From positions 124,001-188,000 of the IMG/VR virus record IMGVR_UViG_3300047499_000113: a DNA stretch of 64,000 bases; one strand, written 5' to 3'. Positions 1 through 64,000 of this stretch are shown piece after piece. Below the pieces are notes generated by a model. The model did no database searches. It was not told where the DNA came from and saw only the letters and a program-made list of their open reading frames with translations. A program made the translations under genes and the position numbers. Within the stretch, counting starts at the first letter, position 1. Every line of letters starts with the position of its first letter.

Positions 1-3000
1 CTCCCGGAGAGCCTTGTGGTCCGATCGGACCCGTAGGTCCGGTTGCACCCGTGACCCCAGGAGAGCCTTGCGACCCGACCGGGCCGGTAGCACCTGTTGG
101 TCCTATGTCACCAGTCGGTCCTTGAGGACCCGTGGCCCCTGTGACGCCAGGTGAGCCCTGCTCACCTTGGGGTCCAGTTGGACCCGTGGCTCCAGTGACT
201 CCATCAGCACCGGTAGCCCCTTGCGGACCGGTTGCACCCGTCGGCCCGATATCGCCAGTCGGACCTTGAGGACCTGTAGCGCCAGTAACTCCAGGAGATC
301 CCTGATCGCCTTGCGGACCGGTTGCACCCGTGACGCCGGGAGAACCTTGCGGCCCGATGGGGCCTGTAGCACCGGTGACGCCAGGTGAGCCCTGCGGTCC
401 TGTGGCGCCGGTTGCTCCGTCAGCTCCCGTTGCTCCTTGCGGCCCAGTTGCCCCGGTAACACCCGGTGAGCCTTGAGGACCTGTTGCTCCTGTAACGCCA
501 TCTACTCCGGTGGCTCCTTGAGGCCCGGTAGCACCGGTTGGGCCAATTTCTCCAGTTGGACCCTGCGGCCCAGTGGCGCCAGTCACCCCCGGTGAGCCCT
601 GATCGCCTTGCGGACCTGTCGGTCCAGTGGTGCCTGTCACACCATCGGCGCCAGTGGCTCCTTGTGGTCCGGTAGCGCCCGTGACTCCAGGAGACCCTTG
701 TTCACCTTGCGGGCCGGTCGCGCCCGTAGCACCGTCCGCTCCGGTCGCTCCTCGAGGACCGGTGGCGCCAGTCACACCATCAAAGCCAGTAGCACCCTGC
801 GGACCAGTCGCTCCGGTAACTCCCGGGCTGCCCTGATCGCCTTGCGTACCAGTTGCTCCCGTGGGCCCAATGTCTCCCGTGGGCCCTTGCGGTCCAGTCG
901 CTCCTGTAACGCCCGGCGAACCCTGCGGACCGAAGTCTCCAGTCGGGCCCTGAGGCCCGGTGGCTCCAGTTACACCATCTGCACCGGTCGGGCCCTGCGG
1001 ACCTGTGGCGCCCGTGGGACCGATATCGCCAGTTGGACCTTGTGGGCCGGTGGCTCCAGTGACTCCGGGTGACCCCTGCTCCCCTTGAGGCCCTGTCGCG
1101 CCCGTGACTCCATCAGCGCCCGTAGGACCCTGAGGACCAGTTGCTCCAGTCGGTCCAACATCACCAGTAGGACCCTGGGGACCTGTCGCGCCCGTAACTC
1201 CGGGTGAACCCTGATCACCTTGTGGACCCGTAGCACCCGTGACGCCATCAACTCCGGTAGCCCCTTGAGGTCCGGTGGCGCCGGTAACTCCATCGACACC
1301 TGTCGCGCCCTGAGGGCCTGTCGCCCCGGTAACGCCCGGCGAGCCTTGGTCTCCTTGCGGGCCGGTGGCTCCAGTAACTCCTGGGCTACCTTGATCGCCC
1401 TGCGGGCCCGTGGGACCGGTCGCGCCTGTGACACCGTCATTGCCCTGTGGTCCAGTGGCGCCCGTGGGTCCGATGTCACCAGTAGGCCCTTGAGGTCCTG
1501 TCGCGCCCGTAACTCCAGGAGATCCCTGGTCTCCCTGAGGACCCGTAGCGCCGGTCGCGCCATCAGGTCCAGTTGCACCCGTAAAGCCATCGGCACCAGT
1601 CGGTCCCTGTGGGCCAGTAGCTCCGGTGACTCCATCGGCACCCGTAGCCCCTTGTGGGCCGGTGGCTCCGGTGATACCCGGCGAGCCTTGATCACCTTGA
1701 GGCCCAGTTGGACCGGTGGCACCCGTGGCTCCGTCTGGACCCGTGGCTCCTGTGACTCCTGGAGATCCTTGATCGCCCTGGGGTCCAGTCGCTCCCGTAA
1801 CTCCGGGGGAACCCTGCGGTCCAGTCGCTCCTGTGGGACCAATATCACCAGTTGGTCCTTGGGGTCCTGTGGAGCCAGTAACCCCATCAGCTCCCGTCGC
1901 ACCTTGCGGTCCAGTTGCTCCGGTGACTCCGGGTGAACCTTGATCGCCTTGCGGACCTGTCGGACCGGTTGCCCCATCAGGTCCTGTGGCTCCCGTCACT
2001 CCCGGAGATCCCTGCTCACCCTGAGGGCCGGTCGCTCCCGTGACGCCATCGTTCCCCTGTGGACCGGTCGCTCCGGTCACACCAGGAGAGCCCTGATCGC
2101 CATGAGGCCCGGTGGCGCCCGTGATGCCTGGCGAGCCTTGAGGTCCTGTAGCGCCAGTTGGCCCTATATCGCCTGTCGGGCCATGCGGTCCAGTTGCACC
2201 CGTAACCCCCGGACTACCCTGATCGCCTTGAGGCCCTGTCGGACCGGTCGCGCCTGTAACTCCATCGGGGCCAGTGGCTCCGGTTGGACCGATATCACCG
2301 GTTGGACCTTGAGGACCCGTAGCGCCGGTCACACCTGGCGAGCCCTGATCGCCCTGTGGACCCGTGGCACCGGTCACGCCGTCCGGACCGGTGGCGCCCG
2401 TGACTCCATCGGCACCCGTTGGGCCTTCAGGCCCTGTGGCGCCAGTAACGCCATCAACTCCGGTGGCGCCCGTGACTCCAGGCGATCCTTGATCACCCTG
2501 CGGCCCAGTCGCACCGGTGACTCCATCAACACCAGTTGCGCCTTGTGGGCCAGTAGCGCCGGTGGGCCCAATATCACCAGTCGGACCCTGCGGTCCAGTT
2601 GCACCCGTAACACCATCGGCACCCGTGGAGCCCTGAGGTCCTGTAGAGCCGGTGACTCCATCTGCTCCTGTCGGACCTTGGGGTCCAGTTGCACCTGTGA
2701 GCCCAGGGCTGCCTTGGTCCCCCTGCGGCCCGGTCGGTCCCGTGGCTCCAGTCGGACCGACATCACCGGTTGGTCCTTGAGGTCCGGTTGCGCCCGTGAC
2801 TCCTGGCGAACCCTGATCACCTTGTGGGCCGGTGGCTCCGGTAACACCGTCAGCTCCAGTTGCACCTTGAGGTCCGGTAGCGCCCGTGACTCCGTCAACA
2901 CCAGTCGGTCCCTGCGGACCTGTTGCACCAGTAACCCCAGGAGAGCCCTGATCACCTTGTGGGCCAGTCGGTCCAGTGGCGCCTGTGACTCCGTCCGATC

Positions 3001-5935
3001 CTGTCGGACCTTGTGGACCAGTTGCACCAGTGACACCATCATTGCCTTGAGGTCCAGTAGCGCCCGTGACGCCCGGCGATCCCTGATCTCCTTGCGGACC
3101 CGTGGGGCCGGTGGCTCCGGTAACACCGTCATTTCCTTGCGGCCCGGTGGCGCCAGTAACGCCGGGGCTGCCCTGATCTCCTTGCGGACCCGTTGCACCA
3201 GTAACCCCGGGAGAGCCCTGATCGCCTTGAGGCCCGGTGGCTCCAGTCGGACCTACGTCGCCGGTCGGTCCCTGCGGTCCGGTAGCCCCTGTGACACCGT
3301 CCGCACCAGTTACTCCTGGGGAACCTTGGTCACCTTGTGGGCCCGTTGCGCCAGTGACGCCAGGAGAACCCTGATCGCCTTGAGGCCCGGTGGCTCCAGT
3401 CGGACCTTGCGGGCCCGTAGATCCTGTGACCCCACCTTGCCCTGTGGCGCCTTGAGGTCCAGTGGCGCCTGTAACGCCAGGAGAACCCTGAGGTCCGGTC
3501 GCTCCGGTGACCCCAGGAGACCCCTGATCCCCTTGAGGCCCGGTCGGTCCGGTGGAACCTTCTGGACCAGTTGCACCAGTGACTCCGTCAGCTCCCGTAG
3601 CCCCTTGAGGTCCGGTCGCGCCGGTAGGCCCGATACCACCCGTAGGACCTTGAGGCCCGGTTGCACCTTCAGGACCAGTGGCCCCGGTGACTCCATCCGG
3701 ACCTGTGGCTCCAGTGACTCCAGGACTGCCTTGGTCGCCTTGCGGACCTGTGGAGCCGGTAACACCATCAGGACCTGTCGCTCCTGTGGCTCCGTCAGCT
3801 CCCGTGGCGCCTTGAGGACCTGTCGCTCCAGTGACCCCAGGCGATCCCAGATCACCTTGGGGGCCAGTAGGACCGGTGGCGCCCTGTGGCCCAGTGGCGC
3901 CCGTTACGCCATCCGCGCCCGTAACTCCTTGCGGTCCGGTAGCGCCGGTGACACCTGGACTTCCCTGATCTCCCTGAGGTCCGGTCGGCCCTGTAAATCC
4001 AATTTCTCCGGTTGGTCCTTGGGGACCAGTAGCTCCAGTGACACCCGGTGAGCCTTGTGGACCGGTCGTGCCAGTAACACCATCAGGACCCGTGGCGCCT
4101 TGTGGGCCCGTCGCTCCAATAGGACCGATGGCGCCCGTAGGACCCTGAGGCCCTGTCGCTCCGGTCACTCCAGGTGAACCCTGTTCGCCTTGAGGCCCAG
4201 TGGCTCCGGTCTCTCCTTGTGGACCAGTTGCACCTTGAGGCCCAGTCGGACCCGTGGCGCCAGTAACGGTTTGGCCTTGGGGTCCTGTCGCTCCGGTAAC
4301 TCCCGGCGATCCTTGCTCGCCTGCAGGACCAGTCGGGCCAGTTGCACCCGTAACACCGTCTGCGCCCGTGGCACCTTGAGGACCAGTAGGACCGGTGGCG
4401 CCCTGAGGACCGGTTGCACCGGTGACTCCCGGGGATCCCTGCGCACCGATAGGACCAGTCGGGCCAGTTTCACCCTGAGGCCCAGTCGGGCCAGTTTCAC
4501 CCTGAGGCCCAGTAGCTCCCGTGCTTCCAATCGGACCGGTCGCTCCCTGCGGACCAGTGGACCCCGTCACGCCAGGAGAGCCCTGAGGCCCAGTGGCGCC
4601 CGTGGGTCCGGTCGCACCCTGCGGACCGGTGGCTCCAGTTACTCCCGGGGATCCCTGTGGTCCGATTGCACCAGTTGGACCGGTGGACCCAGTGACTCCG
4701 GGAGAACCTTGAGGGCCAATCGGACCTGTAGGCCCGGTCTGTCCCTGAGAACCTGTGGGTCCGACAGATCCGGTGGGTCCAATGCTGCCAGTCGGACCCG
4801 TGGGGCCGGTGGCACCTTGAGGGCCAGTTTCACCTTGTGGACCCGTCGGTCCAGTGGGTCCCGTGTAACCGGGCCCAGTAGCGCCCTGCGGCCCAGTCGT
4901 CCCCTGCGGCCCAGTCGGACCCGTCGCGCCAGTAACTCCGTCCTGCCCAGTCGCGCCCTGAGGACCTGTCGCTCCTTGCGGACCGGTCTCTCCTTGCGCG
5001 CCAGTCGGTCCAGTGGGGCCAGTATAGCCAGGGCCCGTCGCGCCTTGCGGACCGGTCTCTCCTTGCGGTCCCGTGGGCCCGGTCGCGCCCGTGGTGCCGA
5101 CAGGTCCGGTCGGCCCAGTCGGTCCGATCTGACCTGTGGGACCTTGCGGTCCGGGAAGTCCAGTCGCGCCTCGAGGGCCAGGAGTGCCTTGGATGCCCTG
5201 CTGCCCCTGAGCGCCAGTCGCGCCGGCGGGACCCGTGGGTCCTGTTGCGCCTGTGACGCCGTCGATTCCCTGCGGCCCAGTCGAACCCTGCGGACCGGTA
5301 GACCCTTGGGATCCCGTGGGTCCAGCGACACCAGTTGGCCCGACCTGCCCAGTCGGACCCTGAGGACCCGTAGCGCCCTGCGGACCGGTCGCCCCTGTGA
5401 CCCCGGGCGAGCCCCGCGGCCCAGTCGAACCCGTGGGTCCTTGCGGACCAGTCGCTCCTTGCGGACCAGTTTCGCCCTGGGGACCGGTGGGCCCGACTGC
5501 TCCCGTGGGGCCGGTGGCACCTTGCGGGCCGGTCGTTCCGGTGACGCCGGCGGAGCCTTGCTCACCCGCCGGGCCAGTGGGACCAACTGCGCCCGTAGGA
5601 CCTTGCGGGCCGGTCGCTCCTTCAGGACCAGTCGCTCCCGTAGCACCTGGCTCACCAGCCGGACCAGTCGGTCCTGTCGCGCCAACGCCAGTCGGACCCG
5701 CAGGACCAGTTGCGCCCTGAGGACCGATGTCGCCTGTCGGACCAGCTTGTCCAGTAGGCCCTTGCGGACCGATTTGACCAGTGGGACCCGCGGGACCGGT
5801 CGCGCCCTGCGGACCGATAGGACCCGTCGCGCCAGTCCCTCCCTCGGGCCCAGTAGGACCCAACGGACCGGTGGCTCCCGTGGGGCCAGCCGGACCAGTC
5901 TGGAGGTGTCGGCCGCGAGGGTTCTCAATGCCCAT
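1..5935 (-). CDS. Giant collagen-like (Gly-X-Y) fibre protein, truncated by the left window edge (>1,978 aa)
   Basis: ATG at 5935 ([24 protein letters not shown]...), 4 nt after the stop of the upstream ORF. The same frame still reads GPQGSPG at positions 22-2. This frame is missing from the ORF track, consistent with no stop before the edge. Repeats include [17 protein letters not shown] and GPTGDIG. Confidence 0.93.
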
Positions 5936-5939
5936 CGGC

Positions 5940-7223
5940 CTACTCGCTTGATGCTGTGAGCGTAATCCCTATGGTCCCGGGTGCTCCCGGCACTCCACCT
6001 TCAGCCGCAACCAGCCTCACAGTCGTGGCGCCGCCTGGAACGACTGCCTCGATCATGAAGGTGATGGCCGCGCTCGAGGCAGGTATCGGTCCTTCTAGGT
6101 CCTGCAGGTACGTGTTTTGGAGTGAGAACGGCTGCTGCGGTGTGAAGTCCAGATCGATGAGCGTCGATTGAGCCTCGTCGGTCCCGTTGCCCCAGCGCAG
6201 CTGCAGCAGCGCGTAACCGCCCGGAGCGCCGTAAGAATAGGTCACATAGAAACAAATCTTCTTGATGCAGTCCGGGATGATGTATGGGGGCTGGTTGGTG
6301 AAGTTCCCGGACGGCGGCAAGCCCTGCGTCAGCAGGTGGATAGTGCGAGGCACCTCCACTTCGCAGCAGGACTTGGGCGGGCAGGGAGGCGTCGGCACAA
6401 CAGGAGGCGGAATAAATGGCGCACACGGAATCGGACTGCACCCGCCGCTGCCGCATGCTCCCGGACACGGCTCGCAGGTGGCAGCGTAGACGATCCTCGA
6501 GAAGAGTGGCCGAGTGGGCGTTGGGCAGTTCTGCAAGAACAGCGAGCTTTCGCACAGAACCGGCACGACGACCGAGTATGGAGCGCCAAGGTCCACGACG
6601 CTGAAACCAGCCCGCGCAGACTTCATCGGTGTCGATTGATCAGCCTGCCACTCCCACAAGCAGATGTAGTTGCCGCTGCAGAGCGAGACGAAGTATGGAG
6701 CGTAGTAGGCCCCCGTCGCGCTGCACATCGCCGGCGTGCGCGGATGGAGGCAGTTGCCGACAGTGTCGAGGATAGTGAAGAAAACCGCGAACGCGCTCTG
6801 CGGGAACCCGCTCTGGTTTTTCAGATAGAGCGTCAGGTCTTTCGGGCCGAGCGCTTGCCCGGACAGGAACGTGAACTGTCCTTGCGCCGGAATGTCGTTT
6901 GGTTGCAGTCGGCAGCGCTCATAGTCTGCCGGGTCAACGACGAAGATGAAATCCGTGTGGCATACGGTCGGGCCACCGAATTCCTGCATCACCTCCCAAA
7001 CGACTTTGTAGTTGCCGTTGGGGACGTTGGTGAACCAAGGAGCGTAGTAGCGACCAGTGCTTTGACGGATCGCCGGCAAACCGCGGCCAGAAACCTGCTG
7101 CCCGTCTCTTGCGTAGACGGTCCATTTGACTGAGGCGGCATCTTGAGCGTATCCGTTCGAGTTACTGAGGAATAACTGAAGATCGCCTCTCGACAGATTG
7201 CTTCGGACGAGAAAGGCCGCCAT
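5940..7223 (-). CDS. Probable virion/fibre-associated protein with two internal repeat domains and a Cys/Pro-rich linker
   Basis: 427-aa ORF. Duplicated unit DLxLxLxNxxG...TGxYYAPxF...GNYxxxWE, then linker CEPCPGACG...PPCPPKSCC. Directly upstream of the collagen gene. Confidence 0.6.
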
Positions 7224-7229
7224 TTACAC

Positions 7230-7619
7230 TCATGGTTGGGGGACGAAGGTGGCATTCAGTTCATTCGAAGCCGGCCCTGGCCTGGCCGGCGTCACATCGT
7301 AGGACAGAATGACCTCCTCCCCGAGAGTCGCCTCACGGAAGATGAGACGCCAGAAGCCAATGCGATCCGGGAAGAACCGCACAGAGTAGTAACCAGGTGA
7401 TCCGGCGATCTCGTTGAAATAGATCGTTCCCGCAGAGACGCCCGAGTCGGCAACATTGCTACCGTCCGCCAGAGGCCAGGGAATTGCTGTGTTGTCCGCG
7501 AAAACGGCGAGTCCGAGCGATGTGTAGCTCTCTCCCGTCACACGGTTGATGCTGCCATTGGGCATGTAGAGATCAATCTGATCACGGATCAGCTGACCTG
7601 CGGGCACTTGCCTGGCCAT
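7230..7619 (-). CDS. Probable structural protein (small beta-rich domain)
   Basis: 129 aa. GYYSVRFFPDRIGFWRL resembles the YYAP...GNY..W repeat of the downstream gene. Co-oriented in the fibre operon. Confidence 0.55.
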   Translation of the reverse strand: MARQVPAGQLIRDQIDLYMPNGSINRVTGESYTSLGLAVFADNTAIPWPLADGSNVADSGVSAGTIYFNEIAGSPGYYSVRFFPDRIGFWRLIFREATLGEEVILSYDVTPARPGPASNELNATFVPQP

Positions 7620-7669
7620 ACCTGGAGCAGGTATTGGAGCCCTAGAGTGCCTATGTTGTAGTCTCTGCG

Positions 7670-8059
7670 GTGGACCTCGAGAAGAAACTCGAAGCCCTAC
7701 GCTCTCAGTTGGCCCAGGCCGCGCAGGCTGTCGTTGACGAGTGGGAGCAGGACGAAGAGGGCATGGACGAAGAACTTGGAGGCGGTGGCGTTTGCGACCG
7801 TGTGTCCGAGGCCATGCAAGGAGTGGTGGCCGACCAGCTCGAGGGAGTGGAATTCACCGAGGGCGGCCAACCCGGCGACGACCACGCATACTTCATCGTG
7901 TACGACGAGGACGAAGCATTCGCTGTCGACATCCCGCCAAGCGTCTACGAGACTGGCGGAGGCTACAGCTGGAAGAAGCGGCAGGACGCGCAGATCGAAC
8001 CGTCAGACGTCGTCTTCTCCGAGGTCGAGCGAGATTTGGTCGCTGACTGGGAAGACTAG
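7670..8059 (+). CDS. Hypothetical acidic protein
   Basis: 129-aa ORF filling the gap. TAGTCT -10-like box 5 nt before the GTG. Confidence 0.7.
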   Translation: MDLEKKLEALRSQLAQAAQAVVDEWEQDEEGMDEELGGGGVCDRVSEAMQGVVADQLEGVEFTEGGQPGDDHAYFIVYDEDEAFAVDIPPSVYETGGGYSWKKRQDAQIEPSDVVFSEVERDLVADWED

Positions 8060-8298
8060 GGATCGAAGCAGAGCTGCTTCATGTCCATGACGTTCTTCGC
8101 GTATTCACTGGCTTTCACCAAAGCCTTGCCCGAGTAGTAGTCTTCCCTCAACTGTTTGAGGGAACCGCCCGGGTTGGTGAACACGAAGAAAACGCGAGCC
8201 CCCTGCTTGCGCCTATTCTGCATGTGGCATCCAGCCAGCTTCAGATACGCGGCCAAGTAGATGTCGTGGGTCTCAAACTTCTCTTCAAGTTCCGGCAT
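8056..8298 (-). CDS. DUF5659-like small phage protein
   Basis: N-terminal FETHDIYLAAYLKLAG and RVFFVF match the TxDxYLAAYL pattern recalled for DUF5659. Confidence 0.65.
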   Translation of the reverse strand: MPELEEKFETHDIYLAAYLKLAGCHMQNRRKQGARVFFVFTNPGGSLKQLREDYYSGKALVKASEYAKNVMDMKQLCFDP

Positions 8299-8363
8299 TT
8301 GGGTCTCAGTATGCGTCTGCGTTTCCGCACACTCTACTGAGTGAAGGGTCCCAAATGCACAGA

Positions 8364-8392
8364 CGCCCTCGCTGGAGGAGACAGCGAGGGCG
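8364..8392 (-). terminator. Stem-loop downstream of the 8404-9672 gene (putative terminator)
   Basis: 11-bp perfect inverted repeat cgccctcgctg/cagcgagggcg just after the stop. Only a weak U-tract on the minus strand. Confidence 0.5.
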
Positions 8393-8403
8393 CCGGATGC
8401 CGC

Positions 8404-9672
8404 TTACAGCGTGTAAGCGGTGTGCCCGTCGTCTTCGGTGATGAAGACCGCCGGACCTGCAGCGTAACCGAGGCGAGCCGTCGCGCCCTCGTTCGCGCCG
8501 AAGGGCGACTGGTACGGGGTTTGGGCCGGGTAACCGGGCTGGAAGTAGGACGCCGAGAGCAGCGAGAGCTTGCCCTTGGCGAACGACAGGAGCACCGGAC
8601 CCGTCTCGATGAGCTGCGGCGCGATGGCGTTCTGGATGGCCGTCGCGAGCGCGAGGAACGCACCGCTCGGCGTCGAGGCCGAGTAGCCCGTCATGTTCGC
8701 GAAGGTCGACAGGGCGCCGATCTGCGAATACGAGATGTTGAAGGACAGCGTCTCCTCGGTCCAGCCGAGCGCCGTATCCACCAGCGCCGCCGGGTTGTAG
8801 ATGACAACCGACGTTGGCGAGATGTACTGGACGATCTGCCACGTGCCGTCGTTGGAGGCGTGAGTGCCGCCCGTCAGCACCAGGTAGTGCAGCGTCGAGT
8901 TGGCCGTCATGCCCGTGAGGCCCGTGATGACCGCGGTGCCGTTGGTGCCGACCGAAGCCACGGCTGCAGCGGCGCCAGTTTGGCCCGCGATGGCCGTGAA
9001 CTGGTAGACGCCGGCGTTGGCCGAGGTGCCGATGAGCGACGAGGTGCCCGCCGCACCATTCGCCACGGGCAGACCGGACAGAGCCGACGTCGAAACGCCG
9101 AGAGCTGTCGCGAGCGTGCCGCCGAGGTGCATGTACGCGGTCGGACCCGAGTTGAGCGCGCTGACGAAGGGCGCCGGAGGCTGCGGCGACACACCCAGCG
9201 GCGGCTGAGGAACGCCGGCGTACGTCGAGGAGAACGACGCCGTCACGCTGGCGCCTGGCGCCACCGTGTTGATGCCGATCTGGCCCGAGTGCGGATCCGT
9301 GGAACCCTGCACGATCGCCGTCAGCGACTGCGCGAGCCCGTTGGCCGCGAACGCCGCGTTGAGGGCCACGGCCAGCTGCGCCGCCGTGTACGTCCCCGTC
9401 GCGATCGTCATGGTGATCGTGGGACCGCCAGACTGCACGATGGCCGTCAGGGTGTTGTTGGCACCCGTGAGCGTCAGCGGAAACGTGGCGCTGTTGCCCG
9501 GGTTGCTCAGGAACGCGTACTGATTCAGTACGCTGGTGAGCGTGGTGTTCGAGGGGAACTCGAAGTACCGGCTCTGTCCCGGCGGTTGCGAGGAGAAGTT
9601 CCTCTGCGAGGTATTCTCCACGTCGTCGAGGTAGATCCTCGAGAGGTCTTGGCGGATGAGTCCAACGCGCAT
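8404..9672 (-). CDS. Probable virion structural protein (Ala/Thr/Gly-rich, beta-rich)
   Basis: 422 aa, strong GC3 codon bias, GAGGAG RBS, composition typical of tail/fibre proteins. Confidence 0.6.
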   Translation of the reverse strand: MRVGLIRQDLSRIYLDDVENTSQRNFSSQPPGQSRYFEFPSNTTLTSVLNQYAFLSNPGNSATFPLTLTGANNTLTAIVQSGGPTITMTIATGTYTAAQLAVALNAAFAANGLAQSLTAIVQGSTDPHSGQIGINTVAPGASVTASFSSTYAGVPQPPLGVSPQPPAPFVSALNSGPTAYMHLGGTLATALGVSTSALSGLPVANGAAGTSSLIGTSANAGVYQFTAIAGQTGAAAAVASVGTNGTAVITGLTGMTANSTLHYLVLTGGTHASNDGTWQIVQYISPTSVVIYNPAALVDTALGWTEETLSFNISYSQIGALSTFANMTGYSASTPSGAFLALATAIQNAIAPQLIETGPVLLSFAKGKLSLLSASYFQPGYPAQTPYQSPFGANEGATARLGYAAGPAVFITEDDGHTAYTL

Positions 9673-9716
9673 TGTCTTCTCCTCAAACTCCTGTGCTCAT
9701 CAAAGCGTGAAGATGC

Positions 9717-10316
9717 TCAGGTCACCGTGAACACGTTGCTGAGCTTCGAATTGCTCTGGACCTGAACCATCCAGCCCGCCACGACTGGCCCACCCGTCAC
9801 CAGTGTGTTCGGCAGGACGATCGATGCGGCTGCGATGGTGCCGCCGCCTCCAGTGATGGCGGTGTCCTTGATCGTCTGCTTGGCACCGCTGAGGTTCGTC
9901 AGGATGACGTAGGTGTGGTCCGGCGTGAGCGACAGGAACGTCGCACCCGAGGCAGGACCCGAAATCGTGGTGTCGCCCACCGGCGTGTTGTGCACAGCGC
10001 CCGTGATCGAAGGACCGGCCGAAAGTCCGCCAGCGTGGGTGAAGAAGCTGACGTAGCCTTTCGCGGCGAGCTTGGTGATCACTCCGTGCGGAAGCTGCGA
10101 CTGGAGCCTGACCTCGTCCGATGGAACGAGGTCGAGATAGCCCGGCACAGTCGGATCGATGGGGTTGACGTACGGGACATAGACCGCCTGCTTCGGCGTC
10201 TGCGCGTACGTGAGATCGGTCTCGAACTGGCCCGAGGTCCGGTCGATCTTGTCGAGCAGGATGTCTCGCGGCAGCACCTGCGAGTTGATGACCCTGACGT
10301 ATGCCGGCGTTTGCAT
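9717..10316 (-). CDS. Probable virion structural protein
   Basis: 199 aa, AGGAG RBS, Thr/Gly/Val-rich C-terminal half, putative late motif upstream. Confidence 0.6.
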   Translation of the reverse strand: MQTPAYVRVINSQVLPRDILLDKIDRTSGQFETDLTYAQTPKQAVYVPYVNPIDPTVPGYLDLVPSDEVRLQSQLPHGVITKLAAKGYVSFFTHAGGLSAGPSITGAVHNTPVGDTTISGPASGATFLSLTPDHTYVILTNLSGAKQTIKDTAITGGGGTIAAASIVLPNTLVTGGPVVAGWMVQVQSNSKLSNVFTVT

Positions 10317-10354
10317 GCCTGTCTCCTACTTGACTGAAGTCGATAAAAGCTGCA

Positions 10355-11098
10355 TCAGTGCATCGGGTCGTTTCGCTGGGAGCCGATGAAGTTGAAGGGA
10401 ACCGAGGCGCCATTGCCACGAACGAAGAGTTGCGACACAGCCGGGTAAGTCGTCACCAGGTTCACGAAATCGCTCGAAAGTGTGGGGACTTGGAACTCCG
10501 GGCCCGTAGGCTCGAATGCCACGTACAGGATCGCACCGCCGTTGTTCTGGATCTGGACGTTGTTGACCTGGCAAGGCAGCTGGATCTCGAGTGAGCCGGA
10601 AAGAGCCCCCGCGTTCGGAGCACTTCCGCTGAGAAGGATCGGTCGATTGGGTGCAATTGGATACGGCAAGATAAGCATCCCGGACTCGGCCGTATTGGTC
10701 GTGCCGTCCAGATTGACCTGCTGAACGCGAAGCCAGAACGGCGTGGAGTCGCTCACACCCACGGTCGAGAAAACCGTGTTGACTTTGCCGCCTGTCATAT
10801 AGTCGGTCGGAGCGAACCTGAATCGCGTCAGATACGGCTGTCGACTCTGACTGAACTGCTCAGAGTCGCCCATGATGTTCTGCATGCCCTGCACGCTCGG
10901 CGAGGCATAGCCACCAGACACGGGCATGTTCTGGAACGTCGTGTATGCCCCATCGAAATTGGCAGCAACCTGAAAGTTGTACGAGGCCGCGTTCGCACGC
11001 GACTCCGGACTGGTCGGGGTCGTGGCATTCGGGCCCGACGTCAAGTTGATGTCGACCAGATTCGGGCGACGCCTATAGAGCGACAGATACCGTGCCAT
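10355..11098 (-). CDS. Probable virion structural protein
   Basis: 247 aa, co-oriented in the structural cluster, putative late motif upstream. Confidence 0.55.
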   Translation of the reverse strand: MARYLSLYRRRPNLVDINLTSGPNATTPTSPESRANAASYNFQVAANFDGAYTTFQNMPVSGGYASPSVQGMQNIMGDSEQFSQSRQPYLTRFRFAPTDYMTGGKVNTVFSTVGVSDSTPFWLRVQQVNLDGTTNTAESGMLILPYPIAPNRPILLSGSAPNAGALSGSLEIQLPCQVNNVQIQNNGGAILYVAFEPTGPEFQVPTLSSDFVNLVTTYPAVSQLFVRGNGASVPFNFIGSQRNDPMH

Positions 11099-11123
11099 CG
11101 CTCGGATGAGCGATAAAAAGCCG

Positions 11124-12176
11124 CTATGGAAGGTCGTACACGGTCATCACGATATATTCGTACGGATTGCTGCCAGAGTTGATGCTCACGGTAGCTGGGG
11201 TGACCGTCGTCTGCTGCCACTGGAGCTGGATCGTATGGGAGGTTCCAGGCGTGTTGGCGATCACTTGGGCCCCGCTCAAGCTCTGCGATACACCAGCGTA
11301 ATCGGTCGTGCCAGTCGCGAGGATCTTCGTCTGCGTGGCCCCGTCGAGCGAGAATCCCACCGTTGCACCGTTCTGCACGGCGTCGGAATCGTACGAATAA
11401 TCGACTTGCACCAAAATACGGGTCCCGTTGAAAGTCTGAGTCGTCGTCATCCCGCCCAGGTCCGCCAGGGGTGCATGGGACGCGAGTTGGTAGTCGAACC
11501 CGGTCGCGACCGTGTAAACGGCAAGTACCCCGCCACCATTCGTACCTGCGGGACCAGTCGGACCTTGCGGACCAGTCGGACCTTGCGGCCCACCAGAAGG
11601 ACCAGTCGGACCTTGCGGCCCTACCGGTCCTGTAGCTCCTTGAGGTCCTGTAGCTCCATTTATGCCCGCAGGACCCGTTGCGCCTTGGGGTCCAGTCAAG
11701 CCATCGACGCCAGCCGGTCCAGTCGAACCCTGGGGGCCGGTAGTGCCATCAGCACCAGTCGGTCCCTGAGGGCCTGTTGCACTAGGACCGGTTGCTCCCG
11801 CAGGACCCACAGGACCTTGGGGGCCGATGGGACCCTGAGGACCGAAACCAGGAGGTCCCTGAGGACCGGGCGGGCCTATAGGACCAATGGGTCCAGGCGG
11901 GCCCGGAACGAACTGCACAGGCGCGGCCGAGCCCTGGGCCACCAGCTGAGCGGTGAAGGAATAGGTGAATTGTCCCGGGCTCTGATTGGCACCCGTCAGA
12001 ACGATGTTTGTGATGAACGTATTCGGCGCGTTGAGCTGCGAGTAGACTGCAGCCGCATTCCCAAACACGAAACCCATCGGATCGGGCAGCGCCTGATCCG
12101 ACACCACAATGATGCCGGCCGATATGACGGCCGGATTCGAACTAGGAGTCCGATTGGCGCTGATCGTGGTGCTCAC
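11124..12176 (-). CDS. Collagen-like protein (N-domain, ~100-aa Gly-X-Y segment, beta-rich C-domain)
   Basis: [16 protein letters not shown]...[10 protein letters not shown] between non-repetitive domains. Confidence 0.85.
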
Positions 12177-12206
12177 ATCAGCACGCCGCCATAAACAGCT
12201 TGCCGC

Positions 12207-12641
12207 CTAGACGATGAGCTTGTCTTTCTTCGTCTCGGCGATCTTGGCGTCGAAGGTCGGAGCAGCCTCAAGGCCCCTGTCCTTGATGGCCTGAGACTTG
12301 GCTTCTTCCCAGGTGCCGGTCTCCTCGCCCTTGTAGTTGGGGAGTGCCTTCTTCGGCGGCCCGTACCTGTCGAGCTGGCGCTTTCCGGCGGCCTCGGCTG
12401 CCTTTTGGCGATACTGCTTGAATCTGTTGCCCTTGGACGGCCAGGAACCCGTGGGACCATCCTTCAGGACGATGTGCGGAGCGTACGGAACCCACTTGTA
12501 GTTGCAGGGGTCTCCGCACTGCACGCACGGAGGGTGCACGGCCCGCATGTCGTCCTTGATGGAGACCTCGACCTCGAAGACGGTTCGGTTTCCATCCGGG
12601 CCAAGGCACCCATCGTTGGTGCACTCGTACGTGTAGATCAT
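12207..12641 (-). CDS. FmdB-like zinc-ribbon protein
   Basis: MIYTYECTNDGC...FEV...PPCVQCG matches the Y-x-Y-x-C...C-x-x-C-G pattern of the FmdB (CxxC_CxxC_SSSS) family. Confidence 0.7.
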   Translation of the reverse strand: MIYTYECTNDGCLGPDGNRTVFEVEVSIKDDMRAVHPPCVQCGDPCNYKWVPYAPHIVLKDGPTGSWPSKGNRFKQYRQKAAEAAGKRQLDRYGPPKKALPNYKGEETGTWEEAKSQAIKDRGLEAAPTFDAKIAETKKDKLIV

Positions 12642-12649
12642 GGGCTACT

Positions 12650-14059
12650 CTACTGCTGCTCTTGCTGGCCCTGATCCTGGCCTTCCTCTTCCTCGGATTC
12701 CTCTTCCTCGGGCTCTTCCGGAGCCTCGTAGTCCGGGGTCTCCTCTTCCAGTTCGGAGAGGTCGACCTCGTACTCGGGCAATCCCTCTTCCTCCTCGAGA
12801 GCGTCCTTGACCGCCTCGTAATCCTCGGTCTCCTCCGGGATCTCGTAGTCGGGCTCCTCGGCGGGCGGCTCGTAGTCGGGCTCGAGTTCGGAAAGATCGA
12901 CTTCGTACTCCGGGAATTCCTCTTCCTCTTCGGCCTCGGGCTCTTCGGCGGCCTCCGGTTCGAGACCTCCCTCAGGCTCTTCCTCCCAATCGATTTCGAT
13001 CTCGGGGTCTTCCTCCTCGAGGTCCTCGATGGGAACTTCCGCTTCTCCCTCGAGCCTGTCCCAATCCTCGTCGACAACGTCGAGGATTTCGTCCGAATCC
13101 TTGTCCCAGTTCTCGTCGACGATCTCCTCCATGAAGTCGTCGAGTCGCTTGAGGACCGAGTATGCGTGCTTGCACAGGAAGTATTTCCTGTCGGGATCGC
13201 GAACGTCCGGCGGCGCGGCCGTGCCGAATGGCTGGCCGAGCATGTATGAGTTTTGCGATGCGTGGAACTCCGGGCCGTTGTAACGCCAGAACGGACAGTC
13301 ACATGAGAGCGCGACCTTGTCCACGTCCGACAGCGACGCTTGGACCACGCGAGCACCATGACCGCAGTTGACCGAGAACGTAAAGATCCGGCTCTTCTTG
13401 TCGTAGCTCGTGAGCGAAACGCGGCAGCTCTGCGCGTTGCGCTTGATCTTCTCGGGAACTCTCGGCTCGAGTTCTTCCGGCTTCATCGCCTGACGTCGTG
13501 CCCGCCAGGGAAGCTCCAGCAGGGCTACCAGCTGGATCGAGGAGTGCCGAATCGGCTTCTCCTTGGTCCTGTACGGATAGTCCCAATACTGGGTGATGTC
13601 GACATCTTCGACGAATGTCGTGTCGGTCGGGGTCTGGATGTTCTCGTCGTACTGATATTCCTGGTGGTGAGTGACCGAGTCGGCCTCGCCGTCCTTCGTG
13701 TCGAAGATCGATCCGGGTTCCGAGGACGGAATCGTGGGCTCGTTGTCCTCGTACTTGAACGTCTTGGTTCCGAACCAGTCGGCCTCGTTCTCGCCACCGT
13801 CACCGAGTGGAGTGGCACCGTCCGCAAAACGCCGGCGCGCAATCCGACTCGCCAGATGGCGTCGAGATGCAACCTGGATCGTCTCGACCTTGATCGGAAT
13901 GAGGAAGAGAGGCTTGAGATGATCCGGAATCGCCGCCGCGAACGAGATGATGTCGGGATACACCTCCTGGCAAAGGAACGCGTACTGCGCTGCCTCGCTC
14001 AGGATGAATCCGTGCGGGAAATCCTTCTTGTCGGACGCCTGCTGCGAGTTGCGGATCAT
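12650..14059 (-). CDS. SWIM zinc-finger protein with very acidic C-terminal tail (probable virion/internal protein)
   Basis: LSCDCPFW...LCKHAYSVL is a CxC...CxH SWIM motif. Glu-rich tail with repeated PEYEVDLSELE. Confidence 0.7.
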   Translation of the reverse strand: MIRNSQQASDKKDFPHGFILSEAAQYAFLCQEVYPDIISFAAAIPDHLKPLFLIPIKVETIQVASRRHLASRIARRRFADGATPLGDGGENEADWFGTKTFKYEDNEPTIPSSEPGSIFDTKDGEADSVTHHQEYQYDENIQTPTDTTFVEDVDITQYWDYPYRTKEKPIRHSSIQLVALLELPWRARRQAMKPEELEPRVPEKIKRNAQSCRVSLTSYDKKSRIFTFSVNCGHGARVVQASLSDVDKVALSCDCPFWRYNGPEFHASQNSYMLGQPFGTAAPPDVRDPDRKYFLCKHAYSVLKRLDDFMEEIVDENWDKDSDEILDVVDEDWDRLEGEAEVPIEDLEEEDPEIEIDWEEEPEGGLEPEAAEEPEAEEEEEFPEYEVDLSELEPDYEPPAEEPDYEIPEETEDYEAVKDALEEEEGLPEYEVDLSELEEETPDYEAPEEPEEEESEEEEGQDQGQQEQQ

Positions 14060-14454
14060 TTGTCGACCTCGTAGTCGTACTCCGGGGCCGATGCCCGCTG
14101 CTGAGGAGTAGGCTGTCGCCCGGTCCTGCGCGGAGTACGGAGCCGCACGTCCTCCAGGACGCGCTCCAACTCGTCAACCTTCTCCGGCCTCAGAACTTGT
14201 CGCAGTTCTTCGTAGTCGAACTTGTCGACTGCCATGGCAGCAGCCTGGAGAGCGCGCTCGAGCTTGAGCATGCACTCTGGCACGGCATGGATGATGTCGC
14301 CCGCCACAGCGTAGAAGTGATCTCGCTGTGGCGAGGCATGCACCAAATCCAACGCTCGGACTACGTAGCTCTTGAGTTCGTCCGCACGCAGGCGAGCATC
14401 GGATAGCTCCTCCTGAATGTAGAGACTCACATGAGCCGTACGTTTGGTGCTCAT
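14056..14454 (-). CDS. Hypothetical helical protein (probable head-associated)
   Basis: 132 aa, overlaps both neighbours by 4 nt, begins MSTKRTA. Confidence 0.65.
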   Translation of the reverse strand: MSTKRTAHVSLYIQEELSDARLRADELKSYVVRALDLVHASPQRDHFYAVAGDIIHAVPECMLKLERALQAAAMAVDKFDYEELRQVLRPEKVDELERVLEDVRLRTPRRTGRQPTPQQRASAPEYDYEVDK

Positions 14455-14963
14455 ATTTGTCTCGATGCTCGGAGCCTGAGAATGGCGTCAACTGCTGCCT
14501 GAGCCTCTTCAGGTGTCATCCAATCAGACTTCATTCGATTGCAAAAGCCGCAGCAAGAGACAACGTTTCCGATTACATATCCGACGTTGCTGTTGAGACG
14601 ATCGAGGCCACAACCTTTCTTCACCGGCTCACCAAGTTTGCCCTTGCAATAATAGCAAGGTTGACTCACCAGAATGATATATGACTCCAGAGAGAGAGTG
14701 AATTCAAGCCCACGATCTCGAGCTACCCATTTGGCTTTCTGGTATCTTCCACGAGCTGTACCGACATACTTGTGTCGACCAGCAATAGTCGCCGGTTTTT
14801 TATTGTGGCACTCGTAGCAGACATTGCTTCTTCCGTCCTTAAGACGCTTGTTTGGCCGGAAAAGCGCAAGCGGTTTGTCGAGACCACACTTGATGCAGTT
14901 TTTAGCTCTGACTTCCTCCTCGGGAGCCATAGGCATCAACTGATGAACAGTCGCCTCCGCCAT
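14451..14963 (-). CDS. HNH-type (His-Cys) homing endonuclease
   Basis: CIKCG...CYEC zinc motif, then PCYYC...GLDRLNSNVGYVIGNVVSCCGFCNRMKS. Visibly AT-richer than its flanks. Confidence 0.8.
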   Translation of the reverse strand: MAEATVHQLMPMAPEEEVRAKNCIKCGLDKPLALFRPNKRLKDGRSNVCYECHNKKPATIAGRHKYVGTARGRYQKAKWVARDRGLEFTLSLESYIILVSQPCYYCKGKLGEPVKKGCGLDRLNSNVGYVIGNVVSCCGFCNRMKSDWMTPEEAQAAVDAILRLRASRQI

Positions 14964-15003
14964 TTCGGTTTAGGCGGCCCATCAAAGTCTTGGGGCCGCC
15001 CAA

Positions 15004-16107
15004 TCAGGCGCCGAACTGCTTGGGATACGTCTTCTCGAGCATCTTGCGCATCTGGTCGCCCTCGGCGGCATAGAGAGCCTCGAGGAACTGCTGGGATGCG
15101 CCGTGCTTCTTGACGGCATCCATGCGGTCCTTGAGCTTGCCCGTGAAAGACCAATCCGCCGGGAAGTCCGGGTCGATGCGCCGGGCCATGCGGATCTTGG
15201 GCGGCAGCTTCGTGTCGATCTTGACGTCCTTGGACGTCGCCTTCACGGTCTTGCCGTTCTTGGCCGCGGCGCGCTCCGCACGGATGTTGCTTGTGTCGGC
15301 GACGCTCACGCCCTCGGCGTTGCCCATACCCCTCGAGGAATGGCGCACCTTGCCGACGACCGTGCCCTCGTTCTCGTCCCCGATCTCGACAGGGGCATTG
15401 CGGTTCATCCTGCTGGTCGTGCGGATGTTGATGCCCTCCTGCTCGGTCTCTTCGTACTGCTGACGAAGCGGAATGGCACCCGACCCGGCGATGTTGTCGA
15501 GCCGATGCTTGAGCTGCGATGCCCCAGCCGACGTCATGTCGATCTTGCCAGCATTGGCCGGCGTACGCAGGCGCGCGACAGGCGTGTAGTCCTGCTCCTC
15601 GATAGCGCCCGGATTGACGACCAGGCCGCTCGACTTCCAGCCGGTCTTCTTGGGCTGCGGCCGATTGGCGGAGGTGATCACGCGCGGTTGCGCCCGGATG
15701 TTGCGGCCACCGGGGTTGTGCATGTCGGCCCGAGCCTCGGGGCGCCTGTCGGACACGTGCATCACCGTGTCCTCGTCCATACTGTCGGTCTCCATCGAGT
15801 TGGCCTCGTGGCGCTGCACGCGTTGGAGATCCGTGTTCTTCGTCTGCGACTTGGCCACCTGGCGCGACGGCACCACCGCAGCCACGTGACCATCGATCTC
15901 GGCCTCGTCGTCGGTGAACCACCCTTGGTTGACGGACGACCGGAGGCTCGGGCCGATGGGGAGGTCCATCCCGGCGTATTTGAGCAGAGTCCCGTCGTAC
16001 TGGACCTGTTCACCCTTGTCGATGGTGACGCTGTGTGGGCCACCAAGACGAATCTTCATCTTGGCGTAAAGGGTGACGAAATCGTTGCGTTGCCAACGGA
16101 TGTCCAT
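15004..16107 (-). CDS. Hypothetical protein (probable late/virion protein)
   Basis: 367 aa with AAGGAG RBS and strong GC3 bias. Confidence 0.75.
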   Translation of the reverse strand: MDIRWQRNDFVTLYAKMKIRLGGPHSVTIDKGEQVQYDGTLLKYAGMDLPIGPSLRSSVNQGWFTDDEAEIDGHVAAVVPSRQVAKSQTKNTDLQRVQRHEANSMETDSMDEDTVMHVSDRRPEARADMHNPGGRNIRAQPRVITSANRPQPKKTGWKSSGLVVNPGAIEEQDYTPVARLRTPANAGKIDMTSAGASQLKHRLDNIAGSGAIPLRQQYEETEQEGINIRTTSRMNRNAPVEIGDENEGTVVGKVRHSSRGMGNAEGVSVADTSNIRAERAAAKNGKTVKATSKDVKIDTKLPPKIRMARRIDPDFPADWSFTGKLKDRMDAVKKHGASQQFLEALYAAEGDQMRKMLEKTYPKQFGA

Positions 16108-16170
16108 AGTGCAAACTCCTTCGGGCTTGCACTATTGTACCGAAAAATTGCGCCAGTTGTTATAAAAAGG

Positions 16171-16578
16171 CTACCGAATAACCCGGCGGGGCGGCGCGCT
16201 GGTCACCACGTCCTGGTCCGATTCCTGCGGCTTCTTCGTGCCTGGCTCGCGCCGAAGTTCCGTGATGAACTCATCGACATCATGCTTGAGGCTGCGCAGA
16301 GCGGGGACGAGCTTGTCGGGCTCCTCGGTCTTGCGCACGAACTTCATCGCTTCCTCGACGTCCTTGCCCTCGTCGGTGTCCCAAATCGACAGCTCGACGT
16401 CATCGGCGGCGATGGAAAGTATTTCTCGAGCGACGCGCTCGATGCGCTGCTGACGACACAGCGCCGAAGCGAGGAGCTTCAGGTCTTGGCGGACGAGGGT
16501 GTTGCTGGGCTGCTCACTGGCGTCGATCTTGGTTGCAATTCGACGCAGAATAGAGGCTACCTTGTCCGGCGCGAGCAT
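16171..16578 (-). CDS. Small probable internal-head protein with VAxILRxIA...PS...V..DL module
   Basis: Start chosen at ATG 16578 (MLAPDKVASILRRIA), just downstream of the putative late motif. Module shared with the 24274-25230 protein. Confidence 0.65.
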   Translation of the reverse strand: MLAPDKVASILRRIATKIDASEQPSNTLVRQDLKLLASALCRQQRIERVAREILSIAADDVELSIWDTDEGKDVEEAMKFVRKTEEPDKLVPALRSLKHDVDEFITELRREPGTKKPQESDQDVVTSAPPRRVIR

Positions 16579-16638
16579 ACTTCCCTGGGGCATAAAAACC
16601 TACGTAAATGTCTGTTCGAATAAGGTACGAGGCGGCCA

Positions 16639-18636
16639 ATGCGGAAGCGTTTCTTCAAGTTCACAATCGGGGCGGTTCTATTCGTGATGCTCCTGTTCGT
16701 GGGCTTGTGGTTGGTAGCCCCCGTTTTCGCCAAGAACAAGGCAATCGAGCGGGCCCAAGCGATGGGCCTGACAATGACTGTGAACTCCGTGAATCACTCG
16801 GACGGCGGTTACCTGTTCGAAGGGATTCACATCAGCTCCAAAGAGCTGCCCATCGAAGCCGACATCGATCAAGCGATGGCGATTGTCGATGGATCGAAGC
16901 TGCGCGCTCTGACCGTCCACGGTGGGAAGGTCGTCGTCCACGGGAGAGTGTCCGAAGTCCGCGGTCAGTGGCAATCGTGGCGAGACAAACACCACGGCAA
17001 TGGCAGTGGTGAGAAGGCCGTCATTATGGCCGACAAACTCCAGCTCACGTGGCAGGCACCATGTGGCGGAGACGATGCTTCTGCTACAGGCGTTTCGGTC
17101 AACAACACGGACCTGGTCGTGCAAGCGAGCGATGTAACCGCAAGTTGCCTCGGGTGGAAAGCCCACTCCACTGACGTGAAGGCATCTTTGCAGAGTGTGG
17201 AAATCGGCAAGCTCGAGATTACGCGTTCCGGAGCAACAGGGCCAGCAACCACGTCACCCAGGAACCTCGACACCAGAGAGTTCCCCGTGCAGGGGTCCAT
17301 TCCAAACCTGGTCGTCAGAGAGCTGAACGTCGACGACAAGCCCCACACGCTCCACGCGAAGAACCTTGTGTTCCGCGGCGATTCCGACTCTGGCGACACG
17401 GCGTACACGAAGTTCTCCTTCGACGAGATGGAGGCTGACCTTCCGAAGGTTCACAAAGTGAGTCTCGGGAAGACTGGGACCGAGGGCTGGCTGAGTGACT
17501 TGTCGTCCGGCGGATACGCGCTCTTCTCCTTCACCGTGAAGTCGGATGGAGCCCGCGGCAAAGTGCAAGGCGTCACAGGCAATCGGGTGACCCTAGGGAC
17601 AACGGAGTTGGTCCTCGCAGGAAGCCTGCCTCCGGATTCTACGTGGAAGTCACCGCATGTTCTCTTCGACGAGAGAACCCACGTGAAAGTGGAAGAGGTG
17701 CAGGTCAACTTCAAGGGTGAGTGGAAACCCGGTCGACTGCAAGCTGACGTAGAACTCCCCGACACGGACTGCCAGAAACTCCTTGACGCGGTTCCAGCGG
17801 GAATGAACCGAGCCATCATGGGTTTGAAGATGAAGGGCTCGGCGGAAATGCAGCTCCACGTCGAGAAAGACGACAACCTCGCCGAACCCGTCGTGAAGCT
17901 CCACCTGTTCGATCACTGCAAGGTCACGAGTCCGCCGGATGGGGCTGACCGAGCCACACTGCGATCGAGCTTCATGCGTGTAGTGCAAGGCCCGATGGGA
18001 GAGGGTGTCGAAATCCCTACGGGACCAAGCTCAGGCAAATGGATGCCGCTGGGCGATATGTCACCCTTCCTCGTCGATGCCATCCAAGTGACGGAGGACC
18101 CGGGCTTCTTCGGTCACTACGGATTCGAGCCGTCCGCCATCGAGAACTCGCTCAAGACGGACATTTCGCTCGGTAGGTTCGCACGGGGCGCGAGCACGGT
18201 CACCATGCAGCTCGCCAAAAACCTGTGGTTGTCGCGCGAGAAGACCATCGCCAGGAAGATCCAGGAAGCCTTCCTCACCATCTACCTCGAGCAGACGCTC
18301 TCCAAGCAAGAGATTCTGGAGACGTACTTCAACGTCGTCGAGTTTGGACCGATGGTGTACGGCATCACGGACGCGGCCAACTTCTACTTCAATACTATTC
18401 CGTCCAACCTCACACTCTCGCAGGCGCTCTTCCTGTGCTCGATTCTACCCAACCCCAAGCAGAATTGGTTCGGGGCAGACGGGCAGCTGCAACCAGGTCG
18501 GCTCAAGTGGCTACAGACGCTCATGGTCGCACTCGAGCACCGTCATCTCATCACGCAGACGCAGTATGAAGAGGGCGTGACCGAGATTCCCGTTCGAGGA
18601 ATGCCGAAGCCGGCGCGTGCACTAGCGCTTGAATGA
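16639..18636 (+). CDS. Membrane-anchored monofunctional peptidoglycan transglycosylase (GT51, MtgA-like C-terminal domain)
   Basis: N-terminal TM helix. GT51 motifs TEDPGFFGHYG, GASTVTMQLAKNL, RKIQE, KQEILETYFN and YGITDAANFYF. No transpeptidase domain. Confidence 0.92.
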   Translation: MRKRFFKFTIGAVLFVMLLFVGLWLVAPVFAKNKAIERAQAMGLTMTVNSVNHSDGGYLFEGIHISSKELPIEADIDQAMAIVDGSKLRALTVHGGKVVVHGRVSEVRGQWQSWRDKHHGNGSGEKAVIMADKLQLTWQAPCGGDDASATGVSVNNTDLVVQASDVTASCLGWKAHSTDVKASLQSVEIGKLEITRSGATGPATTSPRNLDTREFPVQGSIPNLVVRELNVDDKPHTLHAKNLVFRGDSDSGDTAYTKFSFDEMEADLPKVHKVSLGKTGTEGWLSDLSSGGYALFSFTVKSDGARGKVQGVTGNRVTLGTTELVLAGSLPPDSTWKSPHVLFDERTHVKVEEVQVNFKGEWKPGRLQADVELPDTDCQKLLDAVPAGMNRAIMGLKMKGSAEMQLHVEKDDNLAEPVVKLHLFDHCKVTSPPDGADRATLRSSFMRVVQGPMGEGVEIPTGPSSGKWMPLGDMSPFLVDAIQVTEDPGFFGHYGFEPSAIENSLKTDISLGRFARGASTVTMQLAKNLWLSREKTIARKIQEAFLTIYLEQTLSKQEILETYFNVVEFGPMVYGITDAANFYFNTIPSNLTLSQALFLCSILPNPKQNWFGADGQLQPGRLKWLQTLMVALEHRHLITQTQYEEGVTEIPVRGMPKPARALALE

Positions 18637-19317
18637 GATCTTGCTCGGCTCCTTCGCATCCTCGATGAGACTATCGAGGTATGGAAGAACGTCCTTGTTG
18701 GGCGCGAGCTTGAAGGGACCGAGCCACTTCACCTCGGCATCGTCGAGCTTCTGGATCGACTCGTCCAGATTCAGAGGGTCGACCTTCGAAATGTCGAGGA
18801 ATCCGACCTCCGTAGGGTCGGCGAGCCGCTGCCGTTCCGGCAGGAACATATTTTCGGGACCGCTCGTGAAATGGATGGCCCGGAAGACGAACGTCCAGCG
18901 AGTATTCTTCGGCACCGGATAACCAGTGCGCATCTGGAATGCAACGCTGTGGCGCGAGATCGACTTGTCGAAATCGGGCATCAGCGCGAACGCGTAGCGC
19001 TTGTTCTTCTGCCGCAGGTGAAAGTGGAACCACTCGGTGGGCTTACCCTCGGCCCACATTTTGAGGTGCTCGACGATGTTGTCCGCATCCTTCATCAGGA
19101 AGACGGGTCGCATCTCGTAGTCGGTGTCCGACTTGACGTTGTGCTTGAACCAGAGACAAGCCTCGGCGGCTCCGCTCGGAAGCTGATCGAGGCCCTCCAT
19201 CAGCTCCGCGGTCCGCTCGGGCGGGATGAGCTGCATTGGGTCTCCCACCAGCAAGGGAACGTAGCTGATGAGGACGATGGACATCCCGGGCGACTTCTCG
19301 TCCTTGGGCTTACTCAC
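18622..19317 (-). CDS. Hypothetical protein
   Basis: 231 aa. TACTTT -10-like box 5 nt before the GTG. Confidence 0.7.
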   Translation of the reverse strand: MSKPKDEKSPGMSIVLISYVPLLVGDPMQLIPPERTAELMEGLDQLPSGAAEACLWFKHNVKSDTDYEMRPVFLMKDADNIVEHLKMWAEGKPTEWFHFHLRQKNKRYAFALMPDFDKSISRHSVAFQMRTGYPVPKNTRWTFVFRAIHFTSGPENMFLPERQRLADPTEVGFLDISKVDPLNLDESIQKLDDAEVKWLGPFKLAPNKDVLPYLDSLIEDAKEPSKISFKR

Positions 19318-19355
19318 CGCGGAAAGTACGCCGCCCGGGATCTGGACTTACGCGG

Positions 19356-20471
19356 TCAGGCCGCTTCTTCGGACTTGTCCCAATCCGGCACCTCGTACAG
19401 GAGCCTCGTGCCGGCGACCAGGGAGCGATTGGCCGAGGTCGACTGAACGAAGACCGCGTACTTCTCGAAACTCACCGGCTTGAGCTTCACGTCCTCCCGG
19501 TCTTCACCCTTGCGCTCGCTCTGCGGAGGAAGCTCGAGCATTTCGCGCACTTTGGCGCCGTTGAAGATGTCGCCCGTGGACTTGTCCATGAGCACGATCT
19601 CCTTGAAGCCCTGAACGGTCTCGGCCTTCGTCAGCTCGTAAAATCCGCGACCCTTGCGGAACTCGACGCCCTGATCGCGGACGAAGTCGGCGATGCCCTG
19701 CTTCTTGTCGACGGGCAGGATTTGGAACCTGCCGGCCGGAACCGCATGCAGCGAGGCGTCGCCGGCGGCGAACGCGGGCTTGCGACCCAGCAAGATCGAG
19801 ATGATCTTGTCCAGGTTGCGGTTCATGCGCTTGTCTTCCTTCAGCTCCTTCTCGAAGCCCTGGAGCTGCTCGTCGCCACCCTGCTTGTAGCAGACGGCCA
19901 TGATGAGGTCGTTGATGGTCGCGAACTGGTCGAGCGTCAGGTAGAATCCGCCAGTCTTCTTGGCGATCTCCTCGTAGAAGCTCTTGGAGTGCTTGCGGCA
20001 GCCCGGCATCGCGTGGACGCCGTAGACGTTGATGCCCGCCTCGAGCAGGAGTCCCAGCTCGTTGCGCCAGTCGATCTTCTTCTTGTTGTCCGGATACGTC
20101 GGTCCGTGCGGGACGTCGTCGCCGATCATCACCAGGACCTTCGACTTGCCCGAGGTCCACTTGAGAGTGCGCGCCTGGTGGAGCACCAGCTCGTAGCACT
20201 CCGGGGAGTCCCCTCCGCCCGTGGGCTCCACCTTGTCGATGAAAGACGTGACCTTCTTCACGTCGTCCGTCAGATCGAGGATCTTGGTGACGTACGAACT
20301 TCCAGCGTCGCAGTAGTCACCGTGAGCGATGACTCCCATCCGGAGCCCTTCGATGTCTCCGAAAAGCCGCTTGGCGGTGTCTTTGCAGTTTCGCCTCACC
20401 TGAGTGAGGCATGGGTACATAGACCCCGTGGTGTCGAACGTCAGGACCACATCGATCGAGGATTTGCCCAT
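19356..20471 (-). CDS. von Willebrand factor A (MIDAS) domain protein
   Basis: DVVLTFDTTGSM MIDAS motif, GGGDSPECYE and VMIGDDVPH. Start at ATG 20471 has a GGGAG RBS. Confidence 0.88.
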   Translation of the reverse strand: MGKSSIDVVLTFDTTGSMYPCLTQVRRNCKDTAKRLFGDIEGLRMGVIAHGDYCDAGSSYVTKILDLTDDVKKVTSFIDKVEPTGGGDSPECYELVLHQARTLKWTSGKSKVLVMIGDDVPHGPTYPDNKKKIDWRNELGLLLEAGINVYGVHAMPGCRKHSKSFYEEIAKKTGGFYLTLDQFATINDLIMAVCYKQGGDEQLQGFEKELKEDKRMNRNLDKIISILLGRKPAFAAGDASLHAVPAGRFQILPVDKKQGIADFVRDQGVEFRKGRGFYELTKAETVQGFKEIVLMDKSTGDIFNGAKVREMLELPPQSERKGEDREDVKLKPVSFEKYAVFVQSTSANRSLVAGTRLLYEVPDWDKSEEAA

Positions 20472-20519
20472 GCGGATACTCCCTTCTTGAAAGGGAGTGT
20501 ACAGGCGCACGGTCGAGAT

Positions 20520-21290
20520 CTACGCATTCGGGGCGGCCTGGGGAGCGATGTAGGCGCTGATATCCACGCCCGAAGAGTGGGCTCCCGTGGCCAGCTGGAT
20601 GGCCGTCGAACGCGCCGTGTCAGGGTCCATGCCCTGCGTCCGAAGGAAAATATAGAGGTTGAGCCAAGCCCCGTCCGCGTGACCGAAGTAGTGGTGCGCG
20701 TAGATCCCCGGCGCCAGGCTATTGCATGGCGCGTACGGACCCATCACTAGGGTGTTGCCGTTCAGGCCGCGAAATGTGAGGGGAATAGTCAGGTTGGACG
20801 CCGGCGTCAGCATCCAGAGTACCAGCTTGAAAACTGACTCTGCTTGCTCCGGTGTAGGGACCAGGTACTTGCCGCCGGCTGCCCAAGGAGCGTTGGTGAT
20901 GATGTCCTTCCACGGACTATTCTTGGGAGCCAAGCTGGGTTCGTAAGGGTTGACAGTCTCTATTCCGACTGACGGGCCATTGTGCTGGCTCCCATGCCAC
21001 AGCTCATCGGTCAGCAAATCCCCGTGCTGGTAGATGGTGCCGTCGTAGTCGGCGATGAAGTGGACACCGAGCCCACGGCCGCCAGGATTCGACGGCGACG
21101 ACGGCATCAGGACTTGTACGGTCTCTTGCCAACTCGACGTAACAGTCTCGTGCACCACCGCTTCGGTCACGGGACCAGTACGTTTCTGGTTGACGAACCT
21201 GTAGACCGAGGGGTCGGTGAAGTTCTTCAGGCGCACACCATCGGGCCCCTCGAGCGCAACCCCGTTGACGATGACACCAGCAGCAACCAT
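20520..21290 (-). CDS. N-acetylmuramoyl-L-alanine amidase (Amidase_2-type; endolysin or virion lysin)
   Basis: AVVHET, GVHFIADYDGTIYQ, WHG...NGPSVGIE and YAHH. The ORF-track N-terminus is the antisense of the 2H gene, so the start was set at 21290. Confidence 0.82.
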   Translation of the reverse strand: MVAAGVIVNGVALEGPDGVRLKNFTDPSVYRFVNQKRTGPVTEAVVHETVTSSWQETVQVLMPSSPSNPGGRGLGVHFIADYDGTIYQHGDLLTDELWHGSQHNGPSVGIETVNPYEPSLAPKNSPWKDIITNAPWAAGGKYLVPTPEQAESVFKLVLWMLTPASNLTIPLTFRGLNGNTLVMGPYAPCNSLAPGIYAHHYFGHADGAWLNLYIFLRTQGMDPDTARSTAIQLATGAHSSGVDISAYIAPQAAPNA

Positions 21291-21332
21291 CACAGCCAAA
21301 ATGGGTATCGGACCTTTATCACGGGCGGAGAC

Positions 21333-21842
21333 GTGGCGTTCATAGGGATGCGGCTGCCATCGATCGCAGCGACCAATCTTTCGGAGATTCCCGTCCCCGG
21401 CGAAGCGACACCACTGCGTGAAATGCATGTGACGTTGGCTTTCTTGGGAAACCAAGTGCCGATGGAGCAGGTATTCCGGTCCCTCGCGTGCTGCTACCTG
21501 GTTGCGCAGGAGTACGCACCTCTCGAGCTGACTGCAGCACTGTTGATGAGCTTTCCGGCCGACCCGGAAGGGCGAATCCCGGTCATCGCTCGAATAGTGA
21601 CCCCGCAGCTCTTCGACATGAGAGCGCGTTTGGTCCAGTTGCTTGAAATGAATAAGGTGGAGTATTCCAAGCGCCACCCGCAGTACAAACCACATGTGAC
21701 GCTGTCGTACGCGCAGCAGGCAGTGCCACCGCAGAAGATCAAACCGCTACGCTGGCCGGCACAGTGGCTCACAGTGTGGGGCGGCGACGAAGCGGATCAG
21801 CTTTTCTCTGCGGAAATAGAACTCCGCGGGCAGAAACGCTGA
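21333..21842 (+). CDS. 2H phosphoesterase (LigT/ThpR or Acb1-like)
   Basis: Two HxT motifs, MHVTLAFLG and YKPHVTLSY, about 80 aa apart. Start uncertain (GTG 21333 or ATG 21348). Confidence 0.88.
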   Translation: MAFIGMRLPSIAATNLSEIPVPGEATPLREMHVTLAFLGNQVPMEQVFRSLACCYLVAQEYAPLELTAALLMSFPADPEGRIPVIARIVTPQLFDMRARLVQLLEMNKVEYSKRHPQYKPHVTLSYAQQAVPPQKIKPLRWPAQWLTVWGGDEADQLFSAEIELRGQKR

Positions 21843-21854
21843 CGCTCTTATCCC

Positions 21855-22097
21855 GTGTTGTGGCGAATGGCTGCAACAGCCAAACGCTCAGTTGCCAAGA
21901 CGATCGCCTCGATAGAGAGGCAAGGCGGCCTGCTCCTTCCGTGTGGGTGCGTGATAGGCGTGGAACTTGGCGGCATGCGAAGGCTCGTGGAAACCGTTGG
22001 ACCAGAGCCTGTGGTAGAAATCTTCCGCGACATCCAGTGCGCTATCCATCCACGTCGAATTCGCAGACGCGCGAAATCACGTCCGGCTAGTCCGTAA
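21855..22097 (+). CDS. Hypothetical small protein
   Basis: 80-aa ORF with LPCGC...C motif; start uncertain. Confidence 0.5.
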   Translation: MLWRMAATAKRSVAKTIASIERQGGLLLPCGCVIGVELGGMRRLVETVGPEPVVEIFRDIQCAIHPRRIRRRAKSRPASP

Positions 22098-22128
22098 GCT
22101 TCAGGCGTGTTGATGTAATGATCTGAAG

Positions 22129-22371
22129 ATGGGCGAGCTGAACGGGTGGACGAAACTCGGCGATAAGGTCGAGGGCAACGGCAAGTGGCGTCTTTTGAGG
22201 CACGGAGGCAAAACCTTCGATACCTTGAAGCCCAAGGGTGAGTGGCCGCCGGAGCAAGCCGAAAAGGCCACGCGCGAGTACCAGAAGCTGGCCGAAAACG
22301 TGAATATCGGCGGCTTGTGGCTTGTGGCTCCAGACGGCACAGTCGCCGCTCTCATCTTCCGCAATCGCTAG
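22129..22371 (+). CDS. Hypothetical small protein
   Basis: 80-aa ORF filling the gap with plausible codon use. Confidence 0.6.
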   Translation: MGELNGWTKLGDKVEGNGKWRLLRHGGKTFDTLKPKGEWPPEQAEKATREYQKLAENVNIGGLWLVAPDGTVAALIFRNR

Positions 22372-23081
22372 GCGTTCATCAGGTCTTCGACAAGGAATTC
22401 CTTCCAGGCTCGATGGAAGTCGTCCTCTTCGAGGAGTCCCGGAGGGATGTTCTTTTTGAGGAAAGCGACGAGTTCACCCGTGTACTTCATGCGGTGTTTC
22501 TCGCGGAACGCTTCGATGGCTTTGTCGAGCACGTGCTCGCGCTGAGCCTCCGTCCGAGCGTCGCGCACGGTCAGGTTAATGGAATCCTGCACCTTGTACA
22601 GGACTTCGTTGCTGACCATTTTGTTCAAGATCTCGAACGCCGCTTTCTTGCTCAGAAGCACCTGGATGGACACCTTGGACTTGAACGAGTCGAAGAGTCG
22701 ATCGACAACACCGGACGCGTAGTCTTGGAAGCTCTTGGCCTTGATGCGACCCTTGTGATGCGACGTCTTGATTATCGCGTAGACATGCAGGTCGGCGACG
22801 ATGCGCTTCTCCGAGTTCAAGCGCACGTCGGTCTGAACTGAAGGTGCCACGACCTGAGCGTCCGCAAGCTGACGAGCGAACACCGCAAAGTTGGGCTCGA
22901 GCTGCTCCATGTAAACGATCGATTCCGCGTCTTTGCACAGAGCTGGATAAATAAGCCGGTACGCTGTCTGCATGCGCTTGTCTGCTTGGAGAGCAAGCAC
23001 CTGCACGAGCTGCTGACGGAGATCGACCGCCGCGGCCAGGACATCAATGAACCTCTGGCGAGCGTAATCTAGTGTATGCAC
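22368..23081 (-). CDS. Hypothetical protein with C-terminal tag (AWKEFLVEDLMNA)
   Basis: 237 aa. The C-terminus matches the shared VxxVMES-type motif. Confidence 0.7.
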   Translation of the reverse strand: MHTLDYARQRFIDVLAAAVDLRQQLVQVLALQADKRMQTAYRLIYPALCKDAESIVYMEQLEPNFAVFARQLADAQVVAPSVQTDVRLNSEKRIVADLHVYAIIKTSHHKGRIKAKSFQDYASGVVDRLFDSFKSKVSIQVLLSKKAAFEILNKMVSNEVLYKVQDSINLTVRDARTEAQREHVLDKAIEAFREKHRMKYTGELVAFLKKNIPPGLLEEDDFHRAWKEFLVEDLMNA

Positions 23082-23642
23082 GATCTTCCCGAGAAGGAGT
23101 TACGCGAGACCCTACAGCAGCTACGTGATACTGAACAAGTCGTCCGGCTGGCAGTGGACGACGGCCTCGGAGAGAGCATGTTTCCTGGTCTCGTCAGTGC
23201 CATCGAGGGACGCCCAGCATCCGCCAAGGCCATTGCGAACGAGATAGGAACGGATTCTATCTTTCTCGGGATGATGCTCCAGGAGAAGACCAAGGCGCAG
23301 GTGCTCCAGATCGTGCAGCAGACTCTTGCGCGCGGGGAGAAGATCCTCGCTGACAAAGTGAAGCCCGACGACCGCGAAGAGGTCCTCGCCGGCGAGAACT
23401 TTGGCGTGGTGTTCATGCCACCAGAGCTGCTGCGCCAGCTATGGGGCCTCGGAGAGGCGGTTGTGCACTTTCAGGAAGGGAAGAGCGAATCCAAGCGCGT
23501 GGAGCCACGAGCCATCAACGTGATGATGCTCGCCGCGCAGTGGGTTCGCGACGCCAGAACACGTTGGGGACTCCCCGACAGAGTAGAGAAGGTAGAGGTG
23601 GCTCCCCTATTGAAAGAGCCGCCCATGGAGCCGCCGTTCTAG
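23076..23642 (+). CDS. Hypothetical protein
   Basis: 188 aa. TAATCT 5 nt before the ATG. Confidence 0.7.
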   Translation: MHDLPEKELRETLQQLRDTEQVVRLAVDDGLGESMFPGLVSAIEGRPASAKAIANEIGTDSIFLGMMLQEKTKAQVLQIVQQTLARGEKILADKVKPDDREEVLAGENFGVVFMPPELLRQLWGLGEAVVHFQEGKSESKRVEPRAINVMMLAAQWVRDARTRWGLPDRVEKVEVAPLLKEPPMEPPF

Positions 23643-23953
23643 TGGATCTGCATCCGAATGGGCCGCAGGTTCTGCTTGACCTGGTCCATCTTATCCTCAA
23701 GCAATTCCCGCCGATCAGTCACTTCCTCATGGTGCATAGTCACGAGCTTGAGGATGGTCTCGAGAGCAGAATATGCGCCCTCGAGGAGCTTCACGGCTCG
23801 TTGTGGGTTGTCGCGTGAGGCCGCCTGAGTGAGAAGGTCGAGCTGACGCTTCAACTGCGTAATGATTTCTTCGACTTTGTCCGACTCGATGGGCGTGTCC
23901 TCTTCGGGGTCACCAGCAGCTACACGCGCGGCGATTTGCAGGAACCGGCCCAT
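23639..23953 (-). CDS. Small helical protein with N-terminal IAARVAA motif (probable internal head protein)
   Basis: Begins MGRFLQIAARVAAGDPEED. Confidence 0.7.
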   Translation of the reverse strand: MGRFLQIAARVAAGDPEEDTPIESDKVEEIITQLKRQLDLLTQAASRDNPQRAVKLLEGAYSALETILKLVTMHHEEVTDRRELLEDKMDQVKQNLRPIRMQIH

Positions 23954-24017
23954 CGGGGTATACTACTCTTGGACACAAAGGGTCGGAAATACGACCAGGT
24001 GGATAGTATCGAGGGAC

Positions 24018-24287
24018 ATGCGCAAAATCCCCATGCTCAAGTCGGTGCCTCTGGCTCCGAAGGTGTCGGTCGGGGTGCGCCGGCTCGCCGAGGGTTTGTA
24101 CAGGGTCCTTCTCGAGGACCTGACTCAGCGCCAAGCCTCCTACTTCGAAGTTGGAACCCTGCGCGACGGCGCCCTGACAGTCGGCGCCAATCCGCGGGGC
24201 CAAGCGGCAGTCAAGATGCCGGAGTTTCCGGCGGCGATTCAGGAGCTTTCGGACTTCACGACCGTTGACACGGTCATGTCAGAATAG
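24018..24287 (+). CDS. Hypothetical protein with C-terminal tag (DFTTVDTVMSE)
   Basis: Start set at ATG 24018 (GAGG upstream) to avoid overlap with the 23953 gene. Confidence 0.6.
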   Translation: MRKIPMLKSVPLAPKVSVGVRRLAEGLYRVLLEDLTQRQASYFEVGTLRDGALTVGANPRGQAAVKMPEFPAAIQELSDFTTVDTVMSE

Positions 24288-25230
24288 CGATCACTGACTC
24301 GAGATCCGCAGTCACCGCGGCAATGGACGGGCGGGAAGCCTGCTCCACGTTGTTCGCGATGATACGCAGGATGTCGGCCACCGAAGACGGTCCAGCCGAC
24401 AGTTTCGTCTTCTTCGGGTCGAAGGTCATGCCCGTGTCTTTGAGCTGCTGCAGAAGCTCGCCCTTCTTCGAAGCTCGCTCAGCGGGCGACTTGAACATGC
24501 CCTTCGCGAGCATGTCGAGATCCGGCGGACCGAACACGCCGTCGTTCTCGTCGACCATGTGATCGTAGAACGATTCGATGGAGCTGTACGGCCCCGAAAG
24601 GTCCGCCTTCTCTTGCTCGAGCTGCTTCTCGCCCTTCTGGCGAACTTGCTGCTGCTCCTTGTACTTCTGGACCTTCTTCTGCACCGCCTTCGATTTGGAC
24701 TCGAAAGGCGGGTGAGCGACAATGTGCTGGACGAGGTCTTGGACGCCGGCGCCTACGCGTCCGAAGTCCTGCTCCTGCCCAGTGTCCTCGTCCTTGGTCC
24801 AGCTCGGATTGCCCTTCGCATCGAAGTTGATGTCGTAGGTACCGAGGTCGGTCTCCATCGAATACTTGCCCTCGCCAGACGCGCCGGGCAACTTGTGGTA
24901 ATATCCGACCTCAAGGTGGACAGTGTTGGCCTCTCCGGGCTTCGGATTGACGGCAAGGTTTCCCTTGACCAGCAGGCCACCGAGGATGCCGTTGTTGCTC
25001 AGCTCCGAGGGCTTCCCCGGGAAGGAGAAGTTCAGGCCGCTCCAGCCGAAGCCTGCAGACGGGTCTTCTCCGCGAGTGTCCCACTGCCAGTCGATGCCCG
25101 GCACGACTGCATCGACAAGTGGCCTCACGAGGTCTGAAATGGAGACCGCAGTCTCCTTGCTCATGGACACGATCTCGTCGGCCAGGCGCAGACGAGTATA
25201 CGTCGCGGCGAGTTTCTCCCAAACGGGCAT
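24274..25230 (-). CDS. Probable internal head protein with C-terminal VAxILRxIA...PS...V..DL module
   Basis: 318 aa. TAGGCTGTTTAT motif upstream. Module shared with 16171-16578. Confidence 0.7.
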   Translation of the reverse strand: MPVWEKLAATYTRLRLADEIVSMSKETAVSISDLVRPLVDAVVPGIDWQWDTRGEDPSAGFGWSGLNFSFPGKPSELSNNGILGGLLVKGNLAVNPKPGEANTVHLEVGYYHKLPGASGEGKYSMETDLGTYDINFDAKGNPSWTKDEDTGQEQDFGRVGAGVQDLVQHIVAHPPFESKSKAVQKKVQKYKEQQQVRQKGEKQLEQEKADLSGPYSSIESFYDHMVDENDGVFGPPDLDMLAKGMFKSPAERASKKGELLQQLKDTGMTFDPKKTKLSAGPSSVADILRIIANNVEQASRPSIAAVTADLESVIAILT

Positions 25231-25243
25231 ATCCCCGCAGGAG

Positions 25244-25255
25244 ATAAACAGCCTA
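25244..25255 (-). promoter_or_regulatory. Putative phage late-promoter motif TAGGCTGTTTAT (representative copy)
   Basis: Near-identical copies precede many virion genes (54643-54654, 55593-55604, 44162-44173, 12191-12202, 11113-11124 and others). Confidence 0.55.
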
Positions 25256-25789
25256 GGTCAGGTCGACGAGCTGGAAGTACCGAGACGGAACGTGGTCGGT
25301 GAGCCAGACTCCGTTGGTCGACAGGAAGAACTTGTAGCCGTCACGGAACATCTGGTCTGTCCAAATCTCGAGAACTATCGGGTTGCGACGACGCCGAGCC
25401 ACGATGAGGGCAGTCTTCACGTCCGGAGACATGTGGACGTGGTGACGCTGCATCTTCTTCAGGCCCTCTTGCTCGAGAACATCGAGGATGTCCTTCGACG
25501 TGCCGTGATACAGGCAATCCGGTGGTTCCTTCTCTTCGTACTCGAGGTCGACTTCCACCGAATGACCCTGGCAGGCACGAATGCGAGTCTTGTCCTCGTT
25601 GAATTCGAACCGCTTCTTGTTGTTGTCGCGAACGACCGCCTCGAGGTCGTCCATTGACCATTTCATCGCCGGCAGGAGCGCAGCGACTTCGACCCATCCA
25701 GCCGAATCGAGCGTGAGGCCGACGCTCTCGGGCTGATGGCGGAGCACCAGGCTCAGATGCTTGCTCTTGTGGACGAGAGGGTCTTTCAT
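25253..25789 (-). CDS. kptA: RNA 2'-phosphotransferase (KptA/Tpt1)
   Basis: SKHLSLVLRH, NNKKRF, RIRACQGHS, LYHGT, GLKKMQRHHVHMS and NGVWLTDHVP are the canonical Tpt1 motifs. Confidence 0.95.
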   Translation of the reverse strand: MKDPLVHKSKHLSLVLRHQPESVGLTLDSAGWVEVAALLPAMKWSMDDLEAVVRDNNKKRFEFNEDKTRIRACQGHSVEVDLEYEEKEPPDCLYHGTSKDILDVLEQEGLKKMQRHHVHMSPDVKTALIVARRRRNPIVLEIWTDQMFRDGYKFFLSTNGVWLTDHVPSRYFQLVDLT

Positions 25790-25825
25790 GGCGGAAAGTA
25801 CGCTCGAGCCGTTGTACCGTCGCGA
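25790..25825. promoter_or_regulatory. Back-to-back leaderless -10 promoters for kptA and the 25826 gene
   Basis: TACTTT (minus) and TACCGT (plus), each exactly 5 nt from its start codon, with no SD. Confidence 0.55.
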
Positions 25826-26149
25826 ATGACTCTCCCGCGCAAAGGCAGCCGCAGTGTCGCCGTCGATGGGCGCATGTTCCGTTGGATGCTATCGGACCCT
25901 CGTAAACGTGAGGTCGAGGGAGATCCGATGCGGACCCGATGCCTTGCCACTCTCACCGTCCAAGAAGACGTGGAGGAGCCGGGTCATGTCTTGCAGCACG
26001 AACTTTCCTGGCTCGAGCACAACTCGGTCACACCCGAAGTCGTCAGGACCGTTGTCCGGCGCGCGATGGATGCTGGTTGGAATCCGTCCTCCAAGAGCGC
26101 TTTCCGCCTCAACAATCAGCGCGTCATCGTCGAAAACATCATGACGTGA
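25826..26149 (+). CDS. Hypothetical protein with C-terminal tag (RVIVENIMT)
   Basis: Begins MTLPRKGSRSVAVDGRMFRW. TACCGT 5 nt before the ATG, divergent from kptA. Confidence 0.7.
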   Translation: MTLPRKGSRSVAVDGRMFRWMLSDPRKREVEGDPMRTRCLATLTVQEDVEEPGHVLQHELSWLEHNSVTPEVVRTVVRRAMDAGWNPSSKSAFRLNNQRVIVENIMT

Positions 26150-26170
26150 GTTTTTGTCCCGCATCTCTGT

Positions 26171-26854
26171 ATGCGGGCAAGATTCATCCAGCAGATCGGC
26201 ATTCGAGGTCAGCTACGGATCTTTTGGGACAGGGTCCGCGTCACGAAGCTCTACGAAGACGGGTACTACTCGCGCGAGCATCTCAACGACTGCCCGAAGT
26301 CGTACGGGCGTGAAGGCTCGGCAGGTATCCACAACGCCTATCACGAGCTGGGTGACAAAACCGGAACCGAAGACTACAACTGCTTCGGCAAGGTCGAAGA
26401 CTATCCGCCTGAGATGTGGCCAACAGCTTGTGCCTACTGCAACAAGCTCGTCCCGCCCAAGCAAATCCCCGTACGTGTCGGAGACGAAATCAACGACATC
26501 ACCCACCAAGTTTTCACGAGCCGGCTCTACAACAATGCCTCCGGCAGGCCCGAGCCTGGCGACGTGTATTGGGTCAGGTGGCACGAGCCCGGGAAGTGCC
26601 CGAATTGGGACAACTGCGATGGGATGCACCTTTACGGCGTGCTACCGACCGGATTCGATTGGGATATCGACGGTCGTGCGAGCAACTGCACACTGCCGAA
26701 CGACAGGCAACATCGGTGTTGGGTGCGGACGGGCTCTCCAGAAGCCGGAACGCTACACGTCGACAAGAATGGACACACCTGCGCCGCGGGCGCCGGTTCC
26801 ATCATGACGAAGGAGTGGCATGGTTTCTTGCACCACTTCGACTGGCACACATGA
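26171..26854 (+). CDS. Cys/His-rich conserved phage protein (possibly DUF6527-like)
   Basis: WDIDGRASNC...HRCWVRTG...VDKNGHTCAAGAGSI...WHGFL; probable metal binding. Confidence 0.6.
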   Translation: MRARFIQQIGIRGQLRIFWDRVRVTKLYEDGYYSREHLNDCPKSYGREGSAGIHNAYHELGDKTGTEDYNCFGKVEDYPPEMWPTACAYCNKLVPPKQIPVRVGDEINDITHQVFTSRLYNNASGRPEPGDVYWVRWHEPGKCPNWDNCDGMHLYGVLPTGFDWDIDGRASNCTLPNDRQHRCWVRTGSPEAGTLHVDKNGHTCAAGAGSIMTKEWHGFLHHFDWHT

Positions 26855-27401
26855 GACTCCGGAGTTTTCTCCGGAGGACGTTGTAGTCGGTGTGGTAGAG
26901 GAACTTTCGTCTGTTGCACCACTGGCTACCCAATCCGTGGACGGCCATCCACGCCAGCGTGGCCGCATGCTTTGAGCTTCCTTCATAGTGCCATCGTTCA
27001 TGTTTCTCGGGAACGGGATCAGGGAGAAATACCAGCCCCGCTAGGGACCACATCTTGGCGTGCTCGCTGTACCCGAGACACCGATACGTAAGAATGAAGA
27101 GCCCGCCGGCGCTCACGGCGGCGACTCTGTGACGGAACCACTTGTGGAATCCGACAGGGCTACTCGCGTCAAACCCGTGCTCGGTCACGATGGCTTTTGC
27201 GGGGCCCGTGTACATAGCTTTGTCGCCGAACTGGTGAATGTCGAGCGACTGGTGCACGACCCAATACTTCTTACCATCCGAAACGAACTTGTCGGAGACG
27301 TCCGCAATGCCCTGCAAGTCGGGCGGGCCCACGTAGGCGTATGGCGCCTCGTACACAGGGAGCGCCCCATCGGGCAGTGCTCGAAAGTAAAACCGAGGCA
27401 T
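26802..27401 (-). CDS. Hypothetical protein
   Basis: Likely start MPRFYFRALP at 27401, overlapping the upstream stop (TGATG). Confidence 0.55.
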   Translation of the reverse strand: MPRFYFRALPDGALPVYEAPYAYVGPPDLQGIADVSDKFVSDGKKYWVVHQSLDIHQFGDKAMYTGPAKAIVTEHGFDASSPVGFHKWFRHRVAAVSAGGLFILTYRCLGYSEHAKMWSLAGLVFLPDPVPEKHERWHYEGSSKHAATLAWMAVHGLGSQWCNRRKFLYHTDYNVLRRKLRSLMCASRSGARNHATPSS

Positions 27402-27790
27402 CAGTTCGGAGCACGCACCCCGAGAATCGTCGCCATGTTGCGGTATGCGAATGCAGTCGGACCGACATGCCGGGGAAAGGGCGACCGGAGACCGGCTTCG
27501 ACGAGAAACACGGCCATGTTGTTGCAGGTCCACTCGATCTGGAGTTCCACGTGACGGATCTTCCAGAATTCCGGCGTGGCGAGTTTGCCCTCATTCGCGC
27601 GACGGCGCGCGTCCTCGATGTTCCGTTGGGCCTCGTCCAGGAGCTTGAACAGCTCGTCGGGCGTCTTGTTGCGACATGACTCGAACCCCTGGATGGAGCC
27701 CTCGAGCTTGTGCGGCTGGTCTTTGTACGTCTTCTTGCACCCATCGATACCGCGACGGATCACGGCGTCGAGCGCGGCCAGATATTCCAT
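27401..27790 (-). CDS. Hypothetical protein
   Basis: ~129 aa. TAATCT 6 nt before the ATG at 27790. Confidence 0.65.
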   Translation of the reverse strand: MEYLAALDAVIRRGIDGCKKTYKDQPHKLEGSIQGFESCRNKTPDELFKLLDEAQRNIEDARRRANEGKLATPEFWKIRHVELQIEWTCNNMAVFLVEAGLRSPFPRHVGPTAFAYRNMATILGVRAPN

Positions 27791-27799
27791 CAAGAGAGA

Positions 27800-28090
27800 T
27801 TACAAGGCAGGGCCGGCGATTTCCCAACCCTTGTCGGCCTTGCGCAGGAAATGTAGCCCCTCGACGGGTACATCGTTCACGGATTCGATGCCGACCTCGA
27901 GGTCATCCTTGGTTTTGGGGATGTCGTTGGGGTAGGCGGGCTCTTTGAAGAGCTTGACTTTATGCTGACCGAGGAGACTGCGAACGTGATCGACGTTGTG
28001 CGCCTCGGCCAGAGCCTGATTGACCGTTTCGAATCCCGGCGACTGCGCGGCGACGCGAGATGCAATCGCAAAGAGCCGCTTCTGATTCAT
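27800..28090 (-). CDS. Small protein with N-terminal IASRVAA motif (probable internal head protein)
   Basis: Begins MNQKRLFAIASRVAAQ. GGGCTTCTAT motif and AGGA upstream. Confidence 0.7.
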   Translation of the reverse strand: MNQKRLFAIASRVAAQSPGFETVNQALAEAHNVDHVRSLLGQHKVKLFKEPAYPNDIPKTKDDLEVGIESVNDVPVEGLHFLRKADKGWEIAGPAL

Positions 28091-28131
28091 TTGTCCTGAT
28101 GAGGGATAGAAGCCCAAACGTAGGATCGAGA

Positions 28132-28584
28132 ATGGAACTGCTCTGCACGGCGAAATCGGCGGTGGATGGGGACAGCACGATTGAATGCCATGTCTTCATG
28201 CTCAGGGACTGGAGGATAGAGCCAGGCGCTACCCTCGAGCAACGGCGTGGTGATGAGGTCATCGCCACATGGGAACTCGTGGTGCAGACGGGCAAGAGCC
28301 TCATCCTCAAGAAGGGTACAACCCCGGCCGAGTCCATCGAGTTGGCGGATGAATTCTACGTGCAGCCGCCCGTTATCGAGCAACCGGTTACGATGCAAGC
28401 CACAATCCCTGTGCTGCTGTTCGGGGGCAAAAATTGGAAGCTCGCCTCACCCAAGAAGTGGGTGAAAGCAAACATCTCCGTCGAGGGATGTCCGCAAGTC
28501 GGCGAACTCAATATCGATGGGCAGGATTATGTAGTCATCAAGCTCGCTGAGGGCTTCGCTGCCCGTCCGCGAGCCGCCTCGTAA
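28132..28584 (+). CDS. Hypothetical protein
   Basis: Start at ATG 28132 (MELLCTAK), TAGGAT 5 nt upstream. Confidence 0.65.
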   Translation: MELLCTAKSAVDGDSTIECHVFMLRDWRIEPGATLEQRRGDEVIATWELVVQTGKSLILKKGTTPAESIELADEFYVQPPVIEQPVTMQATIPVLLFGGKNWKLASPKKWVKANISVEGCPQVGELNIDGQDYVVIKLAEGFAARPRAAS

Positions 28585-28614
28585 GTTGGGACCTATCCGG
28601 CGTACTCTTATCCC

Positions 28615-29808
28615 ATGGAGTTCTTTGCCGGCACCAGCGCGCAGCCCAGGGACTACCAGGGGCGAATCTGCAACAAGGTGCTGTCGATGCTCAACGGAAC
28701 GTGGACCGCGAAGGACGGTCACAGCCCAGGGCAGGCCAAGTCCGTCCTCATCGAGGCGCCTACCGGCTCGGGCAAGACCGTGATGGGCCTCGGGCTCGCG
28801 CAGTACGCCTTCCAGCACGGGCTGCGGGTGGGCTGGTGCGCGATGCGGCGCAACCTACTCCGGCAGGCGATCGACATGCGAGACCAGTTCGGCTTCCAGG
28901 TCCCGAACATGGCGCTGATCTCCATGTTCGAGCAGGACCCGCCGGATGATGTGGACTGGCTGTTCGTCGACGAGGCTCAGCACGACAGCACCGACAGCAT
29001 GGCGCACATCCACGCGCGTGTGAAGCCGGCGAAGGTCATCGGTCTGTCGGCTACGCCGTACCGCACGGACCGTGCGCAGCTCTCCTTCGAGCGCATCGTC
29101 AAGGACGTCGGTATCCACACCCTCATCCAAGAGGGATACCTGTCGCAGTACGACCACTACACCATCCCCAAGTATTCGCCCGAGTCGGTCGCCGAGCTGT
29201 TCCGGCGTCATCCGGACAAGTGGGGCAAGTCCGTGGCATTCTTCCTCACGATGGAGGAGTGTGAGCGTGCGCAGGCCGCTCTGAACGCAGTGGGAGTGCG
29301 CAACGAGGTGGTGTGGGGCGGTTCCAACAGGGAGGAGCAGATCGACGCCTTCCGCGAGGGAGACGTCCAGGTACTCGTCTCTATGAGCATCCTGTCCGAA
29401 GGCTTCGACGCCGAGGACATGCGGTCGGTGTTCATCCGGCCGTCGTCCCGCCTGCCGGCGGTGCAGATGGGCGGGAGGGTCCTGCGCATCTGCGAGCAGG
29501 AGCCCGTCAAGCAGATCATCCAGTGCCAGGACACCCACCACCCTTTCGTGAAGACGGCACGAGCCCGCCGGTCCTACATCCAGGTGGGGGAGAGTTTCCG
29601 GTCGCTCGCGCAGAACGAAAACGTAGACAGGATCGCCTCGGCCATGGCCCAGCAGGTTCTGCTGGCCGACGCCTCCCTGCCGCAGTTCATCTTGGACAAA
29701 TCCAAAAAGCTCCCGGGGCGTTTCGGAAGGGACGCCGAGCACGACAACGGCCGGTTCCCGGTCGCCGGCCGTAGATCTCGGAGACCCCGGCGTAGGCGTG
29801 GTGTATAA
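28615..29808 (+). CDS. Superfamily 2 (DEAD/DEAH-like) helicase
   Basis: Walker A APTGSGKT, motif II VDEAQH, motif III LSATP, motif V LSEGFD, motif VI QMGGRVLR. Confidence 0.93.
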   Translation: MEFFAGTSAQPRDYQGRICNKVLSMLNGTWTAKDGHSPGQAKSVLIEAPTGSGKTVMGLGLAQYAFQHGLRVGWCAMRRNLLRQAIDMRDQFGFQVPNMALISMFEQDPPDDVDWLFVDEAQHDSTDSMAHIHARVKPAKVIGLSATPYRTDRAQLSFERIVKDVGIHTLIQEGYLSQYDHYTIPKYSPESVAELFRRHPDKWGKSVAFFLTMEECERAQAALNAVGVRNEVVWGGSNREEQIDAFREGDVQVLVSMSILSEGFDAEDMRSVFIRPSSRLPAVQMGGRVLRICEQEPVKQIIQCQDTHHPFVKTARARRSYIQVGESFRSLAQNENVDRIASAMAQQVLLADASLPQFILDKSKKLPGRFGRDAEHDNGRFPVAGRRSRRPRRRRGV

Positions 29809-29850
29809 TCCCAGGAATTCCCCCTTCAGGGATACCCATCAGGAGGTCAC

Positions 29851-30873
29851 ATGGAAGCTTCGGTAATTCCCGAGCTGCAGTACAAGATCCTTCCCCTGGC
29901 AAAGGTGCAGGTGGAGAGCACCAACGACGAGAAGCGCCTGGCAGCCAAGGTGCGAGTCGGAACCAAGTGGTTCGCCACCACGCAGCGGTTCTGGACTTCG
30001 TTCTTCGCGAAGTTCGGGATCTCCGACTCCATCTTCAAGTATTACTCGCACCAGGAGGTCTTCGACCGCATCTGCCAGACCAAGGACGACGTGGAGCTGC
30101 GGTTCTGCACGGACGGCACGAAGGCGCTCGCCATCTCCAACCCGGCCAAGCCGCTGCTGCAGGTCGCCGAGTTCGACAAGATCGCCCGCAAGTTCCACGG
30201 CGAGAACCTGCAGTACGAGGACGGCATCATCACGAGCACGTACACGCCGAACTCCGGTGAGCACCAATTCAAGATCGGTGGCGACGCGTTCGCCAACCGC
30301 TACATGCTCGAGACCCCGATGGATGGGTACGGCAAGCCCTCCATCTACCTGTCGCTGCTGCGGCAGGTCTGCTCCAACGGCGCCGTCGCCTACGCCCCGG
30401 CCTTCCGGACAGACATCACGGTCGGCGACAACCCCAAGTACAACCTGAACCGCGCTCTGGAGTCCTTCGACTCGGACGAGGGCTACTCGGCCCTGCGGCA
30501 GCGCTTCGAGGTGGCGCAGCTCTCGCCGGCCTCCCTGTGGGAGTGCCTCAAGCTCTACAAGCGGCTGAAGGGTCTGCGCCACAAGGACGCGATGAAGGCG
30601 TTCGACAAGGTCGTTGGCGACATCTACAACCACTACGGAGTGGCGAATCTCGATGCCATTTCGGAGAAGAAGCTCCGCCTGCTGCCGGCCAAGTGCAGGG
30701 TCTACGACCTGCTGAACCTGGCGTCGGAGGTCTCCACACACCACTCGAAGGGCATGGAGGCCCGTCAGCTGGAGGCGTGGCTCGGCACGACCATCTCGGG
30801 CGAGTTCGATCTCGAAGGGACCGACACGAAGGCCATCGACTTCGAGGGCAAGCACTTGCCCGCGGCGAACTGA
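29851..30873 (+). CDS. DUF932-like phage protein
   Basis: LRQVCSNGAV motif, AGGAGG RBS, extended -10 (TGTATAAT) at ~29802-29809. Confidence 0.65.
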   Translation: MEASVIPELQYKILPLAKVQVESTNDEKRLAAKVRVGTKWFATTQRFWTSFFAKFGISDSIFKYYSHQEVFDRICQTKDDVELRFCTDGTKALAISNPAKPLLQVAEFDKIARKFHGENLQYEDGIITSTYTPNSGEHQFKIGGDAFANRYMLETPMDGYGKPSIYLSLLRQVCSNGAVAYAPAFRTDITVGDNPKYNLNRALESFDSDEGYSALRQRFEVAQLSPASLWECLKLYKRLKGLRHKDAMKAFDKVVGDIYNHYGVANLDAISEKKLRLLPAKCRVYDLLNLASEVSTHHSKGMEARQLEAWLGTTISGEFDLEGTDTKAIDFEGKHLPAAN

Positions 30874-30883
30874 CCTGGTACGG

Positions 30884-30917
30884 TGAGGGCGGGTTCCGGA
30901 AATCGGACCCGCCCTCA
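30884..30917. terminator. Strong stem-loop after the DUF932-like gene
   Basis: 11-bp perfect stem tgagggcgggt/acccgccctca, no clear U-tract. Confidence 0.5.
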
Positions 30918-31111
30918 GTGTATTCCCCTGTGCAGGAGGACTGCCATGATGATCGTCCTCTGCGCGTGACGTGTTCACGCGCGGATGAGCACGCCACGCT
31001 CTTGAGTAGGCTTCGCCAGCCTCTTCCTGTCCCGCGGGCGTATTCGAGCGGACCACGACCGCAAGGTCCGTCATCATATCGCCCGCTCCGCCGGACTCGT
31101 GTAGCGGCTGG

Positions 31112-31393
31112 GTGGCTGTCATGGCAGGTAGAGATAGGAAAGCGCGTGAGCGGAAGCTCCGGCGCTCGAAGAAGACTGATCGTAAGTTGGCCCAAAAGGC
31201 TTTGTACGAGCAGTGGAAGAAGGAAGGTCGGAACACCAAAAGCAAGCGCGTGAAACTCCGGGCGAAGATGCTGAAGAAAAAGCAGATTCGCACGAGGAAT
31301 CACGCGACTGGCCCGTGCGGAAACATCGGTTGCAAGCGCTGCAATCCGATCCCGCAAAACCTCGTCACCCCGACCTTTCTCCACTCCCACTGA
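31112..31393 (+). CDS. Small Arg/Lys-rich protein with C-terminal Cys cluster
   Basis: MAGRDRKARERKLRRSKK...H.TGPCGNIGCKRC; ATG alternative at 31121. Confidence 0.65.
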   Translation: MAVMAGRDRKARERKLRRSKKTDRKLAQKALYEQWKKEGRNTKSKRVKLRAKMLKKKQIRTRNHATGPCGNIGCKRCNPIPQNLVTPTFLHSH

Positions 31394-31398
31394 GGAGA

Positions 31399-31434
31399 GA
31401 CGGCCCCGCTGGTGGAAACGCTGGCGGGGCCGTC
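31399..31434. terminator. Stem-loop after the basic protein gene
   Basis: 11-bp stem gacggccccgc/gcggggccgtc. Confidence 0.5.
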
Positions 31435-31502
31435 GCATGTTCGGGCACAGATCTCGCAGCGCGCACCCGCGAGCGGCTGATCCGCTCGGAAAGGTGGCTA
31501 TC

Positions 31503-31790
31503 ATGGCAACGCAACAGACTCAGGAGAAAGCGGAAACGAGGCGTATGTCGCGCGGCGAAATCGTGTCGCAACTCGAGGACTTGGGTAAATCAGGGGACCA
31601 CGAGGATGTGATGAACGCCGCGAAGCGGGCGATCGAAGTGGCCGAGAAGCAGGGAGCGGACGATCCGTACGAGATCGCGGTATCCTTCCTCAACGCCGCT
31701 GCAGTCGTCGTGCCCGGGACCAAGACCATCTGGACGGAGCGTCGTCTCCGCGAGTTCGTCGATCTCGGTGTCAAGCGGCCGGGTCTCTAA
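31503..31790 (+). CDS. Hypothetical protein
   Basis: Begins MATQQTQEKAE with AAGGTGG upstream; followed by a hairpin. Confidence 0.6.
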   Translation: MATQQTQEKAETRRMSRGEIVSQLEDLGKSGDHEDVMNAAKRAIEVAEKQGADDPYEIAVSFLNAAAVVVPGTKTIWTERRLREFVDLGVKRPGL

Positions 31791-31903
31791 CCGTCCTGCT
31801 CCGCTCCGACCCGACCGGGATTGGGCCTGGTCGGGTCGGGCTGTGCGGGGAAACGTGCATCCGAGGCAGTTTTGCGATCAGACTACGGAGGAGATTCGGT
31901 TCT

Positions 31904-32122
31904 ATGACCTGCTGCCCCCGATGCGGCTTGGAAACGCCAGACCTCCATCATCTTCATGATGACTGCATTCGTGATTTACGCAGATGCCACGAGGTAGCCA
32001 AGCGCGCACTCCTGAAGATACACGCCATCGCCAAAAAACTTCATACAGAGCCCAGCAGTTTTGGCTCAAGTGAAAAACTCGTGGAGGATGCTCTGCACGA
32101 TTTGAACATCACATGTCCGTAA
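31904..32122 (+). CDS. Small hypothetical protein with CPRCG motif
   Basis: 72 aa, GGAGGAG RBS upstream. Confidence 0.5.
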   Translation: MTCCPRCGLETPDLHHLHDDCIRDLRRCHEVAKRALLKIHAIAKKLHTEPSSFGSSEKLVEDALHDLNITCP

Positions 32123-32134
32123 AGCCAAATACGA

Positions 32135-32170
32135 CTGAGCCCCGGTATCCCTTGCGGGGCCGGGGCTCAG
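32135..32170 (-). terminator. Rho-independent terminator of the capsid operon
   Basis: 11-bp stem ctgagccccgg/ccggggctcag, 20 nt after the capsid stop, followed on the minus strand by tcgtatttggcttt. Confidence 0.7.
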
Positions 32171-32190
32171 AAGGCCGTCAGGCGCTAAGG

Positions 32191-33081
32191 TCAGCGCGCG
32201 ACGATCAGGCGCACCAGGCCGCGGGGGTTGTACGCCCCGATGCCAAGGTTCTCGAACATTGAGAAACCTATTGTCCGCTCCTCGGGGTTGTCGGCCGAGA
32301 GAACCGTCAGCTCCGTGCGGACCGGGATGCGACCGAAGTGCTCCGGCTCACACGTGATGTAGACGACGCCGGCGGCGACGAGGCGGCTGACGATGAACTG
32401 GGCGTTCCAGCCCGTCGCCATCATGCCCGTCTTCCACAGCGTGGCCTGGCTCTCGATGTCGAGCACGTCGCGCCCGAACTTGCGGATGTCCGCGTAGTCG
32501 GTCGCGTTCATGTAGACGCGAGCGACGCGGAGGTCCTGCCGCTCGATCTCGGCGAACGCGTCCGCGAGAACGGCCGGAGAGATCGGAGCGATGACGGGGA
32601 CGTCGGGGTTGGTCTGCCCCGGCAGCTCGTCGAAGCCGTTGACGGCGAGCGCGTCCATGATGGAGAAGACGCGGTCGTCTTCTGCCGCCTGGACCTGCGC
32701 CTTGCCGAGGTCCTGCATACGCTTGAGGAGGTCGTACCGACGCTCCTTGATCTGCGTGAGCGGGGCCTTGGGCAGGGCGGCGATCTCGAAGAGCGGGAAG
32801 ATCACGCGCCGCGGCTTCATGACCGCGGTGATGCTCTCGCCCTCCTCACCGATGACGTACGCGGTGACATCCGGATCCTTGTCGTAGATCGGGAGAGCAC
32901 CGTCGGGCAGCTGCTCGACCAGGAAGGTCTTGCGACCCACGGACGAGTAGTCGCGCCGCTCGCGGAGCGGCTGGATCATGGACGCCGCGAGGCGCTTGCG
33001 ACCAGCCGAAGAGCCGATGAACTTGTCGACGACCTGCTCCTTGATCGTGTTGTCGACAACCTGAACGCCGAAGGGATTCAT
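32191..33081 (-). CDS. Major capsid protein (short HK97-fold type)
   Basis: 296 aa, extreme GC3 bias, terminator downstream, last in the protease-scaffold-decoration order. GRKRLAASMIQPLR...DY...GRK.FLVEQLPDGA.P.YD resembles, from memory, capsids of Bxz1/Myrna-like large myoviruses. Confidence 0.85.
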   Translation of the reverse strand: MNPFGVQVVDNTIKEQVVDKFIGSSAGRKRLAASMIQPLRERRDYSSVGRKTFLVEQLPDGALPIYDKDPDVTAYVIGEEGESITAVMKPRRVIFPLFEIAALPKAPLTQIKERRYDLLKRMQDLGKAQVQAAEDDRVFSIMDALAVNGFDELPGQTNPDVPVIAPISPAVLADAFAEIERQDLRVARVYMNATDYADIRKFGRDVLDIESQATLWKTGMMATGWNAQFIVSRLVAAGVVYITCEPEHFGRIPVRTELTVLSADNPEERTIGFSMFENLGIGAYNPRGLVRLIVAR

Positions 33082-33109
33082 GGTATTTGCCTTTCGTCCT
33101 TTCTTCGGC

Positions 33110-33808
33110 TCAGGCCACGTTCAGCTCGAGGAACATCTCGGAGCTGGTGGCATCGGGTTGAGCGAGCAGTGTGCCCAAGCGGGTCACATCCGGCTCCATG
33201 GGGGTTCCGGCCGTACCGCTTCCGAGCGCGGCAGCGTGGATCCACTGCGCCTCGTACGAATCGGTCCAGTCGTTGGTGAGGTAGCCGTTGACCGAAGCGT
33301 AGAGCTTCTGGCCGGGGCTGTAGACGAGGGCGGTGCCGACGACGCCACCCGAGGTGGACATGCCGGTTCCGGCGACGAACGAGTTCGTCGTCTGCTTCGC
33401 GGTCTCGTACAGCTTGTTGCCGCACGTACCGCCGCGCAGGAACGGTCCCTTGCCCGACGCCGGGCCCGGGGTGTTCTCGTACGCGTTGCCCGCCGCGTCG
33501 TTGATGAAGAGGCCCAGCGGCCTCGTATTCACGACGTAGGCGCTCGAAACGAGCACAGCGCCTCCGACCGTGTTCTCGCCAATGTCGGGCCGAACGAAAG
33601 CGACCGACCCACCGAGAACGCCCTTCTTGACGTTCACCGGAATGGTGGTCGAGACCGCGCCGGCCGTGGTGACGACATTGGGGTTGTTCTGCGTGAATCC
33701 GTCAGGGCTCAAGGACGGGATGGTGTCCTTGAACAGGCTGTACAGGATACGCAGCGCGCTGGTGCTCAGCTTGAAGTCACCAGATGCTTGGCCGCCAATC
33801 GATCCCAT
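33110..33808 (-). CDS. Capsid decoration/minor capsid protein
   Basis: 232 aa, Gly/Thr-rich, immediately upstream of the capsid gene. PLGLFINDA.GN.YEN.PG.ASGK...YET motif. Confidence 0.65.
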   Translation of the reverse strand: MGSIGGQASGDFKLSTSALRILYSLFKDTIPSLSPDGFTQNNPNVVTTAGAVSTTIPVNVKKGVLGGSVAFVRPDIGENTVGGAVLVSSAYVVNTRPLGLFINDAAGNAYENTPGPASGKGPFLRGGTCGNKLYETAKQTTNSFVAGTGMSTSGGVVGTALVYSPGQKLYASVNGYLTNDWTDSYEAQWIHAAALGSGTAGTPMEPDVTRLGTLLAQPDATSSEMFLELNVA

Positions 33809-34021
33809 GGTTGCTCCAGTCTCCGTTGACGCTCAGGTCCGACTAAGTACGCATCTCTCCGAAACCGTGGCTTCAGTCCGGTTGCCCGCGAAGCCGTCCA
33901 ATTTCTTCAATCTGCTTTCCTGTCTTTCCCTTTCGTCTCCAAAGATGCTGTGGTTTGTCTGCGTATCCTTTATTTGTATCTCTGCAATTAGGAGCTTATC
34001 GCTCCAATTGCTGAAATTGCA

Positions 34022-35488
34022 TCACGGACGGTCCCAGAGGTTCTCCAGGGCCTGGTCGACCGACGCGGGCTTGCCGCGCTGGACCTGACCGATCTTCTTG
34101 GCGCCCTTCACGGAAGCCGTGCGGCCGACCGAGAAGTTGCCCATCTCGCGAGCGTGCTGCTCCTGCTCCGCAGCCTTGATCTGGCGCTGAGCCTGAACTT
34201 CCTCGTTGTCGCCGAAGAGGTTGTCCAGCTCGTCGCCATGCGAGGCCACGGCAGCCGCCGTGACGCCAGCCGGAGTCGCCTGGAGTTCGTCCTCCTCGTC
34301 GAAGGAGATGTCGGGCTGCGCACCCGTCGCGGTCGCCATCACCGGAGCGACAGGAGCCGCCGGTGCGGGAGCCGCCTCGAAGAGGGCCTGGAGGTCGTCG
34401 CCCGCGGGCACGCCCTGCTGACCCATCTCCTCCTTCAGCATCTGATCGAGCATCTGAAGCTCGGCAGGCGGAAGGTCGCCGCCCATGTGCGGCATGCCCA
34501 TCTCCTGCTGCTCCTCCTGCTCCTGGCCCTGCTGTTGCTGCTGGCCCATCATCGGATGCTGTGCCTGCTGCTCCTGCTGGCCCATCATCTGCTGCTGACC
34601 CTGCTGTTGCTGCTGGCCACGTTGCTGCTGCTGGCCCTGCTGCTCCTGCTGGGACTGCTGCTGCTGACCCTGCTGTTGCTGCTGCTGGGAGGTCTTGCCC
34701 TGCTGCTGCTCCTCCTCTTCCTCTTGCTGCTGCGCGACGCGAGCCGCAGCAACCTGCTTGAGGACAGACTTGAGGGTCGGGTCGTCGATCGTCATGATCG
34801 TCGACGCCAGCTGCTCGAGGGCCCGGTCAGCCGCCGACTCGCCGATGAGGAGAGCCGCAAGCTTGGTGCACGCCATCGCGCGGCGCGTCTTGTTCTCCGG
34901 CGTCAGCGCGTCGGGAGACACGGCGTCGAGGGCGCGGAGGGTCGAGACGACGACGCGGTCGGGCATCCCCATGAAGCCCATCGCCACTTCCTCGACGATC
35001 TTGTCGTTCGAGGTGCGCAGCATGGCACGGGTGATGCGCTCGACTGCCTTGGCCTTCTGCTCGGCCATGGCGCGCGGGTCAGCCGCAGTGGCAGGACGAC
35101 CAGCCGCCTCGTAGGTGCGACCAGCCTTCTCGCCCTGGGACTTGCCGGACGTGTTGCCCGAGAACGTCCCGGTGCCGTCCGGCTTGACGTTGTCGTACGT
35201 CCCCTTGCCCGAGTGCCAGTTGTCGGAGTCCTTGTGCTTGAAGGTGTTGTCGCGGAACTCGGCGAAGTTCAGCTCGTTCCGCTTGACGTGACCGCCCTCG
35301 TACTCCGCCTCGACATCACCGTAGCCGTGCCAGGACTCGGCCCAGCTGTCCGGGTCGCCCGACTCGTAGTCGGTCGGCTTGGGATCCGGGTGCTCCTGGT
35401 TCATCTTGTAGATGTCGGCTTGGCGTTGCGTCGCCGCCTGACGCGAGGTCGCGGCACCGTTGCCCTGCCAGGTGGAACGCGTACGCAT
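34022..35488 (-). CDS. Probable scaffolding protein with poly-Gln/Glu tract
   Basis: Sits between protease and decoration/capsid genes. AGGAG RBS before ATG 35488. Helical, low-complexity, ends ALENLWDRP. Confidence 0.65.
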   Translation of the reverse strand: MRTRSTWQGNGAATSRQAATQRQADIYKMNQEHPDPKPTDYESGDPDSWAESWHGYGDVEAEYEGGHVKRNELNFAEFRDNTFKHKDSDNWHSGKGTYDNVKPDGTGTFSGNTSGKSQGEKAGRTYEAAGRPATAADPRAMAEQKAKAVERITRAMLRTSNDKIVEEVAMGFMGMPDRVVVSTLRALDAVSPDALTPENKTRRAMACTKLAALLIGESAADRALEQLASTIMTIDDPTLKSVLKQVAAARVAQQQEEEEEQQQGKTSQQQQQQGQQQQSQQEQQGQQQQRGQQQQQGQQQMMGQQEQQAQHPMMGQQQQQGQEQEEQQEMGMPHMGGDLPPAELQMLDQMLKEEMGQQGVPAGDDLQALFEAAPAPAAPVAPVMATATGAQPDISFDEEDELQATPAGVTAAAVASHGDELDNLFGDNEEVQAQRQIKAAEQEQHAREMGNFSVGRTASVKGAKKIGQVQRGKPASVDQALENLWDRP

Positions 35489-35525
35489 GTGGGAGTCTCC
35501 TGCTTCTTGGTCTTCTATCAAGGTC

Positions 35526-38330
35526 CTAAAAATTGACTGACGCGATCCGACCCTTCCACTCGAGGAACCTGCGCTCCTGAGCGGTCAGCTCCCTACCAAC
35601 CTTCATCTTGCACGCAGCAATGAATGAGTTGGTTGTCGGGTAGCTGCTGGAAGGACCGGCTTGCATCACTGCTTTGTAGAGACTCGGCGGGTAGTTCCGG
35701 TCTCGGCATCGATCCTCGATCCATGAAAGGATTATCAGTTCACGAGGCGTCATGTTGGCGCGACGAATCGCTGCGATCCCGCCTTCGTGAACGGTCTTGT
35801 AAGCTTTCTCTGCCCACTGCACGAGACGCGGCGAAGAGCCGAACTTCTTGCGCAGAATGCGAGTGAAGTCCTGGCTCGAACGCACGAGACTGTCGTTGCC
35901 AGCCTCGAGATTGGCAGGCATTGGAGTCGCAGTGCCGACGTCCTCGGGTTTGGGAGCGAGCTTCTCCTCGAGCTTGTTGGTGATGCTGGTGAGCAATTGC
36001 TCTGTAATTTTATCCAGCATCCCATCAATTTTATCGGGCTTTGCCTTTGCCGGCTTGCTCGGCTCCTTGCCGCCCTGGTCCTGCTCGCCCTGACCGCCCT
36101 GACCTTGGTCCTGACCGCCCTGCTCTTCGGCTTGGTCAGCGCCGCCGCCTTGTTGCGACTCGTCCGCACCGCCCTGCTGGCCGCCCTGTCCGCCCTGGTC
36201 CTGACCGCCGAACACGTCGTCGAACGACTGCTCTTCCTGGCCCTGCTGGGCGCGGCGCTGCACGGAGGCGGCCTTCTTGATGCCGTCCATCTCCGGGATT
36301 TGCTGCCGCAGTTCGTAGACGTACTTGGACGCTTGCATCTGCGACGAGACGGCGCTCGCGTCCGGGTTCAGGATGTTGCGCCGCACAGCTCCACGAAACG
36401 CCGGGTTGCGGACCCACGACGCCTCGATGAACTGGTTGGAGTTGGGAACTGAAACGTGACCGATGACTTCAGCGAGGATTTGCTCTCGCCCAGTCTCGTC
36501 GATGAACGTTGAGAGCTTGCCATCGTAGAGGACGCACGGGCAAAGCTGCGCATCGTCCGCGGCCACGTTGCCGCACTTCGTGCAAGCAGTGAACAGCGAA
36601 ATGCAATTCGAAACTCCGACGCCGTTGGCGACGTAAGAGTGATCCCCGTCGACTTGGAGGTCATATACGAATCCCTGGTACTCGGAACGGACGACCTTCT
36701 TGATCTCCGAGTAGACGTACTTGTCGGTGATCCAGCGGCTGTTGCGACCCGCTTGAGTAGACTTGATCCCGGCGAGCGCAGACCGCACCTTGACCGACGG
36801 AACTCGGACCACGTCCGAATTGCGAAGTTTGATCTGGTAGTCCACGCCGGCCGCACCATGGAGCAGCCTTGTCCCCGGTCTCTCCACGGCAGAGAAGGTC
36901 GGGACTATCCCGCAGCGAGCTGCAAGCTGCATGTACTGATGGGCGAGCTTCAGGTTGCGGGTGCTGAGGAAGACATTCTTTGTCCCACGCTTGCTCGTCG
37001 AAACGCACCCATCGGAGTCGATGAGGCCCGACAAGAACGCCATTTGGTGTTCCCGCGGCCAGCTCATGATAGTCTTGCCGATAAGTTTTTCGGACGAGTT
37101 CCTGCCGGAAACGTGGGAGTCCACGAGCCTGCGGAAGGCTCGAGAAGTGTTCGTAATATAAGCCGCACCTCGGCGACTCGAACGGGACGTGCTTTGGGGC
37201 TTGATGGGCGCACCTCCGACAGCCATATGATATTCGCGCGCAGCCCAAGCTACTTGGTCGAGTGAGCGAATAGCATCTTCGACGATCTCGGGGTGAGACT
37301 CGTCCAGGCAGAACCCAACGCCAACCGTGGAGTCGTGCGTGTACTCGAACTTCCAGCCATCCCCAACCCAAAGCCCGAGAAGACGAGCTTCGGTAAGGGA
37401 AACGTCCGCTTCCAGGGTGTCCTGGGAGATGGGGAAAGCGAGGAAGTCCCCGACGCGCGCAGTCCCGGCTTCGGCGTAGTCGAACGCGTAGTCCTTCTCC
37501 ACAACACGAGGCTTGGATTTGTGGCCGCAGCCGCTGCGAGTTCGGACCATATCCAACGTCTCGCGGCGGACGATGTAGTAGTTGTGATTATCGGTCGAGG
37601 TGACAGGAGGAAGCCCGACCGCCTTGATAGTCTGAACATTCCAACGATTCTCGCGGATCTGCAGGTTGTCGACGCGCCGGGAATTCCCCTTCTGCGTCAT
37701 GACCTCCATACCCGGGCGGACGTCCTCGATGTTTATCGGACTGCCGTCCGACAGGTAAACGAGGGTTCCAGGGACATGGCAGCCCATGCTCAGGCCCGTG
37801 ATGGCGCCCGAGAGGATGTCCGACACGAGCTGGTTGTGCTTGCGGTCGGTCGCGACGAGGATGTCGATGTAGCAGCTGTTGCCGAGATCACGCGCGATGG
37901 CGTCGACGATGAAGCCCTTCGACAGCTCGGGGAGCTGGATGTGCTCGAGGTAGTTGTGCGCGCCGATGAAGGTCCGGTAGGTCGCCAGAAGGAGCGAACG
38001 CTCCCACGCATCACCGTTGTTGTTGATGATGTTGTGGCACTCGGGCTTGATGCGGAACTCAGGCCACCGGACGTCGATCTGGCAGCCGCGGTTCATCAGC
38101 CGGCCGGTCTTGACACCCTTAGGGGCGTAGGTGTCGACCGAAGCGACGATGGTCGCATGCGACAGCAGGTACTGCTTCGGGTCGCACTTGCGCAGGATCG
38201 TCTTGGCCGTGCGGTGCACGAAGTCCTTCGGAACTGCGCCCTCGTGCTGGTCGCGCAGCTCTTCCATCCACTCGTCGAAGGCGATGTTCCGACGAGAAAC
38301 GATGGCGTGGGCGTACCTTCTCTTGGCCAT
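35526..38330 (-). CDS. Prohead maturation protease interrupted by an intein
   Basis: NNNGDAW...TFIG..NYLEH...KG.IVDA...ILVATD...LSMG|C, then a CTKCG zinc motif and FIEASWVRNPAF. Position fits the head operon. Confidence 0.8.
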   Translation of the reverse strand: MAKRRYAHAIVSRRNIAFDEWMEELRDQHEGAVPKDFVHRTAKTILRKCDPKQYLLSHATIVASVDTYAPKGVKTGRLMNRGCQIDVRWPEFRIKPECHNIINNNGDAWERSLLLATYRTFIGAHNYLEHIQLPELSKGFIVDAIARDLGNSCYIDILVATDRKHNQLVSDILSGAITGLSMGCHVPGTLVYLSDGSPINIEDVRPGMEVMTQKGNSRRVDNLQIRENRWNVQTIKAVGLPPVTSTDNHNYYIVRRETLDMVRTRSGCGHKSKPRVVEKDYAFDYAEAGTARVGDFLAFPISQDTLEADVSLTEARLLGLWVGDGWKFEYTHDSTVGVGFCLDESHPEIVEDAIRSLDQVAWAAREYHMAVGGAPIKPQSTSRSSRRGAAYITNTSRAFRRLVDSHVSGRNSSEKLIGKTIMSWPREHQMAFLSGLIDSDGCVSTSKRGTKNVFLSTRNLKLAHQYMQLAARCGIVPTFSAVERPGTRLLHGAAGVDYQIKLRNSDVVRVPSVKVRSALAGIKSTQAGRNSRWITDKYVYSEIKKVVRSEYQGFVYDLQVDGDHSYVANGVGVSNCISLFTACTKCGNVAADDAQLCPCVLYDGKLSTFIDETGREQILAEVIGHVSVPNSNQFIEASWVRNPAFRGAVRRNILNPDASAVSSQMQASKYVYELRQQIPEMDGIKKAASVQRRAQQGQEEQSFDDVFGGQDQGGQGGQQGGADESQQGGGADQAEEQGGQDQGQGGQGEQDQGGKEPSKPAKAKPDKIDGMLDKITEQLLTSITNKLEEKLAPKPEDVGTATPMPANLEAGNDSLVRSSQDFTRILRKKFGSSPRLVQWAEKAYKTVHEGGIAAIRRANMTPRELIILSWIEDRCRDRNYPPSLYKAVMQAGPSSSYPTTNSFIAACKMKVGRELTAQERRFLEWKGRIASVNF
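36606..37781 (-). mobile_element. Intein with LAGLIDADG homing endonuclease (392 aa)
   Basis: Starts CHVPGTLVYLSDG. Block B TSTDNHNYY. LAGLIDADG motifs LLGLWVGDG and FLSGLIDSDG. Ends VYDLQVDGDHSYVANGVGVSN, followed by +1 Cys. Confidence 0.93.
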
Positions 38331-38407
38331 AGGTCCTCGCCCAAGCTGGGCTATAGAAGCTCTGGCACGTTACCGTAAATTGGCCTCCCTCGAGCGTACC
38401 AAGTGGT

Positions 38408-38929
38408 ATGAATACCCCGGCTGCGATCGCTCTCATCGCCGACGTCGAGGTGGTGAAAGTAGAGGTGACGCTCTCCCTGAGCGGGATAGAGAAGAACACC
38501 CCGCTCATCGAGTGTCTCTGGCCACGCGTCACATTCTCGTGCCGGGGCAAGCAGAAGGTGCATCCCTTCACTTACTGGCGCGAGATGATGGAGACCAAAA
38601 AGGACGACCCGAACTTCAAGTACCACACGATGGATGACTTGGTCTTCCTCACAGCGGGTCTCCGGCCCGTCAAGAGGCCATACGTTCTGGCCGATGCCGC
38701 CGAGGCGAAGGCCAAGATGTGCTACAAGAAGATCCAGCAGAAGCTCGCGCAGGCCACGCAGAAGAAGTCCTTCCAGGAGAGGCACCGCAAGCTGATGCGC
38801 AAGATCGAGCGAGCCGCAGGCAAGAAGGCCATCCGAGACCTGCTGCTCAGTCTCCCGCACCGGCTCGAGAAGCGCGACGTCGTGGAAGCCTGGCACGAGG
38901 CGGTTGTCCACAAGGTGATGGAGAGCTAA
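38408..38929 (+). CDS. Hypothetical protein with C-terminal tag (AWHEAVVHKVMES)
   Basis: 173 aa, opposite-strand insertion in the head operon. Confidence 0.75.
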   Translation: MNTPAAIALIADVEVVKVEVTLSLSGIEKNTPLIECLWPRVTFSCRGKQKVHPFTYWREMMETKKDDPNFKYHTMDDLVFLTAGLRPVKRPYVLADAAEAKAKMCYKKIQQKLAQATQKKSFQERHRKLMRKIERAAGKKAIRDLLLSLPHRLEKRDVVEAWHEAVVHKVMES

Positions 38930-38943
38930 TTGTAAGCTCGAGC

Positions 38944-39138
38944 GTGCCGCTCTTCCGCAACTCGCTCGATTACATAGCGCCTGGACAGCTCGTGACGTTT
39001 GGAGGCGACGGGATCTACAAGGTGCTCAAGTGCGAGCCGGACGCGAGTAGACTAATCCCGGGCTTCAAACAGTGGCGGCTGCAGCTCGTCGCTCCGACCG
39101 AAGACGAGGTCGTCGTCTACGAGATCATGGAGAGCTGA
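38944..39138 (+). CDS. Small hypothetical protein with C-terminal tag (DEVVVYEIMES)
   Basis: GTG start 5 nt after TAAGCT; 64 aa, MPLFRNSLDYIAPGQ... Confidence 0.65.
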   Translation: MPLFRNSLDYIAPGQLVTFGGDGIYKVLKCEPDASRLIPGFKQWRLQLVAPTEDEVVVYEIMES

Positions 39139-40113
39139 TCAGCGGCCGGTCAGCTTGTAGATGACGGGCAGAAGCTTCGGCCGCAGAGCCGGACGAGCGT
39201 GTGCGTACCGGATGAAGATGCGCGCAGCCTTGATCTTGGCCGCGGCGAGTTCTGCCCGCTCCTCGTGAAGGAACGGCTTGACCTGGTTGAACAGCTCCTT
39301 GAGGAGCTTGACCGTCTTGCCCTCATCACCGGCGGCCTCCTGGAGGGACTCGCCGTACTGCGAGACGAGCATGCTGAGCTGCTCGGGAGAAGGCTTCTTG
39401 CCCTCCGGCTTCTTCTCCGGCTTCATCCCCTCTTCGGTGATCTCGATCTTTGGAGCCGGCTCGAGGAGATGCTCGCGGATGCCCTTCGCGAGGTTCTTGC
39501 CCTTGCGAATGAGGACTTCGACCTTCTTGAGGATGTCCTGGATGAGGCGCTTGTTCGGCTTGCGACGGGCCTCTTCCATCTCGGCCAGGATCTTCTCGAC
39601 GCCACCGAAATACGCGGCGTTCTCCTTGGCCTCCTCGTTGATGTAGTGCTCAGGATCCGCCCACTCACGCTTTCCCTCGATGAACTCGTCCATCGCGGAC
39701 TCGTCCATTTGGTACGACGGAGCGTTGGCCTTCATGTCTTCGGCCTGCTCCTCGAGCTTCTTCTGCGTGGGCTTGAAGACGTCCTTGAACTTCTTGAAGA
39801 AATCCTTGATGCCCGCGGTCGTCGAAACCTTCTTGAGCATCTGGCGGAGTTCTTCTTCCTCCGCCTCGGCCGCGTCCTCGAAGAACTTCGCGAATTCCTT
39901 CGCGTCCTCGGTGTCGAGCATCTTGAGCGCGTCTTCGAGTTCGTCCTTGAGGGACTCAAGGACAGTGATGCTGTTCTCGAGGCTCTGCTCCCACTTCTTG
40001 GCGCCCGGATTGATGACGGCAATCGCCTGGCGCTCCAGCTCGTAGCCGAGCAGAGGGTTGTACTGGCCAATTTGACGCGCCAGCTTCACCCGGCGCCATA
40101 CGGCGCGACTCAT
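39139..40113 (-). CDS. Probable internal head protein (helical, Glu/Lys-rich) with RxAHAxPxxRPxLLP module
   Basis: Start at ATG 40113 (MSRAVWRRVKLA), overlapping the upstream stop. Confidence 0.7.
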   Translation of the reverse strand: MSRAVWRRVKLARQIGQYNPLLGYELERQAIAVINPGAKKWEQSLENSITVLESLKDELEDALKMLDTEDAKEFAKFFEDAAEAEEEELRQMLKKVSTTAGIKDFFKKFKDVFKPTQKKLEEQAEDMKANAPSYQMDESAMDEFIEGKREWADPEHYINEEAKENAAYFGGVEKILAEMEEARRKPNKRLIQDILKKVEVLIRKGKNLAKGIREHLLEPAPKIEITEEGMKPEKKPEGKKPSPEQLSMLVSQYGESLQEAAGDEGKTVKLLKELFNQVKPFLHEERAELAAAKIKAARIFIRYAHARPALRPKLLPVIYKLTGR

Positions 40114-40823
40114 CGGCTGATGTCCTTGGGATGGATGGCGAACCCGCATCCCTTGCAGAGCATCACACGGCCACCGTGCCGGTAGACACGCGGCTTCAGG
40201 AGACCGTGGCAGCGCGGGCAAGAGAGCTTGCCGGTCTGCTTCTCCTTCTGCGTCGTCTTGTAACGGCGCTTCGGGTCCTTCCAGTACAGAGCGAGCCTGC
40301 GGCCCAGCTCGTACAGGTTGGCGATTGTGATACGTACAGCCTCTTGGCCATACTCCGGACCGAACACCTTCGCCATGCGCTGGAAGGCTTCGATCTCGGG
40401 AATCTCGCAGTGCCACGCCTCACACGCCGCGCGCCACAGAGGCAGGGTGTGCTGCTCGTACCGATCGACGATGCGAGCTGCCAGAGAAGTCGAGGCGGTG
40501 AGCGACTTGCGCCATTTCTCGTCCGCCTTGACCACTTCGGGCGAGTTGATGTTGCGCGCCATCTCGTGAGTCGAGTAGATCTGATCGGCCGACATGGGCG
40601 GCACGAACGAATCGCTCACGTCCTTGACCAGCTCGGTAGGCGAGATCTCTTCCTCGCCCCACGGCCACTGCACGTGGACTTTGCCCGAGTCCGGACTGGA
40701 GTAGATGACACGCCCAACGTAGGGAGAGAGGACGAAGTCGCGGTACCCGGCCTTCCGGACTATATCGCCGCTCTTGAACTCCCTAGCGATGAGTGAATCA
40801 TCTACGAATGCAGTCCTGAACAT
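40110..40823 (-). CDS. Head-region protein with C-terminal C4 zinc ribbon
   Basis: Begins MFRTAF; CPRCHG...LCKGCG. Confidence 0.7.
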   Translation of the reverse strand: MFRTAFVDDSLIAREFKSGDIVRKAGYRDFVLSPYVGRVIYSSPDSGKVHVQWPWGEEEISPTELVKDVSDSFVPPMSADQIYSTHEMARNINSPEVVKADEKWRKSLTASTSLAARIVDRYEQHTLPLWRAACEAWHCEIPEIEAFQRMAKVFGPEYGQEAVRITIANLYELGRRLALYWKDPKRRYKTTQKEKQTGKLSCPRCHGLLKPRVYRHGGRVMLCKGCGFAIHPKDISR

Positions 40824-40875
40824 GGCTCCCTCGCATTGGGCGCCTAGCCCGGAGAAGATTAGGCGCCGAGTGGCT

Positions 40876-41424
40876 TCAGGGAGCCCAGGTCTTGCCGGCC
40901 GTCTTTGCCGGTGCGGCCGGACGCGCGGGACCCGAGCCGATGGCGGTGCTCTTGCCAGCCGGACCCTTCTCCCACGACGGCTGCTTCTTCGTGCCGCCGG
41001 CGTACTCGTTCAGGTCGCGCACCTGGAACTCGTCGCGGTCGGCAACGCTCGAGGAGATGTCGGCGTCGTACGTCTCCATGTCCTTCGTCGAGTTGTAGCC
41101 GTGCGGAGCCTTGTGCATGTACGGCTCGTCGGTGTCCGTCGTGATCGGCTTGATCGGGTTCTCGAAGGTCTTCATGTACTCTTCGTCGGAGTCACGCTGG
41201 ACGACCTTGGCCTGGATCAGCCTCGACGCACGCTTCTGCAGGTTCTCCTTGCCGAAAACGGCAATCTCGAACTTGTCAGCGAACGTGTCGATGTCGCGGT
41301 TGATGGCGCTCGCGAGACGCGGATCGATCTTGCCGGCCTTGGCAAGACCGTCCAGCTGCTCGGCGGTCGAGTCCAGGGTGTGAAGAACCCTGTTGGCGAT
41401 CTGCTTTTGCTGAGGGGTCGGCAT
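40876..41424 (-). CDS. Probable internal head protein
   Basis: 182 aa, GGAG RBS, strong codon bias, KRAS motif. Confidence 0.7.
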   Translation of the reverse strand: MPTPQQKQIANRVLHTLDSTAEQLDGLAKAGKIDPRLASAINRDIDTFADKFEIAVFGKENLQKRASRLIQAKVVQRDSDEEYMKTFENPIKPITTDTDEPYMHKAPHGYNSTKDMETYDADISSSVADRDEFQVRDLNEYAGGTKKQPSWEKGPAGKSTAIGSGPARPAAPAKTAGKTWAP

Positions 41425-41475
41425 GTCTATCTCCGGGTCTGTTCTACAGAACTATGAAAACTGTATCAACCCAAC

Positions 41476-44139
41476 CTACCACTTGATGTCGGATGGGTCG
41501 ATGGTGACGGCTGCCTTCTTCTTGCCGAAGGGAGGCGCCTTCTTGCCGCCAAACGGCGGGGCCTTCTTGCCACCGAACGGGGGCTTCTTGCCGCCCTTGC
41601 CGCCCTTGGCCTTGTCGCCGCCCTTCGCGAAGGGATTGGGCTTGTCGCCCTTCTTGCCCTTCTTCTTGGCCTTGTCCTTCTTGCGCTGCTCCTTCTTCTT
41701 CTTTTTCTTGCCGGCGGCGAGGATGATCGGCAGGAGCACCGGGCGGGCCTCCGGGTTGGCATGCGCGAGGCGAACGAGCGTGCTCATCGCCACCACGACG
41801 CTGCCGGTCTTGACGCCCTTGGCAGCCTGCTCGGCCTCCGAGAAGAGCGCGTCCATGCCCTCCATGAACTTCTCGATGTCGTTCTCCTGGAAGAGCTTCT
41901 TGGCTTCCGCCTTCTGCTTGTCGAGGAACGCCTTGACCTGCTCCTCGTCCATATCCTCGAGCGGCTCGAGGTCCATGATGGCGCCGGTCTGCTGCTCCTG
42001 ACCCTGCTGTTGCTGCTGACCCTGCTGTTGCTGTTGCTCTTGGGCAACGCGGGCAGTGCGGCCGGACGCGGTCTTCTTCAGAAGTTCGTCCATCTCCGTC
42101 AGACCATCGACGAAGTCCTCGATAGACTGCGCGTCGACGACCTGCTTGAGGTGGTTCTTGAGATCCTTGATGTCGACCTTGCCCTCGACAAAGTCGTCCA
42201 TGTCTTTGTCGTGGATCTGGCTCTGCTGCTGTTGCTGGCCCTGGACAGGGCCGCCAGCGGCCGGCGGAGGAGGCGGAGGAGCCATGCCGGGCGGGCCAGC
42301 CTCGGGCATGCACTGCTCGCCCTGCTGTTGCTGCTGACCCTGCTGCTCCTGCGAGCACATCTCCTGCTGCGAGTGGTGGGAGCCTTCCTGCTGCTCCTCT
42401 TCCTGCTCTTCCTCCTGCTGGGAGGTCTTGCCCTGCTGCTCCTCTTCCTCCTGCTGTTGCTCTTGCTGCTGAGCAACCATGGAGCGAAGGTTCTTCACGA
42501 TCTCGAGCGCCGCACGAGGGTCCGTCTTCCGCAGGTTGCTCGCAACCCGCAGGATGTTTTGGTAGTGGACATTGCTCATGGCGGAAGCTCTCCTCGATTT
42601 CGTGCTGTCGTCGTTCGTGATCAGGGTCTCAGAAAACACGTCAACCTTGTCGCCCATCAGGCGAGCAAGCAGCATGTTGTACGTCTCGCCGTCGATCTTG
42701 CCCTGGTAGAGATTGCTGTCGGCCAGGTGGATCGACAGGTCAAGCGCGGCGCGGAACGGTGCATCTTTGGCACCTGACTCCCACTCGAACTTGAGCCAAT
42801 CCTCCTGAAGCAGGTCCTTGGCGTGGGCAACGATGGAGTCGTAGTGCTCCTTGCCGAAGTACCGCTTGTCGATCGACTGGTATCCCTTGTACGGCCCGTT
42901 GGTCGGGTCGCCCTGCTGACGGACACCGTGATAGGTTGCAGTCTTCTGGCCCATAGCCTTACCTCGGAGGGCTCCATAAGAAGTTGCTGCACTCCTGTAC
43001 CCCTCGACCATCTTCTTGAGGGGCTCCGGAGCTTTCTTGAAGTCGTCCCCGAAGAAGCTCTCTATCCCATCGACAAATTCCCCAGGGTCGAAGACAGGGT
43101 CATCATCGTCCTTGAAGAACGACTTGAGGCTCTTCTGGACCTCGTCGTAGTATTCGCTGGCAGTGATGGTCTCGGGGTCGTCGTCTCCCTTGGCGAACTC
43201 GTGAATGGCCTTCTCCCACGATTTCATGAAGGTGGAGACAGCCAGGAGCTTCTGCATCTCGCCGTAGACCCGCTCGGTCTCCTTGTCGATATCGGCGACA
43301 AGATCTGCGGCATCCACCCGGATGGGATTGTCAAGTAGGGATCTGTAGGCGGCAACGAGGGTGGCAAGCTCGGTCCTGTCCTCCAGACTCTCCTCGCTGA
43401 TCTTGCCTTCGCTGGCCTCCTTGAGAACGTCCTCGAGGAGATTGGCACCTTTCTTCTTGTTGCCGGCCTCTCGAAGAGCTGTGGCTTTGATCGATGCCGG
43501 AGCCTTGAGGCTCTTGACCGACTCTTGGAGGGCTGCCAGCACGCCCGCCCGAGTAGCCCAATTGTTGGGCTTGTCGTTCGGCCACAGTGCCGCCACTTCG
43601 GCAGCGATTTCAGCTGGAGTACCTTTGAACTTCGTGTTCGCGGTCTTCTCGTAAATGCCGATGAGTTTCTTCATCCGGCCGACGAGGTCTTTCTGCGCGT
43701 CGAGCATCACCTTGTGCTGGTTGCCCTTGCCCTTTCCGGGCTTGCCGACCTTCGCCAGAGCCACTTGCGCGTAGTTCTTGCGGGCAAAGTCGTCGAACGC
43801 GTCCTGCAATTTCATCGATTGCAGGCCCAAGAGATGACTGAACTTATTGATCAGGCGATGAGCTTCCTCGCCCGGACCCGCGGGAGGCTGATGGCCTTCT
43901 TCCTCCTCTGTATCTGCCGCGACACGGGCCGCGATGTAGAAGAGTCGCGACGCCTGCGTCTTGCGCGACAGGTCCTTGTCAGTGGTTTCCTTGTCCGTGT
44001 GGTCCTTCATCCGGCGCCGGCGATTGTCATGCTTCGGCGCCCCACGACCCTTCGGCTTCCTACTCGGAGCAGGTTCCTTGTCGATCAGGCGTTCAATTTG
44101 CCTGTCGTCCTTCTCGGCAGGGGTCAGATCCGTGGGCAT
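41476..44139 (-). CDS. Large probable internal head protein (IAARVAA, poly-Gln, RLAHANP module, Lys-rich KKxPPFG repeats)
   Basis: 887 aa directly after the portal; multiple (K/R)xA motifs. Confidence 0.75.
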   Translation of the reverse strand: MPTDLTPAEKDDRQIERLIDKEPAPSRKPKGRGAPKHDNRRRRMKDHTDKETTDKDLSRKTQASRLFYIAARVAADTEEEEGHQPPAGPGEEAHRLINKFSHLLGLQSMKLQDAFDDFARKNYAQVALAKVGKPGKGKGNQHKVMLDAQKDLVGRMKKLIGIYEKTANTKFKGTPAEIAAEVAALWPNDKPNNWATRAGVLAALQESVKSLKAPASIKATALREAGNKKKGANLLEDVLKEASEGKISEESLEDRTELATLVAAYRSLLDNPIRVDAADLVADIDKETERVYGEMQKLLAVSTFMKSWEKAIHEFAKGDDDPETITASEYYDEVQKSLKSFFKDDDDPVFDPGEFVDGIESFFGDDFKKAPEPLKKMVEGYRSAATSYGALRGKAMGQKTATYHGVRQQGDPTNGPYKGYQSIDKRYFGKEHYDSIVAHAKDLLQEDWLKFEWESGAKDAPFRAALDLSIHLADSNLYQGKIDGETYNMLLARLMGDKVDVFSETLITNDDSTKSRRASAMSNVHYQNILRVASNLRKTDPRAALEIVKNLRSMVAQQQEQQQEEEEQQGKTSQQEEEQEEEQQEGSHHSQQEMCSQEQQGQQQQQGEQCMPEAGPPGMAPPPPPPAAGGPVQGQQQQQSQIHDKDMDDFVEGKVDIKDLKNHLKQVVDAQSIEDFVDGLTEMDELLKKTASGRTARVAQEQQQQQGQQQQQGQEQQTGAIMDLEPLEDMDEEQVKAFLDKQKAEAKKLFQENDIEKFMEGMDALFSEAEQAAKGVKTGSVVVAMSTLVRLAHANPEARPVLLPIILAAGKKKKKKEQRKKDKAKKKGKKGDKPNPFAKGGDKAKGGKGGKKPPFGGKKAPPFGGKKAPPFGKKKAAVTIDPSDIKW

Positions 44140-44177
44140 GCAAGCTCTGCCTAGACGGCTTATGGAAAGCCTACCGA

Positions 44178-45971
44178 CTACTTCTCGCCCTCACCGCCGC
44201 CGAACCTGTCGCCCTTCTTCTTGGATAGTTTCAGTCCGGCAGCCGTGGCGACCTTCTCGAGGATATCAGTCTCCTCGAGGGCTTCCTCACCAGCCTTGGT
44301 CATGACGGTGCGCAGGAATTCATTGAAGTTGGCGTCATTCGGCGTGAACATATCGCGCTTGAGCTGCGCCAAAGTCTCGTCTGCGTCGATGTTGAGCAGC
44401 TCGAGGATGAACGAAATCGGCAACGACCCCTTGTTGTAGAGGTTGAACATGAAGTCCTGCAGCTCCGAGTTGTCACGCAGCGCAAGGCGCGTGAACTGGA
44501 GCTTGGGGTAAAGCAGGACTCGGTTGCCGTAGTCGTCCTCCTCCCAAAACCCCTTCTTCTCGGCGACCGGAGCAAACAAATAATCCTCGACGAATTGCGC
44601 GAGCGTCTCGCGATACAGCAGGTACATCGTGTTCATCACGTCGAGATGAATACGCTCGCCTGAATAAGTCGACTCTCCGGTGAGCATCGACTCGGTGATG
44701 CGCAGACCGATGAACAGAAGCTTGTTGGTGATTTCGTACTCGGTTCCGAGATCGAGGAGACGGTCGCGCGAGCCGACCTCGTCCCAGTGGACCTCGAAGT
44801 TCATGATGATGCTGAAGTCGGGGTCGATGAGCGCCTGGTCGATCTGGTCGCGCAGGTTCTCGACGTCCGGCTCCGACATCTTGTCGGCCCAAATGACGCG
44901 CTTGGGCGTCATCGCGCGCGATGCAATGGACGTCTGCGCCTGGCGCAGCTTGTCCTGATAGAGCAGAGTCCGCAGGCAGCGCTCGAGAATCGAGATGCCG
45001 CGGTCGTCGTAGGATGACTTCTTGTGCGTCAGGTGATAGCAGAAGGACGAGCACAGGAAGTCGTCATAGGGCGACGTGTTGAGCGGGATGGGCTGCCCGC
45101 TCAGGAGATTCTCACGGATCTGCTCCGGGATGTCCTCGGCAATCCGTGCAGACTCATCATCGTGCTGCTCTTGCGCCTTCATGACGACGATTCGGTCCTT
45201 CTCGGACGGAATCAGTTCCATCTTGGCGCGATTGGTATACTGGAAAACCTCGAGCTTGACCTGCTCCGGTGGAAGAATCTGGAGGCGCTCCCAGCCCCGG
45301 TAATTCTTGGCGACGTGCTCTCGAATGGCCTTGACTCGCTCGGTCTCGGGCTTGAGCGACTTCTTGCGTTCAATCTTGGTCTTCGCGCGGCCGGCGTAGT
45401 CAACCTCTCCAACTTCCTCTTCCTTGACGTCCGAGATCATCTCTTCGGTGATCTCTTCAGTCAGGTCGTGGTCCTCACAGAAGATGAAGACGTTGCCGTG
45501 CAGCCAGTATTCGTGCGTGGCATCGTAGAGCGTCTGGAACAGGCGAACCCGCTTGCACATCTGCTCGTAGAAGTGCAGGATGCGCTTGTTGCGGTCCAGA
45601 TCCTTGCCTTTCGGGAGCGAAAGACGGATCTTGGACATCGGCACATCGGTGTGAAAGTCGATGGCCGCGCCGACGATGGGGTGCGTGACGTACCAGAACC
45701 GAAACAGCTCGCGCTTTTCGCGCTCGGACTGCGGCAGCTCGAGGAAGTCGGTAGAAAGCTGCGGGCTGTAGAAGGCGGAGTCCGCGTTCGATATGGCTCC
45801 GCCGCCAGCATTGCCGAAGGTACCGCCGTACGCGGCGACACGGATGGACTGCGCCTGCTCCCGGCGAGCGAGCCTCTCGAGCTTCGTCAGCTTCTGTTTG
45901 GAGCCATTCTGCTGGTCAACAGAGTTGACCGGCATCGGGGGAGTGACTCCAACTTTCGGTTTCTTCGCCAT
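44178..45971 (-). CDS. Portal protein
   Basis: 597 aa after TerL. FWY..HPIVGAAIDFH...P, RG.SIL.R....L.Y.DKLR.AQ and YP.L.F..L.L.D are patterns of large-phage portals. Confidence 0.82.
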   Translation of the reverse strand: MAKKPKVGVTPPMPVNSVDQQNGSKQKLTKLERLARREQAQSIRVAAYGGTFGNAGGGAISNADSAFYSPQLSTDFLELPQSEREKRELFRFWYVTHPIVGAAIDFHTDVPMSKIRLSLPKGKDLDRNKRILHFYEQMCKRVRLFQTLYDATHEYWLHGNVFIFCEDHDLTEEITEEMISDVKEEEVGEVDYAGRAKTKIERKKSLKPETERVKAIREHVAKNYRGWERLQILPPEQVKLEVFQYTNRAKMELIPSEKDRIVVMKAQEQHDDESARIAEDIPEQIRENLLSGQPIPLNTSPYDDFLCSSFCYHLTHKKSSYDDRGISILERCLRTLLYQDKLRQAQTSIASRAMTPKRVIWADKMSEPDVENLRDQIDQALIDPDFSIIMNFEVHWDEVGSRDRLLDLGTEYEITNKLLFIGLRITESMLTGESTYSGERIHLDVMNTMYLLYRETLAQFVEDYLFAPVAEKKGFWEEDDYGNRVLLYPKLQFTRLALRDNSELQDFMFNLYNKGSLPISFILELLNIDADETLAQLKRDMFTPNDANFNEFLRTVMTKAGEEALEETDILEKVATAAGLKLSKKKGDRFGGGEGEK

Positions 45972-46005
45972 GAGGTCGCTCTCGCACAGCCTTCAAAAAG
46001 GCCAA

Positions 46006-46473
46006 CTACCCGGTCTTCCGCTTCCTGGCCTCTGCCGCCTTTGCCGCCTCCGCCATCTTCCTGAGCTGCTCTCGGACTTCGAGGGGATCCCGCGTGACGC
46101 CGGGAAGGTTGGGATCCAGAACTTCGCGCTTGGCCGCTTCGATGTGACGGACCGAGCGTTCTGATTGCTTTACCAGCTGCGACAGGAAGAACTTGACCCC
46201 AGCCACGCCCTTGAGAGATGCCTGAATGCCGATCCGGCGGCCGACGCGTAGGGACCGAAGCGGCTGACTAGTGTCCAGGTCGTGCAGAAGCTTGAGATGC
46301 TCCTGAATAATCTCATCGAGCGCCGGCGTCAGCTTAGCGATTTTCTCTCGGATGAGCGTATGACGCTTCGAAACCTGATCGACCTCTTGAAGACGGTCCT
46401 GCTGCTCCCGTTCCGAAAGCTCCGGAATGGGTATCACGGCAGGCGCCTGGCCGACCTTGGGCATACCTAACAC
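46006..46473 (-). CDS. Hypothetical coiled-coil protein
   Basis: 155 aa between TerL and portal. Confidence 0.6.
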   Translation of the reverse strand: MLGMPKVGQAPAVIPIPELSEREQQDRLQEVDQVSKRHTLIREKIAKLTPALDEIIQEHLKLLHDLDTSQPLRSLRVGRRIGIQASLKGVAGVKFFLSQLVKQSERSVRHIEAAKREVLDPNLPGVTRDPLEVREQLRKMAEAAKAAEARKRKTG

Positions 46474-46733
46474 TACTTGGCGCGTGCCACCCTGGAAGCG
46501 ATGCTAGCAAGGCGACGGTTGTTGACGAATGCGTCAATTGCATCCTCGATGATCTTGACGCATCCCATGTCGCCACCCATGAGACGTTCCCAGGAGCCTC
46601 CGCGGGCCGCGTAGTCGTGGAATATCTTGACGAAGTCCTCGTTGGAGAGTTTGGTATCCGGCCCGTACACGTGATCCGTGATCTGCCGCACGATCTTGTA
46701 GGCAGTCGTGTCCTTGACGCCGGGCTCTTTCAT
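46473..46733 (-). CDS. Small protein with C-terminal IASRVA motif
   Basis: Ends NRRLASIASRVARAK. Confidence 0.65.
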   Translation of the reverse strand: MKEPGVKDTTAYKIVRQITDHVYGPDTKLSNEDFVKIFHDYAARGGSWERLMGGDMGCVKIIEDAIDAFVNNRRLASIASRVARAK

Positions 46734-46757
46734 CTAGTCTAGTCGACGATTAGGGCT

Positions 46758-48707
46758 TCAGCGGGGTCTTGTCCGTGGGACACGTCGCATGGACGCTCCG
46801 CCTCCGTGCATGCGGTCCCGCATCCGGTGATAGTGATGATACCCGTACGTCGGCACCCGTGACGAAGGCGCCGGGGCGAGGATCGTTCCGGCCGTCAGGA
46901 GGGACGGGTTGTCCTTGACATACTCGTTGGCAAGTGCGACCGAACGGACGAGGGCGTCCGACTGGTCGTCGTGCTTGCCCGCGATCTTTGGCGCCTCGAC
47001 GATGATGATGTTCTTTCCACCCGACGTCGACTGCAGCTCAAGCAGCTCGGAGATGAGCGGGGAATGCTTGCTGCCGTCCCACAGTTTGGTCTCGTCAGCC
47101 TGAGGAATCGGGTAGTCGTACAAGGCGAGCTGTTTGTAGTACATGCTCATCTTGAACCCGTGATACATCTGCGACGAGTCCATAGTCGAGAAGTTGCGCT
47201 GCTCGAATTGGATGAGATGGCGCTTGTGCAGCACTTGTTCGAAGATGGGGCCCGCCCACTGGTCGAACACTCCCTTGATGATGTAGAACCTTCTCGAGAG
47301 TGCGAAGAACCAATCAGCAATGGCTTCGATGTCGAGCCTCGCCTGATCCTGGAGAGTCATGGCGTACGGCACCATCGGCGACGGCAAGTGAGGATTGCAC
47401 TCCGCCCATTTCTTCTTCGGATACCACACCTCGTGGTAAGCCAGCTCTATCCTGCCCGAGTTGACACGAGTCAGAGCGATGGCGGTGCCGTCGCCCGAGA
47501 GACCGAAGTCGACGCCCGCCCAGTGGGGCTCGCGCGGAATGCCAACTTGCTTGGGCCGCAGGTCGGGAACGATGCAAGCCTGAAGGTCCCGGGCGTCCTC
47601 GATGAAACCGCGGACGCGGTCCGAGAACTGAGCGCCGTGCTCCGTCATGAAGCCAGCGGGATCCTTGGCGTACTCCTCCTCGTAGTAGCTCTTGGGAAGG
47701 TCCGGGCGGATTTCCCACGTCGGCGCCTGGATCATGAGCATGTTGCGCGACTCGGGTCCGCCCGTCAGGCTCATCTCGTACTGCTTGTAGAAGAAACCCT
47801 CTCGCGCGTCGGGCGACGAGATGAGAATCATGCGGCCTTCGGTATCACCGACCGCCTTGCGGGTCTTCTTGTCCTTCTTGGCGAACTGCGCGATGGAGGG
47901 CTTGATGGCCTTGTACACGCGTTCGGCCGAGCTTTTGCCGTTGTCGACGAAGAATGCGATCTCGTCGAGAATTGCGCAAATGATACCACGACCGCGGAGA
48001 CCCTTGGCGATGGATGATTTGAACGTCGCCGTAATGGTGCCCTTGCCCTCAGGGCCGAACTTCTTGCGGTCATTTTCCGTTCGGAAGCGCAAGAACGTTT
48101 GCGTGTCGTGCGCCACTGACGACTTGAAGTAGTCGATGGCCTGGATGTGGCCCTGGATGTCGTTGTAGACGATCGACGCCTGCTCTTTGTCGTTCGCGAT
48201 GTCGAGGATACGAATTTCGGAGCCCGGCGGCATGCCGTAGTAAGCCTGCGGGTGCCCGCGCTTGAGGAGCTTGTACAGCTCGTACGCCGCGAAGACGGCC
48301 GAGAGCGCGCTCTTACCAGAACGGCGGCCGAGGATGAGGACCAGCTCGCGGCGCTCTCTCCCGTCCTGCTCGCGGATGTTGCATCGCTTGTTGTCGAACA
48401 GGTACTGAAGGTATTCCTTCTCGGTCAGTTCGAGCTTGATCGCGTCGCCGTACCTGTCGGTGATCTTGATGCACTTCTCGGTGTCGTCGAGCGGGATGTT
48501 GTAGTACAGCTTGATGATGAAGCGCTGCGCGGGGAAAAGCCCGTCCGGGAAGAGCTTGAACCGGTCGATGAATTCGAGAATATTGAGGAACTCAACATCG
48601 CCTTCAGTGTCCGACTTCTGCTGACTGCCTTGCTTCCGCTTCCTGGCGATGAAGCCAGACACCTCTGCAGTCAGCTCGCTCTTGAATACAGGCTCGCGCG
48701 TCGGCAT
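46758..48707 (-). CDS. terL: Terminase large subunit
   Basis: Walker A LGRRSGKS, Walker B ILDEIAFF, motif III ISSP, RNase H-like GVDFG...HDDQSDA. Confidence 0.93.
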   Translation of the reverse strand: MPTREPVFKSELTAEVSGFIARKRKQGSQQKSDTEGDVEFLNILEFIDRFKLFPDGLFPAQRFIIKLYYNIPLDDTEKCIKITDRYGDAIKLELTEKEYLQYLFDNKRCNIREQDGRERRELVLILGRRSGKSALSAVFAAYELYKLLKRGHPQAYYGMPPGSEIRILDIANDKEQASIVYNDIQGHIQAIDYFKSSVAHDTQTFLRFRTENDRKKFGPEGKGTITATFKSSIAKGLRGRGIICAILDEIAFFVDNGKSSAERVYKAIKPSIAQFAKKDKKTRKAVGDTEGRMILISSPDAREGFFYKQYEMSLTGGPESRNMLMIQAPTWEIRPDLPKSYYEEEYAKDPAGFMTEHGAQFSDRVRGFIEDARDLQACIVPDLRPKQVGIPREPHWAGVDFGLSGDGTAIALTRVNSGRIELAYHEVWYPKKKWAECNPHLPSPMVPYAMTLQDQARLDIEAIADWFFALSRRFYIIKGVFDQWAGPIFEQVLHKRHLIQFEQRNFSTMDSSQMYHGFKMSMYYKQLALYDYPIPQADETKLWDGSKHSPLISELLELQSTSGGKNIIIVEAPKIAGKHDDQSDALVRSVALANEYVKDNPSLLTAGTILAPAPSSRVPTYGYHHYHRMRDRMHGGGASMRRVPRTRPR

Positions 48708-48709
48708 GA

Positions 48710-49309
48710 TTACACCGCTTCCGAAATGCGCTTCTCCCACTCGGCCATGTCAGCCTCTATCTGTCGAAAGACCAGGTCGATGTCGTTGTCGGCAACGCCG
48801 GCTTTCTGCATGGCCTCGTGAATGAACTCGAGCCATTGGTGGATGACCTTCTTGAACTCCGGGCTCCTGAAGTCCATCCGCTCTTGGCGGTTGTTCTCCT
48901 GGCGCTTGAGAAGCACATCGGCCAGGTTCCGGAGCATGGAGATGCGGGCGATAGTGTGCTGGACGGTGGGCTTGCCCTCCTTGGTAGCCTTGCGACGTTC
49001 GAATTTGAGGTGGGCGAGTTCTTCAGTGATCTCCTGGATGGCCAGTTCGATCATCTCGCCAGTGGCGCCACGGCGCGTAGCCGCTTGCACCAGTTCCTGG
49101 CGCCTGACGTAGTCCTCGCGCTCCCGAAGCTCCTGCTCGGCTGCTTTCGGGTCGATGACTTCCGGGGTCGGAACGTTCCCGCTCGGGCCGACGATGACCC
49201 CGCTCATGCCGATTTCGCCGGTGTTGATCTTCTTCCCACCGGGGAGGACGAGAAGTTTGCCTTTAGGCTCGTCCTTCTTGTCTTTGTCCTTGTCCTCGGT
49301 GTCGTCCAT
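48710..49309 (-). CDS. Probable terminase small subunit
   Basis: 199-aa helical protein abutting TerL; assigned by position only. Confidence 0.5.
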   Translation of the reverse strand: MDDTEDKDKDKKDEPKGKLLVLPGGKKINTGEIGMSGVIVGPSGNVPTPEVIDPKAAEQELREREDYVRRQELVQAATRRGATGEMIELAIQEITEELAHLKFERRKATKEGKPTVQHTIARISMLRNLADVLLKRQENNRQERMDFRSPEFKKVIHQWLEFIHEAMQKAGVADNDIDLVFRQIEADMAEWEKRISEAV

Positions 49310-49323
49310 ACAGGAACTTTACT

Positions 49324-51369
49324 TCAGCCATCGAGCGACGGGCCACCAATTGTAATCTCGGGGCCCTTCGCGCGAACCTTCGGAGGCTCGACGACCAACT
49401 CGTTGGCCAGTTCGAACGTCTCGACGGGGTTTTCGACTGGAGCGGCCTGCACGACAGGGAGCTTGCGCTTGGCAGCAACTGCTGCCTGACGGACTTGAGT
49501 GGGAACCTGACGGATCAGGGACTTGGCGTACTTGGAGCACCATCCCGGGGCCGTCTGGAGCATGCACCCGGTGCACCCGTCCGAAGCCAGGACGTGCGGA
49601 GCGCCGCGCTTGCGGAACGCCTGGGACCCGACGTTGCACCCCTTGCCGTAGTCGCGGTAGGCGGTCGGGTCGATGAAGAAAACGCCCTGGACGCCGTCGT
49701 CCTTGGCCGCCCGACGTCCCACCTCCGGTACCTGGGTCAGGTCGTCTCGAGAGTACCGCTGGAGGATGGCCGCTTGCAGAGGCTTGCCCGACAGGCCCGT
49801 GTTCATCAGGTGCGAAATCGTGCGACGCACCTCCTCCGGATCCATCTGCGCGACCGCCACCTCAGCCCGACCGGGCTGGAGGGTCTTGATGGTGGCCTGG
49901 ACGCCGGAGTATTGATGCACCTGCTCGTCCGCCGGCGGAATCGGGTTGTGCAGGTTCACGTAAGCGACCGCAGTCGCCCAGCTCTTGATGGAGGCCGACC
50001 GCGCGTTGGCGTTCTGGACTTCTGTCGTCGTCAGTCGGTGCTGCAGAGCTGCACGCTGCAGTGCGAGCAGGAACGTCTCCTTACTGATGGGCTGCTTCTT
50101 GCTCACGATCTTCGTGTACTTGCAGATCTGAGCACATGCGCCGTCCGGAGCGCCCTTGCAGTGCGTGCACGTAGCCGAGCGCCGAATCACGTAGTCGAGA
50201 TGCAGGTCACGCGGATCGATGCCGAGACCGGCTTGGTTCGACTGTCCGTCAGCTGCCAGCTGATGCATCAGGTTCAGCGTGTTGTTGCACCCCTCGAGAG
50301 CGTCCATGTCGAGGTACGTCTTGCCGAGGATTCCGTACTCGGCAACGAGACCGGCGATCTCCGGGTCTTGAGAAGCGGCGAGAACCTGCAGGTCAGCGTC
50401 GCCCTTCATCATCCGCGCCGCGTACTTGAGGAAGCCCGGCGACGGCATCGACTCGACCGGAGCCGAGAACTTGCGGTGCCAGAAGGCATCGTAGTCGGCC
50501 TGCGTCGGCTGGGCCTTGGGCACCGGCTGCTGCGTCTGGACGGTGAGGACACCCTCCGCTCGAGCAGCGATCGGAGTCTTCAGAAACGCAGCACGCAGGA
50601 TTTCCTTGTACTCGCGTGCACTCGCAGGGAGTCCGTTGGCCATCCGGCCCACCGGAACGGGACCGTCCAGACGCTTCTCGCTGGCGAGCGTGGGTGCGTA
50701 GTGAGCCACGACCTTGGCCGTGTATGGAACTTCGGCCACGACGCGCTTGCCGCCGAACGTCTTGCAAATGCCCGTCTTCTGGCAATCGCATCCGCTCGAG
50801 TTGTCGCACCCTCCAAGCACGAACAGAGCGTTCCTGCTCACGGCACGAGCGAACTGGCGCTCCTTCGGATCCTTGCACGCTCGAGGGAAGTAAGAGGCGT
50901 TGATATAGACGTTGCCGAGAAGGCCGCGCTCCGCGATGACTTCGTTGATGGCGTCCTTGGCGCGGCGAATGTCGCCGATGCCGAACTCCGACTGCAGGCG
51001 ACCTGCAATCGTGTTGTTGTCCATCCCCATCATCACCATCTTGGCGACGCGATTCCGGATGGGGGCCGTCTGGTCAGTGGGGGCCGTCTGACCGTAGTCC
51101 TGGCTCAACGGATTGCGGTTGACGATGGTGTGTGGCTTGAGCGGAACGAGCTGCGGGACGTTGAGCGAGCCCTCTTTCGTGTCCGAAATGAGTGCCTTCT
51201 GGAACTCCGGAATGATGTCGAGGTTCTGCTTGGGAAGAGCCTCGGCTGCCCGATAGTCCGCTTCGTCGACCGCGAGCCAGCTCAGGTCAGACACACCCTG
51301 GTTGTGAAGGATCTTGGTCAGATCCCCAAGACCAGAGGTTCCACTGAGATCGGGCAGTTTCTTAGCCAT
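49324..51369 (-). CDS. Large hypothetical head-region protein with three Cys clusters
   Basis: 681 aa. Three repeated units of G..G...y.D/N followed by Cys clusters (CDC...C; CTHC...C; CTGC...WC). Confidence 0.7.
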   Translation of the reverse strand: MAKKLPDLSGTSGLGDLTKILHNQGVSDLSWLAVDEADYRAAEALPKQNLDIIPEFQKALISDTKEGSLNVPQLVPLKPHTIVNRNPLSQDYGQTAPTDQTAPIRNRVAKMVMMGMDNNTIAGRLQSEFGIGDIRRAKDAINEVIAERGLLGNVYINASYFPRACKDPKERQFARAVSRNALFVLGGCDNSSGCDCQKTGICKTFGGKRVVAEVPYTAKVVAHYAPTLASEKRLDGPVPVGRMANGLPASAREYKEILRAAFLKTPIAARAEGVLTVQTQQPVPKAQPTQADYDAFWHRKFSAPVESMPSPGFLKYAARMMKGDADLQVLAASQDPEIAGLVAEYGILGKTYLDMDALEGCNNTLNLMHQLAADGQSNQAGLGIDPRDLHLDYVIRRSATCTHCKGAPDGACAQICKYTKIVSKKQPISKETFLLALQRAALQHRLTTTEVQNANARSASIKSWATAVAYVNLHNPIPPADEQVHQYSGVQATIKTLQPGRAEVAVAQMDPEEVRRTISHLMNTGLSGKPLQAAILQRYSRDDLTQVPEVGRRAAKDDGVQGVFFIDPTAYRDYGKGCNVGSQAFRKRGAPHVLASDGCTGCMLQTAPGWCSKYAKSLIRQVPTQVRQAAVAAKRKLPVVQAAPVENPVETFELANELVVEPPKVRAKGPEITIGGPSLDG

Positions 51370-51378
51370 GACCGTTGA

Positions 51379-52986
51379 TTACTCCCGCTCTTTTACGGGC
51401 TCGGACTTCATTCCTTTGAGCCACTCGTCGTGAGACATGCAGGATTGGCCGCTCTCTCGACAGCTCTTACAGTAAGCTTCGTAGGCGGTCTTGGTCGACT
51501 CCTTCATGGCGTCGTCGTAGCATTTCTCGGCTTCCTTGACGCTACCGTCACTGGCGATCCGGTCCATGTCGATGAGAGCGCGAGTCAGATTCGCCGCGAG
51601 TCGGCGGAGGACGCCGGCGACTTCGGGCTGCAGCACGTATCGGCACTCGAGATCGATGAGCTTGTTGCGGACCCTGGCCACCGTGGTGTTGCCAGCCGTC
51701 GACGCCGCACGCGCCACCGGGAACTCGTCGAGCACGTCTTTGACGAAGACGTTGTGCGAGAGTTTGAGGCACCGGATGATGTCCGATGACAGATATTGCG
51801 GCAGACCACGCGACTGCAGGAATGCCAGCACATGCCGCTTGGTCAGACCCTTCTTGCCGGCTTCCTTGAGGAAGTCCTTCGTCAGGGCCACGACCTGGTT
51901 GATGTTGGTTGCCTGCCTCGAGTTCATCGAAAGTCCTCCGGACGCAAACATGGTAACCCTATCACCGGTCACATCGGCACCAGGGAGCTGGGTTCCACCG
52001 TCCTGGTTGTCACTCCTGTCAAAGTTTATGTTCTCATCAAAGTCTGTTGCAGGAAACCCGTACGGACCCGATACGTCCTCGATCTCCTTGCCGGAAAGCC
52101 AGTTGCCGAGACTCTGGAGAAAATCGTCCATCGTCTCTTCGTTCTTCATCACCGTGGGAAGCGCAGAATCGGAAACTTTTTCCTTTTGACTTGTGTAGGC
52201 GCCGCTGTCCTGGGTGGGCGCCACATAGTCAGTGAAAAGAGCCCGCCTGCTCGACCCGGTATGACCGGGGTGCATATAATCGTAGTAGTCAGTCCGCGCC
52301 GCAGGATTATCACCATCGACAGGAAGCTCCGAGTGCTCTTCGGAAACTTTCTTGCCTTTGGGCCTGATGGCGCCAGGATCACGACCGTCGACGCCCTGCT
52401 CCTGCGGAAGCGTCGTAGCTTCCGCTACGGTCTCCACTCGAGCGTCGTAGACGTCGGTCTTCGGATGGAAGTGCTGGATGTTGGCGTCCTGGTCGCCCGG
52501 AACGAGGCCCACAGCAATGAAGCCGCGGTGCATGAGGGTCCCGAGACGTCCATCGTCACCGTCCGGATAGATTAGACTCCGGTCTGGATTGAAGACGTTG
52601 GCCGGCTGAGCATCTCCAATGGGAGGCTCGTGCTCGCAGTCCTCGTCGCAGACGTGGTCCGGCGGCAGAACGCCATTCGGAAGAGGTCCGAGGCGCATTG
52701 TCATCTCGGACACTGGTGATGTGTCGACCGACACTGGATAGCTGACAGTGCGGCTCTCCGGCTCGTTCGGATACGAGAGCCACTCCTCATCACCGGCCCC
52801 GTTGCCGGGGACCTCGATCTGCGATGACTTGGTGGCGTCGTCTGGCAGCGTGCGGCCTGCAGGCTCGTGCGCCTCAGAGTTCTCCCCGTGATCCCCTTCT
52901 TCGTCTCGCTGGGAATCGTAGGTCCCGATGCCCCAAGTATCGACTTGCTTGGGGAGGGTGCTCTCTGTGGGGAGTGTAGACGGCAT
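51379..52986 (-). CDS. Acidic probable internal head protein
   Basis: ATG at 52986 overlaps the upstream TGA; RQA/RAAS/RIAS motifs. Confidence 0.7.
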   Translation of the reverse strand: MPSTLPTESTLPKQVDTWGIGTYDSQRDEEGDHGENSEAHEPAGRTLPDDATKSSQIEVPGNGAGDEEWLSYPNEPESRTVSYPVSVDTSPVSEMTMRLGPLPNGVLPPDHVCDEDCEHEPPIGDAQPANVFNPDRSLIYPDGDDGRLGTLMHRGFIAVGLVPGDQDANIQHFHPKTDVYDARVETVAEATTLPQEQGVDGRDPGAIRPKGKKVSEEHSELPVDGDNPAARTDYYDYMHPGHTGSSRRALFTDYVAPTQDSGAYTSQKEKVSDSALPTVMKNEETMDDFLQSLGNWLSGKEIEDVSGPYGFPATDFDENINFDRSDNQDGGTQLPGADVTGDRVTMFASGGLSMNSRQATNINQVVALTKDFLKEAGKKGLTKRHVLAFLQSRGLPQYLSSDIIRCLKLSHNVFVKDVLDEFPVARAASTAGNTTVARVRNKLIDLECRYVLQPEVAGVLRRLAANLTRALIDMDRIASDGSVKEAEKCYDDAMKESTKTAYEAYCKSCRESGQSCMSHDEWLKGMKSEPVKERE

Positions 52987-54338
52987 CAGAACTGCGTCTC
53001 CCACAGGTTCGGAATTTCGAGCTTCGGCTTCTTGGGATTCAGGCCCGGCGGCGGGTCAGGCTGCGAATGCTCGCGCAGCCACTTGAGGTCTTCCTCGTTC
53101 ATTCCAAGCGCGTAGTAATCGAGATTTTTGCTGTTGTCGGCGCCCGGGAGCCACGAGTAGGTCTGCGGGAGAGCGGCCACCTTCGTGGCTACCGAGTTCA
53201 GGTCGACGCTCTCTGCGCTCTCCGTGTACGGGTCGCCGAGTCCCGTAGTGCCATCGAGCATCGCATCGTAGCCTTCCGGGAGCTGCTTCTCGGTGTTGAC
53301 GCCGCTGTCGAGTGCTTCCCCAGTGGGATCGTCCGAACCGTATTGCTCGTCGCCATTGAAGCCACCCTCACCCGGACCGATGTGCTCGATGCGGGGACCA
53401 GGCAGGCTGTCCGGATCCACCGATGAGTCCGCGACGCGAGTCGACGCCGTACGCATCTCGTACGCGCGCATTAGATGGGCAATGGCCGAAGCGTAATTGC
53501 CCTGCTCCGGCGTCGTGGTGTGCATCACCATTTCGACGGGGCTTTGGCCCTCGTGCTGTTCGCCCGTACCGCCCGGGAGTTGCGAGCCCTGCTCGCCGGG
53601 CTCCTCGGACTTCTTCTTTTTCTCGAGGATCTTCTTGTCGCGCTTGGCCGTGTCAGCGTAGCTGGAGAGCTGCATCTGGCCGTCGCCGCTGGCGTCGTTG
53701 TCCTCGGACGAACCCTCGTCACCCCAGCCATCGTTGTCGCCGTTGTCGGTCTCGTCGCTCTCGACCTGCGGGTTCATCTCGTCGGCGTTCGGGTTCTCGA
53801 CAGGCTCGTCGAAGGTTTCCTCGGGGTTCTCCTCCTGGAATTCCTCCTCGACAAAGCCGGCCGGATTCTGCTTGACCTCTTCGGTCTGGTCCAGAATCTC
53901 CTCGGCGGGCCCGGACTCTCCGGCGCCCTGCCAATGCGGAGCGTTGATTTCGTCGTCGACAGTATCGGTGAAGGACGAAAGCACCTCCGCCGCCTGCGCG
54001 AGCGACTGGCGCATGTCCTTGATGTTCTGGATATAACCACGGCCACCGAGCAGTCCGTCCGGGCTGATCTGCGCGGACGGCATCTTGGAGAAGAGCCGGA
54101 AGGCCGCCATGGCGTAGCTCTGAGCACGCTGGCTGGCCCACAAGATCTTGGCAAGTTCTCGCAGCGCCTCGGGAGTCCACTGGAAGTCCTGAACGCGGAT
54201 GTCGCGCCGGATCGGACCGGTGTCCTTGACGAACTCGATCTTGCCGGCCGTCCTGACTTGCGGCTTGCCGCGCACTCCGGCCACACGCATGGCGTGGCGA
54301 ATGAGGACACCAGCGGCGATTCGAGAAAGGCGGTCCAT
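52986..54338 (-). CDS. Acidic probable internal head protein
   Basis: Begins MDRLSRIAA...MRVA...VRTA; also RTAS, RVA and KVA motifs. Confidence 0.72.
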   Translation of the reverse strand: MDRLSRIAAGVLIRHAMRVAGVRGKPQVRTAGKIEFVKDTGPIRRDIRVQDFQWTPEALRELAKILWASQRAQSYAMAAFRLFSKMPSAQISPDGLLGGRGYIQNIKDMRQSLAQAAEVLSSFTDTVDDEINAPHWQGAGESGPAEEILDQTEEVKQNPAGFVEEEFQEENPEETFDEPVENPNADEMNPQVESDETDNGDNDGWGDEGSSEDNDASGDGQMQLSSYADTAKRDKKILEKKKKSEEPGEQGSQLPGGTGEQHEGQSPVEMVMHTTTPEQGNYASAIAHLMRAYEMRTASTRVADSSVDPDSLPGPRIEHIGPGEGGFNGDEQYGSDDPTGEALDSGVNTEKQLPEGYDAMLDGTTGLGDPYTESAESVDLNSVATKVAALPQTYSWLPGADNSKNLDYYALGMNEEDLKWLREHSQPDPPPGLNPKKPKLEIPNLWETQF

Positions 54339-54347
54339 GGAGACCTC

Positions 54348-54617
54348 TCAGCCCTTCACAGGACCGTTGTCGTCGTCGACCAGGCGCTCGATGTAGAAGC
54401 CCTTGTCGTCCTTGCCCAGGTGCCAAAAGTCCTGTTGCGACAAGTGCACCAATTGGTCTTCGGCGACGAGTTGGAAACCGGCCAGCTGACCGGCATTGGC
54501 GATGCGAATCCTGCCGACAGGCGCCGCGCTCGCCTTCCGCACCACGGGCTTCGAGGTGAAGAAGTCGTCGATTGAGCTGGAGGAGAAACGCAGGTCTTCG
54601 ATCTTAGGCGCAGGCAT
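54348..54617 (-). CDS. Small head-region protein
   Basis: 89 aa. TAGGCTGTTCAT motif upstream. Confidence 0.7.
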   Translation of the reverse strand: MPAPKIEDLRFSSSSIDDFFTSKPVVRKASAAPVGRIRIANAGQLAGFQLVAEDQLVHLSQQDFWHLGKDDKGFYIERLVDDDNGPVKG

Positions 54618-54668
54618 GTCTCACCCTTTGCAAGGCATGCCAATGAACAGCCTAGGAGTGTCCGAGGG

Positions 54669-55577
54669 TCAGCTGACGACCAACTGCACCTGGACGTTGA
54701 CCGGAGTAACCGTGGGGTTCGGGGACGAGATTTGAAGTATCTCGAAGTAGGTTCCCGGCACCTGAGGTATCCCCGCCGACCAGAGCGAGAGAGTGACGAT
54801 AGTCGACTGGCCCCCAGCCAGGCCGCTGACGGTGGGCGGGTTGAAGGCGAGCCAGGGGCTGTTGTTCTGCACCTTGGCAACCGTCGCGTTCAGGATAGAC
54901 GACGTCGGCCCGGTGTTCGTGATCGTCAGCTGCTGCGATCCGCTGTTCGCGGCCGTCAGCAGGGTCCAGGTGAGCTGGATGACGGCAGGCTGGGCCGAGA
55001 TGACCGGCGGCGGAAGCACCGTGACGTTGACAGTCAGCGGAATGACCGTCGGCGTGGCGCGATTATCCTGCAGGTTGACCGTGCCGACGTAAGGCGCCTG
55101 CTGGGCGACCAGAATCGTCGGATCCAGAATGACAGAAAACTGTCCCGTCTGGTTCTGACCAATCCCCGGGATAGTCACCGGGGAGGCCGAAAGCCAAGGC
55201 ACTGTTGGGGTCGCCGTGGCAGTCATAAAAGACCCGAAGGCGCCGGCGTTGATGATATTGACCGCCCCAACGAGAGACGCCGCGTCGCCTTGCGTGACAG
55301 TGATATTGAACGATGTCTGCTGACCCGCGACGAGCGCCAGAAGAGGCGCGAGCTGCTGCTGCAGCTGCGTCATTGAACCGGCCATCTCTTGGACGACGTC
55401 GCCGGGGATCGGAACGTCGACGCCATCCGTGTAGCGGCCAAACGGCGTCTGGATGTCGCAGACGTAGTATTGCTGCGAAGCTCCTTGAACGTTGCTGGCC
55501 GAAACAGTCCAGTACCAAGTCCCGCCAACCGAGATCTTGCTGAACCGGAAGCCGCCCGAGGCTACGTTGGAGCCCAT
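54669..55577 (-). CDS. Virion surface protein with two BACON/Ig-like repeats
   Basis: Two units I.N.G...S.......PWL...P..v.Gl..gQ....tv......Y...l.i. TAGGCTTCCCAT motif upstream. Confidence 0.65.
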   Translation of the reverse strand: MGSNVASGGFRFSKISVGGTWYWTVSASNVQGASQQYYVCDIQTPFGRYTDGVDVPIPGDVVQEMAGSMTQLQQQLAPLLALVAGQQTSFNITVTQGDAASLVGAVNIINAGAFGSFMTATATPTVPWLSASPVTIPGIGQNQTGQFSVILDPTILVAQQAPYVGTVNLQDNRATPTVIPLTVNVTVLPPPVISAQPAVIQLTWTLLTAANSGSQQLTITNTGPTSSILNATVAKVQNNSPWLAFNPPTVSGLAGGQSTIVTLSLWSAGIPQVPGTYFEILQISSPNPTVTPVNVQVQLVVS

Positions 55578-55601
55578 CGCCAAGGAGCGACCATGGGAAG
55601 C

Positions 55602-55817
55602 CTACCAAATGTCTCGGCCGCTCATCGACGGAGCGTCGAACACCTCGGAATAGAAGCGCTCGAGGTCGTGAAGAAACCCTCGAGTGGCGCGGTTGAGAGA
55701 TCGCCGGTATCGGCGGTTGGCGATCCTTTTGTCTTGGCGTTTGGAAAGGATGCTGTAGTTCACCCAGCGACGAGCCCGTTTGCAGCTGTACTGCACAGCA
55801 GGTAGGACGGTGATCAT
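55602..55817 (-). CDS. Small Arg-rich protein
   Basis: 71 aa, AGGAGG RBS, SKRQDKRIANRRYRR, ends RDIW. Confidence 0.65.
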   Translation of the reverse strand: MITVLPAVQYSCKRARRWVNYSILSKRQDKRIANRRYRRSLNRATRGFLHDLERFYSEVFDAPSMSGRDIW

Positions 55818-55873
55818 GGTCAGAACCTCCTAAAGTCCTGACATGATCGCCTCCTTTCGCGCGTCGAAGTGCA

Positions 55874-56329
55874 TCAGCTCTCCATTACCTCAAAGACTTC
55901 TTCGTGAACTTGTCTCAAAAGAAGGCCCTTGCAGGCCCAGGTCCCGAACTTCTTCCACTTCGGCCGGTGCGTGTAGCCATGCATCCAGCGTTTCTTGGCG
56001 TTGAACGGAACCTCTATGCTCTTGACAGTAATGCAAAGATGTTTCGGACTCACCTCAACGGTCAACTTCCCGTGCCGATGGCTCGTGCCGCGGTTCACAG
56101 CTATCAGGTCGAATGTGATTTCGACGGCACCAGGCAAGTAATTGCTGCTGAGGGTGCCTGGCTGAACTTGGAAATATCGAGAAAGATAGAACGCCCCAAT
56201 CACAGACACGATGGATGGACGAGCCCACTCGCAAGCCGCAGGCAATTCCTTTGGTAGCAGGTCCGCAGGCTGGAGCACTTGCTCCGTCATCTGCTGAGCC
56301 TCATCCACTGTGAAAAGGTGGGTCTTCAC
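55874..56329 (-). CDS. Hypothetical protein with C-terminal tag (HEEVFEVMES)
   Basis: 151 aa, AT-richer than its flanks. Confidence 0.65.
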   Translation of the reverse strand: MKTHLFTVDEAQQMTEQVLQPADLLPKELPAACEWARPSIVSVIGAFYLSRYFQVQPGTLSSNYLPGAVEITFDLIAVNRGTSHRHGKLTVEVSPKHLCITVKSIEVPFNAKKRWMHGYTHRPKWKKFGTWACKGLLLRQVHEEVFEVMES

Positions 56330-56369
56330 GCCGCTATTCTTGGGGTCAAGTTGCCGCTATTCTTGGGGT
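56330..56369. repeat. 17-bp direct repeat gccgctattcttggggt x2
   Basis: Copies at 56330-56346 and 56353-56369, directly upstream of the 56329 start. Confidence 0.85.
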
Positions 56370-56510
56370 ATTAGGTCGCTCCCGCAGCCTGAGCCCGGGA
56401 ATAGAGAGTCGTAACGACTCTTAGCAACATCCCTTTGGATTGATGTCGTCATCGCGGCTTCACGTGCACGGTGCCTCGGGACAGTGAGATTACACCGTCG
56501 TCGGGCAGAC

Positions 56511-56702
56511 CTACGATTCGTGGACTTGGCGGGCGACGCGAACGATGTATTCTTCCGTAGGTGGCGGGCCTGCGAGTGGTCCCATCCTCGCACCGCACCT
56601 CTTGCAGACGCGGACGAGCGCGGCCATCGAAGGGTTGCCGGACTTGCGGCGCTCCGTTTTGGGGAGCTTCTGCCACTCGTGGCCAAAGTTACGCGCCGTC
56701 AC
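56511..56702 (-). CDS. Small zinc-finger-like protein with C-terminal tag (VRVARQVHES)
   Basis: GTG 56702 with GGGGAG RBS; 63 aa, HEW...CKRCG. Confidence 0.6.
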   Translation of the reverse strand: MTARNFGHEWQKLPKTERRKSGNPSMAALVRVCKRCGARMGPLAGPPPTEEYIVRVARQVHES

Positions 56703-57591
56703 TGGGTAGCTCCCCGGCAAGCACTCGTTCGAACCGTTCCCGATTGTAGTTGATGGCAATGAAAGTGCTCGAGTCGTCTGATAGGCGACTGCCCCACTCA
56801 CCCTTATCTCGGTAGAGCTGGACTCGAGCAAATTCGCAGATTCCGGGATCGATGGTGGACATGGCGGCGAGTGGGTCGTGGAACGCTTTGCCTTTCGGGT
56901 TTTTCCCAAGATATTTCGCCATCCCTTCTCGCATGAGAGCAAAGCCCGGGTTCGGATTCTCGACTCGCATCATGCGCTCGTGTGTCGCCGGATCGTAGAT
57001 GACGCCGTGGCACACGTTCTTGGAGACCAGGTGTCGCTTGAGCACAGACGGGCTCTCGAGCACGTGTTTGGCCGCCGGGACGTCGCCGTTGAGGTTGTAA
57101 GTCGCACACGTCTCTCGGCCACGGAACTTCTCGAGTCTGTACTGCTCAGGCACGACGCTATCGCCGGCGAAACCGCCTTGAATGAACATGCTCGGAATGA
57201 TGACGCCGGCGCCGAGCGCCGCCGAGATGTTGCTCAAAGCCGCTCCCGTGATGACTGTCGTGTTGGGGTGACTGTGGAAGACGTCCTGCAGCACGCAGGA
57301 TCCGGTCCCATCAGGAGACTTGGGAGGGATAGGCCCAAGCCAGTCGTAATGGAAGCTCGAGACGCAGTCCTTCGGATGGTTCGGGCGCGCGGAACCAATA
57401 GAGGTGTTCTTGTGATCGAGCCGGTCGAGAACGTACCGGACAAGTCCAACCTGCGCTCTCGAACCTGGAGTGACAGTCACCGCGCGCAGAATGACCCCGG
57501 GATGCGTGCACAGCAGGCACAGAGCCATCACATCATCAGGGTCACTTGTTTCCATATCAAAAGCTATGTTCAAGCGCATCGGAAACTCCAA
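56689..57591 (-). CDS. Nucleoside hydrolase (IU-NH family)
   Basis: N-terminal FDMETSDPDDVMAL (DxDxxxDD-like), TGAALSN, YNLNGD and FHDPLAA. Confidence 0.85.
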   Translation of the reverse strand: MEFPMRLNIAFDMETSDPDDVMALCLLCTHPGVILRAVTVTPGSRAQVGLVRYVLDRLDHKNTSIGSARPNHPKDCVSSFHYDWLGPIPPKSPDGTGSCVLQDVFHSHPNTTVITGAALSNISAALGAGVIIPSMFIQGGFAGDSVVPEQYRLEKFRGRETCATYNLNGDVPAAKHVLESPSVLKRHLVSKNVCHGVIYDPATHERMMRVENPNPGFALMREGMAKYLGKNPKGKAFHDPLAAMSTIDPGICEFARVQLYRDKGEWGSRLSDDSSTFIAINYNRERFERVLAGELPSDGA

Positions 57592-57614
57592 TAGTTCGAG
57601 CGTACAATACGTGC

Positions 57615-57866
57615 ATGCCCAACTACCAGATCGAAATGCTCTGGCGCTGCGTTTGCAACGCCAAACAAGTCAACAAGGGCTTGTCCCGGCATTGCAGTAG
57701 TTGTGGGCGTCCGAAGGGCCCCGACATGGAGGAGTTCTTCCCGGATGATATAAGTATCCGGGCTGCCCTCCGGCGTGGAAATCTTGCCGTAGTCACTCGA
57801 TGGGGACGATTGCAGCGTCGCCGCGGTCACGAAACTGCGGAAGTGACACTTCGTGCAGGATGTTGA
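57615..57866 (+). CDS. Short zinc-ribbon ORF, possibly a truncated gene remnant
   Basis: IEMLWRCVC...NKG..RHCSSCGRP. TACAAT 6 nt before the ATG. The 3' end overlaps the convergent sigma-like gene. Confidence 0.4.
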   Translation: MPNYQIEMLWRCVCNAKQVNKGLSRHCSSCGRPKGPDMEEFFPDDISIRAALRRGNLAVVTRWGRLQRRRGHETAEVTLRAGC

Positions 57867-58566
57867 AGTGCTTGTCCGAAATGGCGAAGAACACGGTCCA
57901 ATACTTGCCGTACTTGGAGTTCTTGACCGCGTCCTCGAGTTCGTGCTCGGCCGCTTCGACTTCGTCCTGAGAACGACCCTGCTTGCGCATCATCTGCACT
58001 TGGACCTGCTTCTCGCGAGCCTCCTCGGCGATGAGGTCCTTAATGCGTTGAAGAGCGCGGAAGAAACGATGACGGACCCGGCCTTGGGTCAGGTTCATCT
58101 GCTTGGCGATCTCTGACTGGCATGTAGTCTCGTACATGCGCCAGAGAATCTCCCTGTCCTGATCACAGAACTTGGGCCCAAGTTCCAGCTCGAACAGCTC
58201 CTCGTCCAACTCGGGAATGGTGCGGAGGAATTGAATGCGCTTGATGCCGCGGTGAAGACGATAACTCACGGCCGCCTGGGTGATGCGGAACAACTTGGCT
58301 ATCTGTTCCTGCTTCATCTTGTCGTGGTGATACAGACGGATGAGATCCGCCTCGCGCGGCGGGATCCTATCCAGGTACGGCGCCACGGCGGCGAAATCGA
58401 GTGACCGGCTCTCGGCTTTCAGCTCCTCTTCGGGCTCCGGCGCGAGTTGCGCTTCGATCAGCTCGTCGAGGTCTTGTTCGGTGTCGGCGTCGTAGCCGAG
58501 CCTATCTTTGGTGCTGTAGCGAGAAGAGAGATTACTCGGATCCTGGATCAGGATATGGGATGACAT
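57793..58566 (-). CDS. Sigma-70 region-4-like protein with tandem HTH domains
   Basis: PPREADLIRLY...KQEQIAKLFRITQAAVSYRLHRG and DQDREIL...CQSEIAKQMNLTQGRVRHRFFRA. Confidence 0.75.
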   Translation of the reverse strand: MSSHILIQDPSNLSSRYSTKDRLGYDADTEQDLDELIEAQLAPEPEEELKAESRSLDFAAVAPYLDRIPPREADLIRLYHHDKMKQEQIAKLFRITQAAVSYRLHRGIKRIQFLRTIPELDEELFELELGPKFCDQDREILWRMYETTCQSEIAKQMNLTQGRVRHRFFRALQRIKDLIAEEAREKQVQVQMMRKQGRSQDEVEAAEHELEDAVKNSKYGKYWTVFFAISDKHFNILHEVSLPQFRDRGDAAIVPIE

Positions 58567-58583
58567 TTGGCTCCGACCGTGGC

Positions 58584-58671
58584 GACCCGTGAGGATCGGC
58601 AGTTTCCCGAGTATGCGTATTTGTCTGAGGACCCGTGCGGGTCAACGGAGTATACGTATTGGTCTGCGTAT
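58584..58671. repeat. Imperfect tandem repeat upstream of the sigma-like gene
   Basis: gagtatgcgtatttgtctg (58609-58627) and gagtatacgtattggtctg (58648-58666), each preceded by gacccgtgMggRtc. Confidence 0.7.
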
Positions 58672-58736
58672 AACGGCGGAGCCGGTGCTTCCCGGCACGC
58701 TAATGACACACTACCAGATGAATCTTTTGTCTGGAA

Positions 58737-59774
58737 TCAGATACCTTCGAGCCAGCTCTCGAGAGGCACCTGACCATCGCCAACGGCTGCCGGCGGGCGG
58801 AAGGGACCGAAGTCCAGACCCGAGATAAGTAGGTCTTCCCGACAGATGTCGACTGCCAATTGGTAGTCCTTCTTACCGGGTTGGAGGCTCGAGGAGAGGT
58901 CCAGGTCGTCCTGGAGACCCACGAGCCTCCAGTTCATCTCTATACGGGCTCGGTGCTCGAGGGTCTTGGTCCGTTCGCCGTTGCTGAAGCTGGTCAGGCC
59001 CGAGGCGAACACATCTTCCACGGTGGGAAGATGGCACACAGTCATAGCTGTCTTCTTGCGCAGTAGCGGTACGCCGGGGATGCTGTCCGAGTTGTCGCCG
59101 CAAAGCGACTTGAACATCCGCACCTGGCCGCAAGGGACCTTGGGGTGTTTCCCCTTGAGGAGTCGACCCCACACCTCGGCGGACGCCGCGGCATCAACGA
59201 ACCGTTGCTCCTTCGAGCCCGGACGGAACATCACCACACGCGGATCTGTCAGGAGTTGGAAGAAGTCCTTGTCGTCCGACACGACGATGCGGACGGAGTC
59301 CGGATGCTGCTTGCAGAAGCTGGCGATGAGGTCGTCGGCTTCCTCCGCATGATTGTGGTAGACGTCGCACCCGAGGAGTTGCAAGATATGTGACAGGACG
59401 GCGATGTCACTCTCGGCCTCGAAACCGTCGCGGAGCCGGAGTGGGATCTTGACCGTCTCTTCACCGAAGAGCTTGAGATCGTGCTTGGTGTCCTCGCGCT
59501 TGATCTTGTACGTGGGATCGAGCGCTCGCCGGCGCACGGGTGCCCCGTCGAAGAAGATGGATACAGACGTGAACGGCTGCATCTCATAGAGCCAAGAACA
59601 CAGGAACGTAAGGAACCCGTAGATGATGCCGGTCGGATACCCTTTCGGGCCACTCATCAGCGGCCTGCCATCTTTGAGACGGCCTTCGACGAAGACGTAA
59701 AATGCTCGCTGCAGGACGTTATTCCCGTCCACCACGACGTGGCGTTTGGTCTCCGCTCCTCCGATGTGCCTCAC
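58737..59774 (-). CDS. 5'-3' exonuclease/flap endonuclease (PolI N-terminal-like)
   Basis: VVVDGNN...RAF, FFDG, YK..R, EEADDLIAS, VSDDKDFFQL and LCGDNSDSIPGV. Confidence 0.93.
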   Translation of the reverse strand: MRHIGGAETKRHVVVDGNNVLQRAFYVFVEGRLKDGRPLMSGPKGYPTGIIYGFLTFLCSWLYEMQPFTSVSIFFDGAPVRRRALDPTYKIKREDTKHDLKLFGEETVKIPLRLRDGFEAESDIAVLSHILQLLGCDVYHNHAEEADDLIASFCKQHPDSVRIVVSDDKDFFQLLTDPRVVMFRPGSKEQRFVDAAASAEVWGRLLKGKHPKVPCGQVRMFKSLCGDNSDSIPGVPLLRKKTAMTVCHLPTVEDVFASGLTSFSNGERTKTLEHRARIEMNWRLVGLQDDLDLSSSLQPGKKDYQLAVDICREDLLISGLDFGPFRPPAAVGDGQVPLESWLEGI

Positions 59775-60382
59775 GTGTCGTCCTTCTGCAAATACGAGGC
59801 TGGAAAGTCCATGAAGATGCCGCCTCCCTTGATGGAGCGCAGGTTCACGAATACCTGGACTTTCTCACCGTCGTCGTAGATCATCGCGACGCGACCGGGG
59901 AGTCCCTTGTAGCTACCCTTGGTGATTTTGACGCGCTGGTCTTCCTTGAACCTCGAGGCCGTAACTTTCAGGTCCTGCATGCCGTTGCGCATGTGAGACA
60001 GGTCCTTGTCGGTCAAGAGTGAATAGACTCGCTTCTTCTCACCATTGACCGAGCTGAGACTGCTCAGCACCATGTTGAAGTAGTTGGTCTCGGCGAGTTT
60101 GTGGTAACTGACGCCAGGTTCGTACTGCACGAAGACGTAGCCTTCGGAGTACCAGGTAGTCAGAGAGTCATCAATCCCCTTCTGGTTGATGGCCGGGACG
60201 AAGACGTCCAGATCGTTTCGAGCAAGGATCTGATGAGCAGATCGAATGATCAGCTGGATATTCTTCTCCCGCTCCCCAAGGGCCGTCAGCTGCACGACCA
60301 CCCACTGAGAGACGGGTGGCGGAGCAGCGGGCGGAATCGATGCTTTCTTATTCTTGACCTTTGATCCTTTGGAGGAAGCCAC
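59771..60382 (-). CDS. NusG-like transcription elongation/antitermination factor
   Basis: NGN-like WVVVQL...VFVP...GYVFV and KOW motif FKEDQRVKITKGSYKGLPGRV. GTG 60382 has an AAGGAG RBS. Confidence 0.8.
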   Translation of the reverse strand: MASSKGSKVKNKKASIPPAAPPPVSQWVVVQLTALGEREKNIQLIIRSAHQILARNDLDVFVPAINQKGIDDSLTTWYSEGYVFVQYEPGVSYHKLAETNYFNMVLSSLSSVNGEKKRVYSLLTDKDLSHMRNGMQDLKVTASRFKEDQRVKITKGSYKGLPGRVAMIYDDGEKVQVFVNLRSIKGGGIFMDFPASYLQKDDT

Positions 60383-61769
60383 GCGCGAACTCCTTTGGCG
60401 CCATCGGATGGAGATCCTTATCCAACCGTACGTCCGGAGCGCTGGTCGGACCCGTGGCAATCGGGGCCCCACGGCTTCCTTTCTCGAGCTTGTCGTCCAC
60501 TGAGGTGAGCTTTTCGGCCGGAGTGAAGCTCACTCCGTCGATTTCGAGTGCTTTCGGCTTGACGATACGACGTGGAGGCTCCGCCTTGACCTCCGGTTTG
60601 GGCTCGGGAGCCTTCGGAGCCGGTGCAGGCTGGGGAGGGGCCTGCTGGACGGGCGCTGCCTGCGGAGGGGCAGCCTGGGGCGCCGGCGTAGGCGGCGTTG
60701 GAGGCGTTGAGAGCCGCTTCTCCCAGTCGGCCGGCAGAGGAGTGGTAGCGGCAGGAAGATTGGGGATGGCCTCAAACAAGATGGCCTCGACGTCGGCGGC
60801 GCCGGGTTTGTCGAGCTGACCGAGGGCTTTCGCCACAGCGAGCCACGCCGGTCCACGCGTCGCGTACAGCGATGCGGGCACCATCAGGGTCGGCTTCGCC
60901 CCGACACTCGCCCGCACGGCGCTGGTGACCACTTGGATCGTGGTGTCGCGCACCCAGGACGGTCCTTCTGTGTCGAGAAGCTCAGAAATAGCGCTCAGCG
61001 CCACCTTCGGGTCGGACGATAGTCCTTCGAGCGCGGCGACCAGCTTCTCTGTCGCCCCGAGCCTGAAGTATGTCCTGACGTCGTCGACTGTGATAGGCCC
61101 CGCCGACGACAGCATCTCGAGGGCAGTTAGACACGTGCGCGGGCAGTTAGACTGCGCCTGCATGATCAGCTGAAGTGCGTCGTCAGGCGCTTGAATGGAC
61201 TCGGCCTCGCAGACACGATGCAGGTGTCCAAGCAAAACGTCCACGGGCGGCGCAGAGACGGGAAACTCCGTCATCCTGTCGCGCAACGGCCCCTGGATTT
61301 TGTGAGGCTCCGTAGTGCACAGGATGACGAGCATTCGCCGATCTTCGATGCTCTTGAGGAGAGCATCTTGGGCCTGCTTCGTCAGACGCTGCGCTTCGTC
61401 TAGGATGAAAACAGACGGCTTGCCGTTGAGATTCCCGTAGTCGAGTTCCGACACGATGGTACGCATATGCTCGACCGAGCCCTGCGTAGCGGCATCGAAT
61501 TCCTCGAAACTTTCCGCGCTTTCCTGACGCACGCCGAGACATGCGTTGCATACGCCGCAGGGCTCACCGTCCTGCAAATCGTTGCAGACTACAGCGCACG
61601 CCACAATGCGCGCGAGCGAGGTTTTGCCGCAGCCCTTCGGGCCCCCGAACATCAGTGACCGCTCGCCGAGCTTTCCGCCACGACTGAGCTGATGAAGGAG
61701 CTGTACGACAGCTTTGTTCCCCAAGATATCGGCGAACTTCTTGGGTCTGTACTTGAGGTCAAGAGCCAT
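60348..61769 (-). CDS. dnaX: DNA polymerase III gamma/tau-like clamp loader subunit
   Basis: LKYRPKKFADILG, GPKGCGKTSLARI, PCGVCNAC, EFDAA, FILDEAQRL...ALLK.IE, then a Pro-rich linker. Confidence 0.9.
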   Translation of the reverse strand: MALDLKYRPKKFADILGNKAVVQLLHQLSRGGKLGERSLMFGGPKGCGKTSLARIVACAVVCNDLQDGEPCGVCNACLGVRQESAESFEEFDAATQGSVEHMRTIVSELDYGNLNGKPSVFILDEAQRLTKQAQDALLKSIEDRRMLVILCTTEPHKIQGPLRDRMTEFPVSAPPVDVLLGHLHRVCEAESIQAPDDALQLIMQAQSNCPRTCLTALEMLSSAGPITVDDVRTYFRLGATEKLVAALEGLSSDPKVALSAISELLDTEGPSWVRDTTIQVVTSAVRASVGAKPTLMVPASLYATRGPAWLAVAKALGQLDKPGAADVEAILFEAIPNLPAATTPLPADWEKRLSTPPTPPTPAPQAAPPQAAPVQQAPPQPAPAPKAPEPKPEVKAEPPRRIVKPKALEIDGVSFTPAEKLTSVDDKLEKGSRGAPIATGPTSAPDVRLDKDLHPMAPKEFARGFLQRIKGQE

Positions 61770-61790
61770 CGCGCTTATATTACAGCGCGA

Positions 61791-61997
61791 CTAGTTCAAC
61801 CCGTGCGGCCTCGCAGTTTGCATCGTTATGGACTGGCGCCAATAGGCTTCCGCCTCGGCTCGCTCGTTCTCACATAAGTCAGCCCAGGCTTCTTTGAGCT
61901 GCTCGTCGATGCTGTTGACCTTCGCTTCGGCGGAAGAGGGAGACAAGCCCCGTAGTTGGTCTACGAGGTCCTTGTACCGGCGAAGAGCTTCGGACAC
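61791..61997 (-). CDS. Small hypothetical protein
   Basis: 68-aa helical ORF in the operon. Confidence 0.5.
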   Translation of the reverse strand: MSEALRRYKDLVDQLRGLSPSSAEAKVNSIDEQLKEAWADLCENERAEAEAYWRQSITMQTARPHGLN

Positions 61998-61998
61998 T

Positions 61999-62517
61999 TC
62001 ATTTGCCCTTTAGACTGTCGCCGAGTGCTGCCAGGTCTGTGTTCCACTTGCCGTGGCGTGCTGCAATTTCCGGGAATTCCTGCACTTGAGGTGGCCTCAA
62101 TCGGTACTTGTACTCGCCCGTGGTCTCGTCCTCGATGGCGACGCATCTGGCAAGCAGATGGTCGACCAGGGCAGTACGTTGATTCGGCTGCAAGCCGTTC
62201 CAGACATCGAGGGCGACCGTCAGTACGTAGTCAGCACCTTCATCTCCGGCCTTTTGAGCGAGGTGCTTTTCGGTGGGATTGGCCTTCCGGATAGTGCCCG
62301 GAACGGGAGTGCCTGCCGCTTTGGACGCACGATTGCGGCACAAGCAGAGGATGTGAGCGTTCACAAGCTCGTGGTAATACTTCGGCACGAGCTTTTGAAC
62401 TATCTCGAAGACCGACTCCGAGTCCGCGATGATGAGCGGTTCGGGGGCCGCCTTTTGCTTCTTGTCCCGTACGGCGTCGTTCTCATTGGATCGTTCTGCA
62501 GTTTGCACGGTCACCAT
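61999..62517 (-). CDS. Phage metallopeptidase-like protein with degenerate zincin motif
   Basis: DY.L....D.W..L...QR.ALVDHLLARC...PQVQEF.EI..RHG.W matches the putative phage metallopeptidase pattern, but HExxH reads HLLAR. Confidence 0.65.
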   Translation of the reverse strand: MVTVQTAERSNENDAVRDKKQKAAPEPLIIADSESVFEIVQKLVPKYYHELVNAHILCLCRNRASKAAGTPVPGTIRKANPTEKHLAQKAGDEGADYVLTVALDVWNGLQPNQRTALVDHLLARCVAIEDETTGEYKYRLRPPQVQEFPEIAARHGKWNTDLAALGDSLKGK

Positions 62518-63314
62518 CAGATCACTCCCGCGAGTGCCCGTTTGAAGTGAGCCCGGAACCGGTCGTCGCCGACTCGTTTCCAGTAGTCACCCGGGTCTTT
62601 GTCCTTGGGTTGTAGGCAGGGATATTTTACGTTTAAGACCTCGAATTCGTTGCTGAATCGCTCGGTGAAGCCAGTGACACCTTTCCTGCCTGCTTCATCC
62701 ATATCGAGAATGAGGACAATTCGACGGGCGAACCTCCGCAAGAAGCGCAATTGAGATTTGCTGACACCGCTGGTCGTAAGTCCAAGGATGTTCGGAGCGA
62801 TAAGTCGCTCGCAGATCTGATGGTCACCGGGCCCTTCCACAAGAATTGCAGTCCGCGTCGACCAAACCGCAGCTATGTTGGCGGGATTGCAGAAGAAGAA
62901 ACCCTCGGGTCTGCGATGCAGAGCGAACGTGTCGTATTCTTTGCGGTCCAAGTGGCGAATTTGGAAGCCAACATGGACACCCGAATACGAAGTCAGCGGG
63001 AAAACTACGCTGCCGCGAATGCGACGCCCTTGGAATTGCGTCTTCGGGCCGTTTTCTTCCACAGCCTCCCACGTCGAAGACCAGTTCCGGAAGTGGCACG
63101 AATCGCACCACAGGTGCTTCTTCTCGCGGTCAGAGCACTGCGCTCCATGGCCGCGATCTAATGACGAGTCCACCGCATAATCCTCGGCGGTGTAGCCGAG
63201 GCGATGCTCGAACATCTGCGCTTCCGAAATCCCGCGGCCCTGGAGATAGCTCTTGGCATCATCGGACTGCATCAATCCGTGGTATGCCCAGTCCAGAAAT
63301 GCGTCGACATCCAT
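62517..63314 (-). CDS. DnaG-like primase (TOPRIM)
   Basis: AKSYLQGRGI...RLGY, VVFPL...GFQIR, ILVEGPGD, LILDMDEAGRKG and KDPGDY. Confidence 0.88.
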   Translation of the reverse strand: MDVDAFLDWAYHGLMQSDDAKSYLQGRGISEAQMFEHRLGYTAEDYAVDSSLDRGHGAQCSDREKKHLWCDSCHFRNWSSTWEAVEENGPKTQFQGRRIRGSVVFPLTSYSGVHVGFQIRHLDRKEYDTFALHRRPEGFFFCNPANIAAVWSTRTAILVEGPGDHQICERLIAPNILGLTTSGVSKSQLRFLRRFARRIVLILDMDEAGRKGVTGFTERFSNEFEVLNVKYPCLQPKDKDPGDYWKRVGDDRFRAHFKRALAGVI

Positions 63315-63315
63315 C

Positions 63316-63915
63316 TCAGTCAGGCGGGCAGAAAGCCAACCCGTTCCGGACGTTATGTACCAGAATACTCGAGCGACCGCCCACGAACTGAGTGTACATG
63401 CCGACGAAGTCCGGCCGTGAGCAGAACACCGGAAACTCGACCTTGGACGGTGTCACGCGGCAGACTTTGCAGAACACGCCGTCCACCAGGTCCTTGCCGG
63501 CGGCCTTGTTGAAGGCCGTGACGGCTTTACCCTCAGGAGCTAGTACCATGTGCGGCTGGGACTTCATGCCTGATGCTTTCTGTACGTAGCTAAAAGCCGC
63601 ATGAAGTTGTTTCTTGCCGCGAAAGATGTTCGGCCAGTTCTCCTTGACGGCAAGCTCGTACGCCGACTTCATCAGGTCGCCGATGAGTTCGTCGATTCTA
63701 TCCGAGTCGTACTTGAAAACGCCGCTACGAAGCTTGCCGTCCTGCGTGAGCTTGCGCGACACGAGGAAGCGCTTCTCGGGCACATCCATGCCCGAGCCAC
63801 TGATGACTGCAGGCACAAATGCTGGCTTGGCTGGCGTCTCTATCCAAAGCGGGACTGCTTGGATGTTGGCGCGCGAGCGGTGCAGGTCATGGTCAAGAAG
63901 CCGGAGGAGAATCAT
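63316..63915 (-). CDS. Hypothetical protein
   Basis: 199 aa. TACGAT 7 nt before the ATG. First gene of the primase operon. Confidence 0.7.
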   Translation of the reverse strand: MILLRLLDHDLHRSRANIQAVPLWIETPAKPAFVPAVISGSGMDVPEKRFLVSRKLTQDGKLRSGVFKYDSDRIDELIGDLMKSAYELAVKENWPNIFRGKKQLHAAFSYVQKASGMKSQPHMVLAPEGKAVTAFNKAAGKDLVDGVFCKVCRVTPSKVEFPVFCSRPDFVGMYTQFVGGRSSILVHNVRNGLAFCPPD

Positions 63916-64000
63916 CTTTCTGATCGTACCACAAATTCGACGTCAACTCGGGCGGCGGGAGTTGCGGGAGAGCAGGAATTGGCTTCCAGAATTTGGACTG

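What the first reader, a model, noticed from the sequence alone, without database searches (positions are those of the whole stretch)
57793..60382. Phage NusG paralog and tandem-sigma4 protein at the replication/late boundary
Seen: an NGN+KOW protein, and a protein with two region-4-like HTHs but no obvious sigma region 2, just upstream of the long late cluster. Established: specialised NusG paralogs (RfaH, LoaP, TaA) antiterminate long operons. Inference: a two-factor module reprogramming host RNAP for late transcription, including processivity through genes such as the >6-kb collagen.
Basis: partly seen in the sequence, partly recalled or inferred. Interest (0 to 1): 0.6.

Follow-up and report, generated by a model that had tools for sequence, protein, structure and literature searches.

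The report
Huge-phage NusG paralog plus double-sigma4 protein
A roughly 430-kb uncultivated phage with no RNA polymerase genes found in its complete relatives carries a divergent NusG-type elongation factor and a sigma-derived protein made of two promoter-binding (region 4) domains but no DNA-melting domain, kept together in all its relatives, so they probably retool the host polymerase, though how is not yet shown.

Summary
Window 59771-60382 (-) encodes a 203-aa NGN+KOW protein. Its predicted fold matches NusG, RfaH and Spt5 at probability 1.0. Window 57793-58566 (-) encodes a 257-aa protein with two duplicated sigma region-4 helix-turn-helix domains and no region 2. A flap endonuclease gene lies between them.

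The window comes from a 240-kb fragment (about 56% complete) of a huge phage from a moss metagenome. The order clamp loader, NusG-like, FEN, double-sigma4, then terminase and portal is kept in all 54 related viral loci. In a distant 485-kb phage the two genes overlap.

Three complete relatives (393-436 kb) gave no RNA polymerase hits. They add an RpoD-like sigma and a 221-aa protein in which only region 2 is recognisable.

Best reading: both factors act on the host polymerase. The double-sigma4 protein would be a promoter-specificity or co-activator subunit, like T4 gp33 or a "minimal sigma". The NusG paralog would be an elongation or anti-termination factor. The late-gene target and the processivity role are untested.

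By-products: a structured leader that hides the double-sigma4 ribosome-binding site, a recurrent GGTARNGT -10-like motif, and strand-specific NNAKAC hexamer arrays.

This is a new variant of known kinds.

The parts
59771..60382 (-). NusG/Spt5-family paralog, 203 aa. It has a Lys-rich disordered N-terminal tail (1-25), an NGN domain (26-124), a linker helix (125-144) and a KOW barrel (150-200). Its GTG start overlaps the clamp-loader stop by 35 nt, and its stop overlaps the FEN start by 4 nt.
58737..59774 (-). 5'-3' exonuclease / flap endonuclease, 345 aa. It lies between the two transcription-factor genes in this clade and is absent from that position in LR745208.1.
   Evidence: Pfam 5_3_exonuc_N 7.7e-26; phrog_107
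57793..58566 (-). Double-sigma4 protein, 257 aa. It has a conserved N-terminal peptide (HILIQDPSNLSSRFS), sigma4 domain 1 (58-116), sigma4 domain 2 (122-~180), a long helix/coiled-coil (161-215), and a C-terminal peptide (FNILHEVSLPQFRDRG) in which most positions are invariant and which is predicted to be disordered.
58567..58736 (-). Leader of the double-sigma4 gene. It holds the -10-like motif TGGTAGTGT (58708-58716) and a 5' anti-SD arm GGCTCCGCCG (58674-58683) that pairs with the SD region CGGTCGGAGCC (58569-58579). NNAKAC hexamer arrays lie at 58650-58671 and 58611-58626, on either side of a hairpin (58630-58643).
60348..61769 (-). DnaX-like clamp loader, 473 aa, immediately upstream and overlapping the NusG-like gene. 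This is a conserved neighbour.
   Evidence: Pfam DNA_pol3_delta2 3.3e-20; phrog_5846 1.4e-47
46758..48740 (-). Terminase large subunit. It marks the start of the recognisable head and packaging genes downstream on the same strand.
   Evidence: phrog_2 3.3e-26
44178..45971 (-). Portal protein.
   Evidence: phrog_16240 2e-26

Best explanation
The two genes are conserved core genes of a clade of about 390-490-kb phages in whose complete genomes no RNA polymerase gene was found. Such phages must use the host enzyme.

The 203-aa protein is a divergent, phage-specific member of the NusG/Spt5 family. By inference from that family, its NGN domain docks on the beta' clamp helices of the elongating host RNAP, where it would suppress pausing and termination on phage DNA. 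Its KOW domain is available for a second partner. It is made from the replication-gene operon (clamp loader, NusG-like, FEN, with overlapping stops and starts).

The 257-aa protein is a sigma derivative built from a duplicated region-4 helix-turn-helix. It has no region 2, so it cannot melt a promoter by itself. Most likely it acts as a promoter-specificity or co-activator subunit. One region-4 module would occupy the beta-flap as sigma4, T4 gp33 and the 'minimal sigma' of other RNAP-less jumbo phages do. The invariant recognition helices would read DNA. A partner carrying region 2 would be needed: either the 221-aa protein in which only region 2 is recognised, found in complete relatives, or an RpoD-like or host sigma. 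Its conserved N- and C-terminal peptides would dock on still-unknown partners.

Its translation is gated by a leader RNA that sequesters the Shine-Dalgarno sequence.

What is shown: the folds and domains, the lack of region 2, the conserved synteny, the absence of RNAP hits in relatives, and the leader covariation. What is inferred: RNAP binding, antitermination, partner identity, and timing.
For: NusG-family fold and full-length model alignment. Viral-only clusters of similar NusG-like proteins.

Two sigma4 domains and no sigma2, seen in the query and in more than 500 homologs. Both recognition helices are invariant (ITQAAVSYRL and LTQGRVRHRF) even in relatives of 31-45% identity.

The double-sigma4 protein is the best-conserved gene of the block. 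Its mean identity is 67.7%, against 41-48% for most neighbouring genes (g89 58%) and 60.6% for terminase.

The gene order is kept in 54 of 54 loci. The two genes overlap in LR745208.1.

There are no Pfam beta or beta' hits in three complete DTR-bounded relatives, while controls ring.

The complementary family in which only region 2 is recognised matches TIGR02937 positions 11-86. Its listed homologs (271 found, the best 120 listed) carry no precomputed Pfam sigma4 hit. It is present in 3 of 3 complete relatives.

Literature: RNAP-less jumbo phages are reported to encode minimal single-HTH sigmas, RpoD-like sigmas and gp33 orthologs (PMC7824862).

Leader: the anti-SD:SD helix is present in 28 of 31 leaders with covarying flanks. 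Own-versus-cross pairing is -17.8 against -12.3 kcal/mol, with 0 of 5000 permutations reaching the observed value.
Against: No direct evidence of RNAP contact exists. The single complex prediction (tail against phage clamp) gave no verdict.

The NusG-like protein scores far below every curated NusG, RfaH, LoaP and UpxY cut-off.

The C-terminal third of the sigma2 protein may be a degenerate sigma4. That would make it a complete sigma and leave the double-sigma4 protein without a needed partner role. hhalign found no sigma4 there, but its sensitivity is low.

The window's own 240-kb fragment lacks both the RpoD-like and the sigma2 genes, so these are known only from relatives.

Highly divergent phiKZ-type polymerases could escape Pfam. 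The T7-type RNAP search had no positive control.

No conserved -35-like element was seen upstream of the recurrent GGTARNGT motif, so the DNA target of the two helix-turn-helix domains is unknown.
Confidence: 0.5

Rival explanations
1. The double-sigma4 protein is a free-standing DNA-binding regulator. It would be a pseudo-dimeric repressor or activator of the GerE/LuxR or KorA type that uses two HTHs on two half-sites and never becomes part of RNAP. Its neighbourhood with the NusG-like gene would reflect co-expression only.
For: Both recognition helices are invariant and basic. Structural matches include the DNA-bound regulators KorA, NarL and DosR at Z 6-8. Its own leader carries repeated short elements that could be operators.
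Against: The best sequence and fold matches are ECF sigma region 4, including helix 4.1. The repeats have a 6-nt period and are strictly strand-specific, which fits RNA better than a double-stranded operator. Its conservation is higher than that of terminase.
Confidence: 0.22
2. The double-sigma4 protein is a sigma decoy or appropriator. It would occupy the beta-flap, or bind host sigma or anti-sigma partners, to shut off -35-dependent host promoters. RNAP would then be left for -10-only phage promoters (functionally like T4 AsiA or P23-45 gp39), without reading DNA itself.
For: It lacks sigma2. The recurrent phage motif GGTARNGT looks like a -10-only promoter with no conserved -35. The terminal peptides are conserved and disordered, as is typical of docking motifs.
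Against: Invariant DNA-recognition helices are not needed for a pure decoy. There is no similarity to known appropriators.
Confidence: 0.1
3. The NusG-like protein serves replication rather than late transcription, given that it sits in the replication operon. It might resolve transcription-replication conflicts or couple RNAP to the replisome or clamp, as T4 couples late transcription to the sliding clamp.
For: It is invariably placed between the clamp loader and FEN, with overlapping stop and start codons. A beta-clamp-like gene lies just upstream (G000:189140-190273; phrog_947 9e-6).
Against: No NusG-family member is known to work in replication (established knowledge). In LR745208.1 it is instead fused in an operon with the sigma4 gene, without FEN. 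The clamp-tail prediction gave no verdict.
Confidence: 0.08
4. The double-sigma4 protein is a small-terminase-like protein that recognises DNA for packaging: an HTH, an oligomerising helix and a C-terminal tail for the large terminase.
For: The architecture of HTH, long helices and a conserved tail fits. There is a weak fold match to the phage G20C small terminase (Z 5.7). The gene lies upstream of terL.
Against: Six conserved genes separate it from terL, and a 199-aa ORF directly abuts terL. All family-level hits are sigma factors.
Confidence: 0.03

Closest known systems
NusG/Spt5 family and its specialised paralogs (RfaH, LoaP, UpxY, TaA, ActX)
   Same: It has the NGN + KOW architecture and a full-length alignment to nusG, with the conserved WxVxQ...GxE and GYxFV NGN motifs and the KOW glycine pattern. 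Like ActX, LoaP and UpxY, it is carried by a mobile or accessory genome next to long gene clusters.
   Different: It scores 15-27 bits against curated cut-offs of 100-145 for nusG, RfaH, LoaP and UpxY, so it belongs to none of them. It has a Lys-rich N-terminal tail and a 20-residue inter-domain helix. The KOW is predicted as a beta-barrel, with no sign of an RfaH-type helical state. No recruitment signal has been identified.
Phage T4 late transcription set: gp55 (sigma2-like), gp33 (flap-binding co-activator), gp45 clamp (established knowledge; PMC7824862 for jumbo-phage orthologs)
   Same: The phage has no RNAP of its own. The sigma function appears split into a protein in which only region 2 is recognised (221 aa, in relatives) and a region-4-side protein. 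The genes are embedded among clamp, clamp-loader and nuclease genes. The candidate promoters are -10-only.
   Different: Here the flap-side protein is a true sigma4 by sequence, is duplicated, and keeps DNA-recognition helices. gp33 does not bind DNA. Clamp binding is not shown. A NusG paralog is part of the set, which T4 lacks.
'Minimal sigma' of RNAP-less jumbo phages (Iyer et al. 2021, PMC7824862)
   Same: It is a phage protein consisting essentially of the sigma HTH that binds promoter DNA and the beta-flap, and it co-occurs with an RpoD-like sigma.
   Different: That class is described with a single HTH. This family has two tandem region-4 domains, a coiled-coil and two conserved terminal peptides.
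Two-subunit sigma SigO-RsoA of Bacillus subtilis (own knowledge, not checked here)
   Same: Sigma regions 2 and 4 are supplied by separate polypeptides.
   Different: The phage genes are not adjacent. No interaction has been tested. The region-4 part is duplicated.
TRAP-regulated trp leaders (for the NNAKAC arrays; own knowledge)
   Same: Short (G/U)A-type triplets recur with a 5-6-nt period in 5' leaders. They sit either directly at the start codon or beside an SD-sequestering helix.
   Different: The repeat is (U/G)AC rather than (G/U)AG, with only 3-4 units per block. No binding protein has been identified.

Membership tests
NusG/Spt5 superfamily | N-terminal NGN alpha/beta domain | tested here: met
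   AF2 model residues 26-124 at pLDDT 80-96. The model as a whole matches NusG, RfaH and Spt5 in Foldseek at probability 1.0. The profile aligns to T. maritima NusG residues 3-163. The Pfam NusG (PF02357) model itself gives no hit.
NusG/Spt5 superfamily | C-terminal KOW beta-barrel | tested here: met
   Pfam KOW 21.8 bits against a 22.3 cut-off. Profile against the SPT5 KOW gives E 4e-8. The model has a barrel at 150-200.
Bacterial housekeeping NusG (TIGR00922 equivalog) | Score above the curated cut-off | tested here: not met
   26.6 bits against 135.7
RfaH / LoaP / UpxY specialised paralogs | Score above the curated cut-off of the family model | tested here: not met
   RfaH 15.1 against 144.5; LoaP 22.1 against 125; UpxY 24.4 against 100
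RfaH / LoaP / UpxY specialised paralogs | Specific recruitment element (ops DNA or leader RNA hairpin) at the head of target operons | tested here: inconclusive
   GGTARNGT matches the ops core GGTAGnnT and sits in leaders. However, three copies lie exactly 6 nt before an ATG, as a -10 for leaderless mRNA would. The promoter reading is therefore preferred.
RfaH | All-helical autoinhibited C-terminal domain (fold switch) | tested here: not met
   AF2 predicts a beta-barrel KOW at pLDDT ~90. This is a prediction only.
NusG/Spt5 superfamily | Binding to the RNAP beta' clamp helices | not testable with these tools
Sigma-70 family | Region 2 (core binding, -10 recognition, melting) | tested here: not met
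   There is no PF04542 hit in the protein. The only weak genomic hit is antisense inside a 1616-aa ORF. The N-terminal 57 residues are low-confidence or disordered.
Sigma-70 family | Region 4 HTH (-35 recognition, beta-flap binding) | tested here: met
   It is present twice: PF04545 at 34.9 and 31.0 bits, with structural matches Z 8-9.6 and rmsd 1.2-2.9 A to sigma4 domains.
T4 gp33-type late co-activator | C-terminal tail that binds the sliding clamp | tested here: inconclusive
   A conserved disordered tail exists. Co-folding with the phage clamp-like protein returned 'no answer'.
Split (two-subunit) sigma | A separate protein in the same genome in which only region 2 is recognised | tested here: inconclusive
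   It is present in 3 of 3 complete relatives, as a family of 271 homologs in which the 120 listed carry no Pfam sigma4 hit. It is not in the window's 56%-complete fragment. Its C-terminal third could be a degenerate sigma4.

The most novel reading that the evidence does not exclude
The NusG paralog and the double-sigma4 protein together replace a sigma factor. The NGN domain would take the sigma2 site on the beta' clamp helices and read the non-template strand of the ops-like, -10-like GGTAGnGT motif. The double-sigma4 protein would take the beta-flap. Initiation and termination-resistant elongation would then be set up by one bipartite phage factor. This would explain several observations together: why a region-4-only protein and a NusG paralog are kept adjacent (even overlapping) across deep divergence, why the promoter motif coincides with the RfaH ops core, and why no -35 element is seen.
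Probability: 0.05. Interest if true: 0.9.

Novelty: new variant of a known kind. Interest (0 to 1): 0.55.

Why it matters
Huge phages without their own polymerase must reprogram the host enzyme across hundreds of kilobases and through genes of 5-7 kb. How they do this is largely unknown. This clade offers a compact and extremely conserved toolkit: a double region-4 protein, a protein in which only region 2 is recognised, an RpoD-like sigma and a NusG paralog. The toolkit looks like an independent, sigma-derived counterpart of the T4 gp33/gp55 system. If the region-4 protein docks on the flap and the NusG paralog on the clamp helices, the system would show how sigma modules can be split, duplicated and combined with an elongation factor. 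It would also supply new tools for orthogonal control of bacterial RNAP. The leader RNA and the hexamer arrays add a translational layer that can be tested directly.

Tried and rejected
1. Co-folding of the phage beta-clamp-like protein (two copies) with residues 200-257 of the double-sigma4 protein returned 'no answer' (score 0.01, controls not run). This is neither support nor evidence against binding.

2. The weak Sigma70_r2 hit at G000:16476-16577 (+) lies antisense inside a 1616-aa minus-strand ORF and is spurious.

3. An 8-mer enrichment scan of intergenic DNA gave no dominant motif.

4. GCTTCTTTT was considered as a general late promoter and rejected. It is conserved only 12-22 nt upstream of the g304 homolog. 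In this window it is degenerate and not enriched upstream of genes.

5. The ops reading of GGTARNGT was considered. The exact 9-mer is not enriched in the window, and the 6-nt spacing to ATG in three cases favours a -10 element.

6. Rfam gave no family for the leader. RNAalifold on the MAFFT alignment recovered only the CUCC:GGAG core because the flanks were misaligned, so covariation was counted by script instead.

7. hhalign of the sigma2 family against the double-sigma4 family found no sigma4 in the former. The only hit is a non-significant resemblance (probability below 1%) between its region 2.3/2.4 and the C-terminal motif of the double-sigma4 protein.

8. Host inference failed. Homologs sit in MAGs labelled Lentisphaeria, Methylobacter and Lysinibacter, which are probably mis-binned phage contigs.

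9. No RNA runs hold the locus; only moss-metagenome DNA runs do.

10. The family scans and word searches had already placed both proteins.

11. The T7-type RNAP search found nothing but had no positive control.
Full report
**Where the window comes from**

The window is bases 124001-188000 of a 240,015-bp IMG/VR virus record that CheckV rates as 56% complete. Relatives carrying the same genes reach 393-445 kb. Three of them have direct terminal repeats and are rated 100% complete. The DNA is held in moss-metagenome sequencing runs only, and none of those is RNA. GC content is about 60%. The host is unknown: homologs occur in MAGs labelled Lentisphaeria, Methylobacter and Lysinibacter, an inconsistent set that points to mis-binned phage contigs.

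**Check of the observation**

The minus strand of the window's right end encodes the following genes in transcription order:

| Coordinates | Product |
|---|---|
| 62517-63314 | Toprim/DnaG-like primase |
| 61999-62517 | phage metallopeptidase |
| 61791-61997 | 68-aa ORF |
| 60348-61769 | DnaX-like clamp loader |
| 59771-60382 | NusG-like protein |
| 58737-59774 | 5'-3' exonuclease / FEN |
| 57793-58566 | double-sigma4 protein |
| 56689-57591 | nucleoside hydrolase |

Several unknown genes follow, then the terminase large subunit (46758-48740) and portal (44178-45971). Two corrections apply. A FEN gene separates the two genes. The collagen-like gene (window 2-5935; Pfam Collagen 911 bits) is about 50 kb away, with plus-strand ORFs in between on a crude ORF map, and has its own leader.

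**The NusG-like protein**

The GTG start at 60382 is supported by a conserved N-terminus (MASSKGSK) in 38 homologs of 45-93% identity.

The sequence evidence is as follows:
- It aligns over its whole length to NCBIfam nusG (E 4.7e-6), and more weakly to UpxY, LoaP and RfaH. All these scores are far below the curated cut-offs.
- PHROGs places it in phrog_6386, 'transcription antiterminator'.
- A profile of the family hits SPT5 KOW domains (E 4e-8) and T. maritima NusG over residues 3-163.

The AF2 model (pLDDT 82) shows a disordered Lys-rich tail, an NGN-type domain, a 20-residue helix and a KOW barrel. Its best 30+ PDB matches are NusG, RfaH and Spt5 at probability 1.0. The ESM Atlas lists several clusters of similar proteins that are 91-100% viral.

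It is thus a divergent, phage-specific branch of the NusG family. It is not a member of any curated specialised-paralog family.

**The double-sigma4 protein**

Pfam finds two Sigma70_r4 stretches and no region 2. NCBIfam sigma70-ECF is matched only over its region-4 part, positions 81-162.

The AF2 model (pLDDT 75, pTM 0.67) has these parts:
- a poorly ordered N-terminus;
- two three-helix HTH domains (58-116 and 122-~180);
- a long helix (161-195) and two further helices;
- a disordered C-terminal tail.

Foldseek and VIA-align find only single sigma region-4 domains, with Z up to 9.6 and rmsd 1.2-2.9 A. The two domains are 38% identical to each other (E 4e-6), which indicates an internal duplication.

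The family has more than 500 clusters at 90% identity, and the nearest Atlas clusters of sigma4 proteins are 96-100% viral.

Several elements are conserved even in relatives of 31-45% identity:
- both recognition helices (ITQAAVSYRL and LTQGRVRHRF);
- an N-terminal peptide (I-x-DP-x-x-L-x-x-RF);
- a C-terminal peptide (FNIL[HR]E[VI]xLP[QK][FW]).

It is the best-conserved gene of the block. Its mean identity is 67.7%, against 41-48% for most neighbouring genes (g89 58%) and 60.6% for terminase.

**Conservation of the pair**

All 54 related IMG/VR loci keep the order primase, metallopeptidase, clamp loader, NusG-like, FEN, double-sigma4, a variable insert, then g304, g89, g450 and onward to terminase and portal. 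In the 485-kb uncultured phage LR745208.1 the FEN gene is absent from this position. There the NusG-like gene (L056:9261-9884) overlaps the double-sigma4 gene (9869-10462) by 16 nt, directly after an enlarged (628-aa) clamp loader that seems to hold an intein.

**What else the clade encodes**

Three complete relatives and LR745208.1 give no Pfam hit to RNAP beta' (PF00623) or beta (PF00562), while all 14 control genomes ring. A T7-type RNAP search also found nothing but had no positive control.

Each complete relative carries:
- a ~400-aa RpoD-like sigma with regions 1.2, 2, 3 and 4;
- a 219-229-aa protein that matches sigma models only over region 2 (TIGR02937 positions 11-86 to 11-101);
- the double-sigma4 protein;
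- a ~500-550-aa ORF with a weak sigma4-like stretch. This ORF is also present in the window's genome at G000:206982-208514.

The family in which only region 2 is recognised has 271 homologs. None of the 120 listed has a precomputed sigma4 Pfam hit. Profile comparison found no sigma4 in its conserved C-terminal third, although by eye that part could be a degenerate HTH. The window's own fragment lacks the RpoD-like gene and this sigma2 gene, presumably because 44% of the genome is missing.

A beta-clamp-like gene lies just outside the window (G000:189140-190273; phrog_947 9e-6, full length).

**How it most likely works**

The following is shown:
- the folds and domains;
- the lack of region 2;
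- the synteny;
- the absence of RNAP hits;
- the complement of sigma-related genes.

The rest is inferred from what is established for these families. NGN domains bind the beta' clamp helices and make RNAP resistant to pausing and termination. Sigma region 4 binds the beta-flap tip helix and -35 DNA. T4 splits sigma function between gp55 and gp33. On that basis, the NusG paralog would modify elongating host RNAP on phage DNA. The double-sigma4 protein would be a flap-side promoter-specificity or co-activator subunit that needs a partner carrying region 2. Iyer et al. (PMC7824862) describe 'minimal' single-HTH sigmas, RpoD-like sigmas and gp33 orthologs in RNAP-less jumbo phages. The present protein is a duplicated, extended variant of that theme.

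I put about 0.5 on this general model. The rivals are a free-standing regulator (0.22), a sigma decoy (0.10), a replication-linked role for the NusG-like protein (0.08) and a small-terminase-like protein (0.03).

The test of a T4-like clamp contact gave no verdict.

**Cis-elements found on the way**

1. *The leader.* The 170-nt leader of the double-sigma4 gene is conserved in architecture across the closer clade.
   - A GGTARNGT motif (window 58708-58716) lies 96-168 nt upstream of the ATG in 32 of 36 leaders.
   - A 5' CUCC-containing arm pairs with the Shine-Dalgarno region in 28 of 31 leaders, and the flanking pairs covary.
   - Each SD arm pairs best or second best with its own 5' arm in 20 of 31 cases. 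The mean own pairing is -17.8 kcal/mol against -12.3 for cross pairs, and 0 of 5000 permutations reach the observed value.
   - The minimum-free-energy fold of the window's leader contains this helix.
   - Rfam has no match.

2. *The hexamer arrays.* Two arrays of NNAKAC hexamers with a 6-nt period flank a central hairpin in this leader.
   - Triple arrays occur 6 times in the 240-kb genome against 0.07 expected, all on the gene strand.
   - Across G000, G001 and G003 there are 16 copies on one strand and none on the other, against 1 for the reversed control pattern.
   - In 589 kb of close-clade loci the count is 18 on the gene strand and 0 on the other. There are none in 246 kb of distant-clade loci.
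   - Outside the double-sigma4 leader they end 2-4 nt before the start codons of an actin-fold-like gene (a guess from its N-terminal motif), an 812-aa gene, and the 80-aa DUF5659 gene that heads the run containing the collagen-like gene. They also occur in the leader of a 1939-aa gene.
   - Their period, strand bias and position recall TRAP-type RNA operators.

3. *GGTANNGT as a candidate promoter.* It is about 7-fold enriched in intergenic DNA: 8 of 29 copies lie in 5% of the genome, while the reversed control is not enriched.
   - All eight intergenic copies point toward the next ORF. Three lie exactly 6 nt before an ATG, as a -10 element for leaderless mRNA would.
   - It matches the RfaH ops core (GGTAGnnT), which is worth noting beside a NusG paralog. 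The promoter reading is nevertheless more economical.
   - No conserved -35 was seen.

**Novelty and verdict**

Phage NusG-like proteins already have a PHROG, and minimal phage sigmas are described. Neither gene is therefore a new kind. Four things are new:
- the tandem region-4 architecture with conserved docking peptides;
- its fixed partnership with a NusG paralog across a large clade of huge phages;
- the complementary family in which only region 2 is recognised;
- the translational leader.

Noticed in passing
window 58567-58736 (-): The double-sigma4 gene has a structured leader. A 5' arm (58674-58683) pairs with the Shine-Dalgarno region (58569-58579). The pairing covaries in 28 of 31 related leaders, and 0 of 5000 permutations reach the observed own-arm pairing energy. 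There is no Rfam match. This is probably a translational switch.
   Followed up: yes
window 58611-58626, 58650-58671, 8303-8318; G000:96664-96679, 114351-114366, 92650-92740: Strand-specific arrays of NNAKAC hexamers with a 6-nt period lie in 5' leaders, several ending 2-4 nt before the ATG. There are 6 in G000 against 0.07 expected, and 16 against 1 (control) across three genomes. They are absent from the distant clade. The binding factor is unknown; the arrangement resembles TRAP operators.
   Followed up: partly
window 58708-58716; G000:17652, 18359, 31827, 56711, 114407, 199094, 221410: A GGTARNGT motif is about 7-fold enriched in intergenic DNA and points toward the next ORF. Three copies lie exactly 6 nt before an ATG (before genes of 82, 1789 and 861 aa). 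It is a candidate -10-only promoter, partly for leaderless mRNAs, and it coincides with the RfaH ops core GGTAGnnT.
   Followed up: partly
L002:12753, L003:11580, L006:12675 and about 15 further loci; window ~55590-55600 (degenerate): A conserved rGCTTCTT(T/G)T element lies 12-22 nt upstream of the start codon of the g304 homolog in most relatives. No Shine-Dalgarno sequence is evident there. It is specific to that gene and is not a general motif.
   Followed up: partly
G000:C1:189140-190273 (-), about 1.1 kb beyond the window's right end: A 377-aa beta-sliding-clamp-like protein lies upstream of the primase and clamp-loader run (phrog_947 'DNA polymerase processivity factor' 9e-6, full length; weak Pfam DNA_pol3_beta_3).
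   Followed up: partly
relatives: L061:1183-1848 (-), L062:1369-2028 (+); L057:1051-2253 (+): Complete relatives encode a 219-229-aa protein with only sigma region 2 recognisable (271 homologs found; none of the 120 listed has a Pfam sigma4 hit) and a 400-aa RpoD-like sigma. Both are missing from the window's 56%-complete fragment.
   Followed up: yes
G000:C1:206982-208514 (-): A ~510-aa ORF carries a weak sigma4-like stretch (TIGR02937 positions 97-163, E 9e-4). Its orthologs in G001-G003 (503-550 aa) score better. This is a fourth sigma-related gene of the clade.
   Followed up: no
window 35526-38330 (-); L056:7451-9337: The 934-aa gene has a phrog_2774 match and a weak head-maturation-protease PHROG match, and it carries an intein with a LAGLIDADG homing endonuclease (Pfam LAGLIDADG_3 1.4e-13, Intein_splicing, Hom_end_hint). 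The clamp loader of LR745208.1 is enlarged (628 against 473 aa) and seems to hold an intein too; this was judged by eye only.
   Followed up: no
window 56689-57591 (-) and 55600-56700: A nucleoside hydrolase (Pfam IU_nuc_hydro 1.3e-13) and small ORFs occupy a variable slot between the double-sigma4 gene and g304. In relatives this slot ranges from about 40 nt to about 5.5 kb.
   Followed up: partly
window 2-5935 (-) = G000:123048-129935: A collagen-like giant gene (2295 aa in the genome) gives Pfam Collagen 911 bits in 11 stretches. It is followed on the same strand by a 1567-aa ORF. The run is headed by an 80-aa DUF5659 gene that has a terminator-like hairpin, GTAGAGT and an AKAC array upstream (window ~8300-8390).
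   Followed up: partly
P0001 residues 215-239 versus the sigma2 family (A6 columns 108-130): The invariant C-terminal motif of the double-sigma4 protein (SKYGKYWTVFFAISDKHFNILHE) came up twice as the only, non-significant, hhalign match to region 2.3/2.4 (RKSSFGHYVYMVANNVCINLVHR) of the phage sigma2 protein (probability below 1%). This is unexplained and probably chance.
   Followed up: partly
L064, L065, L066: Homologs of the double-sigma4 protein sit in MAGs labelled Lentisphaeria, Methylobacter and Lysinibacter. The contigs (5.7-127 kb) are probably phage DNA binned with bacteria, so these labels should not be used as host calls.
   Followed up: no
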